A DNA stretch of 48,240 nucleotides from Paracoccaceae bacterium (lineage in GTDB: Bacteria > Pseudomonadota > Alphaproteobacteria > Rhodobacterales > Rhodobacteraceae). Positions 1 to 48,240 of this stretch are shown piece by piece (the first letter of the stretch is position 1; the number at the start of each line of letters is the position of its first letter). The translations under genes were made by a program, and so were the position numbers. Below the pieces are notes generated by a model that was not told the origin of the DNA, made no database searches, and saw only the letters and a list, made by a program, of their open reading frames with translations. The stretch lies in NCBI GenBank assembly GCA_030625695.1, contig DAOUQK010000001.1:1-48240 (forward strand), in the 5' to 3' direction.

Positions 1-510
1 TTCCGTGCCGACAATAACCGGCCGACGAAACGGGCGCATCCCGTGCAGGTAGACCATGGATTGCAACGCCCCGGTCGAAATCACCCCTTGCGGGCGCGCA
101 CCACCGATGAACCTTTGCGCCCGGCTGCTTTCGCGCACGCCGGTACACAGGACCACCCGTTCGGCTTGCAGTTCCATTGTGCCCTCGGTTGTGGTCAGGC
201 TTAGCCGCGCGTTGGGATGCAAGGCGGTGACAGTGCAACCGGTACGGATTTCGACACCGGCCGCACGCGCCTTTTGCACCATGGTCCGGGCATAATCCGG
301 GCCTTTCATCAGACGCTTGAACTCCCAAAACCCAAACGGGTAATGGCCGCAATGGCGTGGCACGCCGCCGGCCTGCGCCTCGCGTTCCAGAACCACCACA
401 TTGTCAACGCCGCGCGCCTTAAGCTCGGTCGCCAAAGCCAGCCCTGCCGGGCCACCGCCGACGATGGCGACAGTGCAGTTCAGTTTCGGGGTGTTCGCCG
501 TATGCGCCAT
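1..510 (-). CDS. NAD(P)/FAD-dependent oxidoreductase (GlpB-like / pyridine-nucleotide-disulfide-oxidoreductase-like); N-terminal 170 aa only, the gene runs off the window
   Basis: Not in the ORF track because there is no stop in the window. My minus-strand translation from ATG 510-508 reads MAHTANTPKLNCTVAIVGGGPAGLALATELKARGVDNVVVLEREAQAGG... and stays open to position 1. It has a GxGxxG dinucleotide-binding motif. The start lies 8 nt after the stop of the upstream gene. Confidence 0.75.
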   Translation of the reverse strand, partial: MAHTANTPKLNCTVAIVGGGPAGLALATELKARGVDNVVVLEREAQAGGVPRHCGHYPFGFWEFKRLMKGPDYARTMVQKARAAGVEIRTGCTVTALHPNARLSLTTTEGTMELQAERVVLCTGVRESSRAQRFIGGARPQGVISTGALQSMVYLHGMRPFRRPVIVGTE

Positions 511-517
511 TTGATCA

Positions 518-1915
518 CTATTCATTGGCCACCCCAATCGGCGGATTTAACCGCCCCCGGGTAATCTCGGCCAGTGGCCCGGTGCAATAAAACCCCTGAC
601 AGCGCCCCATGCACACCCGCGTGCGTCGCTTTAACCCTTGCAGGGTGGCGGGCGGCATCGGGCCGTTCAGCACCGCTTCGATCTCGCGCCTTGTCACCAT
701 CTCGCAATGACAGACAATGCCGCCATGACCTGCGTTTTGCCAGTCGCGTGGGTGATAATCCGAAAGACGGTCGGGGGCGGGACAGATTGGCGCGCTGATC
801 GTACCGCCGGACAGCCCGACGCCTGTGTTCAGACGGGCCACATGTCGCGCGATGCCCAACGCCGCACTTAGACCGGTCGAACGGATGCCGCCGACGGTGA
901 TATAGTTCCGGGCCCGGTCCTGAGTTATCTGATAGTCCTGATGTTCCGTGGCCGGGCGCAGGCCGGCATAAGTGGTCGTGACCTCGTAGGTCGCCAAACC
1001 GGGCAGCATTTCGATGCCCTTGGCGCGCAGGTCTTGCAAGGCCTGCGCTTCGGTAGAAGCGTCTTCACGGCTGAGCTGTTCCTCGGCCGTTGGTCCCACG
1101 GCCAGATTGCCAAAGATGGTCCGGAATATCACCACGCCTTTGGTGGTGGTCGTTGGCACCGGCAGGATCACCGCCTTGAGCAGCTTCGAGGCCGGTTTGT
1201 CGAACACCACAAACTGCCCTTTGCGTGGTTTGATGGTAAATTCACTGGCCCCAAGCAGGCGTTGGTCAATCACATCGCCATAAAGCCCGGCGCAATTGAT
1301 CACTTGTTTGGCGTTTATTGCGCCACGACTGGTCTCGATCTCCCATTGCCCGCCGTCAAAACGCCCCGCCAGAACTTCGCAATCGCGCCGCAGGTCAGCG
1401 CCATTTACCAGTGCCTGCAAAACATAGGCGTGGGCGGTGGCCCATGGGTCGATCAGGAACTCTCCCGGAATGTCAAAACCACCCTTTAGGCTGGACGACA
1501 GTGCAGGCTCTCGCGCCAATATCCGGGCGCGGGTCATCATTGCCACATCATCCACACCGTTGGTGTGAGCCTTGTCGACCAGCCCCTCCAACCGGGCCAG
1601 TTGATCCGCGTCCCAGGCCAGAACCATGGCTCCGGATTTGAGAAGGGGCAGGTCCAGGCTTTCTCGTATCTCAAGATACTCAGCGTAGCCTTTGGCGATG
1701 CACGCCTGTTCCAGCGATCCGGGCGGCGCATCAAACCCGGTGTGCAGGATCGCGCTATTGGCCTTGGATGCACCGTCCAGAACATCACGGCCCTTTTCGA
1801 TCAGCACCACCCGCGCGCCATCCAGCGTGAACCGGCGCGCCATAGCGCATCCGACCACACCGGCACCGATGATGGCGACATCGTAGCAGTCTTGTTGCGG
1901 GGAGGGTGGGTTCAT
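518..1915 (-). CDS. FAD-dependent dehydrogenase (GlpA/LhgO-like DAO fold) with a C-terminal BFD-like [2Fe-2S] domain
   Basis: ORF 518..1960. The preferred start is ATG 1915 (MNPPSPQQDCYDVAIIGAGVVGCA, a GxGxxG motif). ASKANSAILHTG is typical of GlpA/LhgO-type flavoenzymes. The C-terminal CHCEMVTRREI...CMGRCQGFYC Cys cluster fits a BFD-like domain. Confidence 0.8.
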   Translation of the reverse strand: MNPPSPQQDCYDVAIIGAGVVGCAMARRFTLDGARVVLIEKGRDVLDGASKANSAILHTGFDAPPGSLEQACIAKGYAEYLEIRESLDLPLLKSGAMVLAWDADQLARLEGLVDKAHTNGVDDVAMMTRARILAREPALSSSLKGGFDIPGEFLIDPWATAHAYVLQALVNGADLRRDCEVLAGRFDGGQWEIETSRGAINAKQVINCAGLYGDVIDQRLLGASEFTIKPRKGQFVVFDKPASKLLKAVILPVPTTTTKGVVIFRTIFGNLAVGPTAEEQLSREDASTEAQALQDLRAKGIEMLPGLATYEVTTTYAGLRPATEHQDYQITQDRARNYITVGGIRSTGLSAALGIARHVARLNTGVGLSGGTISAPICPAPDRLSDYHPRDWQNAGHGGIVCHCEMVTRREIEAVLNGPMPPATLQGLKRRTRVCMGRCQGFYCTGPLAEITRGRLNPPIGVANE

Positions 1916-2106
1916 GAGGCTTCCAGTATGACAGCACATAAAGCTGCGCGTTTGGATCACAATACCGCGAAACAGTGTGGCTTGACAAGTTCGTGTTTGG
2001 CATTAGTGTGGATTAGGTAGCAAATAAGTTCCAAAGCACTGTCCAATAATCATGAGTAAAAACAAATGTATAGAGTATTTTATGACCATTTGGGCATATT
2101 CTTTGT

Positions 2107-2880
2107 ATGATTAACCAGCGCGCCATTCTGAAACCAAAGGTCCGTCAGGCACAAATCAGCGATCTGATTGCCAAACGCGGCAAGGTGCGTGTCGAGGACT
2201 TGGCCGCGAGGTTTGACATCTCCACCGAAACCATTCGCCGCGACCTGACGACGCTGGCTAACGCCGGGCATATCCGCAAGGTGCATGGTGGTGCCCGGCC
2301 GGTTACGCCCATCGGTGAAGGTGGTTTTGAGGCGCGCATGCGGCGCAATGCTCTGGCCAAGCGATTGATCGCTGAAAAGGTGGTTGGTTTGGTGACGCCG
2401 GGACAAACCCTGTTTCTTGATACCGGGTCGACCACCCTGATCTGCGCCGAGGCGCTGGCGCGGGTCAGGCGGCTGACCATCATCACCAATTCCACCCGTA
2501 TCGCTGATACATTCGCCAAAGGCAGCGGTGGTGCAGATGTGTACCTCTTGGGCGGGCTTTATCGGGGTGACAATGCCCAGACGGTCGGGGCATCCACGGC
2601 GCGCGATATTGCAAAGTATCGTGCCGATACAGCGATCATCACCATTGGTGCATTGGACAAAGGCGGGGTGATGGACTTTTCGAGCCACGAGGCAGAGGTG
2701 GCGCGGGCAATGATTGCTTCGGCCATCAACCTGCGGGTGCTGGCGGATCATACAAAATTCAACCGGTCTGCGTCTTTCCGGCTCTGTCCATTGGCGGGTA
2801 TTGATCAACTTGTAGTGGATAAATCCCCCGATGCGGACCTGTTGGATGCATTGGAAATCAGCGGCGTCGAGGTCATTTGA
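2107..2880 (+). CDS. DeoR/GlpR-family transcriptional regulator
   Basis: 257 aa. N-terminal winged HTH (ISDLIAKRGKVRVEDLAARFDISTETIRRDLTTLANAGHIRKVHGGA) plus a DeoR C-terminal sensor domain. It is divergent from the flavoenzyme pair and lies upstream of the TRAP genes. Confidence 0.9.
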   Translation: MINQRAILKPKVRQAQISDLIAKRGKVRVEDLAARFDISTETIRRDLTTLANAGHIRKVHGGARPVTPIGEGGFEARMRRNALAKRLIAEKVVGLVTPGQTLFLDTGSTTLICAEALARVRRLTIITNSTRIADTFAKGSGGADVYLLGGLYRGDNAQTVGASTARDIAKYRADTAIITIGALDKGGVMDFSSHEAEVARAMIASAINLRVLADHTKFNRSASFRLCPLAGIDQLVVDKSPDADLLDALEISGVEVI

Positions 2881-2998
2881 TGACAAACAATTTTGACCAA
2901 ATGGAAAAAACCTTTGGTCGCGCCCTTGACGGACCCCGGATAAATATCATGCAGTGGGCGGACGGGGTGGAACAGGATAGTTTGAGAGGGGCCAAGAC

Positions 2999-3508
2999 TT
3001 GCCAACAATAGCCGTAACATATGTGCGCGTGGTCGACCGGTTCAACTATCTGGTCGGGCGGGTGATGATGTACGGCATCTTTGTTCTGATGGCGGTACTG
3101 ATGTGGTCGACGTTTTCCAAGCAAGCATTCATCATCCCGTCGTACTGGACACTGGAAGTGGCGCAATACGTCCTTGTGGCCTATTATCTGGTGGGCGGTG
3201 CCTATTCGATCCAGCTGGGCGCGAATGTTCGTATGGACCTGTTTTACGAAAACTGGACGACCCGCAAAAAGGCCTGGGTCGATAGTTTCACCATTTTCAT
3301 GCTGATCTTTTATCTGGGTGTGATGCTGTATGGCGGCCTTGATTCGATGATGTATTCGATCAAAACCCAACAACATTCGGCATCCCTTTGGCGGCCACTG
3401 ATCTGGCCGGTCAAGGCGGTGATGTGTACCGGCATTGCGATGATGCTGCTACAAGCCATTTCGGAACTGATCAAAGACGTGGCCACCTTGCGCGGAAAGA
3501 CCATTTAA
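2999..3508 (+). CDS. TRAP transporter small permease (DctQ family)
   Basis: 169 aa and hydrophobic, with about four TM segments. The TTG start lies 7 nt after a GAGAGGGG Shine-Dalgarno sequence. Its stop abuts the next start (TAAATG at 3506-3511). Confidence 0.8.
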   Translation: MPTIAVTYVRVVDRFNYLVGRVMMYGIFVLMAVLMWSTFSKQAFIIPSYWTLEVAQYVLVAYYLVGGAYSIQLGANVRMDLFYENWTTRKKAWVDSFTIFMLIFYLGVMLYGGLDSMMYSIKTQQHSASLWRPLIWPVKAVMCTGIAMMLLQAISELIKDVATLRGKTI

Positions 3509-5014
3509 ATGCCTCAGGAATACATCGCCCTTTTCATGTTCGCCTCGATGATGCTGATGCTGATGTCGGGCCAGCGGGTGTTCGGGGCCATCGGGGCGAT
3601 TGCCGCCATTGCCGCGTTGACCCTTTGGGGCGGTGGTGGCGGCACGGACATTCCGTTTTCGGCAGCGATGAAGCTGATGAAATGGTATCCGATGCTGACC
3701 CTGCCGATGTTCATTTTTATGGGTTATGTACTTTCTGAAAGTAAGATAGCGGACGATTTGTACAAAATGTTCCACGTCTGGATGGGTCCGGTAAGTGGCG
3801 GTCTGGCAATCGGTACCATCGGGTTGATGGTGCTAATTTCGGCGATGAACGGTCTGTCAGTCGCGGGCATGGCGATTGGGGCGACCATTGCTTTGCCGGA
3901 ACTTCTCCGGCGGGGTTATGACAAAAAGATGGTCACGGGGGTGATTCAGGCCGGGTCATCCTTGGGTATTCTGGTACCACCTTCGGTGGTTCTGGTGCTC
4001 TATGCGATGATCGCGCGGCAACCTGTGGGCAAGCTGTGGTTGGCCGGTATCGTGCCGGGGCTGATGATGGCGACGATGTTCATCATCTACATCTTTATCC
4101 GCTGCAAAATTAACCCGAAACTTGGCCCGGTTCTGAAGAAAGAAGAGCTGGCCGAGTATCAGAACATCTCTAATATTCCGATCCGCCTTAACTATGTGGT
4201 GGTGGCCATGCTGGCGCTGGTGCCGGTGTTCATCAAGTTTGATCTTCTGTCCAGCCGCGATATCCTGATCTTCTGCATGGCTTCAGCGGCGATCTTTCTG
4301 ATCTTCCGCCGCAACCCGACCTTTTACACTGACGTCTTTGTCAAAGAGAAAAACCGTCTGTTGATGTCCGGCCTTCTGCCCCTGGTGATCTTCTTTGCCA
4401 TGATGATCCCGTTCATCTCGGGCTGGACCTCGCTGGTTGAAAGCTCGGCCATTGGGGCGATAACCGCTTTTGCCGCCGCCTTCCTCAAGGGGCGCATGAC
4501 CCGCGCTGTGTTCGAAGTTTCGGTTCGCCAGACCCTGGCCATTTCCTGCATGTTCATGCTGATCGTCATGGCCGCACTGGGGTTTGGCGCGGTGTTTGAC
4601 GGGTTGGGGGCTGCGCGTGCCATTGACGGGTTGTTCCGTGAACAGATGGGGCTAAGCCCCTGGACCATCCTGATCCTGATGCAGCTTTCGTTCCTGATTA
4701 TGGGCACGTTTCTGGATGACACAGCCATGCTGGTCATCGTGGCACCCCTGTATGTGCCTCTGGTCAAAATCCTTGGATTCGATCTGATCTGGTACGGGGT
4801 GCTGTACACGATCACCACGCAAATCGCCTATATGACGCCGCCGTTTGGATATAACCTTTTCTTGATGAGGGCGATGGCACCAAAAGAGATTACTATCACC
4901 GATATCTACTCGTCCATCGTGCCATTCGTGCTGGTGATGGTCGTGGCATTGGCAACCCTGATGGTGTTCCCCAATATCGCCCTTTGGCTGCCAAACTATA
5001 TCTACGCACGATAA
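3509..5014 (+). CDS. TRAP transporter large permease (DctM family, unusually long at 501 aa)
   Basis: Polytopic membrane protein with DctM-like segments (GILVPPSVVLVLYAMI, TPPFGYNLFLMRAMAP). It is translationally coupled to the DctQ-like gene. Confidence 0.9.
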   Translation: MPQEYIALFMFASMMLMLMSGQRVFGAIGAIAAIAALTLWGGGGGTDIPFSAAMKLMKWYPMLTLPMFIFMGYVLSESKIADDLYKMFHVWMGPVSGGLAIGTIGLMVLISAMNGLSVAGMAIGATIALPELLRRGYDKKMVTGVIQAGSSLGILVPPSVVLVLYAMIARQPVGKLWLAGIVPGLMMATMFIIYIFIRCKINPKLGPVLKKEELAEYQNISNIPIRLNYVVVAMLALVPVFIKFDLLSSRDILIFCMASAAIFLIFRRNPTFYTDVFVKEKNRLLMSGLLPLVIFFAMMIPFISGWTSLVESSAIGAITAFAAAFLKGRMTRAVFEVSVRQTLAISCMFMLIVMAALGFGAVFDGLGAARAIDGLFREQMGLSPWTILILMQLSFLIMGTFLDDTAMLVIVAPLYVPLVKILGFDLIWYGVLYTITTQIAYMTPPFGYNLFLMRAMAPKEITITDIYSSIVPFVLVMVVALATLMVFPNIALWLPNYIYAR

Positions 5015-5066
5015 CCAGAACCCCGGAACACGGGGCAAACTATTAACGATAACCCAGGAGGATACT

Positions 5067-6107
5067 ATGACTACCAGACGTAAGTTTATCACCACCGCCG
5101 GTGTCGGCGGCGTTGCCGCATTGGCCGCACCAAACGTGGTACGCGCGCAGTCCAAGATCAAATGGCGGATGCAAACCTATTCCGGCGCACCCTTGGGCGC
5201 GCACGTCATCAAGCCGCAGATCGAAGCCTTCAACAAGGCCGCCAACGGTGAGATGGAGATCGAGCTGTTCTACGCAGACCAACTGGTGCCGACGGACGAA
5301 TTGTTCCGCGCCATGCAGAACGGTACGCTGGATGCGGTCCAGTCGGACGATGCGACCATGGCGTCGCCTGTCGATATCTCGGACTTTGGCGGCTATTTCC
5401 CGTTCTCGTCGCGCTATTCACTCGACCTGCCGGTGTTGTTTGAACGCTATGGTCTGAACGAAATCTGGGCCGAAGCTTATGGCGAAGTCGAGAACGTCAC
5501 CTGGCTGGGTGCCGGTGCCTGGGACCCTCTGCATATCTTCACGGTCAACAAACCCATCCGCTCGCTGGCCGATATGGCCGGCCTTCGGGTGTTCGGGGTG
5601 CCAACGGCGGGTCGTTTCCTGGCGCGTTACGGCCTGATCCCGGTGACAGTGCCGTGGGAAGACGTCGACGTTGCCATGCAGACCGGCGAACTGGACGGTG
5701 TGGCCTGGTGTGGCTTTACCGAAGCTTACGAAGTGGGTTGGGCCGACATCTGCAACTATGCGCTGCTGAACAACGTCACAGGTGCGTGGTGTGGGTCGTA
5801 TTTTGCCAATAGCGAAAGCTGGGCCAAAGTACCGCCGCATTTGCAAGAGCTGTTCAAGATCACCATCGACCAGTCGCATTATTATCGTCAGGTCTGGTAT
5901 TGGGGTGGTGAGGCCGACCTGCGGGTCAACGGCAACAAGATGGAGCTGACCTCGATCCCTCAGGACGAATGGAACACCGTTGTTTCCGACGCCGAAGGTT
6001 TCTGGGACGAGTTGGCATCGCGCAGCCCACGGGCAGCCAAAGTGATCGACATCTTCAAGGAATACACCACGGTGATGGAGAAAGCTGGCGTGCCTTACCG
6101 TTACTAA
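5067..6107 (+). CDS. TRAP transporter substrate-binding protein (DctP family) with a twin-arginine signal peptide
   Basis: 346 aa. The N-terminus MTTRRKFITTAGVGGVAALAAPNVVRA is a Tat-type signal. An AGGAGGA Shine-Dalgarno sequence lies upstream. It is the third gene of a Q-M-P TRAP operon. Confidence 0.85.
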   Translation: MTTRRKFITTAGVGGVAALAAPNVVRAQSKIKWRMQTYSGAPLGAHVIKPQIEAFNKAANGEMEIELFYADQLVPTDELFRAMQNGTLDAVQSDDATMASPVDISDFGGYFPFSSRYSLDLPVLFERYGLNEIWAEAYGEVENVTWLGAGAWDPLHIFTVNKPIRSLADMAGLRVFGVPTAGRFLARYGLIPVTVPWEDVDVAMQTGELDGVAWCGFTEAYEVGWADICNYALLNNVTGAWCGSYFANSESWAKVPPHLQELFKITIDQSHYYRQVWYWGGEADLRVNGNKMELTSIPQDEWNTVVSDAEGFWDELASRSPRAAKVIDIFKEYTTVMEKAGVPYRY

Positions 6108-6132
6108 CTGGGTTCTTTCGAGATTTGAGAAA

Positions 6133-6160
6133 GGGCGCGGCCATCTGGTCGCGCCCTTTT
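6133..6160 (+). terminator. Rho-independent terminator candidate after the TRAP operon
   Basis: GGGCGCGGCCA-tc-TGGtCGCGCCC hairpin followed directly by TTTT, about 25 nt after the DctP-like stop. Confidence 0.55.
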
Positions 6161-6192
6161 CGCTTGTGTTATGCGCATTCCGACCGGAAATT

Positions 6193-6266
6193 CGTAGGGT
6201 GGGTTTTCAACCCACCTTCCCTAAAGAGTTGGCGGGAAGGATGGTGGGTTGAAAACCCACCCTACG
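6193..6266. repeat. REP-like palindromic intergenic element, copy 1
   Basis: CGTAGGGTGGGTTTTCAACCCACCTTCCC ... GGGAAGGATGGTGGGTTGAAAACCCACCCTACG. Long inverted arms flank a short loop. It sits between convergent gene ends. It belongs to the same family as the elements at 31234, 38377 and 42294. Confidence 0.85.
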
Positions 6267-6271
6267 TCATA

Positions 6272-8281
6272 TCAGCCAGATTTCCGCCAGGCTTCGGACC
6301 TGCGCAATATTCGCTGTGACGCCAGTGCATGAATCACCCGTGCCGCCGCATTGGTGTAAAATATCATCATCCCCATCGCCGCCGCCGGGGCAATGTCGCC
6401 TGCGTCATCCATGTTCAGAACTGCCACCGACGCCAGTTTGGTGTCCGTCGAATAAAGGAATACCACCGCCGAAACCGTGGTCATTGCATTGACGAACAGA
6501 TAGATCGAAATGTTCAGGATCGCTGGCATCGACACCGGCACAGTGACCTGGCGAAACAGCTTGTAAAACGGCTGTTTGAGCGAGGATGAAACGCTCTCAA
6601 ACTCGACATCCATCTGTTTCAGGGCCGTCACCGCCGTCAGGTGCGACACGGTGTAAAAGTGGGTTACGGTCGAGACCACCAGAATGATCATCGTGCCGTA
6701 GATGAAGTTCAAAGGATTGGCCGGATTGTTGAAGAAAAAGATATACGCCAGCCCCAGCACCATGCCCGGGACCGCCATCGGCAACATCGCCAACATCTGG
6801 AACATGGCCCGCCCCTTTTCGAACCCTTTGGTTTTCTCAACCATATAGGCCCCAAGAAACACCACAACCGTACCAATGATCGCCGTCAGGATCGCCAGGA
6901 TCAGCGAGTTTTGATATGCCCCCCAACCGCCACCATCCATCAGGTCAAAGTTATAGTTTTTCAGTGACAGGCTGAGGTTATACGGCCAGAATTTGATCAG
7001 GGCCGCGTATTGGCAAACGGCGATGATGCCGACCAGAAAGATCGAGACAAGCGTGGCATAGCCCAGGAATATCCGGTCAAACAGCCGGTTCACCTTGGGT
7101 TCAAAAACCACCGACCGGGCCGACAACAAAGCCACCTGTTTCTTTTGCACCTGCCGGTCAATGCCAAAGGCCAAGATTGCCGGCACCAGCAGGACAACGG
7201 ACACCACTGCGCCCATTTCAAAGTTTTGCTGGCCGATCACCTGTTTATAGATATCCACCGCCAGCATGTTGAACTGCCCGCCGATCACCTTGGGCAGGCC
7301 AAAATCGGTGATCACCAGATTGAACACCACAAACGACGCCGAAAATAACCCGTATCGCGCGCCCGGAATGGTTACCGTCCAGAAGGTTTTCCAGCGGCTT
7401 GCTTTCAACGAAACCGCCGCCTCGTACAGGCGCGCGTCTGATATCGAAAGGGCGGTCGAGATGATGATCATCGCATGCGGAAAGGTGAAAAATACCGACC
7501 CGATGACTATACCGATGGGGCCATAAATGCTGTTGCCCAGCAGGAATTCCCTGAGCATCCCCTGATTGCCAAACAGGTAAATCAGGGCGATTCCCGGCAG
7601 CAGCGAAGGCACCAGAATGGGCAGCATGGCAACAGCGCGGAACAACCCCTTGAAGCGCATGCAACTACGCGCAAGTGCATAGGCGAACCAGAATGCCAGG
7701 GTCACGGTAATGACCGTCGAAATCGCGGCGATAAGCATCGAATTCTGGATCGACCGGAACAGGGCAGGGGTGGAAAAGTAGGTTTTGAAGTTGGAGAACC
7801 CGATGTCTTTTTGTGGCCGGATCACCAGACGGCGGAATTCATTGCTGGTATAGCTTGCCCATTCCTGCCCCTTGTGGCGTTCGGAATTCGCCAGATAAAC
7901 GCTTGTGTCACTGGTATTGCGAAACCGGTACATGACGGGCGAGCGAAAGCTGAAATCGGGGAACAGTTTGGTCAGACCCAATCGCCCTCCTGAGCCGGTC
8001 GAAAGCGCAGGCGCGTCGAAAACCTCTTGCTCGGCGTTCAGCGCCTCCAGTGATTGTGCGGGTGCTTCGAACACGCCTTCCGGGGTGCTGACCTGAACCT
8101 CGTATCCGGTCAGATCGAACCGATAGGTCGAAAACGATTTGGACAGCATCGCGTATAATGGCAGGGCCAGGGCCACCACCAGATACAGCGCAATAACCCC
8201 CATGAACGCCCGTTGGGTCCAGTCATCGCGGCCCAGTTTTGGTTTAACAAAAGGCCGCGGGATATCGGCGACACTGGCCAT
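6272..8281 (-). CDS. Fused two-domain ABC transporter permease (FbpB / PhnU2-like; Fe3+ or 2-aminoethylphosphonate-type importer)
   Basis: 669 aa with two tandem ABC-permease membrane domains (about 12 TM) and a long loop after TM1. Its start overlaps the ATPase gene stop at 8281. Substrate cannot be told from sequence alone. Confidence 0.85.
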   Translation of the reverse strand: MASVADIPRPFVKPKLGRDDWTQRAFMGVIALYLVVALALPLYAMLSKSFSTYRFDLTGYEVQVSTPEGVFEAPAQSLEALNAEQEVFDAPALSTGSGGRLGLTKLFPDFSFRSPVMYRFRNTSDTSVYLANSERHKGQEWASYTSNEFRRLVIRPQKDIGFSNFKTYFSTPALFRSIQNSMLIAAISTVITVTLAFWFAYALARSCMRFKGLFRAVAMLPILVPSLLPGIALIYLFGNQGMLREFLLGNSIYGPIGIVIGSVFFTFPHAMIIISTALSISDARLYEAAVSLKASRWKTFWTVTIPGARYGLFSASFVVFNLVITDFGLPKVIGGQFNMLAVDIYKQVIGQQNFEMGAVVSVVLLVPAILAFGIDRQVQKKQVALLSARSVVFEPKVNRLFDRIFLGYATLVSIFLVGIIAVCQYAALIKFWPYNLSLSLKNYNFDLMDGGGWGAYQNSLILAILTAIIGTVVVFLGAYMVEKTKGFEKGRAMFQMLAMLPMAVPGMVLGLAYIFFFNNPANPLNFIYGTMIILVVSTVTHFYTVSHLTAVTALKQMDVEFESVSSSLKQPFYKLFRQVTVPVSMPAILNISIYLFVNAMTTVSAVVFLYSTDTKLASVAVLNMDDAGDIAPAAAMGMMIFYTNAAARVIHALASQRILRRSEAWRKSG

Positions 8282-9384
8282 CAGGATTGACCTTGGGCGG
8301 GAAATACCCTGAGGCTCTCTGGTGGCAGTTCGATGGTCAGGGAACGGCCGGTTTTCAAGCCCATCCGCCGCACGGCGTTGATTGAAAAGTTGGTGGTCAG
8401 GGGCTGATCAACATGGCTTGCCCCTTTTAGTTGCGCGCGCCAATAGGTGCCGAGAAACTCCATTTCGGTGATCGAGACTTCAAAGGAATTTACCGGTTTC
8501 CCGCCTGCGTCCTCATGCGGCACAATGTTCTCGGGCCGGATGGCGACTATTACATCGGTCCCTTTGGTGAATTCGTGGTGCGCGCACGTCAGAGTCCTGC
8601 CGCCAATCGTTACAGTGCCTCTGGTCCCGACACGCCCAGTTATCTGGTTCATCTCACCAATGAAATCGGCGACAAAAAGGCTGGCCGGATCGCGGTAAAT
8701 CTCTAACGGTGTGCCGACCTGTTCGATGGTGCCGTGGTTCATCACCACAATCCGGTCGGCCATCGACAGGGCCTCTTCCTGATCGTGGGTCACCATCACG
8801 GTGGTGATGCCCAGTTTGCGCTGTAATTCCTTGACCTCGTGGCGCAGGAACACCCGCACCTTGGCGTCGAGCGCCGACAGGGGTTCGTCCAGCAACAACA
8901 ACCCCGGGTCGGTGGCAATGGCGCGGGCCAGGGCGATGCGCTGCTGCTGCCCGCCGGAAAGTTGTGCCGGGTATTTGTCGCCCTGATCCGGCAGGCCGAC
9001 CAGTTCCAGCAATTCAGTCACCCGGGCGGCAATAGCTGGTTTGGAACGGCCTTCGTTTTCAAGGCCATAGGCGATGTTGCGGGTGATGGTCAAATTTGGG
9101 AACAGGGCATAAGACTGAAACACAATGCCAAAATCCCGCTCGGACGGGGGCAGGGTGGATATGTTCTGCCCGGCCTGTTCAACCCGCCCCGAGGTTTGCA
9201 GATCAAGTCCGGCAATGGCCCGCAGCAACGTGGTTTTGCCACAGCCTGAAGGGCCAAGAAAACAAATGAATTCACCTTCATCAATGCTCAGGGAAATATC
9301 CTGAAGGGCAACAAAGTCGCCGAAATTCTTCCACAGGTTATCAATGCGTAGATAGGGGCGGCTTTGGGTCATATTCGCTTTCAC
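8281..9384 (-). CDS. ABC transporter ATP-binding protein (FbpC/PotA-like, with a C-terminal TOBE-like domain)
   Basis: 367 aa. Walker A GPSGCGKTT, signature LSGGQQQR, Walker B LLLLDEP, H-loop VTHDQ. Confidence 0.9.
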   Translation of the reverse strand: MKANMTQSRPYLRIDNLWKNFGDFVALQDISLSIDEGEFICFLGPSGCGKTTLLRAIAGLDLQTSGRVEQAGQNISTLPPSERDFGIVFQSYALFPNLTITRNIAYGLENEGRSKPAIAARVTELLELVGLPDQGDKYPAQLSGGQQQRIALARAIATDPGLLLLDEPLSALDAKVRVFLRHEVKELQRKLGITTVMVTHDQEEALSMADRIVVMNHGTIEQVGTPLEIYRDPASLFVADFIGEMNQITGRVGTRGTVTIGGRTLTCAHHEFTKGTDVIVAIRPENIVPHEDAGGKPVNSFEVSITEMEFLGTYWRAQLKGASHVDQPLTTNFSINAVRRMGLKTGRSLTIELPPESLRVFPAQGQS

Positions 9385-9405
9385 GCGTTTGATGCAGGTG
9401 CAAAA

Positions 9406-9427
9406 GGGGCGGCCATGTGGCCGCCCC
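9406..9427 (-). terminator. Intra-operon hairpin (attenuator or mRNA stabiliser) after the binding-protein gene
   Basis: GGGGCGGCCA-TG-TGGCCGCCCC inverted repeat. On the transcribed strand it lies about 18 nt after the SBP stop and is followed by TTTTG. Confidence 0.5.
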
Positions 9428-9444
9428 CATGCGTTGTGACAATG

Positions 9445-10461
9445 CTATTTCGGATCGGATTTACCATCATAACGACCGGCCCATTCGGCCAGAATCGCCG
9501 CCCGGTTGTTGGCGGCATATTCAAAGTCGTTCTTGATCATTGCGTCCAGCAGCCCTGCGGGGAAATGCTCGACCGGTTTGGCCACGCCGGGATAGGCAAC
9601 CACGGCATAGCCGCCATTGTACATCTCGTTGGCCTTTTTGGTGATGGTCCAGTCGATCAGGGTCTGGGCATCAGCCATATTCGCGGTGCCCGCAACAATT
9701 GCCGATGCTTCCATTTCCCAACCAACACCTTCTGATGGCACGATAATTTCAATTGGCGCACCGGCGGCCTTGGATTTGGCCCCCCGGAAGGCGAAGGAAA
9801 TACCGATAGTGGTCTCACCCGATGCGGCCAGTTTGCAAGGGGCCGAGCCGGAGTGGGTATAACGCGCGATATTGTCGTGCAGCGCGTCCATGTATTCCCA
9901 GCCGCCGTCTTCGCCGAATATCTGCAACCAGCTGGACACGTCCAGAAACCCGGTGCCGGACGAATTCGGGTTCGGCATGATCACATGGCCTGCATAGACC
10001 GGATCAGTCAGGTCTTTCCAACTGGTAGGCGCCGGAACGCCGTTCTTTTCGCCCTCAACCGTGTTATAGCAAACGGCCGCGACCCAGGCGTCGATGCCGG
10101 TCCAATAAGGTGGGTTCGAGGTATCGACAAATTTCGGGTCCAGCTTGTCAACGCCAGCGGGCGCATAGGCCTCAAGCATGCCTTCGCCCTTGAACAGCAA
10201 AAGCGACGTACCCGCCAGGCCCCAGATCACGTCAGCCTGAGGGTTATCCTTTTCCGCCAATAGTTTGGCGGTGACGATCCCGGTGCTATCGCGTACCCAG
10301 TTGATGGTGATATCCGGGTGATCCGCGTTAAAGGCGGCGGCGTATTTCTTAAGGTCCTCGGCCTCGATGGCGGTGTAGACCGTCAGATCGCCAGCCAACG
10401 CGTTGCTGGCAAGGCCAAGGCTCATGGCGCAGGCCATAGTCAGTTTGGTAAACGTTCTCAT
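9445..10461 (-). CDS. ABC transporter periplasmic substrate-binding protein (Fe3+/2-aminoethylphosphonate-type family)
   Basis: ORF 9445..10485. The preferred start is ATG 10461, with a GGGAGAG Shine-Dalgarno sequence upstream. MRTFTKLTMACAMSLGLASNALA is a signal peptide. The mature part begins GDLTVYTAIEAEDLKKYAAAFNADHPDITINWVRDSTG. It is the first gene of an SBP-ATPase-permease operon. Confidence 0.8.
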   Translation of the reverse strand: MRTFTKLTMACAMSLGLASNALAGDLTVYTAIEAEDLKKYAAAFNADHPDITINWVRDSTGIVTAKLLAEKDNPQADVIWGLAGTSLLLFKGEGMLEAYAPAGVDKLDPKFVDTSNPPYWTGIDAWVAAVCYNTVEGEKNGVPAPTSWKDLTDPVYAGHVIMPNPNSSGTGFLDVSSWLQIFGEDGGWEYMDALHDNIARYTHSGSAPCKLAASGETTIGISFAFRGAKSKAAGAPIEIIVPSEGVGWEMEASAIVAGTANMADAQTLIDWTITKKANEMYNGGYAVVAYPGVAKPVEHFPAGLLDAMIKNDFEYAANNRAAILAEWAGRYDGKSDPK

Positions 10462-10535
10462 GTTTTGCTCTCCCTGTTTCATCATGCGTTTTATCGTCTG
10501 ATTTGAGATGAAAAAGCAAATGATTTGATAAGGGA

Positions 10536-11240
10536 TCAGTGACCGAAATAGGCCTCGGTCAGTTTCGGGTCATCCCGCAGGCTCTCTACTGTCCCTTCGA
10601 TCTGGACTGCCCCCGCTTCCAGCACATAAAGCCGTTCGGCCAAAGTCATGGCGAAATTGGCGTTCTGTTCGGTGATCACAATTGTGGTGCCAAATTCATC
10701 TCGCAAACGACGCAGAACTTCGGCGATCTCAAGACAGACCTTGGGGGCCAGGCCGATGGTGGGTTCATCCACCAAAAGCAACTTTGGACTGGTCATCAGG
10801 GCGCGCCCCAGCGACACCATTTGTCGTTCACCGCCTGATTGGGTCATCGTTTCCTGATTTTCACGTTCTTCCAGACGCGGGAACAACTTGTGCACCATAT
10901 CCAGATTACGTTCGATATCATCGCGCGCGGTATATGCCCCGACCATCAGATTGTCGCGTACCGTCATATACGGGAACAGGTTAAACCGCTCGGTGGCATA
11001 GCCGACTCCAAGCCGGACAATTGCCGGGCTTCCAAGTCCGGTCAGAACGTTATCGCCGAGCTTGATCACCCCGGTGGTTTTGGTCAGCCCCATAATACTG
11101 TCCAAAAGGGTGGATTTTCCCGCGCCATTGGCGCCGACAATGGCGATGATTTCGCCCTGAGCCACCGAGATATTCACCTTGTGCAACGCCTGAGCCTTGC
11201 CATAAAACGCCGACAGGTTTTCGACCGTCAAAAAACCCAT
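10536..11240 (-). CDS. Branched-chain-amino-acid-type (HAAT family) ABC transporter ATP-binding protein, LivF-like
   Basis: 234 aa. Walker A GANGAGKSTLL, signature SGGERQM, Walker B LLLVDEP. A TAATG stop/start overlap joins it to the upstream ATPase gene. Confidence 0.9.
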   Translation of the reverse strand: MGFLTVENLSAFYGKAQALHKVNISVAQGEIIAIVGANGAGKSTLLDSIMGLTKTTGVIKLGDNVLTGLGSPAIVRLGVGYATERFNLFPYMTVRDNLMVGAYTARDDIERNLDMVHKLFPRLEERENQETMTQSGGERQMVSLGRALMTSPKLLLVDEPTIGLAPKVCLEIAEVLRRLRDEFGTTIVITEQNANFAMTLAERLYVLEAGAVQIEGTVESLRDDPKLTEAYFGH

Positions 11241-11971
11241 TACGCGACCCCCAGATACGACGACCGCACGTTCGGGTCACTGATCACGTCGGCATAAGCG
11301 CCTTCAGCGATCTTGCTGCCATAGTTGATGGCGATGGCCCTATCAATCAGCGGCTCCAGCGCCCCAAGGTCATGGGAGACGATCAGAAACGTCATTCCGT
11401 CCCGGCGCATTTGCTGGATCAATTCGCCAATCTGGGATATCTCGCCTTTGGTCAACCCGGCAAACACCTCGTCCAGCAACATCACCGAAGGGCCGGTGGC
11501 CATGGTCCTTGCCATCTCCAACTTGCGCAGGTCGCCCATCGAAAGCTCATCCGGGCGGCGGTTCAGATCGTTTTCGGAGAACCCGACGCTCAGCGCCAGT
11601 TCAATTTCGCGATCGCGGTCCGGCCCTTGGGTTATCATTTTCCAGATGCTGTCAGGCATCAGCCCGACTCGGATGTTTTCCACCACACTCATGTCGCCAA
11701 ACGGGCGCGGCACCTGATAGGTCCGGCTAACCCCGCGCCTGATCCGTGCGGGTGTGCTCAGATCACCAATATCCTCGCCATAAAGGCGGATAGTGCCGGA
11801 ATTCTGGCGCAACTCGCCCATGATCTGCGAAAAAATTGTAGTTTTCCCGGCGCCATTGGGGCCGATCAGTCCAACCGACTGGCCCTGTTCGATATGAAAC
11901 GAAACGTCATCCGTCGCCGTCAGTCCGCCAAAGCGTTTGACCAAATTGGTGATTTCCAAAGGATGGCTCAT
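11240..11971 (-). CDS. HAAT-family ABC transporter ATP-binding protein, LivG-like
   Basis: ORF 11240..12001. The preferred start is ATG 11971, which forms an ATGA overlap with the permease stop. MSHPLEITNLVKRFGG, Walker A GPNGAGKTT, Walker B MLLDEVFAGL. Confidence 0.9.
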   Translation of the reverse strand: MSHPLEITNLVKRFGGLTATDDVSFHIEQGQSVGLIGPNGAGKTTIFSQIMGELRQNSGTIRLYGEDIGDLSTPARIRRGVSRTYQVPRPFGDMSVVENIRVGLMPDSIWKMITQGPDRDREIELALSVGFSENDLNRRPDELSMGDLRKLEMARTMATGPSVMLLDEVFAGLTKGEISQIGELIQQMRRDGMTFLIVSHDLGALEPLIDRAIAINYGSKIAEGAYADVISDPNVRSSYLGVA

Positions 11972-12915
11972 GCGCTTTTCCCCGGTTTGAATCGTTCCCA
12001 TGCCTGCATGACGATGTGGTAGATGCCCTTGGGCTGATACATGTAGAGTAACAAAGCAATGCCGCCATAGATGAAATACCGCTCGGCCCCGGGCAGATAC
12101 GGGCGCAGGTATTCCAATAGATACGTCAGGAAAAATGCGCCCACCATGGGGCCGATGATTGTGGACGATCCGCCAATCAATGCCGCCACAATGATGGTAA
12201 AGACAAAGTTGATATCAAACAGCGCGCGCGGCGCGATGGACCCGAGATAATGCACATAAAACGCGCCCCCCAGCCCGGCGACAAAGGCACCAGTAAGGAA
12301 GGCAAACAGCTTGAGGCGCGTGGTGCTGAGGCCTGAGCCCAACACTGAATCCTCGCTCATGCCAATAGCACTTAGGGCCGTGCCGACCCGTGTGCGCATC
12401 AACAACCACATGGATATTGCCACTGCCAACATCAGTGACAGGGACATGTAATAGCCGTTCACAGCGCCGCGTGTCAGCGTCTGGATGCCCGACATGCCAC
12501 GGGTGCCACCGGTCAGGTCGGGGCGGATCACCTGCACCAGCTGATAGATAAGTTCCATGAACGCCAGTGTCACCAGCGCGAAATAGCTGCCCCTGATACG
12601 CAAGGCTGGCAGGATGAACAACGTGCTGGCGATCATGGTCACGACGACGGCAATGGGGATCGAGATTTCAATCGCCACATCAAACCGCTTGGTCAGGATC
12701 GCCGTGGTATACGCACCGATGCCAATCAGGAACGGGTGACCAAAGCTGATATAGCCTGTACGCCCCGACAGAACATCCCACGAGATTGCAAAGACCGCCA
12801 GAAAGTTGGCGAATATAAACGTGCGCAGCGTGCCTTTACTGACCAGTTCGGGCATGGCGTACATCAACGCGATAAACCCGGCCCACATTGCGAAATGATA
12901 CCAACGCAGACCCAT
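11968..12915 (-). CDS. HAAT-family ABC transporter permease, LivM-like
   Basis: Polytopic membrane protein. The preferred start is ATG 12915, 1 nt after the upstream permease stop. The alternative is TTG 12936. Confidence 0.85.
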   Translation of the reverse strand: MGLRWYHFAMWAGFIALMYAMPELVSKGTLRTFIFANFLAVFAISWDVLSGRTGYISFGHPFLIGIGAYTTAILTKRFDVAIEISIPIAVVVTMIASTLFILPALRIRGSYFALVTLAFMELIYQLVQVIRPDLTGGTRGMSGIQTLTRGAVNGYYMSLSLMLAVAISMWLLMRTRVGTALSAIGMSEDSVLGSGLSTTRLKLFAFLTGAFVAGLGGAFYVHYLGSIAPRALFDINFVFTIIVAALIGGSSTIIGPMVGAFFLTYLLEYLRPYLPGAERYFIYGGIALLLYMYQPKGIYHIVMQAWERFKPGKSA

Positions 12916-12916
12916 G

Positions 12917-13768
12917 TCAAAGCTCCTCCCGGCCAAAAAGCCCTTGCGGACGGATCACCAGAACGCCGATGATCAGCACCATGGTAAACACCCCGCGCAG
13001 TTCTGGTGCGATCATGGCCGTGACGATAATCTCCATGAAACCAATGATATGCGCGACAATCAGCGTGCCTATAATGGACCCGATACCACCAACAATCACA
13101 ATCGCCACCGAGATGATCAGAGGCGCCACCCACATGCTGGGGGTCAACTGAGTGTAACTGGCGAAAAACACCCCGGCCAAAGCACCCAAAGCACCGGATA
13201 TGCCCCAGGTAATCATGTTGATCCGGTCCGAATCAATGCCCGAAATCGCCGCGCCTTTGGCGTCCATCGACACCGCTTGCATGGCCCGCCCGGTGTGGGT
13301 TTTGTTGACGAAGAAATACAGGCTGATCAGGATCGCCCAACTGACAATCGCCGCCAGTAGGTTGGAATATGGAATGGTCGCACCGGCCAATCTTTCGACC
13401 CCGGGAATAATCGGTAGCAGGATTTTGGAACTGTCACCAAACGCCAGAATGACCCCGGATTGCAGCACAATCGCCAGGATCAAAGTGGAAATCTCAATCG
13501 CCACATGGTCGCCCTTGAGCGGTTTGACGATCATCCGATACTTGGCCAAGCCCATAGCTGCGCCAACAATCACCGCCAGCAACACGCCAACCAGTTTGGG
13601 CATGCCCATCATCTGTGCGAAATAGAAATACACATAGCCGCCAATCAGCAGATACGCGCCATAAGCCAGGTTCAGAACGCGACCGATACTGAAGATCAGC
13701 GTGAACCCCATGGCAATCAGCGCATAAAGCCCGCTGAGCAAAAGCCCCTGAATAATAATCTGCGTCAT
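12917..13768 (-). CDS. HAAT-family ABC transporter permease, LivH-like
   Basis: 283 aa. MTQIIIQGLLLSGLYALIAMGFTLIFS is the typical LivH-family N-terminus. Confidence 0.9.
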   Translation of the reverse strand: MTQIIIQGLLLSGLYALIAMGFTLIFSIGRVLNLAYGAYLLIGGYVYFYFAQMMGMPKLVGVLLAVIVGAAMGLAKYRMIVKPLKGDHVAIEISTLILAIVLQSGVILAFGDSSKILLPIIPGVERLAGATIPYSNLLAAIVSWAILISLYFFVNKTHTGRAMQAVSMDAKGAAISGIDSDRINMITWGISGALGALAGVFFASYTQLTPSMWVAPLIISVAIVIVGGIGSIIGTLIVAHIIGFMEIIVTAMIAPELRGVFTMVLIIGVLVIRPQGLFGREEL

Positions 13769-13854
13769 CCGCGCCTGCCTGCCCTTGCCGTGTATCCGGC
13801 TTCAGGCCTGTCTGGCCTGAAAAACCGCGGAAATTATCTGGAATTACCTGCAAT

Positions 13855-13909
13855 CGGTCGGGCACCTGGAATGCCCGACCGGCTGGCGGCGCGACCAAGT
13901 CGCGCCGCC
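13855..13909 (-). other. Two consecutive GC-rich intercistronic hairpins between the SBP and permease genes
   Basis: CGGTCGGGCA-cctggaa-TGCCCGACCG (13855-13881) and GGCGGCGCGAC-caa-GTCGCGCCGCC (13885-13909). No T-tract follows. They lie directly downstream of the SBP stop on the transcribed strand. Confidence 0.6.
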
Positions 13910-13918
13910 TGGGTTGGT

Positions 13919-15202
13919 TTACTTCTTGACCCAGCTGGGCAGAACAAACTCACCTGTTTTGAACTTGTCAGGATAGACAACGGCGTTTGTGCCGTCTTCA
14001 TACCACTGGATCACCACCATCGAAGGCGCGCCTTCGTCATAAGGCTCGGTGATGTCAAAACGGATGTTGTGCGGATAGGCCCGGCCGGTGCGCGGCTCAA
14101 TCTCGTCATTGCCCCACCAGCCCCAACGCAGCCACATTTCGCCGTCTTTCTTAAAGATATCGTCCTGCTTTTCCATCGCAGGAACCCAGGCATCAAGTTC
14201 AAACCCGCCAGCCTCTTCGGCAGCGGCCATTGCCTGCTTCAACCCGTGATAGGCGTTATAGCCGTTGAAATGCGGGATCGAGGGCCGTGTATCGTAACGT
14301 GCCTGATATTGCGCAAGGAACTCGGCATTGACCGGGTCCAGCGCAAAGCCAAGCGACGGCACCGGCGACAAGGTCGAGATGCCACCACCGGCACCACCTG
14401 TGTCTTCCCAGAACTCATGACCAAGGGCCGCGACATTGACGCCGGTCATGCCCATCGGCACTTGCAGTTTCACATATTGGCTGGAAACCACCTGAGAGTT
14501 GACGGATGAGACGAGATAGATGAAATCCGCGCCCGAGGCTTCGGCTTTGGCGAATATCGGCGCGAAATCATTGGTGGTGATGTCAAACGAAATGATTTCT
14601 GTCACGTCTATGCCGGCATTGGGTGCCAGTGCTTCGGTCACAAGGCCGGTGATCGCGCCGCCAAAGGCAGTGTCTTCGGCCAAAATGACCACCGAGTCCC
14701 AGCCCATCTTTTCCTTAAGAACGTCTTTGCCAAAGTCGATGTAAAGCGTGGCAAGGGCCTCGTCCGAGGCAATGTTCATGAAATAGGGCCGCATCGAATC
14801 ATAATCATCGACAATCATGTCGATGATGCCCACATACGACGTCCATGTATCCAAAGTCGGGATCTGGAATTCCTGCATTCTCGGCAGCCAACCCAAGCTT
14901 ACATCGTCAATCGAGCCGGAAATGATAAAGTCGACCTCTTCGGTCTCGGCCAGAAATTCATAAGCTTTGACGCCTTCGGTCACGTCCTCGCCGGTGTCGG
15001 CCTTGACCAATACAATCTGTTGACCAAGAACGCCGCCTTTGGCGTTCAACTCGTCAATCGCCATCTCGGCACCGCGCAAGGTGCTAAGGCCGGTGTCGGA
15101 TGAAAGCGAGCCGATAAAGCCCACCTTGATCTCGGCTGATGCGGCTGTGGCCATCAGGGCCATGGCCCCCAAAAGCGCAGCACTATTTCTTAGAATTGTC
15201 AT
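13919..15202 (-). CDS. Liv-type (Peripla_BP_6-like) ABC transporter substrate-binding protein, ligand unknown
   Basis: ORF 13919..15289. The preferred start is ATG 15202, with a GGGGGAAATA Shine-Dalgarno sequence upstream. MTILRNSAALLGAMALMATAASA is a signal peptide. The mature part begins EIKVGFIGSLSSDTG. At 427 aa it is longer than a typical LivJ. Confidence 0.85.
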   Translation of the reverse strand: MTILRNSAALLGAMALMATAASAEIKVGFIGSLSSDTGLSTLRGAEMAIDELNAKGGVLGQQIVLVKADTGEDVTEGVKAYEFLAETEEVDFIISGSIDDVSLGWLPRMQEFQIPTLDTWTSYVGIIDMIVDDYDSMRPYFMNIASDEALATLYIDFGKDVLKEKMGWDSVVILAEDTAFGGAITGLVTEALAPNAGIDVTEIISFDITTNDFAPIFAKAEASGADFIYLVSSVNSQVVSSQYVKLQVPMGMTGVNVAALGHEFWEDTGGAGGGISTLSPVPSLGFALDPVNAEFLAQYQARYDTRPSIPHFNGYNAYHGLKQAMAAAEEAGGFELDAWVPAMEKQDDIFKKDGEMWLRWGWWGNDEIEPRTGRAYPHNIRFDITEPYDEGAPSMVVIQWYEDGTNAVVYPDKFKTGEFVLPSWVKK

Positions 15203-15243
15203 TATTTCCCCCTGTTTTGTTGGTTCGATATCTTTTTCGTATC

Positions 15244-15277
15244 CTGTATACAGTACACGAAGGCGGTATTCTGTCAA
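15244..15277 (-). promoter_or_regulatory. Operator/promoter A upstream of the Liv-type transporter genes
   Basis: Palindrome CTGTATACAG (15244-15253); TGTATACAGTA is identical to sites B and C. On the minus strand a -35-like TTGACA (15272-15277) lies 16 nt upstream of TACTGT, which overlaps the palindrome. Confidence 0.55.
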
Positions 15278-15344
15278 CAAGCCTAGCACCTTGGGCCTTC
15301 GAATGCTTGGGAAATCCCATTTGCCGGCTGTGCGGCTTTAGTGG

Positions 15345-15758
15345 TCAGTCAAATTCAATCACGCCTTGTGGGTCGTGAATAATTGCATCGACAGATATTT
15401 CCACCATCATTCCGGGGGTTGTCAGCCCAGCCTCGACCGCCGTTGTGACTGGTAAAATGCCGTCGAACACTTCGCCATGGGCTTTGACAAATCCAGCCGC
15501 TGCGGCCTGCATATCCGAAAGAAACACGGTCGTTCGCACCACATGGCGCATGTCCGCGCCCACCTCTTTCAACGCGTCATCAATCCGCTTTAACGCGAAT
15601 ATTGTCTGCGCATACGCATCATTTGGCGCATGCAGCTTACCGCTTGGTTCTATCGCCGTGGTGCCGGCCACAAACACAAACGGGCCAACCCGCTTGGCCC
15701 GCGCATACGATCCGATTTCTTCAAACCGCCCGCCGGACTGGACAATCCGCAGGGTCAT
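15345..15758 (-). CDS. RidA/YjgF-family (reactive enamine/imine deaminase-like) protein; last gene of the BMC operon
   Basis: 137 aa. Its length and motifs (VFVAGTTAI, VVRTTVFL, VEISVDAI) fit the YjgF/RidA fold. An ATGA overlap joins it to the upstream MDH-like gene. Confidence 0.8.
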   Translation of the reverse strand: MTLRIVQSGGRFEEIGSYARAKRVGPFVFVAGTTAIEPSGKLHAPNDAYAQTIFALKRIDDALKEVGADMRHVVRTTVFLSDMQAAAAGFVKAHGEVFDGILPVTTAVEAGLTTPGMMVEISVDAIIHDPQGVIEFD

Positions 15759-16942
15759 TTCAGGCCCAAACGGACACGAATCGCATCGGCGGCAGCATGC
15801 AGGGCGGCGTGTTCGGTATCGGTAAGGGTCAGTTGTTCCACCTTCACCAGCCCGCTTTGACCCAGATGGGCGGGGACGCCCAGAACCACGCCGTTGACGC
15901 CAAATTCTCCTTCCAACATGACCGATACAGGCACCGGGCCGGTCCGCGCCCCGCGAATATGATCCAGCAATTCGACCGAAGAATGCGCCGGTGCAATCGT
16001 CGCCGACCCGGTCTTGCGCAAGGCAACAACCTGTCCGCCACCAGTGATCGCGTCCTTCACGCAGGCGTCAATCTGCTCTTGCGTAAGGTATATATCCAAC
16101 GGTCGCCCCTTGATGCGCGCATGCGACGGGATTGGCGCCATTTCATCGCCGTGGCTGCCCAGAGTAAACGCAGATACATCGCCCGGATTAACCCCGGCGG
16201 CCTGCGCCAAAGCATTACGGAACCGCGAGGAATCCAGCGTCCCGGCCATGCCCAAAACCCGTTCGCGGGGAAACCCCGTGGCGCGCAGCATTTCGACCGT
16301 CATTTCGTCCAGGGGGTTGGTCACCACAATCACAATCGCCCCGGGGGCCTGCGATTTGATCGCTTCGGCGGTGGAATGGATCACCCGCTTGTTGGTCTCG
16401 ATCAGGTCGGCCCGGGTCATCCCCGGACCGCGGGCGCGCCCCGCTGTCACCACAATGACCTCGGCTCCCGACACCATGTTCAGTGATGTGCCGCCAGTGA
16501 CCCGCGCACGGGTTCGGGTGATGCCGCTGGCGTGGTTGAGGTCCAGCGCGGTCGCTTCGGCGACGCCGGGTGCGATATCAATCAGGGCTATTTCATCGGC
16601 GATATCGGTATTGGCGGCAAGGTGGGCAATGTTGCTGCCAACGCCGCCCGCGCCAACCAGCGCGATTTTACTGAACCGTCTGGCACTTGGGGCTGGTTGT
16701 TTGCCGGGTGCCACCCATTTTGGCGATCGGCGGTAAAGGGCGCGGCGCATTGAGGTGGCACCATCGCTGCGCGCGGGCGTCGGCATTTCCAACGGCCCGT
16801 CCAGCAGTTTGATGCCATTACGTGCCGCCGTCTCAACCGCCAATGCGGTGACGATATCACCGGGTAAGACTTCGAACACCAGACGTCCACGCTGGCGCGC
16901 GTCCTCGATCAATTCCGAGCCTATGACACGCGGTTTGGCCAC
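15755..16942 (-). CDS. LDH-type malate/lactate dehydrogenase paralogue with a roughly 90-aa N-terminal extension
   Basis: Residues from about 92 show KIALVGAGGVGSNIAHL (Rossmann fold), DIAPGVAEATALDLNH and VVTAGRARGPGMTRADL, with Arg at the specificity position as in MDHs. They also show VTNPLDEMT, GMAGTLDSSRFR and LGSHGDEM (catalytic His). Residues 1-91 have no MDH/LDH counterpart. Confidence 0.8.
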   Translation of the reverse strand: MAKPRVIGSELIEDARQRGRLVFEVLPGDIVTALAVETAARNGIKLLDGPLEMPTPARSDGATSMRRALYRRSPKWVAPGKQPAPSARRFSKIALVGAGGVGSNIAHLAANTDIADEIALIDIAPGVAEATALDLNHASGITRTRARVTGGTSLNMVSGAEVIVVTAGRARGPGMTRADLIETNKRVIHSTAEAIKSQAPGAIVIVVTNPLDEMTVEMLRATGFPRERVLGMAGTLDSSRFRNALAQAAGVNPGDVSAFTLGSHGDEMAPIPSHARIKGRPLDIYLTQEQIDACVKDAITGGGQVVALRKTGSATIAPAHSSVELLDHIRGARTGPVPVSVMLEGEFGVNGVVLGVPAHLGQSGLVKVEQLTLTDTEHAALHAAADAIRVRLGLK

Positions 16943-17569
16943 TTAGGCGGCCTTTCCGTCGACCGCTTCAATCGCCGCCACCGCGGCGTCCATCCCGGCC
17001 TTGACTGAATCTTCTGAGCCGGAAATGAACAGGCGGCCATAGCGCCCCACCGCGCGGACCTCGACGATATCGATTTCCGAGGCCTTTTCGGCCTCATTCG
17101 CGGCGATAGAGATATAGGCCGCCGGGGCGCATTCGATGATACCAAGCGTCTGGCCCGGGACCAACAACGCACCCTTGCGCCATTTGTTAAGCAATTGCGC
17201 CTGATAGGGTTCGACCGAAGTGATGATCTGGGTGGTGCCGATATGCGGCTTGATCCGGTCGGCCATGGTAGCACCAAGTTCGTCCAGTATGGCATCCCTT
17301 GCGGCAGACACTTCGGCGTTTGACCGCGAACGAAGGATGAAGAACCCGAATTCCCGTTCCACTAATTGCGTCGTTGCCTCAACCGAACTGGCCTTTAGCG
17401 CCCGGTCAATCAGGGTGAACACACCGTTGCCGGGGGCAAATTCGCCGATCAGCACCGTGTCGCCCGAGAGCGGAACCGAGCCTTGCACGGTCGCGCCGTT
17501 ATAGGCGGCGAACTTGGGCTGCAGATTGTCGATCTGCATCAGGGCACGGATGATTATGTCGCTGCTCAT
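16943..17569 (-). CDS. BMC-T shell protein (tandem, EutL/PduB-like permuted BMC domains)
   Basis: 208 aa, consisting of two BMC-fold halves. The second half, TQIITSVEPYQAQLL...GIIECAPAAYISIAANEAEKASEIDIVEVRAVGRYGRLFISGSEDSVKAGMDAAVAAIE, parallels the EutL pattern (...[23 protein letters not shown]...FLTGSQAA...). Its stop abuts the next start. Confidence 0.8.
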   Translation of the reverse strand: MSSDIIIRALMQIDNLQPKFAAYNGATVQGSVPLSGDTVLIGEFAPGNGVFTLIDRALKASSVEATTQLVEREFGFFILRSRSNAEVSAARDAILDELGATMADRIKPHIGTTQIITSVEPYQAQLLNKWRKGALLVPGQTLGIIECAPAAYISIAANEAEKASEIDIVEVRAVGRYGRLFISGSEDSVKAGMDAAVAAIEAVDGKAA

Positions 17570-17572
17570 GGG

Positions 17573-18955
17573 TTATTCTCCGCCATATTCTTTGTAGATG
17601 TCGCGCCAGGGTCGGCTTTCATACGCCACCCGCTTGATATTGATCAGATGCAGGGCGGTGACATTGTCCGAGGTGATCGACCCCGACCAGGTGCCCGTGC
17701 CCAGCATGAAACTTGGTTCCAGATCGGTGGAATACCCCATGCCGCCCAGGATGCCGGGTGTGTTGACCAGAACGCGCCCCGTCGGCACGGAGGAAAATTG
17801 CGCAACAATTGACGGGTCGTCCGCGTGGATCACCGAGGAATGGCCCCAACCTTCGAATTTCGCGATGTTATGGGCAATCTCGATACCTTGATCGCTGTCA
17901 CGGGCCTCATAGAACGCCAATACCGGGTTCAGCTTTTCGGCTGAAAGGGGCCGGTGCCAGCCAATCTCGCTCTCCTCCGAAACCAGACAGCGGGTCCGGG
18001 GCGGGATTGAAAACCCGGCTGCGTCTGCCAGTGCCTGAGGCGATTGGCCGACGCGCTCGGGGTTCATCGCTTGCCGACCGTTAAAGATAACCTTAGCCAG
18101 ACGATCTGCCTCGGCAGGGGTGCAGAAATACGCACCCTTTAGTTTTAATTCATGGCGCAAATCACGGGCAATTTCACGGTCGGCAATAACCGCCTGTTCC
18201 GAAACGCAGGCCGTGCCATAGTCGAACGCCTTGGACATGACGATCATTTCAGCGACTTCACCTATGTCGTCCTTCTTGGACTTGTGAACATAACACGGCA
18301 CATTGCCGGCCCCTACGGCCAGTGTCGGTTTGCCCGAGGAATAGGCCGCCTTGACCATCGCCGGGCCACCCGTCGCCATGACCACCGAAGTGCGCCGGTG
18401 GCGCATTAACTCAGCCGTGCCTTGGATTGTCACCTCTTCCAGACATTGGATCAGCCCCTTGGGCGCACCCATTTGTTCGGCCACGTCGGCCATGATGCGT
18501 ACGGTTTCAATGCCACAGCGCACGCCGCGCGGGTGTGGCGCGCAAACAATGGCATTGCCGGCCTTTACCGCTGACAAAACCTTGAAAATGATGGTTGATG
18601 TAGGGTTGGTCACCGGCACCAAGGCGGCAACCACGCCCATCGGTTCGCCAAAGGCGGCGACTTTGGTGGCCTCATCGCTCCATAACATGCCCAACGTGGT
18701 CACATCACGCAGGTAATCCGCCACTGACAAAGCGTTGAACAGGTTTTTGACCCGCTTGTCTTCGACATTGCCGTATCCGGTTTCTTCCACCGCCAATTGA
18801 CCCAAGCGCAGCGCTTCTGGCTCAACGGCGCGGGCCATGGCATCAACAATGGCATCAACTTGTTTGGGGTCCGTGCCCAGAAACGCGCGGTATGCCTCAA
18901 ACGCGCTTTCGGCGCAGCGACGCGCGGCGGCGATTGATTTCAGGTCTGCGTCCAT
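17573..18955 (-). CDS. CoA-acylating aldehyde dehydrogenase (stand-alone AdhE-N-terminal type)
   Basis: 460 aa. By my recollection of the AdhE sequence it aligns from residue 1 with the aldehyde-dehydrogenase half of AdhE. Shared motifs are QLAVEETGYGNVEDK, PVTNPTST, GAGNVPCYV, FDYGTACVSEQ (catalytic Cys) and HLINIKRVA. Confidence 0.85.
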   Translation of the reverse strand: MDADLKSIAAARRCAESAFEAYRAFLGTDPKQVDAIVDAMARAVEPEALRLGQLAVEETGYGNVEDKRVKNLFNALSVADYLRDVTTLGMLWSDEATKVAAFGEPMGVVAALVPVTNPTSTIIFKVLSAVKAGNAIVCAPHPRGVRCGIETVRIMADVAEQMGAPKGLIQCLEEVTIQGTAELMRHRRTSVVMATGGPAMVKAAYSSGKPTLAVGAGNVPCYVHKSKKDDIGEVAEMIVMSKAFDYGTACVSEQAVIADREIARDLRHELKLKGAYFCTPAEADRLAKVIFNGRQAMNPERVGQSPQALADAAGFSIPPRTRCLVSEESEIGWHRPLSAEKLNPVLAFYEARDSDQGIEIAHNIAKFEGWGHSSVIHADDPSIVAQFSSVPTGRVLVNTPGILGGMGYSTDLEPSFMLGTGTWSGSITSDNVTALHLINIKRVAYESRPWRDIYKEYGGE

Positions 18956-20148
18956 TACCGTGTCCCTGCTGCAATTGCGTCCATCACCCTGCGGGCGCTG
19001 TCGATGTCACTGGCTTCGATACCGATAGTTTCAAGGCGCCGACCTGCGGCGGCGACATCCGCGCCCAAAATGCTGGACGCCAATGTGACCATCGACTGCG
19101 TTACCGGCACGTCAACGCCTGCCAGCTTCGCGGCAGAGATCAGCGGCACAAACGACCCGATCACCCCGTCGCGCATAAGAGTATTCGCGGCCTTCTGATC
19201 AGGGATACCTCGCGCGCCCGCGCCGCGTAGCGCGCCTGCGTGGATCCGCACCCAAGCGTCCGTATCCGGCAAGTTTCGCAGGCCAAAGGCCTGCGCCACC
19301 AAACGCCGTTCCTGCGCCAGACGATTAATCACCGCCCTGTGCTGTGTCCCAATAAGCGAAGCGAACGTTGCATTTTCATCCAATGCCACCCCGCCCATCG
19401 GCACAGGCGCGCCAGCGCCTTCCAACCCCGGACCGCCCAACAGCAAAGCAGGCAATTCCACCAAGGCAGAGCCGTCGGCAAAGCCGCTTTCCAACACCGA
19501 TGCCTGTTCTACCAGATCCGGTAAATACCGCGCCAACCCGCGCAATACGTCCGAGCGCCCGCGCGGCAAGGTCGCGGCAGCGACCGGGCCAACAGCGGAA
19601 AGCGTCAGTGTCGCGCCGGTTTCGGAGATCCAATACGGCAAGCCTTGGGCTTCGACCAAAGTGATATCCGCCGTACAACCACCGATGCGTAACATCCAGG
19701 CGGCCTCAAGCGCGCCCAGCGAGCGCCCCGGGGCCAGAACCAACACCTGACCATCTTGCAGATGATCCGCCAGAACCATCGCATAGGTGCGCATTTTGTG
19801 CACCGGACCGGTCAGGAAAATCACATCGGCCTTGGCCACCGCTCCGTCCAGTTCCGCCGTGGTACGAATAGAAGGCCCCGCGTCGCGATCCACCGCATAG
19901 GTGCCAACCGGCCCGTCGCCGCGAATGGTCACGCCGCTTGAGGCGCGCAACATCTGCACCTCGGCGCCGTAGGCCGAAAACAACGTTACATCCGCGCCCT
20001 CGGCCAGGCACAACGCCGCCAAAAGACGCCCTTCGACCCCGCCGCCAAGCACTGCGACACGGGACAATTCTGGCGCGTTTATCGCCACCCTTGTCCCGCC
20101 GCTTACTTTAGCAACCGCTTCTGTGAATTCCTCAAATCCGCCAGCCAT
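18955..20148 (-). CDS. Opine (octopine/nopaline) dehydrogenase-family-like NAD(P) oxidoreductase with an N-terminal amphipathic extension
   Basis: 397 aa. RVAVLGGGVEGRLLAALCLAEGADVTLF is a Rossmann fold. The middle and C-terminal region (LAPGRSLGALE, ...ENATFASLIGTQHRAVINRLAQERRLVAQAFGL...) resembles the Octopine_DH domain. The family call rests on motif recollection only. Confidence 0.55.
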   Translation of the reverse strand: MAGGFEEFTEAVAKVSGGTRVAINAPELSRVAVLGGGVEGRLLAALCLAEGADVTLFSAYGAEVQMLRASSGVTIRGDGPVGTYAVDRDAGPSIRTTAELDGAVAKADVIFLTGPVHKMRTYAMVLADHLQDGQVLVLAPGRSLGALEAAWMLRIGGCTADITLVEAQGLPYWISETGATLTLSAVGPVAAATLPRGRSDVLRGLARYLPDLVEQASVLESGFADGSALVELPALLLGGPGLEGAGAPVPMGGVALDENATFASLIGTQHRAVINRLAQERRLVAQAFGLRNLPDTDAWVRIHAGALRGAGARGIPDQKAANTLMRDGVIGSFVPLISAAKLAGVDVPVTQSMVTLASSILGADVAAAGRRLETIGIEASDIDSARRVMDAIAAGTR

Positions 20149-20165
20149 GGACCCGTCCCCTTAGC

Positions 20166-20474
20166 CTAGTCCGCAGACCCGGACCCTAGTGCGTCGAGAA
20201 TGCCTTCAAGTTCATCATGTGGCCGTGCGATCACGTGCACCGATACTACATCGCCGATCTTGTTGGCGGCTGTGGCCCCGGCATCGGTCGCCGCCTTCAC
20301 CGCCCCGACTTCACCGCGCACCAGCGTGGTGATCAGACCGCCGCCGGCTTTGGTTTGGCCCAGAATTGTCACGCTGGCCGCTTTGACCATCGCATCCGCC
20401 GCCTCGATCGAGGCGACGAGGCCACGGGTTTCGATCATTCCAAGGGCCATCTGGCCCGCTGCTGGTTTTGCCAT
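20166..20474 (-). CDS. BMC-H shell protein (hexamer, PduA/EutM-like)
   Basis: 102 aa: [77 protein letters not shown]. This is a near-canonical BMC domain. The edge Lys (AMVK) and the RPH Arg are present, and the pore loop is KAGGGL as in EutM. Confidence 0.95.
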
Positions 20475-20494
20475 GTCTTAAGTCCTTCTATAGG

Positions 20495-20770
20495 TTATTT
20501 TTTCTTTGATATCGTAATGTGTTCAACGATTGCGATGATGCATGCATCAATCGGCACCCCGGCCAGCCCGGCGGGCAGACGCGCACCAGAACCGGTCACG
20601 ATCATCACAGTATCGCCAACGCCAGCACCGCAGGTATCAGCCGCCACCACCGACGGCTCCAACACTTTGCCGGACCCGTCAATAATGTCGCATAACAACA
20701 GCTTATGACCGGTCAGTTGGGCTTCTTTGGCCGTCGCTGTGACCGTGCCGATGACTTTTGCCACTCGCAT
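20495..20770 (-). CDS. BMC-P vertex protein (pentamer, EutN/CcmL/PduN family)
   Basis: 91 aa: MRVAKVIGTVTATAKEAQLTGHKLLLCDIID...AADTCGAGVGDTVMIVTGSGAR...PIDACIIAIVEHI. It parallels EutN (MKLAVVTGQIVCTV...KLLMVEMID...GAGTGEWVLLVSGSSAR). Its start shares nt 20770 with the stop of the GS-like gene. Confidence 0.9.
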   Translation of the reverse strand: MRVAKVIGTVTATAKEAQLTGHKLLLCDIIDGSGKVLEPSVVAADTCGAGVGDTVMIVTGSGARLPAGLAGVPIDACIIAIVEHITISKKK

Positions 20771-22065
20771 TAGAAATTATCCCGATAACGGTCGATTTCC
20801 ACCTGCGTCACTTGCTGGGAAAAGAACTCCAACTCGCGTTCGCTCTGCTGGCAGGCCAGTTCCCACATGTCGTCGCCCATCACGCCCCTGAGCCAGTCCG
20901 ACCCTCGCGCCAATGCAATGGCGTCGCGCAGGTCAGTGGGGATGGGGGCGGCATCTTCGACCTCGTAGCCATTGCCGGTGGTCATCTCAGAAGGTTCAAT
21001 GCCCTGTTCGATGCCGTCAAGACCGGCGGCAATATCACTTGCCAACAGGAAATACGGATTGCAATCGGCCCCTGCATCGCGCTTTTCCACCCGAACGGCG
21101 CTGTCATTACCTTCAATCACCCGCAGGCCAACGGTGCGGTTATCCAGCCCCCAGGTCGTGTTGATCGGACAGAAGGTATATGGCTGGCGGCGACGATAGC
21201 CGTTGACCGTGGCACTGCCGCAAATCGAGGCTTCGGCCATGCGTTTCTGCATGCCGCCAACAAAATGACGGCCCGTTTGGTTCAACTTGCCATTGTCGGC
21301 AAAGACGTTCTTGCCGTCTTTCCATAGCGAATAGTGGCAGTGAAACCCGTTGCCGGAATCCTCATAAAACGGCTTGGCCATAAAGGTCGCTTTATAGCCA
21401 TGCGCGCCTGCCAGTTGTTTGACCAGGGAACGGAACATCACCACCCGGTCCGCCGACAGTAACGCCTCGTCGAAGCGTACATTCACTTCGACCTGGCCGG
21501 CCGCGTATTCCGGGTTTGATTGCTCAATCGGAATGCCACATTCGTTGATCTGGGTGCGGATTGGGCCAAGCACATGTTCAAGCTCTGCCGCCCTCTCAAG
21601 CCCATAAACCTGAATGCCGGAATCCCTCGGTTTGCCGGTTTCGGGATCAAGCAGATAGAATTCCAATTCGGTCCCGACCTGAACCTCAAACCCCATGTCA
21701 GCCGCGCGTTTCACCTGACGCTCAAGCATTGGGCGCGGGTCAATCGGTACTTGCTTGTGATTCATCCCCTCGGCGCGGGCAAAACACATGGCCACGCCCG
21801 GCTCCCACGGCAGGGCGACCGGTTTGGTCATCGGGAACATGTGCATGTCGGGATAACCGTTGTCGAAATTGACATACGGCGTGTCCCAGACGTCGCAGGT
21901 CATATCAATGGCGAAAAGGGCGAGCGAGTAGGCATTGCCATTATTGCAAATGTTCTCCCAATGGCTGGCCGGAATACGCTTGCCGCGCATAATGCCGTTC
22001 AGGTCTCCAAGGCCCAGAATTACCGTATGTGTTCCCTCGGGTAACGTGAAATCAGTTGACGTCAA
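20770..22065 (-). CDS. Glutamine-synthetase-family enzyme (candidate gamma-glutamyl-amine synthetase, GmaS/PuuA-like); first gene of the BMC operon
   Basis: GS catalytic motifs are present: GTELEFYLL, NPEYAAGQVEVN, ATFMAKP, GNGFHCHYSLW, NGYRRR, WGLDNRTVGLRV, RVEKRDAGADCNPYF. The track start at 22080 is a TTG sitting inside a GGGAGG Shine-Dalgarno sequence. I prefer the TTG at 22065, 7 nt after that sequence, but the start remains uncertain. Confidence 0.85.
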   Translation of the reverse strand: MTSTDFTLPEGTHTVILGLGDLNGIMRGKRIPASHWENICNNGNAYSLALFAIDMTCDVWDTPYVNFDNGYPDMHMFPMTKPVALPWEPGVAMCFARAEGMNHKQVPIDPRPMLERQVKRAADMGFEVQVGTELEFYLLDPETGKPRDSGIQVYGLERAAELEHVLGPIRTQINECGIPIEQSNPEYAAGQVEVNVRFDEALLSADRVVMFRSLVKQLAGAHGYKATFMAKPFYEDSGNGFHCHYSLWKDGKNVFADNGKLNQTGRHFVGGMQKRMAEASICGSATVNGYRRRQPYTFCPINTTWGLDNRTVGLRVIEGNDSAVRVEKRDAGADCNPYFLLASDIAAGLDGIEQGIEPSEMTTGNGYEVEDAAPIPTDLRDAIALARGSDWLRGVMGDDMWELACQQSERELEFFSQQVTQVEIDRYRDNF

Positions 22066-22103
22066 GATGCAACCTCCCAATTGCTTATGGTCTTGCGTTT
22101 AGT

Positions 22104-22138
22104 TGTATTCTGTATACAGTATTCAAAAATACAGTCAA
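22104..22138. promoter_or_regulatory. Operator/promoter B in the divergent region between the BMC operon and the flavoenzyme gene
   Basis: Tandem heptads TGTATTC-TGTATAC-AGTATTC (22104-22124) contain the palindrome CTGTATACAG (22110-22119). On the minus strand a -35-like TTGACT (22133-22138) lies 16 nt upstream of TATACA (22111-22116). Confidence 0.55.
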
Positions 22139-22169
22139 CAGCACCAAAACGACAAGGACGATTTTGATC

Positions 22170-23309
22170 ATGGCACCCAGCAACATCATTGTCGTGGGCG
22201 GTGGTATTGCCGGTACGATGACGGCGCTTGAACTTCAGCGCAAGGGTGAACAGGTGACGCTGATCGACCGGTGGGAACCGGGGCATTCGCGGGCCTCTTC
22301 AACCGATTACAACCGGGTGATCCGGGCGATTTCCGGACGGGACGAATTCTATACCAAATGGGCGCGGGAAAGCCGGTTGCGGTGGTTGGAACTTCAGGCC
22401 GAAAGTGGCCAGAATCTGATGTATGAATGCGGTGCTTTGATCCTGGCCACCGAGGGCCATTGCGATTGGGAAGACGCGACAAGTCAGACCTTCGACAAGC
22501 TTGGCGTGCCTTATTACAAGTATTCGCAGTCGGAAATTCAGCAAAGATTTCCCCAGTTTCGCGTGCCCGACATCGGCTATGCCCTGTTCGAACCCGAGGC
22601 GGGCATGCTGATGGCGCACCGCTGTGTTCTGACCGGGATCGACCTGTTCAAACGCGCGGGCGGCGTGGTGAAACGGGGCCGCGTGACCACCGATGGGTCC
22701 GAGCGGCCGATGCTGGATGGCAAGCTGCTTGAGGCGGATGTTATCATCATCGCCACTGGCCCGTGGATGTCAGATATGTTCCCGCGCACCATTAAGCCGA
22801 TCACCACAGTGATTGGTGTCAATGTGATCTATACCTCGACCCCCGACGGGTCGGACGCATTTGACATGGAAAACATGCCCTGCTGGATTGATCATGGGCG
22901 TAGTTCGTTTGGCCTGCCGTCGTCCGAAGGGTCGGGCGTCAAGGCGGCTGTGGTTATCCCTGACAAGATCGACCTTGATAACGACGAACGCCTGATCCGG
23001 CGTGAATGTCTAAGCCGCACCCGCAGTTATATCGAACACCGCTTCCCGGGGTTGGTGGGCGAAAAGGTGGTAGATTCCAAGTTCAACCAGATCATCCTGA
23101 CGCCAGATACGCATTTCATTGTCGACTGGCACCCCGAGCATGACAATGTTCTTTTCGCGGGGGGCTGTTCCGGGCATCTGTTCAAACACGCGCCCGTATT
23201 CGGCAGCTTTGTGGCCGGGGTCGCGGTTGGGGACTATGGCACGGCCGACCGGTTCAAGGTTGCCAACCGACGCAAACTTAGCCCGAAAGAAAGCCCGTCA
23301 GGACGATAA
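22170..23309 (+). CDS. Monomeric sarcosine-oxidase-like (MSOX/DAO family) FAD-dependent secondary-amine oxidoreductase
   Basis: ORF 22056..23309. The preferred start is ATG 22170, with an AAGGA Shine-Dalgarno sequence upstream. MAPSNIIVVGGGIAGTMTALEL is a GxGxxG motif. GHSRASSTDYNRVIR...RLRWLELQ matches the MSOX/SolA pattern. GGCSGHLFK resembles the region carrying the covalent-flavin Cys in MSOX-type enzymes; that point is tentative. Confidence 0.8.
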   Translation: MAPSNIIVVGGGIAGTMTALELQRKGEQVTLIDRWEPGHSRASSTDYNRVIRAISGRDEFYTKWARESRLRWLELQAESGQNLMYECGALILATEGHCDWEDATSQTFDKLGVPYYKYSQSEIQQRFPQFRVPDIGYALFEPEAGMLMAHRCVLTGIDLFKRAGGVVKRGRVTTDGSERPMLDGKLLEADVIIIATGPWMSDMFPRTIKPITTVIGVNVIYTSTPDGSDAFDMENMPCWIDHGRSSFGLPSSEGSGVKAAVVIPDKIDLDNDERLIRRECLSRTRSYIEHRFPGLVGEKVVDSKFNQIILTPDTHFIVDWHPEHDNVLFAGGCSGHLFKHAPVFGSFVAGVAVGDYGTADRFKVANRRKLSPKESPSGR

Positions 23310-23639
23310 ATCGGCGTAATGTGCCGCGTTCGGGCAGTCATAAGGATCAAACGCGCCTTCATTTCCGGCCAGAAATGCTTTGCATTCCTTGGACTTTTCA
23401 CAGGTTGTACAGGCTAGGACAATCTCTAACGCGCGCCAGCGGGTGGCGTCGATAACTTTGCCGGTGACGCCGAAATGTGCTGCCATCGCCTCCATCTGGT
23501 TACGCACCCCGGGGCGGGCATTGGCAAATGTTGCAATGTCTTCGCGCGATACGGACAGATCGGCGCAAAGCCGGTCGAGTTCCTGCGATGTCAGAATCCT
23601 TTTACGGGCCCTGTCAAACAACCCTAGTAATCCAGTCAT
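23298..23639 (-). CDS. Small Cys-motif protein (DUF6455-like), function unknown
   Basis: 113 aa with a strong AGGAGG Shine-Dalgarno sequence 9 nt upstream. C-x2-C-x5-C-x2-FL...CPN (CTTCEKSKECKAFLAGNEGAFDPYDCPN) matches my recollection of DUF6455 proteins of Rhodobacterales. Its 3' end overlaps the convergent flavoenzyme gene by 12 bp. Confidence 0.6.
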   Translation of the reverse strand: MTGLLGLFDRARKRILTSQELDRLCADLSVSREDIATFANARPGVRNQMEAMAAHFGVTGKVIDATRWRALEIVLACTTCEKSKECKAFLAGNEGAFDPYDCPNAAHYADLSS

Positions 23640-23698
23640 GCGGCTATCCTCCTGATTGCGACGCTAAAGTCTGAAAGACTGCAAGACTTTGAGGCAGA

Positions 23699-24391
23699 TC
23701 AATTTACCGGCGCGCCACGCAGTAATTTAGCCGCTTCCTTGGCCATCAGATCAACCAGCACGTCGCCAGAAACGACAGACGCCAGCCGGTCTTTGGTCTC
23801 GACAGGGGATTGTTGATCGCCTGCGTTTTTTTCAATCGCATGAGTAATAAATGCGCGGGTGAATTCCGGGTGGAATTGCACCGACATGGCCGGGAAATCA
23901 TAGGCCAGAACGCCAAACGGACAATAATCAGCACCGCCCAGAACCCTGGCCCCGGGTGGTACTTTTATCACCTGATCGCGGTGCCAGACATGGGCATCAA
24001 CGTCTTTCCCGTTCACCTTAAAGCGCCGCACGCCAACCACTTCGCCCAAACCGGCCAGTTCTGCCTTGCCGCCATAAACCTCGGCCATGAATTGATGAGC
24101 GAAACAGATACCGAAAACCGGAGCCGCCTGCGCCTTTGCTTCCAGCAAGAAGGTGCGCAAACGCCCCAACCAAGGCATATCATCATAAACGCCCTTCTCG
24201 GACCCACTCAGTACAAATCCGTCAAAATCGCCAACCTGCGGCACCGGCGTGCCAGCCGTTACTTCGATCACCGTCAGTTCATCACCCGGCATCGCCGGGG
24301 CCAGCCATTCGCGGATTGTGCGGCCTACGTGTTTGCCGCCGCCGATGTCTTCGGGCAGGTCGGTCAGGTTCAGGATGGCAATCCTTACCAA
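23699..24391 (-). CDS. Class I glutamine amidotransferase-fold protein (candidate gamma-glutamyl-amide hydrolase)
   Basis: 230 aa. The nucleophile elbow GICFAHQ and the His/Glu pair in QFHPE are present. The TTG start overlaps the upstream stop (GATTGGTAA). Confidence 0.8.
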   Translation of the reverse strand: MVRIAILNLTDLPEDIGGGKHVGRTIREWLAPAMPGDELTVIEVTAGTPVPQVGDFDGFVLSGSEKGVYDDMPWLGRLRTFLLEAKAQAAPVFGICFAHQFMAEVYGGKAELAGLGEVVGVRRFKVNGKDVDAHVWHRDQVIKVPPGARVLGGADYCPFGVLAYDFPAMSVQFHPEFTRAFITHAIEKNAGDQQSPVETKDRLASVVSGDVLVDLMAKEAAKLLRGAPVN

Positions 24392-25806
24392 TCGAACACC
24401 CGGTCAATTCCGGCCATCTTGACGCCAGTAAAGGCTGATGCCTGAAACGACAGCGCGCGCAGGTCTTCGACCTCAAGATTATGCACCGAAGACTTGCCGC
24501 AGGCCTTGGCCAGCGCCGTCATCTCCATGGTCATCGCCGTCAGATACCGCGCCACCCGCTCGGCCCCCGCCGCCGGATTCATGCGTTTTTCCAACTCAGG
24601 ATCCTGCGTTGCAATTCCCACCGGGCAACGCCCGGTATGGCAATGGTGACACGCGCCCGGAGAGGTTCCAAGCGCCTCATAATCCTCAAGATAGCGCGGT
24701 GAATTACACCCCGCCGCAATCATCGCGCCATTGCCGATCATCACTGCATCGGCACCCAGTGCGATGCACTTGGCCGCGTCCACTCCGGTGCGGATACCGC
24801 CCGCAACCACCAGCGTTACCTTGCCCGACATGCCACAGTCATCCAGTGCTTCGCGGCCCGCGCGAATGGCGCTCATGGTTGGCACACCGGTATGGTTCAA
24901 CAGCATCTCGGGCGACGCACCTGTGCCACCTTCGGCCCCATCCAGAACCACCACATCCGCACCCGCCTTGGCCGCAACGGCCACGTCGAACCGGGGGCGG
25001 GTCGCGCCCATCTTGATAAAGATCGGCACCTGGTAATTGGTGGCAATACGTAGTTCTTCGATCTTGACCGCAAGGTCGTCGGCACCCAGGAAATCCGGGT
25101 GACGGATGGTTGATCTTTGATCAACCCCTTCTGGCAAGGTGCGCATTTCAGACACCCTCGGGCTGACCTTCATGCCCAACAGCAAGCCGCCAGTGCCGGG
25201 CTTGGCCCCTTGCCCTACAACAATCTCAATCCCGTCGGCGCGGCGCAGATGGTCCAGATCAACGCCATAACGCGCCGGGGACATCTGATAGACCAGCCGT
25301 TGCGAGGCTTCGCGCTCTTCCTCAAGCATCCCGCCTTCGCCAGTGCAGGTCATTGTGCCCGCTTTGGACGCGCCATAGCCCAAAGACGCCTTGGCTGACG
25401 CCGACAACGCACCAAACGACATCGACGCGATATAGATCGGGATTTTCAACTCGATCGGCTTTTCAACCAAGCCACGTCCACCGCCCAAAATGGTCGTGGT
25501 ATCGCAGGTTTCGCGGTATCCTTCCAACGGCAACCGCGTCATGGTGGCCGGCACAAAGGTCAGATCATCAAACGTCGGCAATTGCTGGTTGAACGAGTTA
25601 TAGCCGCGCACCTGGTAGCGGCCCAATTGCGCCAATGCGTGCACTTCGGCAATCGAATCCGGGTCCCAGCGGGCCGAACCACCCTTGGCATATGATGCGG
25701 GCACCCCGGCGGGGCGGCCCTCAACAGCACCGTCACCAAATTTGATCTCGGCCTCATCGGCCATTTCGAACGGGTATTCATACGGTTTGTTCAGATCATG
25801 AGCCAT
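24385..25806 (-). CDS. FMN-binding glutamate-synthase-domain protein (GlxD/MgsC-like)
   Basis: 473 aa. ASMSFGALS, VVGQGAKPGTGG, VVLDGAEGGTGASP and VVAGGIRTG are hallmarks of the GltS FMN domain. A CHHCHTGRCPVG Cys cluster is also present. Confidence 0.9.
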   Translation of the reverse strand: MAHDLNKPYEYPFEMADEAEIKFGDGAVEGRPAGVPASYAKGGSARWDPDSIAEVHALAQLGRYQVRGYNSFNQQLPTFDDLTFVPATMTRLPLEGYRETCDTTTILGGGRGLVEKPIELKIPIYIASMSFGALSASAKASLGYGASKAGTMTCTGEGGMLEEEREASQRLVYQMSPARYGVDLDHLRRADGIEIVVGQGAKPGTGGLLLGMKVSPRVSEMRTLPEGVDQRSTIRHPDFLGADDLAVKIEELRIATNYQVPIFIKMGATRPRFDVAVAAKAGADVVVLDGAEGGTGASPEMLLNHTGVPTMSAIRAGREALDDCGMSGKVTLVVAGGIRTGVDAAKCIALGADAVMIGNGAMIAAGCNSPRYLEDYEALGTSPGACHHCHTGRCPVGIATQDPELEKRMNPAAGAERVARYLTAMTMEMTALAKACGKSSVHNLEVEDLRALSFQASAFTGVKMAGIDRVFDW

Positions 25807-26483
25807 GCGTTTGCATCCCTGCTTTCAAAATACCAAAGCCGTTGGCCCGAGATCATCTTGCGCCAGTCGCGCGATGTATCCACCAGCCCCAAAGGCTCTA
25901 AAATTGCGTCCACCTCGGCCACTTCTTCGGCGTTCGGTTCAATGGTTTCCACATCGACGCCGACGCTTTCAACCGGGCCGGCAACCCAGACTTCGCCTTG
26001 CCACAAGGCATCCGCACAGCTTTCGCCAGCCCCGCCCAAGGCGATAATCCGCCCGGAATGTGCCATGAAACCGGACTGATAGCCGATTTTTCCTTCGACC
26101 ACGATATTGCCGCCCTTCATCGCCACACCAACCCGCGGGCCGGCGTCTCCTTTGACGTGAATGGTGCCGCCCATCATCGCCGCCCCGCAGGACATGCCGC
26201 AATAGCCACCGACGGTGATCATGCCATCCGACATGCCTTCGCCCAAGGCCCAACCGGCGTTGCGTTCGATATTGATCGTGGCACCTGTGTTCAACCCGCC
26301 GCAGAAATAACCAACCGAGCCTTCGAAATGCAGGTCAGCGCCGGGCGGCAGGCCGATGCCAAGGTTATGGCGCGACAGGGTGTTGGTCACCCGGATTTTG
26401 TCACCGGCTTTGGCCGCTGTCTGCATGTCCTGATTAATCTCGCGGATATGGCGTTGGCTGACGTCGATAATGACTTCACTCAT
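25791..26483 (-). CDS. GXGXG-motif beta-helix protein (glutamate synthase C-terminal-domain-like, GlxC/MgsB-like)
   Basis: 230 aa with repeated Gly-rich turns (GSVGYFCGGL, VGGYCGMSCG, MGGTIHVKGDAG, MKGGNIVVEG). An ATGA overlap joins it to the upstream amidotransferase gene. Confidence 0.85.
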   Translation of the reverse strand: MSEVIIDVSQRHIREINQDMQTAAKAGDKIRVTNTLSRHNLGIGLPPGADLHFEGSVGYFCGGLNTGATINIERNAGWALGEGMSDGMITVGGYCGMSCGAAMMGGTIHVKGDAGPRVGVAMKGGNIVVEGKIGYQSGFMAHSGRIIALGGAGESCADALWQGEVWVAGPVESVGVDVETIEPNAEEVAEVDAILEPLGLVDTSRDWRKMISGQRLWYFESRDANAWLMI

Positions 26484-27424
26484 GCGGCCAGACTCCGGTT
26501 GCCGACGCCCCAGATGCCCATCAGGCTGGGACCGTCGTGATTGATAACATCTTCTTCGCCGGTGAACACACGGCGCACCGCCTGTTCTTCGGTCGCCACT
26601 GCCAGATCGCCATTCTTGTCGATCACCACCAGTGGTTTCATCGCAAACCGGTCTTTGGCAAAGCCAATGCCGTCGGGACGCGCAATCATATAGGTGAACA
26701 CGCCGTCGATTGAGGTGATGGATTTACGCAACGCCTGCTCCATGCTTAGCCCTGCCTTGATCTGGTCCGATACCCAAACCGCAATCAGTTCGGAATCGTT
26801 TTCGGTCAGGAAACGATAGCCCCGCCGCTCCAGCTTGTCCCGCCAGGTAAAATAATCGGTGATCTGGCCGTTATGCACAATCGCCACGTCCGAAAACGGT
26901 CGTGCCCAGAATGGGTGGCTGGCATTGGGCAACACCGAACTTTCCGTAGCCAGCCGCGCATGGCCAAGCCCGTGGGTGCCGATCATGTCGCGCACCCCGT
27001 GTTTGTCAGCCACTTCGACCGCGCTGCCGGTGTCTTTGATGATTTCCAACGACCGCCCGCAGGACTGGATTTCGATCCGGTCGGTCAGAGTGTCGGCGTC
27101 TTTGATCCAAGCGGTCAAGTCACGCGGATCGCTGATTTCCATGCGAAAACAATAATGTGCATTTTGGTCTGTGGTTATCTGTGGCTCGCTCAGAAAATCC
27201 GATCCATGACCCCGCAACACATGGGTAAAACCATCCAGATCACTGTCCATCGACGATTTGTCAAACCCCATGCCGCGTAGGGTGTAGCCGGTTTCGCGGG
27301 GTTCCGTGTAGATCGCAAAACCGGTACTGTCGGCACCACGATGCCTTTGCGCATCCATCAGTTCGACCAAATCGTGCCCGACCTTGCCTGGCGCATTCAA
27401 AATCCGACCAGCGATTCCACACAT
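26480..27424 (-). CDS. Class II (Ntn) glutamine amidotransferase-domain protein (GlxB/MgsA-like)
   Basis: ORF 26480..27493. Starting at ATG 27424 (GAGGGGA Shine-Dalgarno sequence upstream) gives MCGIAGRIL..., with the Ntn nucleophile Cys directly after Met. Confidence 0.85.
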   Translation of the reverse strand: MCGIAGRILNAPGKVGHDLVELMDAQRHRGADSTGFAIYTEPRETGYTLRGMGFDKSSMDSDLDGFTHVLRGHGSDFLSEPQITTDQNAHYCFRMEISDPRDLTAWIKDADTLTDRIEIQSCGRSLEIIKDTGSAVEVADKHGVRDMIGTHGLGHARLATESSVLPNASHPFWARPFSDVAIVHNGQITDYFTWRDKLERRGYRFLTENDSELIAVWVSDQIKAGLSMEQALRKSITSIDGVFTYMIARPDGIGFAKDRFAMKPLVVIDKNGDLAVATEEQAVRRVFTGEEDVINHDGPSLMGIWGVGNRSLAA

Positions 27425-27445
27425 GACATTCCCCTCGAAAGTGTT

Positions 27446-27478
27446 TGTATACAGTATACCGTATTCACTTAAGTTCAA
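27446..27478. promoter_or_regulatory. Operator/promoter C between the GlxBCD-like operon and the GntR gene
   Basis: Tandem heptads TGTATAC-AGTATAC-CGTATTC (27446-27466) contain TGTATACAGTA. On the minus strand a -35-like TTGAAC (27473-27478) lies 16 nt upstream of TACTGT. Extra ATACAG half-sites sit at 27522-27536. Confidence 0.55.
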
Positions 27479-27579
27479 GGCGATTCTTAACAACCTGCTT
27501 TATTGTACTCTGGATTCAGGATACAGAAATACAGAAGACTCTGCAAATTCATGCGCAAATTCACGACAAGAGGCCCGCA

Positions 27580-28242
27580 ATGCCACTTAAAAGCATCCAA
27601 CCCGCCCGCCGCCGTCTGGCTGATGAGGTGTACGAACAGTTGATCGACGCGATCATGCGACGCGAAATTGGGCCGGACGACCATCTGGTGCAGGAAAAGC
27701 TGGCGGCGGAATTACAGATCAGTCGCACGCCGGTGCGCGAGGCGCTGATGCGGCTGGAACAGGACGGTGTGCTGGAAGTGTCCAATCGCGGCAGTTTCCG
27801 GCTTTACCAGATGAACGACGCAGAAATTCGCGAGTTATACCAGGCGCGCGCGGCGGTCGAAGGGCAATCGGCGCGGATCCTCGCCAATGATCCCAAGTCC
27901 GAAGTCATTGCCAAATTGCGCGATTGTGTGCAGCGCGAAGAGAACGTCAGCGACGATTCGGCCAAAGGTTATTTCGAGGCCAACCGCAATATTCACCGCA
28001 AATTCGTCGAACTGGCAGGCAATCGGTTCCTGTTGGAGATGTTTGACATGATCTGGGGCAAGGCCATGGCGTTTCACCTGTTTGCGGCGATCGAAAACGT
28101 CGATCTGTCCAAATCTCTGGGCGCGCATATGGAATTAGTCGATGTGGTCGCCTCGGGCGATAAGGGCGCGGCGCTGGAAGCGTTCACAAACCACATTCAG
28201 GATGGGTTTGATTTGCAGATCGAAGGGCTGAGAGCCGGATGA
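27580..28242 (+). CDS. GntR-family transcriptional regulator (FadR/FCD subfamily)
   Basis: ORF 27445..28242; the preferred start is ATG 27580. The winged HTH is LAAELQISRTPVREALMRLEQDGVLEV, followed by an all-helical C-terminal domain. Confidence 0.9.
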   Translation: MPLKSIQPARRRLADEVYEQLIDAIMRREIGPDDHLVQEKLAAELQISRTPVREALMRLEQDGVLEVSNRGSFRLYQMNDAEIRELYQARAAVEGQSARILANDPKSEVIAKLRDCVQREENVSDDSAKGYFEANRNIHRKFVELAGNRFLLEMFDMIWGKAMAFHLFAAIENVDLSKSLGAHMELVDVVASGDKGAALEAFTNHIQDGFDLQIEGLRAG

Positions 28243-28655
28243 GCACGCCAGTTACACCCGACTACGCGCAAAAAGTTCTGGCCCAGTTCTTCGCCGAATG
28301 GGTGCAGGCGTTGGACCTGACGATCCTGTCCATCGACGCCGACCATGTGCTGGTGCGCATGCCTTTGGGCAAGCATCTGGCGCGGGTGGGCGGCATTGTT
28401 TCAGGTCAGGCGCTGGCGGCGTTGGCCGATACCTCGATGGTGCTGGCGGCCATGGGTCAGTGCGGCGAAGCGCGGGCCTTTGCCACCACTGATCTGCACA
28501 CGCAGTTTTTACGCCCCGGTGTCGGCACGGCGATTCTGTGCCGCGCCCGGGTGGTGCGGGCCGGCAAGGCGCTGGTGTTCACGCAGGCCGACATGACGCA
28601 AGCAGACGACGCCAAACTTGTCGCCACCGCCACCGCGACGTTTTTCGCGCCTTAA
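28239..28655 (+). CDS. PaaI-family hot-dog-fold acyl-CoA thioesterase
   Basis: 138 aa. GGIVSGQALAALADTS and the overall length fit PaaI/4HBT thioesterases. An ATGA overlap joins it to the GntR gene. Confidence 0.8.
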   Translation: MSTPVTPDYAQKVLAQFFAEWVQALDLTILSIDADHVLVRMPLGKHLARVGGIVSGQALAALADTSMVLAAMGQCGEARAFATTDLHTQFLRPGVGTAILCRARVVRAGKALVFTQADMTQADDAKLVATATATFFAP

Positions 28656-28763
28656 CGTCCGGACCTAAGGCCAGCCAAACCACCAATTTCATTGCAGCAC
28701 CAATTGAAACGAACAGCGATGATGAGTTCAACAAGCAATTTCTTTTCAACGGAAATTTTCGCA

Positions 28764-28815
28764 ATACCCTCTTCTGATAACATGTCATATATGACATGTT
28801 ATCAGAAGAGGGTAT
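28764..28815. repeat. Perfect 52-bp palindrome in an AT-rich intergenic gap
   Basis: ATACCCTCTTCTGATAACATGTCAT-AT-ATGACATGTTATCAGAAGAGGGTAT. Every position pairs. It lies about 110 nt after the thioesterase stop, and no T-tract follows. Confidence 0.95.
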
Positions 28816-29045
28816 GATATTGCGGCAAAAACAGGGATTGTCAGCAATCTGTTGTAACTGACCCTAAGGTCAAGACCCTGTCCCGGCGACGAAAACATTT
28901 CCGGTTCCGATCACCCTTGACAGATTACGCGCTTAGATGTGAGGTTCGGGGCGCGGCGGAGAGAATCCCTCGCAATGACGACCACGCGCCCATATGAATG
29001 TGGGAGCAGCGGGGATTGATGGTTGAAGGACCAAAGGTCGCCCGT

Positions 29046-29639
29046 ATGAAATTTCTTGTGGTCTATGCCCACCCTGTCCCAACAAGTTTTAACGCCGCCG
29101 TGTTTGATACGGTCAAACGGGCGTTGACGGATGCCGGCCATGATATCCGTGTGACGGACCTCTACGCAGAAGAGTTTCAGCCGGTTTTGTCACGCGCGGA
29201 TCGCGAAGCATACCTTGACAATACGGCGCAGTTGATCGACCAGGTTCAGGACCATGTAGACAATCTGAAATGGGCCGACGGGTTGGTATTTGTCTTTCCG
29301 ACCTGGTATTTTGGCCCGCCTGCCATCCTCAAGGGTTGGTTCGAACGGGTCTGGTTGCCCGGCGTCACCTTTGAGATTGCCAAACGTAAAGGCGACACCA
29401 CATCGTCGTGCATCCGTAACATCAAACGTCTGGCGGTGATCACCTCGTCCGGCTCTCCGGCGTGGTGGATGTTTGTGGTTGGCAACCCGTGCAAACGATT
29501 TTTCCTGCGCTGCATGCGCGCCTTGTTTGATTTTCGCTGCAAAACCGTCTGGATGCAGCTTTATGACATGAACGTGGTGGATGACGCGGCGCGCAAGAGA
29601 TTCCTCGCCAAGGTTGAACGCAAGATGGCAAAGCTATGA
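29046..29639 (+). CDS. Flavodoxin-like-fold NAD(P)H-dependent (quinone) oxidoreductase
   Basis: ORF 28998..29639; the preferred start is ATG 29046. MKFLVVYAHPVPTSFNAAV...GLVFVFPTWYFGPPAILKGWFERV is typical of the Flavodoxin_2 family. Confidence 0.8.
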   Translation: MKFLVVYAHPVPTSFNAAVFDTVKRALTDAGHDIRVTDLYAEEFQPVLSRADREAYLDNTAQLIDQVQDHVDNLKWADGLVFVFPTWYFGPPAILKGWFERVWLPGVTFEIAKRKGDTTSSCIRNIKRLAVITSSGSPAWWMFVVGNPCKRFFLRCMRALFDFRCKTVWMQLYDMNVVDDAARKRFLAKVERKMAKL

Positions 29640-29647
29640 GAACGCCA

Positions 29648-30034
29648 TTACACCTTGGCGGCTATCGCCTCGATTTCCACAGTGAACTCCTCACGGGTAA
29701 ACCCGGTGACGATCATCAAAGTCGACGCAGGCGGGGTGATTTCAAACCGCGCATCCCGCGCAGCCATATAGGGCGCCATATGTTCGCGCCCCGTCACATA
29801 GGCATTGATGCGCACCACGTCCGCCATGCTCATATCGCAATCAGCAAGGATTTTGGCGATGTTGTCAAAACACAGATCAGCCTGATCGCGGGTGTTGTCG
29901 GGGATCACGTCGTCGGGGGTCACCGCCAGTTGCCCCGAACAAAACACCAGCCGCGCACCCGCCGGAACTTCGACGGCGTGGGCGTATTTGGCAAACGGGC
30001 GACGAATGGTTGTGGGGGTATGGTGGGTAAGCAT
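29648..30034 (-). CDS. RidA/YjgF-family protein (second copy in the window)
   Basis: 128 aa. LVFCSGQLA, VVRINAYVT and VEIEAIA fit the YjgF/RidA fold. Confidence 0.8.
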   Translation of the reverse strand: MLTHHTPTTIRRPFAKYAHAVEVPAGARLVFCSGQLAVTPDDVIPDNTRDQADLCFDNIAKILADCDMSMADVVRINAYVTGREHMAPYMAARDARFEITPPASTLMIVTGFTREEFTVEIEAIAAKV

Positions 30035-30192
30035 GTTGCGTCCTTAAGATTGGTGAATGGTTCAGTTCTACCTTGCCGGAATCATCCACGATACTAAAGT
30101 TCAAACAAGCAGACAGGAGTCATCAAAAGGGAAGGGACATTCCCGAACCAACCACAAATTGAAATCTAAAATAAAAACCTGGGAGAGAAAAC

Positions 30193-31200
30193 ATGAAACT
30201 TAAGACACTCACATACGGAATTGCAGCCCTGCTGGCCGGAAACGCGGCGCAAGCTGGCGAAGCCGTCACATTTGGCACCAATTGGGTCGCACAGGCCGAA
30301 CACGGCGGGTTTTATCAGGCCGTGGCCGATGGCACCTATGCGGCCTGTGGTCTGGACGTGACAATCGTGCCGGGTGGCCCGAACGTCAACAACCGCGCGT
30401 TGCTGCTGGCGGGTAAGATTGATTTCCTGATGGATGGCAACCTGTTACAGCCCTTTAACTCGGTCAAGGAAAACATCCCTATGGTGGTTGTCGCCAGCAT
30501 GTTCCAGAAGGAACCTCAGGTGATCATGACCCATCCGGGCGAGGGGCTGGACACCTGGGAAAGCCTGAAGGGGGCAGATACGCTGCTGATTGGTAACGGC
30601 GGTTATCAATCATTCTTTCGCTGGATGGTCAGTATCGGTTTCCAGGATGAACAGCGTAAACCCTACACCTATAACTCGGCACCGTTCCTGGCCAACAAGC
30701 AAAGCGGACAACAGGGTTATGTGACGTCCGAGCCGTTTTCGATCGAGACCGAAGCCGGTTTTAAGCCGAATGTGTTCCTGTTGGCGGATTATGGTTTTAA
30801 CACCTATTCGACGCTGATCAACACCATGCAGGCGACCATCGACAATAAGCCCGAGGCGGTTCAGTGTTTTGTCGACGGGTCGATTATTGGCTGGAACAAT
30901 TATATGTACGGCGACCGAACGGCTGCCAATGCGTTGATCCAAACTGACAATCCGGACCTTAAGGATGCCAACATCAACTTTGCCATTTCAGCGATGGAGG
31001 AATATGGCATTGTCGATTCCGGCGACAGCCTGACAATGGGTGTTGGCGCCATGACCGATGAACGGATCGCAAGCTTTTTCCACAAGATGGCAGAGGCGGG
31101 CGTGATCGACGCCGATCTGGACTTCAAGGCGGCCTATACGCTGGATTTTATCAACAAAGGCACCGGGTTGGACGTCAAAAAGGCGCTGACTGGGAACTAG
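30193..31200 (+). CDS. NMT1/THI5-like (NitT/TauT family) ABC transporter substrate-binding protein
   Basis: 335 aa. Signal peptide MKLKTLTYGIAALLAGNAAQA. The mature part reads VTFGTNWVAQAEHGGFYQAVADG. A GGGAGAG Shine-Dalgarno sequence lies upstream. Confidence 0.8.
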   Translation: MKLKTLTYGIAALLAGNAAQAGEAVTFGTNWVAQAEHGGFYQAVADGTYAACGLDVTIVPGGPNVNNRALLLAGKIDFLMDGNLLQPFNSVKENIPMVVVASMFQKEPQVIMTHPGEGLDTWESLKGADTLLIGNGGYQSFFRWMVSIGFQDEQRKPYTYNSAPFLANKQSGQQGYVTSEPFSIETEAGFKPNVFLLADYGFNTYSTLINTMQATIDNKPEAVQCFVDGSIIGWNNYMYGDRTAANALIQTDNPDLKDANINFAISAMEEYGIVDSGDSLTMGVGAMTDERIASFFHKMAEAGVIDADLDFKAAYTLDFINKGTGLDVKKALTGN

Positions 31201-31233
31201 GCTCAAAGTCCTCCGAACTCCTTCAATTGTTAC

Positions 31234-31303
31234 GTAGGGTGGGTAAAACCCACGTTCCGTGACAGTTGAGGGCTTGGGGGAACGTGGGTTTTACCCACCC
31301 TAC
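31234..31303. repeat. REP-like palindromic intergenic element, copy 2 (inside an operon)
   Basis: GTAGGGTGGGTAAAACCCACGTTCC ... GGAACGTGGGTTTTACCCACCCTAC. It lies between the SBP gene and the ATPase gene. Confidence 0.85.
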
Positions 31304-31361
31304 ACAACAATCAGATGACAGGGATGTCTCGCATCCCTGTCCCTACACACTGAGGAATTAC

Positions 31362-32150
31362 ATGAGCGGTCAAACACTTTTGTCCCTGTCTGAGATCGGC
31401 AAAACGTTCTCGAATGGCACGGTGGCCTTGCAAGGTATGTCGATGGACATCGAAGAAGGGTCCTTTGTCAGCCTGCTGGGCCCATCAGGTTGCGGCAAAT
31501 CCACCGCTCTCAAAATCATTGCCGGGCTGGGCAACCTGACCACCGGCTCGCTGCGCTGGCCAACCACCAGCGTTGACCAGCTTGGTCGCCCCGATATGGA
31601 GGTTTCCTTTGTTTTTCAGGAGCCGACGCTGATGTTATGGGCCACGGTGTTTGACAATGTCTGGCTGCCGTTACGGCTCAAAGGCATAAGCCGCGCCAAA
31701 GCCAAGGACGCCGTCAACGAAGCTCTGGAAATGGTTGGCCTGTCGGGGTTCTCAAAGTCATATCCACGCGAATTATCAGGTGGCATGAAAATGCGCGTCT
31801 CAATCGCCCGCGCGTTGGTGACGCGGCCCAAATTGCTGCTGATGGACGAGCCATTCGCGGCGCTGGACGAAATCACCCGCTCGAAACTGAACGACGATCT
31901 GTTGACGCTTTGGCAAACCTTTAACTGGACAGTGATCTTCGTCACCCATTCGGTGTTTGAGAGTGCCTATCTTTCAAACCGTATCGTCGTCATGGCCGCC
32001 CGCCCGGGGCGGGTGGTGGCCGATATTGATGTTGACGCGCCTTATCCAAGACGCGGTGACGATTTCCGTAATTCACCCGATTATAACGCTTGTTGCAGTC
32101 AGGCCTCAGTCGCGCTGCATGCAGCCATGGCCGCAGGGGATCATTTGTGA
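31362..32150 (+). CDS. NitT/TauT-family ABC transporter ATP-binding protein
   Basis: ORF 31266..32150. The preferred start is ATG 31362, with a GAGGA Shine-Dalgarno sequence upstream. Walker A GPSGCGKST, signature LSGGMKMR, Walker B LLLMDEP. Confidence 0.9.
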   Translation: MSGQTLLSLSEIGKTFSNGTVALQGMSMDIEEGSFVSLLGPSGCGKSTALKIIAGLGNLTTGSLRWPTTSVDQLGRPDMEVSFVFQEPTLMLWATVFDNVWLPLRLKGISRAKAKDAVNEALEMVGLSGFSKSYPRELSGGMKMRVSIARALVTRPKLLLMDEPFAALDEITRSKLNDDLLTLWQTFNWTVIFVTHSVFESAYLSNRIVVMAARPGRVVADIDVDAPYPRRGDDFRNSPDYNACCSQASVALHAAMAAGDHL

Positions 32151-33028
32151 TGGTAGAAACAACGCCAAATTCCGGGCAAAATTCTGTGCAAACCGCGCCA
32201 ATCGTTCTTGATCCGGTTGAAATGCGCAAAATCCGCATGGCTCGCAACGAACGCATTGGCCGCTGGGTGCTGCCGATCATCGTGGTGATCCTGTCGATCG
32301 CCGGCTGGGAGGCTTTTTGCGTTATCAACGAAGTCCCGCATTATATCATCCCCCGCCCTGGTCGGGTGCTGAATGCTCTGATCGAGGATTGGGCGCTGTT
32401 AATCTCGTCCCTCGGCTATACCTTATTGATCACATTTTCGGCTCTTAGCATCGCCATCATTGGCGGTGTTGGCTTGGCCGTTCTGTTTGCTCAGTCCAAA
32501 TGGGTGGAAATGTCGTTCTTCCCTTACGCCGTGATCCTGCAAGTCACGCCAATCATTGTCGTTGCCCCGCTGATCTTTATCTATGTAGATAGCAAATTCG
32601 TGGGCCTGTTGATCTGCGCCTGGATCGTGGCGTTCTTCCCGATCCTGTCCAATACCACCCTTGGCCTGAAATCAGCCGACCATAATCTGGTTGATATGAT
32701 GAAACTTTACGGCGCATCCCGCTGGCAAACCCTGCGGTTCCTGCGCCTGCCTTCCGCTTTGCCTTACTTCCTTGGCGGTCTGAAAATCGCTGGCGGCCTG
32801 TCGCTGATCGGCGCAATCGTCGCCGAATTCGTGGCTGGATCTGGCGGGGCAGAATCCGGCCTCGCCTTCCGTATTCTTGAGGCGAGTTACCGTTTGAACA
32901 TCCCCCGCATGTTCGCCGCCATCCTGCTGATATCGTTCACCGGCATCCTGATCTTCATGTTCATGACGTTCCTTAGCTGGCTGTTCCTGCACAAGTGGCA
33001 CGAAAGCGCCATCAAGCGTGAAAGCTGA
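32150..33028 (+). CDS. NitT/TauT-family ABC transporter permease
   Basis: ORF 32090..33028. The preferred start is ATG 32150, overlapping the ATPase stop (TGATG). It is a polytopic membrane protein with an EAA-like loop (LKSADHNLVDMMKLYGASRWQTL). Confidence 0.85.
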   Translation: MVETTPNSGQNSVQTAPIVLDPVEMRKIRMARNERIGRWVLPIIVVILSIAGWEAFCVINEVPHYIIPRPGRVLNALIEDWALLISSLGYTLLITFSALSIAIIGGVGLAVLFAQSKWVEMSFFPYAVILQVTPIIVVAPLIFIYVDSKFVGLLICAWIVAFFPILSNTTLGLKSADHNLVDMMKLYGASRWQTLRFLRLPSALPYFLGGLKIAGGLSLIGAIVAEFVAGSGGAESGLAFRILEASYRLNIPRMFAAILLISFTGILIFMFMTFLSWLFLHKWHESAIKRES

Positions 33029-33033
33029 ACGGG

Positions 33034-34896
33034 ATGATTGAACCGGGGGTCATGCGGCTGGTGGAGGGGTCGCCAAACCCAATCGGTAATATTGATCAGT
33101 TGTTCTTGCTACAGGGCGAGGGCATCACCACCCCCGTGGCCCGGATTGACGGCGCAGACCTGATCCCGGCGCGAGCGGGGCCGGGGCATCTGCGAATTTT
33201 CCACTTCAATGATCTACACAATCACCTGACCGATCTGTCCGGCCCCACCAAAGGCACAAGACGGTTTTCACAAATGGTCAAACGGGTGCGTGATGCGCGG
33301 GCTTTGGGCGACCCCATGTTGTTCCTCTCCATCGGTGACGATCACACCGGCACGATGCTCGACGAACTGGTCGGTTGGAGCGAGGATGCCTTTACCCTCG
33401 ATCCCAGTTATCGCGCCTATTCCGGCGGCGGCATTGACGCCACGGTTCTGGGCAATCACGAGTTTGATCGCGGCTCGGCTTTGCTGGCGCGCGGTATCCG
33501 TGCGGACGCGCAGTTCCCCGTGCTCAGCGCCAATGTGCATGGCTCGCAACACCTGAAGCCGGGGCAGGATTACATCCCGGGCGCAATCGCCATTGTTCAG
33601 GGCCTGCGCATCGGTCTGATCGGCCTGACCACCCATGTGGAAACCCGGGTCGGCCAGGTCAGTGACCCGACATTGGCCGTGGCCAGCCCGGTCAGGGTTC
33701 TGGAAAACATCCTGCCGGCACTGGCCCCGTTGGTCGATGTGGTGCTGATCATGTCCCATTGCGGATACGGCGACGGCGCTCACAAAAGCGGCAAGGCGGC
33801 AGCGATTCGTGACATCGGCGAGGCCGATTTTTCACTGGCGCAGGCGGCGGGCATGATCACTAAAACCCCCGTCCTGGTTCTCGGCGCGCATACCCATACG
33901 CGGTTGAATGAGGACGGGCTGGACGCCGCTAATATCCTGAACGGCGTGCCGATCTTTCAAACCGAATGCAACGGACAGTTTCTGGGCGAGATCGAGGTGC
34001 GCTTTGATTCCGGTGGTTGGGAAATCGAAAAGGCCTGCCTGCATAAGGTGAAGCCACTCAACCCGGCGGTTGGCGCATCGCACACCTACGCGGCGCATTA
34101 TGAACAGGACGGGGATGTTGATCTGACGTTTGACAAAGATGTAGTCGCGCCCATTCTTGCCAAAGTCGAAACCGCACTGAAGGTGAAAATTGCCGATGTC
34201 GATACCAACGCGCTTACCTTTCAAACCGCTGTTCTGGAACGATATTCAAATGAATCCGCGCTGATGAATTTCATTTGCGATGCCATCGTCGCCCGCCTGA
34301 AATCCCTTGGCCACGACGTCGATTTCGCCCTGATGAATGGCGCTACCATTCAATCAGGAATCGAACCGGGCGCGCTTAGCGCCGGGGATTGGTTCAATGT
34401 TATGCCCTACGCGGACGAGGTTTTCATCATGCAGGTGACGGCCAGGCAACTGATGGACATGCTGCAATCCAACGCCAAACGCCTGCTGCGCAAGGACGAG
34501 TTTTCCCAGACTGATCACACCGGATTTCTGGCGCGCGGGTTCCTGCACACATCGCGTGAAATCCGTTACAGGATCAATCCCGGCGTTACGGCTGCACAGG
34601 CCGACGTGCAGGACATCACTTTCAAAGGAGCGCCGCTCGCAGATCAAACCTTTAACGTGATAATGTCGACCTACCTGGCGCTGGGCGGGTTTGGCGAACG
34701 CTGGAACGGCTTGCCAATCTGCGGCGGTGTACCGGGCGACCTTGCCGGGTACGACCTGCGTGACATGCCATCGCATAACACATCACTGGTTTTCCGCGAC
34801 GAGGTCGGGGCGCAAATGCGCGAGCTTGGCACCTTGAATGACACCAACGCAAATGCCCGCGACGGGCGATTGAAAATTATCGGGCAAGGCACATGA
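33034..34896 (+). CDS. Bifunctional metallophosphatase / 5'-nucleotidase-family protein, no signal peptide
   Basis: 620 aa. Calcineurin-like phosphoesterase motifs are present: HFNDLHNHL, GDDHTG, GNHEFD, GAHTHT. A large C-terminal substrate-binding domain follows. Confidence 0.8.
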   Translation: MIEPGVMRLVEGSPNPIGNIDQLFLLQGEGITTPVARIDGADLIPARAGPGHLRIFHFNDLHNHLTDLSGPTKGTRRFSQMVKRVRDARALGDPMLFLSIGDDHTGTMLDELVGWSEDAFTLDPSYRAYSGGGIDATVLGNHEFDRGSALLARGIRADAQFPVLSANVHGSQHLKPGQDYIPGAIAIVQGLRIGLIGLTTHVETRVGQVSDPTLAVASPVRVLENILPALAPLVDVVLIMSHCGYGDGAHKSGKAAAIRDIGEADFSLAQAAGMITKTPVLVLGAHTHTRLNEDGLDAANILNGVPIFQTECNGQFLGEIEVRFDSGGWEIEKACLHKVKPLNPAVGASHTYAAHYEQDGDVDLTFDKDVVAPILAKVETALKVKIADVDTNALTFQTAVLERYSNESALMNFICDAIVARLKSLGHDVDFALMNGATIQSGIEPGALSAGDWFNVMPYADEVFIMQVTARQLMDMLQSNAKRLLRKDEFSQTDHTGFLARGFLHTSREIRYRINPGVTAAQADVQDITFKGAPLADQTFNVIMSTYLALGGFGERWNGLPICGGVPGDLAGYDLRDMPSHNTSLVFRDEVGAQMRELGTLNDTNANARDGRLKIIGQGT

Positions 34897-35696
34897 CAAC
34901 AGACATTTCACACCTTTTCTGGGCCAACCACACCAGTTTATCTTTGCGCGAAATGGCCAAACGCGATCCGGTTGCTGTTCTGCCCATTGGGGCCACCGAA
35001 CAACACGGGCCACACCTGCCCTTGTCGGTTGATACTGATATCAACCGGGGGATTGTTCAGGCCACGGCGCAAATCCTCGCGCAAGGCGAACTGCCGGTTC
35101 TGTTCCTGCCGACCATGCCGATCGGCAAAAGTACCGAGCATCTGGATTTCCCCGGTTCCCTTTCGTTTTCCACCCAAACGCTGATTTCCATGTGGATGGA
35201 GATTGGCGAATGCGTGGTCAATTCAGGCATCCGCCGTCTGGTGTTTTTCAACAGCCACGGCGGGCAACTGGCGCCAATGGACATCGTTGCACGGGATTTA
35301 CGGGTAAAGCACGACTTGTTGACGTTCTCTTGTAACTGGTTCGGGTTGGGCCTGCCCGAGGGGCTGATATCAGACCATGAAAGCACCTATGGCATTCACG
35401 CAGGCGAACTTGAAACTTCGATGATGTTGCATCTTCACGCAGACAAATGCCGGATGGACAAGGCGCAGGATTTTAAATCGAAGATCGAACATCTGAACAC
35501 CACAACCCGCCATCTCGGGCTTGGCCCGGGTGGCAAGATTGGCTGGAAAACCGGCGATCTGAACGGCGACGGTGCCTGCGGCAATGCCGCTGCGGGGACA
35601 CGCGAAACCGGGCAACAGGCGATTGTCCATGTCGCGGCTGAATTTGCGCAGATGCTGGGCGAAGTGCACGCCTTTGACATGGGCGCGAGGGGCTGA
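34893..35696 (+). CDS. Creatininase-family amidohydrolase
   Basis: 267 aa. VAVLPIGATEQHGPHLPLSVDTD and FNSHGGQ match creatininase-family motifs. An ATGA overlap joins it to the upstream gene. Confidence 0.8.
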   Translation: MTTDISHLFWANHTSLSLREMAKRDPVAVLPIGATEQHGPHLPLSVDTDINRGIVQATAQILAQGELPVLFLPTMPIGKSTEHLDFPGSLSFSTQTLISMWMEIGECVVNSGIRRLVFFNSHGGQLAPMDIVARDLRVKHDLLTFSCNWFGLGLPEGLISDHESTYGIHAGELETSMMLHLHADKCRMDKAQDFKSKIEHLNTTTRHLGLGPGGKIGWKTGDLNGDGACGNAAAGTRETGQQAIVHVAAEFAQMLGEVHAFDMGARG

Positions 35697-35697
35697 G

Positions 35698-36990
35698 ATG
35701 ACGCATTTCTGGCTTTCCCCACCGGAGAACCCCGACAGGTACGTGTTGGGAAACGTGCATATTCCCCGTGACTTATGCGCCTTGAAACCGGGCCCGGACG
35801 GTTGGTGCAACGCCGATGTGATCATCGAAAATGGTGCAATTGGCGCGGTGATGCCTACCGGTACTGCGCCGCCTGACCTGCCATTCACTGACGCAGGCCA
35901 ATCCATCCTGTTGTCCGGTTTGGTGGATTGTCACACGCATCTGGACAAGGCGCATGTGGCAGCGTTTGAAACTTTCACCCCCGGCGATCTGGCTTCGGCA
36001 ATCGAAGCGATGACCCGCCAGAAACAAACCTGGACGCGCCAGTCACTGGCCGCACGGGTTGAATTTTCGCTCAACTCGGCCTGGGCTTACGGCGTGCGCG
36101 CGATGCGCAGCCATGTTGATGGCTCCCCCGGCGCACTTGGGTTTGTCACGGAGGTGATGGTTGAGGCGAAACAACGCTGGCAGGGCCGGATTGATCTGCA
36201 ATTGTCGTCCTTGGCCAACATCAACTATTTTGAGGACGACCAATTTCGCGACGAGGTTTTCGCGCAAGCCCAAATTCAAGGCCGCTTTGGCGCGTTCCTG
36301 ATGGGCCAACCCGATTTACTGTTACGGTTGATTCCGTTGTTTGAAATGGCCGACGCTTATGGCCTTGACCTTGATTTCCACGTTGACGAAGGGCTTGATC
36401 CGGCTTTGAAAGGGTTGGAAGCCGTGGCGTATGCCGCCCTGCAAACCGGGTTCAAAGGCACTGTTTTGTGTGGTCATTGCGTTGCCTTGTCGAGCTATAA
36501 CCGCGAACGGCGCGAGCGGGTTATCGATCTTGCACTTGAGGCCGGGTTGCACTTTGTCGCCTTGCCCAGCAGCAACCTTTACCTGCAATCACGCACCCCC
36601 GACAACGTCCCCACCTTGCGCGGTATGGGCCCGGTTGCGCGGTTGGCCGCGCGCGGTGTACCGGTGTCGCTGGGCGCGGACAATGTCCGCGACGGGTTCT
36701 GTGCGTTTGGCGATTTTGACCCGATGGCGGTGCTGAACTTGGGCGCGCAAGTCGGGCATTTGCATGAACCGGCGCGTGATTGGGCCGGGTTGATTACGAC
36801 CAATCCGGCGCGCACTATGGGATTGAAATGGAACGGAAAAATTGAAACGGGCGCGCCCGCCGATCTGGTGTTGTTCGCGGCCCGTAACAGTGGTGAGATG
36901 AACCTGCGGGGCGTGCCGGAACGCATTGTTATCCGGCGTGGTGAATGGTTGAATGTCGCGCCACCGGCATTTTCGGAACTGATGGAATAG
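35698..36990 (+). CDS. Cytosine-deaminase-like metal-dependent amidohydrolase
   Basis: ORF 35572..36990. The preferred start is ATG 35698, 1 nt after the upstream stop. LVDCHTHLDK, LDFHVDE and GHCVALS fit the CodA-type amidohydrolase pattern. Confidence 0.75.
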   Translation: MTHFWLSPPENPDRYVLGNVHIPRDLCALKPGPDGWCNADVIIENGAIGAVMPTGTAPPDLPFTDAGQSILLSGLVDCHTHLDKAHVAAFETFTPGDLASAIEAMTRQKQTWTRQSLAARVEFSLNSAWAYGVRAMRSHVDGSPGALGFVTEVMVEAKQRWQGRIDLQLSSLANINYFEDDQFRDEVFAQAQIQGRFGAFLMGQPDLLLRLIPLFEMADAYGLDLDFHVDEGLDPALKGLEAVAYAALQTGFKGTVLCGHCVALSSYNRERRERVIDLALEAGLHFVALPSSNLYLQSRTPDNVPTLRGMGPVARLAARGVPVSLGADNVRDGFCAFGDFDPMAVLNLGAQVGHLHEPARDWAGLITTNPARTMGLKWNGKIETGAPADLVLFAARNSGEMNLRGVPERIVIRRGEWLNVAPPAFSELME

Positions 36991-37001
36991 GTGAAAATCA
37001 C

Positions 37002-38363
37002 ATGACTAAAGCAGAGATAAATTGGGACGGTTTCCTAAGCGATATCAAAGGGATTGAGGTTGAGGACAGCCCGCAAACCGTGCGGCTGAAATCACGGGAT
37101 TATTTCTGGTACTCACCCATTCTGAATGAACAATTACGCAAATGCTGGGCGCATCTGGTGGTCTGCCCTAAAACTGAAGCCGAAGTGATCCGCGTCGCTT
37201 CGGCCTGCGCCAAATGGCGCGTCCCGGTCACGCCGCGCGGCGGTGGGACTGGCAATTACGGGCAGGCGGTGCCGCTGGTGGGCGGTATTATCCTGGATAT
37301 GACCGGTTTGTACAAAATTCTGGAGGTGGGTGACGGTTTTGTACGGTGTGAAACCGGCCTGCTGATCTCGGATCTTGATCGCGCCGTACAGGACACGGGC
37401 CAGGAACTGCTGATGTGGCCGTCCACCCGTTCGCAGGCGACTATCGGCGGGTTCATCTCGGGCGGGTCGGCCGGTATCGGCTCGGTTCGGCACGGGGTGT
37501 TGCGCGATGATGGCAACGTGCGCATGTTGCGGATTGTGACGCTGGAAGAGACGCCGCGCATCATCACGCTGGAAGGGCCGGATATTCAGAAGGTGCACCA
37601 CGCTTATGGCACCAACGGCATCATCGTCGAGTTGGAACTGGCGTTGCGCCCTGCCGTCGATTGGCATCACGCCGTTGCGCTGTTTGATGACTATACAGAC
37701 GCGGTGCGCTTTGGTGAGGCGCTGTGCCGTGAAGACTATGACATCTATCTGATTTCGGTGGTGGACAAGCGGTTTTCGCCGTTTTACCGCAATTTGAACG
37801 ATGTGTTTCCCGAGACCAAACACGCGGTGTTTTCCTTGGTCGGGCCCAAGACGATTGACGCCTTCAAACAAGACGCTGTCGCGCACCGGGGTGCGGTTTC
37901 GCTGATGATGAGCGACGCAGAGCTTGAGGCAGCGGGGCTGCCGCCCGCGTATGAATGTGCGTTTAACCACACCACGTTGATGGCGCTGAAATCGGATCGC
38001 AACTGGACCAATTTGCAGGTGGCCTATCCCCAGCCTTACGATCCAAGGGTGGATGCAGTCATGCGGGAAGAATATGGCGATGACCTCTTGCGCCATCATG
38101 AATTTGCCCGTGAACGTGGGGAGTATCAGCTGTTTGCCATTCCGTTACTGAAATTCACCACCAAGGAACGGCTGTATGAGGTGGCAGACCGGTACGAGGA
38201 ACTGGGATGTACGGTGTTTGACGCCCATGTTTACACCATTGCCGAAGGTGGCATGAAAGTTGTGGACGAGGTACAGATGGCATTCAAGGCCGAGGCCGAC
38301 CCGCTTGGTTTGATGAACCCGGGTAAAACCAGTCAGGCCGAAGCCGAGGCGGTGTTGGGGTGA
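37002..38363 (+). CDS. FAD-linked oxidase (FAD_binding_4 / GlcD-like)
   Basis: ORF 36945..38363; the preferred start is ATG 37002. VTPRGGGTGNYGQAVPL and ATIGGFISGGSAGIGS are typical of PCMH-type FAD-binding domains. Confidence 0.8.
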   Translation: MTKAEINWDGFLSDIKGIEVEDSPQTVRLKSRDYFWYSPILNEQLRKCWAHLVVCPKTEAEVIRVASACAKWRVPVTPRGGGTGNYGQAVPLVGGIILDMTGLYKILEVGDGFVRCETGLLISDLDRAVQDTGQELLMWPSTRSQATIGGFISGGSAGIGSVRHGVLRDDGNVRMLRIVTLEETPRIITLEGPDIQKVHHAYGTNGIIVELELALRPAVDWHHAVALFDDYTDAVRFGEALCREDYDIYLISVVDKRFSPFYRNLNDVFPETKHAVFSLVGPKTIDAFKQDAVAHRGAVSLMMSDAELEAAGLPPAYECAFNHTTLMALKSDRNWTNLQVAYPQPYDPRVDAVMREEYGDDLLRHHEFARERGEYQLFAIPLLKFTTKERLYEVADRYEELGCTVFDAHVYTIAEGGMKVVDEVQMAFKAEADPLGLMNPGKTSQAEAEAVLG

Positions 38364-38376
38364 CGTGTGCGTAGTT

Positions 38377-38451
38377 CGTAGGATGGGTTTTCAACCCATC
38401 ATTTGACGGCGTTCGGGGCAACGATTGGTGGGTTAAAAAACCCACCCTACG
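38377..38451. repeat. REP-like palindromic intergenic element, copy 3
   Basis: CGTAGGATGGGTTTTCAACCCATCAT ... ATTGGTGGGTTAAAAAACCCACCCTACG. Confidence 0.85.
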
Positions 38452-38497
38452 GCTGTCTTGAGGGTGGTGACAATGTGCAAAGGGGAAGGAATAAATC

Positions 38498-39289
38498 ATG
38501 AATGATGCAGACACAACGGACCTGATCGCGCGGATTGTTGATGATATCGCCAACCACGCGGCGTTTGAACCTTACGCCGATCTGATCCCGGAAAACATTG
38601 ATGCCGCCTATTTCATTCAGGATCAGGTGGTTGAAATGTTAGAGGCGCGCGGCATCCGCGGCGCCCCTTGTGGCTATAAGCTGGCGCTTAATTCGCAGTC
38701 TCTGATGGCGCATTTTGGCAGGACAGAGCCCTGTTTCGGGCGAATGTTTTCGGACCAGAAATGGCAATCCCCGGCGTCACTGTCGGCAAAGGATTATCGC
38801 GGGTTGCTGATCGAGGCTGAAATCATGGCCGTTATGGCCGCAGACATGCCACGTCGCGACGGCGGCCATACAAGGGCCACCGCCGAAGCCGCGGTCGAGC
38901 GGTATTTCCCGGCGGTTGAGCTGGTGGACGCGCGTGATCTTGAGATACCAAAGGCGCGGCTGCCTTCCGTGGTGGCGCAGAACATCACCACCGAAGGGCT
39001 GGTTTATGGCGGGCCGGGTCTGATCCCGCAAGAACTGGATGTCGAGACCCTGCCGGTTAGCCTGTCGTTTGACGGGGCTGTGGTGGCCCAAACCAAAGGC
39101 ACCCCGCCGCAGCATCCCGGAGATGCGATTGCCTGGCTTGCCAATCAACTGATGGCGCGGGGCGGGATGCTGAAAGCCGGGGATATCGTTATCTGTGGCA
39201 CCCATGTTCCGCCGCCACCATTGGGGGACGCATCCCATGTTCTGTTGGATATGGGGCCCTTGGGGCTGGTTGAGTTTACAGTGAAATAA
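38498..39289 (+). CDS. 2-keto-4-pentenoate hydratase / FAH-fold hydratase-decarboxylase family protein
   Basis: 263 aa. [16 protein letters not shown]...CGYKLALNS and GDIVICGTH are typical of MhpD/HpcG-type hydratases. Confidence 0.7.
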
Positions 39290-39318
39290 ACAATCTACTA
39301 GGTAGGGGGTCGCACGCC

Positions 39319-41049
39319 ATGTCAGAACACGCCAACAAACCCAACCGGCCTCCATTGCGGTCGCGGATCACCACTGATGGGCTGGACCGGACGCCGCATC
39401 GTGGGTTCATGCGGGGTATGGGTCTGGACGATGCGGCGATTGCACGTCCCTTTGTGGGTATTGTCACCACCGCCAATGAAACGTCGCCCTGCAATGCCAA
39501 TCTGGGGGAACAGGCGCGCCACGCCTATGCCGGGGTGCAAGAGGCCGGGGGCACGCCGCGGTCGTTCACCACCATTTCGGTGTCAGATGGTATTTCGATG
39601 AACCATCAGGGGATGAAGTGTTCGTTGATTTCGCGCGAGGTGATTGCCGATTCGATCGAGTTGGTGATGCGCGGCCATGCCTATGACGCTTTGATCGGCT
39701 ATGCCGGCTGTGACAAGAACCTGCCGGCCATCATGATGGCAATGGTGCGCCTGAACGTGCCGTCGGTGTTTTTGCACGGGGGCAGCACATTGGTGGGCAC
39801 TTGGCGCGGTAAACCGATGTCGCTGATCGATACTTATGAAGGCGTGGGCGCGGTGCAGGCTGGCGAGATGTCCGAGGAAGAACTGGACGGAATGGAGCGC
39901 GCCGCCATGCCGACAATTGGTGCCTGTCCGGGGCAGTTCACCGCCAATACCATGGCGATGGTGTCAGAAACCCTTGGGATTGCGTTACCCGGGTCGGCGA
40001 CGGCTCCGGCGGTTTTTGTCGAACGCGAGGCGCTGGGCCGGTTGGCCGGGCATACGGTCATGGACATTCTGCAAAACGGCGGACCATTGCCGCGCGATCT
40101 TATCACTCGCGAAAGTCTTGAAAACGCCTGTGCGATGGTGTCGGCGACGGGTGGGTCAACCAACGCCGCCCTGCATATCCCGGCGATTGCCCATGAGGCG
40201 GGGATCAAGTTCACTTTGGAAGATGTGGCCGAGGTATTTGCCCGCACGCCGCTGATTGGCAATATGCAGCCCGGTGGTAAATATTACGCCGAGGATGTGC
40301 ATCGTCTGGGTGGCATCAAGGTGATCTTGCGGACGTTGCTGGCGGGGGGGTATCTGCACGGTGATACGCTGACCATTACGGGGCTGACCCTTGCCGAGTC
40401 CGCCGCCGATGCGGGCGAGCCGGACGGTGATATCATTCACGATGCAACCGATCCGATATCGCCGGATGGCGGAGTTGTGGTTCTAAAGGGGAACCTCGCG
40501 CCTGATGGTGCGTTGATCAAAGTGGCGGGTTTGAAAAAGCTGGTTCACGAGGGGCCAGCGAGGGTGTTTGATAGCGAAGAGGCCTGCATGGCAGCCATTC
40601 GCGTGCAGGATTATGCCGAGGGCGACGTGATTATCATCCGCAACGAAGGCCCCAAAGGTGGGCCGGGCATGCGCGAGATGCTCGGGCCGACGGCGGTGAT
40701 TTATGGTCAGGGGATGGGCGAGAAGGTGGCTTTGGTGACGGACGGGCGGTTCTCTGGTGCAACGCGGGGCATGTGCATTGGCTATGTCTCGCCCGAGGCC
40801 GGGGCGGGCGGGCCTTTGGCACTTGTGCAGGATGGCGATCACGTTCGGGTGGATGCGGTTGCAAGGACCATGGATTTGTTGGTGGATGAGGGCGAAATGA
40901 CTCGTCGGCGCGCCGCCCTTAAGCCGCGAAAACGCAAGCAACCTCTGGCTGGAATATTGCAGAAATACGCCGATCAGGTGGGGTCTGCGCACTTGGGGGC
41001 GGTGACACATGCAGGCAATGTGACCTGGGAAATGGATGATGAGATATGA
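39319..41049 (+). CDS. IlvD/Edd-family dehydratase (dihydroxy-acid or sugar-acid dehydratase)
   Basis: 576 aa. [44 protein letters not shown] and [11 protein letters not shown] are family hallmarks, including the cluster cysteines. Confidence 0.9.
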
Positions 41050-41921
41050 GTGATTTGCCAACAATCGGCTATATTGGCGTGGGACTGATGGGTGAGCCGA
41101 TGGTCAACCGCCTGCTGGACGCGGGATTTACCGTCAACGTCTGGAACCGCACCCGCGCCAAGCTGGACGGTGTGGTGGCGCGCGGGGCGGTGGTGGCGGA
41201 GACGCCGTATGAATTGGCCGAGCGGTCGGACTATGTGTTCATGTGCCTGATGGACGCCAAAGCGATTGAGGCGGTGATCTTTGGCGAGCATGGCGTGACT
41301 GCGTCGCGTCATCCTAAAACGTTGGTTGATTTTGGTACGATTCACCCGGATCAGGCCCGTGATTTTGCTATGCGGTTGCGGGCGGCAAACGGTATGGCCT
41401 GGATCGACGCGCCCATATCAGGCGGTGTGCCGGGGGCCGAGGCGGGGACTTTGGCGATCATGGCTGGTGGCGCGGCGGCAGATATTGACGCGCTGCGCCC
41501 GGTTATTGGTCATCTTGCTGCGCGGTTTACCCATATGGGGGCACAGGGGGCGGGGCTTTTGACCAAGCTGTGCAATCAGATCATCACCGGTTGCACCATG
41601 TCGATAGTCGCCGAAGCGGTGAATTTTGCCGAGAAATCCGGCGTTGATGCCCATGCTCTGACCGAGGCGCTAAAGGGCGGGTTCGCCGATTCCACCCCGC
41701 TTCAGTTGTTTGCGCCACGCATGGCTGCGCGGGAATTTGATAATCCGATGGGGGCGACCGATACGATGATCAAGGATCTTGTGTCGATTGTTGATGTGGC
41801 CGGGCAGACCGGGGCGATGACGCCGATGACGCAACAATCGTTGAAAATCCTGCGGGATGCTTCGGATCACGGCGGTGGCCAGAAAGATATCTCGGTGATA
41901 ATCGAAGTGTTCAACCGATAG
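41046..41921 (+). CDS. 3-hydroxyisobutyrate-dehydrogenase-family NAD(P) oxidoreductase (GarR/tartronate-semialdehyde-reductase-like)
   Basis: 291 aa. [18 protein letters not shown] is a Rossmann fold. [22 protein letters not shown] and [11 protein letters not shown] are also present. An ATGA overlap joins it to the dehydratase gene. Confidence 0.85.
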
Positions 41922-42002
41922 CTGCGGGCCGCTTTCGGACCCGACGATGTCTGATGTAAGCAATGTCTGTGAAAATCGTAGTTCGGGCTTTCGAGCAATG
42001 TG

Positions 42003-42250
42003 TTAACGCCGAAGCCACGACGCACAAGGCGCTGAACAGGCACATAGCGCCCGTGCCCCAAACCCGGATCGTGCCGTCTGATGACGGCTAAAAGGACGCC
42101 CGCCATCGGGTGAAAATGCCAGATCGTTAATCCCGGTGGTCTGGCCTTTGATTTTGATCTTGGTCGGTGGGTGCGCGCCCGTCAGCGACCAGATACGCAC
42201 GAGGTGCCGGTGAAGTCGAATTGTCAGGTCTGAATCCCCCCCTGATGACC
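42003..42250 (-). pseudogene. Possible decayed remnant of a WD40-repeat gene
   Basis: The minus-frame translation contains ...SGGDSDLTIRLH..VRIWSLTG...KGQTTGINDLAFSPDGGR..., which resembles WD40 repeat consensus (GH..V..LAFSPDG / D.TIRLWD..TG). There is no credible start; the ORF's apparent 5' end lies inside a REP element. Confidence 0.25.
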
Positions 42251-42293
42251 GGCCTAATACCAGAACGCCCGGACACTGTCTCATGCAGCCATC

Positions 42294-42367
42294 CGTAGGG
42301 TGGGGTTCCACCCCACCGCCCCGCCCGGCAAAGTCAAAGGGATGATGGGTTGAAAACCCATCCTACG
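42294..42367. repeat. REP-like palindromic intergenic element, copy 4
   Basis: CGTAGGGTGGGGTTCCACCCCACC ... GATGATGGGTTGAAAACCCATCCTACG. It sits between convergent operon ends. Confidence 0.8.
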
Positions 42368-42492
42368 CAACAATAACAGGTTGGTCTTTGGGCGGATTGG
42401 TATAATATGATGCGTCATCAGGGGGATCAAATGGGCGAGAACCGAAGGTCTGTTCGCACTTTGGGTGTGGCTTCAATTGGATTGGATGTGCC

Positions 42493-43803
42493 CTAGCGAA
42501 ATGACCGCGCCGTTTCCGGCAACCAAAGGGCAATGTCGGGGATCAGGAACACCGCGATGATCAGCAGGATTTGCGCCAGAACAAACGGCATCACCCCGGC
42601 ATAGATCGACGACAGGCTAACATGCGGCGCCATGCCTTTGATCACAAACACATTCATGCCAATGGGCGGGGTGATCAGGCCCAGTTCGACCACCATCACC
42701 ACGATCACGCCGAACCAGACCGGATCAAACCCAAGGCCGGTCACGATCGGAAAGAAGATTGGCACGGTCAAAAGGATCATCGCCAAGGCGTCCAGAAACG
42801 CGCCCATCACCAGATACATCAGCAGGATAATCGCCATGATCGCAGTCGGCGACATTTCCAGCCCGCCAACAAAGCCCGAAAGCGCGCCGGCAATGCCGGA
42901 GAACACCATCAGGTTGTTCAGGGTCAGTGCCCCGATCAGGATGGCAAATATCATCGCCGAGGTTTGCACCGTTTCCAGCAACGCCTCTTTGGTGTTGGCC
43001 ACTGTCAGACGCCCCCGCATGGCCGAGATGATGAAGGCGAATGTGGCGCCGACGCCGGCCGCTTCGGTGGGGGTGAATACGCCAAAATAGATGCCGCCGA
43101 TTACCAGCACGAACAGCAGCAGGATGGCCCAGGTTTTGCTAAGTGCTGCCAGCTTTTCGCGGGTGGACTTTGGCTCTCCGGCGCTGCCGAGATGTGGCCA
43201 AATCCAGGTGACAATCGAGATCACCAGCATAAAGCCGATAACCGTCAGTACGCCGGGGATCATCCCGGCAATGAACAGATCACCAATCGAGGTTTCGGTC
43301 AGGATGCCATACAGCACCAGCACCACAGACGGCGGGATCAGGATGCCGATGATACCACCGGCCGCGACGGACCCGGTGGCCAGACTGTCGGCGTATTTGT
43401 ATTTCTCCATCTCGGGCAAAGCCACCTGAGACATGGTGGCGGCCGTCGCCACGGATGACCCACATATGGCGGCAAACGCGCCGCATGCGCCGATGGTGGC
43501 CAGGGCCAGCCCGCCGCGAAACGCGCCGAACCAGGCGTTGAAGGCTTCGTATAATTCGCGGCTTAGCCCGGACCGCGACGCGACCGAGCCCATCAGCACA
43601 AACAGCGGTACAATCGACAGATCATAGGTGACGGTGGTCTCGTACACGGTCGTGCCAAACAGCGACAGGGCAGGGGACCAGCCGATGATCATCCCCATGC
43701 CGCCCAGTCCGGCCAGCCCCATGGCAAAGCCAATTGGCACGGTCATGGCCAGCAGAATGAACAGAAAGACAAAGCAAAGGGTGCCTACGGTAATCGGATC
43801 CAT
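42493..43803 (-). CDS. TRAP transporter large permease (DctM family)
   Basis: 436 aa and polytopic. GILIPPSVVLVLYGIL and TPPIGMNVFVIKGMAP are DctM hallmarks. Confidence 0.9.
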   Translation of the reverse strand: MDPITVGTLCFVFLFILLAMTVPIGFAMGLAGLGGMGMIIGWSPALSLFGTTVYETTVTYDLSIVPLFVLMGSVASRSGLSRELYEAFNAWFGAFRGGLALATIGACGAFAAICGSSVATAATMSQVALPEMEKYKYADSLATGSVAAGGIIGILIPPSVVLVLYGILTETSIGDLFIAGMIPGVLTVIGFMLVISIVTWIWPHLGSAGEPKSTREKLAALSKTWAILLLFVLVIGGIYFGVFTPTEAAGVGATFAFIISAMRGRLTVANTKEALLETVQTSAMIFAILIGALTLNNLMVFSGIAGALSGFVGGLEMSPTAIMAIILLMYLVMGAFLDALAMILLTVPIFFPIVTGLGFDPVWFGVIVVMVVELGLITPPIGMNVFVIKGMAPHVSLSSIYAGVMPFVLAQILLIIAVFLIPDIALWLPETARSFR

Positions 43804-43817
43804 GTCGCGTTATTCTT

Positions 43818-44288
43818 TCAGATTTTGGTTGCGGGGTGCAGCAACAGCCAGACGGCAAACAATGTGGTGATGCCCGAGGCCGCGGCCATGACAAACACCA
43901 CCGGTGCCACCGGCAGGAACAGGATTTGTGTCGCCAGCCCATCGGACCAGAAATTTGTCGCCCGGTCCCACAGGCGCCAGGTGATCAAGCCAAAGAAGAT
44001 GACAGCAATCAGGGCGGAAAACCCGGCCAGCCATGCGCGCGTAACACGCGGGACCATTCCGGCGACCAGATCAACCGCGATATGGCCGCGGTTCAAGGTG
44101 GTCAGGCCAAGACCAAAGAAGATCATCAACCCCATGCCAAGTTCGACCATCTCGACCGTGTAAACCAGTGGTGCGTTAAAGAAATAGCGCCCGACAACAT
44201 CGGCGAAGGTGATCAGCATCAGGCCAAGCAGGCAGAACGACGCCGCGCCAGCCATCCAGTTGGATATGCGTTTGATTGTGTTCTGCAT
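43818..44288 (-). CDS. TRAP transporter small permease (DctQ family)
   Basis: ORF 43818..44327. The preferred start is ATG 44288 (MQNTIKRISNWMAGAASF...), with a GGGGGA Shine-Dalgarno sequence upstream. About four TM segments. Confidence 0.8.
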   Translation of the reverse strand: MQNTIKRISNWMAGAASFCLLGLMLITFADVVGRYFFNAPLVYTVEMVELGMGLMIFFGLGLTTLNRGHIAVDLVAGMVPRVTRAWLAGFSALIAVIFFGLITWRLWDRATNFWSDGLATQILFLPVAPVVFVMAAASGITTLFAVWLLLHPATKI

Positions 44289-44316
44289 TTTTGGTCCCCC
44301 GGGGTCGCCAAAACAA

Positions 44317-44347
44317 GGCCGGGGCAAACTAGCAAAGTGCCCCGGCC
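44317..44347 (-). other. Intercistronic hairpin after the DctP-like gene
   Basis: GGCCGGGGCA-aactagcaaag-TGCCCCGGCC, a 10-bp GC-rich stem between the SBP stop (44370) and the DctQ-like start (44288). Confidence 0.6.
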
Positions 44348-44369
44348 CGAATTGTAGTTGGAATCCGCG

Positions 44370-45401
44370 TTACTCGCCCGCGTATTTCGCCATTGTCGCC
44401 TTTAGGTCGGCCAGCAATGCCGCACCGTCAAGCCCGGCTGCATTGGCCTTTTCGACCCATGAGTCGTTCATGAATTCGATCTTTTCGGCCCAGCGGGCCA
44501 GTTCGGCCTCGGAAAGTTGGTTGATGGTGCCATTGCTTTCAAGCGCAAACGCTTTGCCAACTGCATCGGCACGATCCCAGCCAGCGCCGAGGATACCCGC
44601 ACCTTTGATGCCGCCCAGATTGGTCAAGACCTTTTTATGTGCATCCGACAGACCTTCCCATTTGGCACGGTTCATGATGACCGCAAACGGTGTGGTGTAC
44701 AGGCCACCGGGGATTTCCAGGTGGTGGTCCAGCAATTCGCCCAGACGGAAGCCTTTGATCGATTCGAATGGGAACAGCGCGCCGTCGGCTACGCCCTTCT
44801 GGATCGCTTCATAGGCCGCAGGGGCCGGCATCGCCACGGGTGTGGCACCCAGGGCTTCGGACATGCGAACGCCGCCGCCACCAACCCGCAGTTTCACGCC
44901 CATCAGGTCTTCAAGCGTATTGATCGGCTTTTTGGTATGCACCGCACCGGGGCCGTGGACCATCAAGGTGATGACTTTGACGTCCTTGAATTCTGCGTCA
45001 AAACCGATGTTGCGGTCGTACCAGTCATAGGCCGCTTGCGACCCGGCCTCGGCGTTGGCCGACAGGAACGGCAGTTCCGCACCGCGCAGAATTTCAAACG
45101 GTCCCGGCGTATAGGCCATCACATGATAGGCCAGATCGGCGGCACCATCGCGCACCACATCATACTGACCCGGAGGCTTGGCAATCGGTGCCGGGTCCAG
45201 CTTGATCTTGAGCGTCCCGCCCGAGGCCTTTTCGATCTCGGCAAACCATTCCAGCAGCGTGTCCGCCACCAGATGGTGCTTGGGCGGCAGCCAGGTGGAC
45301 ATGCGCAATGTCACGTCTTGGGCAAACGCCATTCCGGCGCTAAGGCCAAAGGTCAGTCCGAGCGCCAAAGCCCCGGTTTTCATTAGGTTTCTACGTTTCA
45401 T
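44370..45401 (-). CDS. TRAP transporter substrate-binding protein (DctP family)
   Basis: 343 aa. Signal peptide MKRRNLMKTGALALGLTFGLSAGMAFA. The mature part reads QDVTLRMSTWLPPKHH. It is the first gene of a P-Q-M operon. Confidence 0.9.
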   Translation of the reverse strand: MKRRNLMKTGALALGLTFGLSAGMAFAQDVTLRMSTWLPPKHHLVADTLLEWFAEIEKASGGTLKIKLDPAPIAKPPGQYDVVRDGAADLAYHVMAYTPGPFEILRGAELPFLSANAEAGSQAAYDWYDRNIGFDAEFKDVKVITLMVHGPGAVHTKKPINTLEDLMGVKLRVGGGGVRMSEALGATPVAMPAPAAYEAIQKGVADGALFPFESIKGFRLGELLDHHLEIPGGLYTTPFAVIMNRAKWEGLSDAHKKVLTNLGGIKGAGILGAGWDRADAVGKAFALESNGTINQLSEAELARWAEKIEFMNDSWVEKANAAGLDGAALLADLKATMAKYAGE

Positions 45402-45470
45402 GTGAACTCCCTTTCACGTTGGTCTTTTACTTGTCACCGCTTTCATGCGGCGTTGGTTGGTTTGATATCT

Positions 45471-45926
45471 TCAGGTACGTGGATTGCATAGCTTTTTCAG
45501 CACGCGCTTAAGCATAGTCTTTTCCGAATCGGTCAGATTTTCCAGCACTTTCGTTTCATGGGCCTTGGCTGAGATCAGCAGAGGCGCGACAATCTCTTGT
45601 CCCTTCGCGGTGACAAATATTGCCATTTTGCGCCGATCCCCGGCGACCGCTTGTTTGTTCAACAGCCCGTCACTGACCATCTGGTCGATGATCTTGGTTA
45701 GACGGGATTGTTCATAAAGCACCAGTTTCGACAGGCTGGTCAGCATCAGACCGGGTTGGTCAACCACGCAGGCCAGCACCCGCCAGACGTGGATCTTGAT
45801 ACCGCTTGCCTTGACCTTGCGATGAAATTCATCCGACAGATGCTGACTGGCCGAAGCCAGTTGATACAATAGATAATCATCCACAAAAGTGGTTGGTTTG
45901 TCAGCAGGGGCAGTCATCAGCGTCAT
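45471..45926 (-). CDS. MarR-family transcriptional regulator
   Basis: ORF 45471..45971 (TTG start). The start is uncertain; ATG 45926 is used here. The winged-HTH core is LMLTSLSKLVLYEQSRLTKIIDQMVSDGLLNKQAVAGDRRKMAIFVTAKG. Confidence 0.8.
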   Translation of the reverse strand: MTLMTAPADKPTTFVDDYLLYQLASASQHLSDEFHRKVKASGIKIHVWRVLACVVDQPGLMLTSLSKLVLYEQSRLTKIIDQMVSDGLLNKQAVAGDRRKMAIFVTAKGQEIVAPLLISAKAHETKVLENLTDSEKTMLKRVLKKLCNPRT

Positions 45927-46018
45927 GGCGACGAAACAAACAGATGTCGATTGACGAGTCAATTCCTTCAACCATGAAAATATGCGATTTCATATTAATC
46001 ACCCGAATCTAGCCTCTG

Positions 46019-46047
46019 TTGACAGATGAAACTTTAAAGTTAAAAGT
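46019..46047 (+). promoter_or_regulatory. Candidate promoter with an embedded 12-bp palindrome (possible MarR operator)
   Basis: TTGACA (46019-46024) is followed by the perfect palindrome AACTTTAAAGTT (46030-46041) and an A/T-rich -10-like TAAAAG. It lies in the divergent MarR/oxygenase gap. Confidence 0.4.
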
Positions 46048-46085
46048 ATGAAAAGGAATATAGTATCTTCAGCCAAGGCGCCTAA

Positions 46086-47036
46086 ATGCTCAGACTGTCC
46101 GTAACAAATGTCGACGATGCTGCCCCCGGGGTCAGACAGATATCTCTGGCGGATAAGGATACCCTGTTGCCCGGCTACAGTGCCGGAGCGCATATCAAGA
46201 TTGACGTGCCGGGCGTGGGATTGCGGGAATATTCACTGATCAATCTGGACCCGGACCGGGAGACACAGGACGGGGTGACGTCTTATGACCTTGGGGTGCG
46301 TCTTGAAGACGACAGCACCGGCGGGTCGGTCTTCATGCACGCCCTGACGCGGGGCGATCAGGTGACATGCGAACCACCCCGGAACGATTTTCCATTGGCA
46401 GGAAACCCCAATCCCCTGCTGATTGCCGGGGGAATTGGCATTACGCCGATTGCGACGATGGCGGCGTATCTGGCCGGGCAAGGGGTGTCGTTTGATCTGC
46501 ATTATTCCGGGCGCGAGCAAGGATCACTGGCGTTTCTGGACGCCTTGACGAAGATCGCTGGTAACCATCTGACGACGCATTACGACAACACCGAAACCGC
46601 GCTTGACCTGGCGGGCCTGCTGCGCACGACATCGCCCACGCGCGACATCTATGTCTGCGGCCCCAAGGGCATGATCGAAGCCACCAAAACGGCTGCCGCG
46701 CAGGCAGGTTTCGCCGCCGACCGCATCCATTTCGAACTGTTCGCCCGTGCCACCCCCCAAACCGGGGACGTGGCGTTTGAAGTCGAGATTGCCTCAACCG
46801 GTGACGTTTACACCATCCCCGCCGACCAAAGTATCATCGAAGCACTTGAGGCGGCCGGGCTTGACCTGATGTATGACTGCCAACGCGGCGATTGCGGAAT
46901 ATGTCAGGTTGACGTGCTCTCGGGGGTGCCTGATCATCGTGATGTGGTTCTGTCGGATGATGAAAAATCCGCCGGCGACGTGATGCAAATCTGTGTATCC
47001 CGCGCCAGGTCCAAACGTCTGGTGCTGGATTTATAA
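46086..47036 (+). CDS. PDR/VanB-family oxygenase reductase (flavin/NAD-binding domain plus C-terminal plant-type [2Fe-2S])
   Basis: 316 aa. REYSL is the flavin-binding RxYS motif. LIAGGIGITP is the NAD-binding site. The C-terminal CQRGDCGICQ...C is the ferredoxin motif. Confidence 0.85.
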   Translation: MLRLSVTNVDDAAPGVRQISLADKDTLLPGYSAGAHIKIDVPGVGLREYSLINLDPDRETQDGVTSYDLGVRLEDDSTGGSVFMHALTRGDQVTCEPPRNDFPLAGNPNPLLIAGGIGITPIATMAAYLAGQGVSFDLHYSGREQGSLAFLDALTKIAGNHLTTHYDNTETALDLAGLLRTTSPTRDIYVCGPKGMIEATKTAAAQAGFAADRIHFELFARATPQTGDVAFEVEIASTGDVYTIPADQSIIEALEAAGLDLMYDCQRGDCGICQVDVLSGVPDHRDVVLSDDEKSAGDVMQICVSRARSKRLVLDL

Positions 47037-47049
47037 GGAAGGTTACGCG

Positions 47050-48240
47050 CATGAACGACCAAATCGAAAGAATTCGCGCCCTGCAACGCCCCGGCGAAGT
47101 GCACCGCGATGCCTATGTGGCCCCCGACGTGTTTGACATGGAAATGAAACATTTGTTTCGCAATGCCTGGGTCTATGTGGGCCATGCCAGTCAGATTGCC
47201 AACAAGGGCGATTATTACGCCACTCAAGTGGCCGATCAGCCGGTTTTGATGGTGCGTCATACGGATATGTCGGTGCGGGTTTTGTACAACCGCTGCCCGC
47301 ACAAAGGCACCCAGGTGGTGATTGACACGCAAGGCAACACCGGCAAATTCTTTCGCTGCCCTTATCACGCCTGGTCGTTCAAAACCGATGGCTCACTTTT
47401 GGCGGTGCCGTTGAAAAAGGGGTATCAGGATACTGAATTCAAAGGGTCCTGTGCTGCCAAGGGCATGACCCCGGTGCGTCACGTCAGGGAATACCGCGAG
47501 TTCATCTTTGCCAAAATCAACGACGAAGGCCCCGATTTCGAAGAGTTCTTTGGCGACAGCCTGTCGTCGTTGGACAACATGATCGACCGTTCCCCGGTGG
47601 GGCGGCTTGAGGTGGTCGGATCACCCTTGCGGTATGCGCACAACTGCAACTGGAAGATGCTGGTCGAAAACCAGACCGACACCTGCCATCCGATGGTCGC
47701 GCATGAAAGCAGCGCAGGCACGGTCAAAGACATCTGGAGCCGTCAGGACGAGGGCACCAAAAAGCCGATGGTGGTGGAACTGGTCCTGCCCTTTATGTCG
47801 TCATACGAGTTCTTTGAAGGCATGGGCATCCGCACCTGGGACAACGGCCATGGCCATACCGGCGTGCATCATTCGATCCATTCGGATTATTCTGACATCC
47901 CCGGCTATAGCGATCAGATGGAGGCGGCTTATGGCAAGGAACGCGCCGACGAAATCCTGAACGAAAACCGCCATAACACGGTGTATTTCCCCAATCTGAT
48001 GATCAAGGGGCCGATTCAGACCTTGCGCCTGTTCAAACCGCTTGCCGCCGATAAAACCCTGGTCGAGTCGTGGATTTTCCGGCTGGTGGACGCGCCTGAC
48101 AAACTGTTGGAACGCACGGCGATGTATAACCGGATCATCAATGCGCCGACGTCGATTGTTGGCCATGATGATCTTGAGATGTATGAGCGCGCGCAGTCCG
48201 GGCTGGCCAGCGACGGCATGGAATGGGTCAATGTGCAGCG
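47050..48240 (+). CDS. Rieske non-heme iron oxygenase alpha subunit; N-terminal 397 aa, runs off the window
   Basis: Not in the ORF track because there is no stop in the window. My translation from ATG 47050 reads MNDQIERIRALQRPGEVHRDAYV...CPHKGTQ...CPYHAWSF (Rieske motif), then NWKMLVENQTDTCHPMVAHE (mononuclear iron ligand region). The frame stays open to position 48240. Confidence 0.85.

Follow-up and report, generated by a model that had tools for sequence, protein, structure and literature searches.

The locus described here lies on the minus strand of a window of 48,240 nucleotides (the whole stretch of DNA that was analysed), in which a dehydrogenase is encoded between microcompartment (BMC) shell genes, and it raises the question of whether the N-terminal leader of this enzyme is an encapsulation peptide (EP). 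For the dehydrogenase of MIC2-type loci, named '6-phosphogluconate dehydrogenase-like' (6PGDH-like), a published catalogue carries the remark that there "could be a ~10aa long predicted helical EP" (Sutter et al., 2021, Nat Commun 12:3809, Supplementary Data 2). An encapsulation peptide on the MIC2 dehydrogenase is thus not new, having been predicted for this locus type in 2021, and our discovery is modest because the idea was already in print as a prediction. Our contribution consists of controls and a consensus motif for that prediction: we derive the consensus F-x-x-F-[T/A]-x-A from a set of 81 genome loci, describe how non-BMC relatives differ and how an independent BMC-associated lineage carries another peptide, and assign an opine-dehydrogenase fold to the enzyme.

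The MIC2 locus and its dehydrogenase

The proteins of the locus on which the argument draws are the following:

15755..16942 (-): malate/lactate-dehydrogenase-like enzyme (Pfam Ldh_1_N and Ldh_1_C, which start at residue 92)
16943..17569 (-): BMC-T, double-stacking, permuted, CsoS1D/CcmP-like (Pfam BMC; NCBIfam CcmP-like under cut-off)
17573..18955 (-): acylating aldehyde dehydrogenase (Pfam Aldedh; TIGR02518 at 507 bits against a cut-off of 620)
18955..20148 (-): opine-dehydrogenase-fold enzyme of the MIC2 locus, 397 aa (ORF reading; profile, Foldseek, and AlphaFold2 with mean pLDDT 86.6)
20166..20474 (-): BMC-H shell hexamer, candidate binding partner, immediately upstream of the dehydrogenase (Pfam BMC, 1.3e-25)
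20495..20770 (-): BMC-P vertex pentamer (Pfam EutN_CcmL, 2.9e-25)
20770..22080 (-): glutamine-synthetase-like (GS-like) ligase, first gene of the operon (Pfam Gln-synt_C, 7e-91)

The operon unites an aldehyde dehydrogenase (pfam00171), an N-extended pfam02866 dehydrogenase, a 6PGDH-like protein and a pfam00120 ligase, which is the MIC2 gene set, and Ruegeria sp. ANG-R, whose locus is syntenic (L068), is listed as MIC2 in the published catalogue (Sutter et al., 2021). [quoted passage not shown] The ATG of the aldehyde dehydrogenase and the stop codon of the dehydrogenase share 1 nt (TAATG). The GS-like ligase scored under the NCBIfam cut-offs for both type III GS and gamma-glutamylputrescine synthetase.

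The best solved relative of the dehydrogenase is CENDH (1BG6), which was matched by profile over positions 29-381 (E 1.9e-19) and by Foldseek (E 1.1e-21, TM 0.72/0.80). The Pfam families Octopine_DH, NAD_Gly3P_dh_N and F420_oxidored all fell under their cut-offs, and because this includes the Octopine_DH score (23.2 bits against a cut-off of 30), the protein is filed here as an opine-dehydrogenase-fold enzyme and not among the opine dehydrogenases proper. A nearly invariant Glu231 aligns opposite His202, the catalytic His of CENDH, in an HMM alignment at 24% identity whose register is uncertain.

No helix-plus-linker was found at the termini of the aldehyde dehydrogenase, the GS-like ligase, the RidA-like protein or the shell proteins, and no F-x-x-F motif at the termini of the other proteins of the window, the dehydrogenase giving the only terminal match; it is also the only enzyme of the locus with a short helix-plus-linker peptide. 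The C-terminal tail of the aldehyde dehydrogenase (SRPWRDIY) is conserved and contiguous with the core, and the MIC2 aldehyde dehydrogenase is recorded as lacking an EP (Sutter et al., 2021). The conservation profile of the malate-dehydrogenase-like protein shows an N-terminal domain (~50 aa) that is conserved and a linker that varies; this N-domain, a second extension specific to BMCs, rivals the leader as a tether. The protein has been described as BMC-specific and EutQ-like (Sutter et al., 2021). The EutQ-like similarity was not reproduced here, because a Pfam search (E up to 10) gave no match for its 90-residue N-domain (nor for the 30-residue leader of the dehydrogenase) and comparison of the N-domain with the sequences of solved structures returned chance-level matches only.

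Start site, helix and linker

The leader and its surroundings comprise the following elements:

20156..20162 (-): Shine-Dalgarno-like AAGGGGA, 7 nt upstream of the dehydrogenase ATG (direct sequence reading)
20104..20139 (-): predicted amphipathic helix, residues 4-15, GFEEFTEAVAKV (DSSP on the AlphaFold2 model)
20107-20136 (-): conserved helix core, F5-x-x-F8-[T/A]-x-A11-[A/V/I]-x-[R/K]14
20062..20103 (-): disordered, poorly conserved linker, residues 16-29, SGGTRVAINAPELS
20029..20061 (-): first Rossmann strand and glycine motif, residues 30-40, RVAVLGGGVEG (strand 30-34 in the AlphaFold2 model)

The segment at 20059-20148, singled out in an earlier note as a candidate encapsulation peptide, corresponds exactly to codons 1-30 of the minus-strand ORF 18955-20148 and reads MAGGFEEFTEAVAKVSGGTRVAINAPELSR, followed by VAVLGGGVEG; in a form suited to synthesis, the N-terminal peptide is MAGGFEEFTEAVAKV. 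The start ATG (20148-20146) lies 17 nt past the BMC-H stop codon, and the majority of orthologous loci have purine-rich sites of the GGAG/GGGA type at a position equivalent to that of AAGGGGA. F5 and F8 are invariant in all 119 database homologues (62-94% identity) and also in the 81 syntenic genome loci, in which TTC and TTT are both used for Phe (47/33 and 42/38 at the two codons) and the nucleotide entropy at both codons is 0, 0 and ~1.0 by codon position, the third positions being maximal. Since the amino acids are conserved while the third codon positions are saturated, selection acts on the coding sequence and not on an RNA or DNA element; the leader is translated and under protein-level selection.

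The earlier note had counted about 30 residues ahead of the first Rossmann strand, in agreement with the AlphaFold2 model, in which residues 1-29 precede strand 30-34, and it had correctly located F5, F8, V12 and V15 on a proposed amphipathic helix. A secondary-structure check bore out the helix: AlphaFold2 predicts it over residues 4-15, with only moderate confidence (pLDDT ~55), and the hydrophobic moment is 0.60 for residues 5-15 and 0.55 for residues 4-14, with a family mean of 0.57; only 0.8% of shuffles matched the value of 0.55. The PduP peptide has a moment comparable to the 0.60 of the MIC2 leader. As for the hydrophobic face, conservation as hydrophobic or small residues extends only to positions 5, 8, 11 and 12, and V15 is not conserved among the 119 homologues. 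The polar face is acidic (E6, E7 and E10). Mean column entropy in the same alignment is 1.40 bits for residues 1-14, compared with 0.97 for the enzyme body. Taken across the family, the pattern goes far beyond chance.

The earlier note describes the linker as Gly-rich and poorly structured. The second part of this description is consistent with pLDDT values below 50 for residues 14-22, but the first does not fit, as there are 2 Gly in 14 residues here and the family is A/S/P/T-rich with 7% Gly (G/A/S 38%, P+T 21%, charged or polar 23%). Among the 119 homologues, residues 15-29 show a mean entropy of 2.86 bits, with indels, and the length of the linker in the family, counted from the equivalent of residue 15, is 13-22 aa, with an average of ~14. 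L34 and G35, in the Rossmann strand and glycine motif that follow, are invariant in the family. Like the non-BMC homologues, the solved structures begin at this strand (residue 6 in 1BG6 and residue 4 in 3C7A), which corresponds to profile position 29, or about residue 30 here; the leader lies outside the catalytic fold, at the N-terminus, one of the two termini at which an EP is placed by definition.

Distribution among homologues and competing explanations

A genome scan built on a 12-sequence alignment matched 186 species-representative genomes with relatives of the dehydrogenase, and all 80 of the loci read were MIC2-type, mostly from marine Rhodobacteraceae, Granulosicoccaceae and Hyphomicrobiales. 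The 81 genome loci are, without exception, syntenic MIC2 loci, and all extension-bearing homologues examined adjoin shell genes (these 81 loci together with L002, L090-L093 and L085/86); the loci of the distant extension-bearing representatives (~34-49% identity) also contain genes for GS, BMC-P, BMC-H, the dehydrogenase and the aldehyde dehydrogenase. An N-terminal extension of at least 20 aa is present in 26/28 full-length representatives at identities of at least 33%, and the median leader is 6 aa in the 117 full-length representatives below 33%. No shell genes were found near five distinct non-BMC homologues (seven loci) whose neighbourhoods were read. The segment is absent from these five and from the 117 distant representatives, in keeping with the earlier suggestion that it is specific to BMC loci.

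Candidate exceptions were also followed up. P0134 and P0136, considered as BMC-associated carriers without the peptide, are start-codon mis-calls, because the motif is in frame just upstream of the called start. P0194, considered as a non-BMC carrier (it starts MENVFALFETSV), proved to be a singleton in the full homologue search, and its motif looks like chance because no such motif occurs in the nearest relative, at 52% identity, or in 60 others.

Within the MIC2 clade, the extension and the BMC context are fully confounded with phylogeny, and this confounding is broken only by the lineage of P0184. P0184 belongs to a separate opine-dehydrogenase lineage, with 37-44% identity to non-BMC enzymes and 24-33% to the MIC2 clade; its BMC locus is a different one, and its N-terminus bears an unrelated helix, MSDPRVDAIVAAVMKEL, on a Pro/Ala-rich linker of ~40 aa, an arrangement that its nearest non-BMC relatives do not have. 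It is an independent replicate of a BMC-linked N-terminal extension.

Encapsulation peptides have been defined as terminal amphipathic alpha-helices, typically of 15-20 residues (~18), that occur on BMC-associated homologues only and are joined to the protein by linkers of variable length composed of small and hydrophilic residues (Kinney, 2012; Aussignargues, 2015). The MIC2 leader is terminal, is predicted to be helical and amphipathic, has a variable linker and occurs on BMC-associated homologues only. The computational checks suggested in the earlier note were carried out, and none of them spoke against its proposal. With coding selection on the leader, a helix-plus-linker architecture and an extension confined to BMC-linked homologues, including those of a separate lineage, the proposal is computationally well supported, and residues 1-29 are probably an encapsulation (assembly) peptide. 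The amphipathic helix of residues 4-15 would then present a face formed by F5, F8, A11 and V12, and a flexible, sequence-tolerant linker of ~14 residues would hold this helix off the opine-dehydrogenase-fold enzyme. The hydrophobic face may bind the lumenal face of BMC-H and/or BMC-T in the MIC2 shell, may self-associate and so condense the cargo, or may do both, and the dehydrogenase would thereby be drawn into the compartment. Having no peptide of its own, the aldehyde dehydrogenase, whose translation is coupled to that of the dehydrogenase, would enter by piggy-backing, and the dehydrogenase reaction may be the oxidative cleavage of an N-substituted amino acid.

Several other explanations of the leader have to be weighed. 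The leader may be only an adaptor between cargo proteins, with the F-x-x-F helix binding a lumenal protein or associating with itself while another element contacts the shell; we regard this as quite unlikely. Candidates for the partner are the aldehyde dehydrogenase and the malate-dehydrogenase-like protein, the latter through its N-domain, which may itself be the shell contact. Consistent with an adaptor role, the aldehyde dehydrogenase is translationally coupled to the dehydrogenase and has no peptide, the malate-dehydrogenase-like protein has its conserved BMC-specific N-domain and variable linker, and encapsulation peptides of metabolosomes reportedly assemble with one another and bring about condensation. 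In the characterised systems, however, a single peptide performs both shell binding and condensation, and the adaptor is a sub-variant of the main explanation, not a true alternative to it.

It is less probable still that the leader is an intrinsic element of the enzyme, for instance a lid that regulates it or an arm through which it oligomerises, and hence a lineage trait unrelated to encapsulation. Such a trait would be compatible with the shared ancestry from which extension and BMC context are inseparable in the MIC2 clade, and F5 and F8 are conserved more strictly than is usual for encapsulation peptides. On the other hand, a helix that is predicted with low confidence and sits on a hypervariable, indel-tolerant linker is ill-suited to be a precisely docked element, and the P0184 lineage has an unrelated helix and linker on the same terminus, which its nearest non-BMC relatives lack. 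That the amphipathic helix targets a membrane, or that the leader serves as a secretion signal, is very improbable: the leader is short, N-terminal, amphipathic and contains aromatics, but its polar face is acidic (E6, E7, E10) rather than cationic, it has no hydrophobic core stretch and no twin-arginine motif, and the protein, a dehydrogenase of the NAD(P) type, is soluble and its gene lies between those of the shell. Scarcely credible is an annotation artefact in which the true start lies near the Rossmann strand, where V31 and V33 have GTG codons, and the DNA is conserved as a regulatory or RNA element, since the position of the ATG and the Shine-Dalgarno-like site is conserved across loci and the amino acids are fixed although the third codon positions are saturated.

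Wider meaning and comparison with known systems

If residues 1-29 are an encapsulation peptide and bring the dehydrogenase into the compartment, it is plausibly the best candidate there for a signature enzyme that produces an aldehyde, a suggestion made from position and precedent. No other protein here has a short helix-plus-linker peptide, which makes this enzyme the one to target in experiments, both as a cargo-core anchor and as the likely source of aldehyde. A broader joint reading, which we offer tentatively and consider unlikely as a whole, is that the leader represents a class of short aromatic encapsulation peptides and is the only peptide-type tether of a minimal-shell metabolosome, that its carrier is a new type of signature enzyme, and that MIC2 is an amine-catabolising organelle. 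As part of this reading, the opine-dehydrogenase-fold oxidoreductase may act within the compartment on an N-substituted glutamate or amino acid, cleaving it with release of an aldehyde, and the substrate may be made by the adjacent GS-like ligase together with N-methylglutamate-synthase-like proteins. If true, MIC2 amine catabolism would be widespread in marine Rhodobacteraceae and related Proteobacteria. For the engineering of synthetic compartments, a defined F-x-x-F tag of 10-12 residues that is matched to a three-protein shell would be a compact tool.

In the literature searched, we found no test of the MIC2 encapsulation peptide, no follow-up work on MIC2 and no link between microcompartments and opine dehydrogenases, and MIC2 is there without an assigned function, a known signature enzyme or a known route of NAD+ regeneration. 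The published MIC2 prediction concerns the identical protein and terminus, and nothing in it differs in kind from what is described here; it was based on 22 loci, with no sequence motif and no control (Sutter et al., 2021). That tentative reading agrees with ours.

Among solved enzymes, CENDH (1BG6) and octopine dehydrogenase (3C7A) resemble the enzyme body in their common two-domain fold, a Rossmann domain and a helical Octopine_DH domain, but unlike the MIC2 enzyme they have no leader. Among known peptides, that of CcmN (beta-carboxysome) is likewise described as containing aromatics and acts as a cargo-shell tether; it differs in being C-terminal, in belonging to a non-enzymatic adaptor, in its linker of 23-277 aa and in being reported without self-condensation, and it has no sequence relationship to the MIC2 leader. 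The N-terminal peptides of PduP, PduD and EutC (PDU, EUT) share with the leader their confinement to BMC-associated homologues. Their helix, however, is ~18 residues long, whereas that of the MIC2 leader has 12 residues with a conserved core of ~10, against the 15-20 (~18) given as "typically" found in the EP definition. They present a Leu/Ile face in place of the two invariant Phe, aromatics being reported as rare in metabolosome encapsulation peptides, and the linkers of PduD (22-58 aa) and EutC (36-91 aa) exceed the MIC2 average of ~14. The leader has the helix-plus-linker arrangement of BMC peptides, but the earlier description of its architecture as 'canonical' overstates the likeness, because the helix is ~12 residues long and built on two Phe and the linker is short, at ~14 residues. 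Short, with an F-x-x-F core and the sole such peptide in its locus, the leader is atypical among encapsulation peptides.

The leader peptide and its operon

The dehydrogenase of this bacterial microcompartment (BMC) locus, which is of type MIC2 in the catalogue of Sutter et al. (2021), carries an N-terminal leader. We show that this leader is translated and under selection, that it consists of a terminal amphipathic helix joined to a flexible linker, and that only homologues linked to shell genes have it; the feature is real and non-random. The dehydrogenase ATG (20148-20146) lies 7 nt downstream of AAGGGGA and 17 nt past the BMC-H stop codon, in the following operon:

20770-22080, minus strand, glutamine-synthetase (GS)-like ligase
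20495-20770, minus strand, BMC-P shell protein
20166-20474, minus strand, BMC-H shell protein
18955-20148, minus strand, dehydrogenase ORF, 397 aa
20059-20148, minus strand, leader, codons 1-30 of the dehydrogenase ORF: MAGGFEEFTEAVAKVSGGTRVAINAPELSR, then VAVLGGGVEG
17573-18955, minus strand, acylating aldehyde dehydrogenase
16943-17569, minus strand, BMC-T shell protein
15755-16942, minus strand, malate/lactate-dehydrogenase-like protein with an N-extension of ~90 aa
15345-15758, minus strand, RidA-like protein
listed after the RidA-like protein, minus strand, Liv-type ABC transporter

The dehydrogenase stop codon and the aldehyde dehydrogenase ATG share one base in TAATG (18953-18957), which suggests translational coupling of the two genes and perhaps co-translational pairing of their products. 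The listed TTG start of the GS-like ORF is probably about five codons too far upstream, because most of 79 aligned sequences begin later (80-90% are gapped at the first five residues, 22066-22080, minus strand). The operon's other flank holds a divergent sarcosine-oxidase-like flavoprotein gene, a GntR/FCD regulator, four N-methylglutamate-synthase-subunit-like genes, and a class-I amidotransferase. Several genes of this adjoining region (22056-28242) are also kept in a Ruegeria locus, namely those for the sarcosine/N-methyltryptophan-oxidase-like flavoprotein, the amidotransferase, the regulator, and the Glu_synthase, GXGXG, and GATase_6 proteins that make up the N-methylglutamate synthase domain set; taken with the GS-like ligase, this set may indicate a gamma-glutamyl or N-alkyl-glutamate route for some amine.

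The earlier note had claimed an amphipathic helix at residues 4-15, with hydrophobic residues at positions 5, 8, 12, and 15, and a Gly-rich, poorly structured linker. AlphaFold2 indeed places a helix at residues 4-15 (pLDDT ~55), followed by an unstructured stretch (residues 14-22, pLDDT <50) and the first Rossmann strand (30-34), and the hydrophobic moment is maximal over residues 5-15 (0.60), with the value for residues 4-14 (0.55) reached by 0.8% of shuffles. The helix is thus upheld, as is the poorly structured linker, which is A/S/P/T-rich instead of Gly-rich. F5 and F8 never vary across 119 full-length homologues (62-94% identity), in which position 9 is T/A, position 11 is Ala in 90%, position 12 is A/V/I, and position 14 is mostly R/K. 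Of the hydrophobic positions named in the earlier note, V15 is not conserved. Mean column entropy is 2.86 bits over residues 15-29, where indels also occur, 1.40 over residues 1-14, and 0.97 in the enzyme body. In all 81 loci compared (80 species-representative genomes and one Ruegeria genome), F-x-x-F-[A/T]-x-A begins 2-5 residues past the start codon. The two Phe positions use TTC/TTT at 47/33 and 42/38, and third codon positions are saturated throughout, so that the target of selection is the protein rather than an RNA or DNA element.

Occurrence of the leader among homologues

An exhaustive homologue search (1.84 billion cluster representatives) yielded 28 full-length sequences at ≥33% identity, of which 26 have an N-extension of 20-39 aa, the remaining two being a start mis-call and an N-truncated sequence. 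In this set a broader consensus, [D/E]-F-x-x-[F/V/L]-[V/T/A]-x-A-[L/V/A], precedes a Pro/Ala/Ser-rich linker, whereas the 117 representatives of lower identity begin, like solved structures, with the Rossmann strand (median leader, 6 aa). Synteny is full in all 81 genome loci, with gaps at contig ends only, and even distant extension carriers (P0164, P0155, and P0137; ~34-44% identity) adjoin BMC-H and, wherever the contig reaches, GS-like, BMC-P, and aldehyde dehydrogenase genes. No shell genes were found around five distinct leaderless relatives within the stretches read; their neighbours are enolase-superfamily, TRAP-transporter, opine-oxidase-like, or B12-binding genes. On these counts the extension is specific to BMC loci, as the earlier note had supposed.

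Two BMC-associated homologues that seemingly lack the peptide, P0134 and P0136, have mis-called starts, with the motif in frame just upstream (SFQHFADA and MTSGGFGEVVSAF, respectively). Conversely, P0194, a non-BMC homologue from an opine-catabolism-like operon (L087, 1617-2753), starts with the superficially F-x-x-F-like MENVFALFETSVKDPP (N-terminus, MENVFALFETSV). The leader of the relative closest to P0194 (52% identity) is unrelated, and no conserved leader occurs among the other 60 relatives, one of which, P0289, shows an F-x-x-F that abuts the first strand by chance, without a linker; P0194 was rejected as a non-BMC carrier, and its match was treated as chance.

Inside the MIC2 clade, extension and BMC context are confounded with ancestry, a confounding that the homologue P0184 breaks. 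The closest relatives of P0184 are leaderless non-BMC enzymes (37-44% identity), one of which, P0310, sits in a TRAP-transporter locus, whereas identity to MIC2-clade proteins is only 24-33%. Its gene belongs to a BMC locus different from MIC2 (metagenome contigs L085/L086, genes 91-5715), between BMC-H and genes for an aldehyde dehydrogenase, BMC-Tdp, a PduS-like flavoprotein, and a PduT-like shell protein. The textbook-looking N-terminal helix, MSDPRVDAIVAAVMKEL, is unrelated to the MIC2 peptide and precedes a Pro/Ala-rich linker of ~40 aa. Two lineages of one enzyme family therefore each carry a different helix and linker at the same terminus, only where shell genes are adjacent; of the computational arguments for a role of the leader in encapsulation, this replicate is the strongest.

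Proposed role of the leader

Taken together, the leader is quite probably an encapsulation or assembly peptide. Established work on encapsulation peptides describes helix docking on the shell and/or self-association; by analogy, the F5/F8/A11/V12 face would dock onto the shell from the lumen, self-associate, or do both, and an oligomeric dehydrogenase bearing such peptides would nucleate the cargo core in a multivalent manner. No helix-plus-linker architecture was found on the other enzymes of the MIC2 locus. The aldehyde dehydrogenase would enter by piggy-backing, because it has no encapsulation peptide of its own (Sutter et al., 2021), possibly aided by the gene overlap, if this lets the two enzymes assemble during translation. 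Neither terminus of this enzyme (17573-18955, minus strand) shows a helix plus linker; its last ~15 residues (SRPWRDIY...) are highly conserved in 77 orthologues and contiguous with the core.

Within this picture, the main rival would assign the shell tether to the N-domain of the malate-dehydrogenase-like protein and leave the F-x-x-F helix as cargo-cargo glue. This N-domain is conserved, and it has been described as BMC-specific and EutQ-like (Sutter et al., 2021); searches of Pfam and of the sequences of solved structures returned nothing significant for it. The protein comprises a conserved N-domain of ~50 aa, a partly hypervariable linker (~52-90), and a Rossmann fold from residue 92, and its residues 1-90 may act as a further module for encapsulation or as the true shell tether. 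An intrinsic enzyme element is disfavoured by the hypervariable leader linker and the P0184 replicate, a membrane anchor by the acidic polar face of the helix, and an annotation artefact by the codon pattern.

Enzyme identity and known systems

Pfam places the dehydrogenase only weakly (Octopine_DH, 23.2 bits; cut-off, 30), whereas a profile of its family (75 sequences) matched 1BG6, N-(1-D-carboxylethyl)-L-norvaline dehydrogenase (CENDH), at E 1.9e-19. Superposition of the AlphaFold2 model (mean pLDDT, 86.6) gave the best agreement with 1BG6 (TM 0.72/0.80), followed by octopine, pseudopaline, and staphylopine dehydrogenases. By these profile and model matches, the enzyme has the fold of opine dehydrogenases. 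The label of bona fide opine dehydrogenase was withheld, as the curated Octopine_DH threshold is not reached and the nearly invariant Glu231 (19456-19458, minus strand) aligns with His202 of 1BG6, which we take to be catalytic, in a register that is uncertain at 24% identity. Strand beta-2 ends in an invariant F-S-A-Y-G, without an acidic residue. The enzyme may differ from classical opine dehydrogenases in its chemistry and in the cofactor that it prefers, subject to the same uncertain register. Within the locus, it ranks with the least conserved proteins (58-69% identity to the window in most of L001 and L005-L084), compared to 74-90% for the aldehyde dehydrogenase, 76-92% for BMC-H, and 72-94% for BMC-T; BMC-P is about as divergent (48-69%).

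It is plausible that the dehydrogenase is the signature enzyme. In oxidative direction, opine-dehydrogenase chemistry would split a secondary amine into an amino acid and a carbonyl compound. The neighbours (GS-like ligase, N-methylglutamate-synthase-like subunits, amidotransferase/hydrolase, sarcosine-oxidase-like flavoprotein, and RidA; NCBIfam matches all below cut-off) could provide an N-substituted amino acid and handle its products. In metabolosomes that have been characterised, signature enzymes bear one or more peptides of this kind, and MIC2 and the P0184-type locus share a module in which BMC-H and BMC-Tdp flank a dehydrogenase and an aldehyde dehydrogenase.

Ruegeria sp. ANG-R, whose locus (L068) is syntenic, and other Rhodobacteraceae are catalogued as MIC2, and the leader as an encapsulation peptide is already in print as a prediction (Sutter et al., 2021). 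The literature searched contained neither later studies of MIC2, experimental or bioinformatic, nor a paper linking microcompartments to opine dehydrogenases. To that prediction we add a consensus motif, non-BMC controls, an independent BMC-associated lineage, and a fold assignment, and we account for the apparent exceptions. The earlier note interpreted the feature correctly. Measured against the published definition, the leader agrees in position, helicity, amphipathicity, variable linker, and BMC-specificity, and is shorter than typical. Compared to the PduP, PduD, and EutC peptides, the MIC2 helix and linker are both short and the core is aromatic and invariant, aromatics being reported as rare in metabolosome encapsulation peptides.
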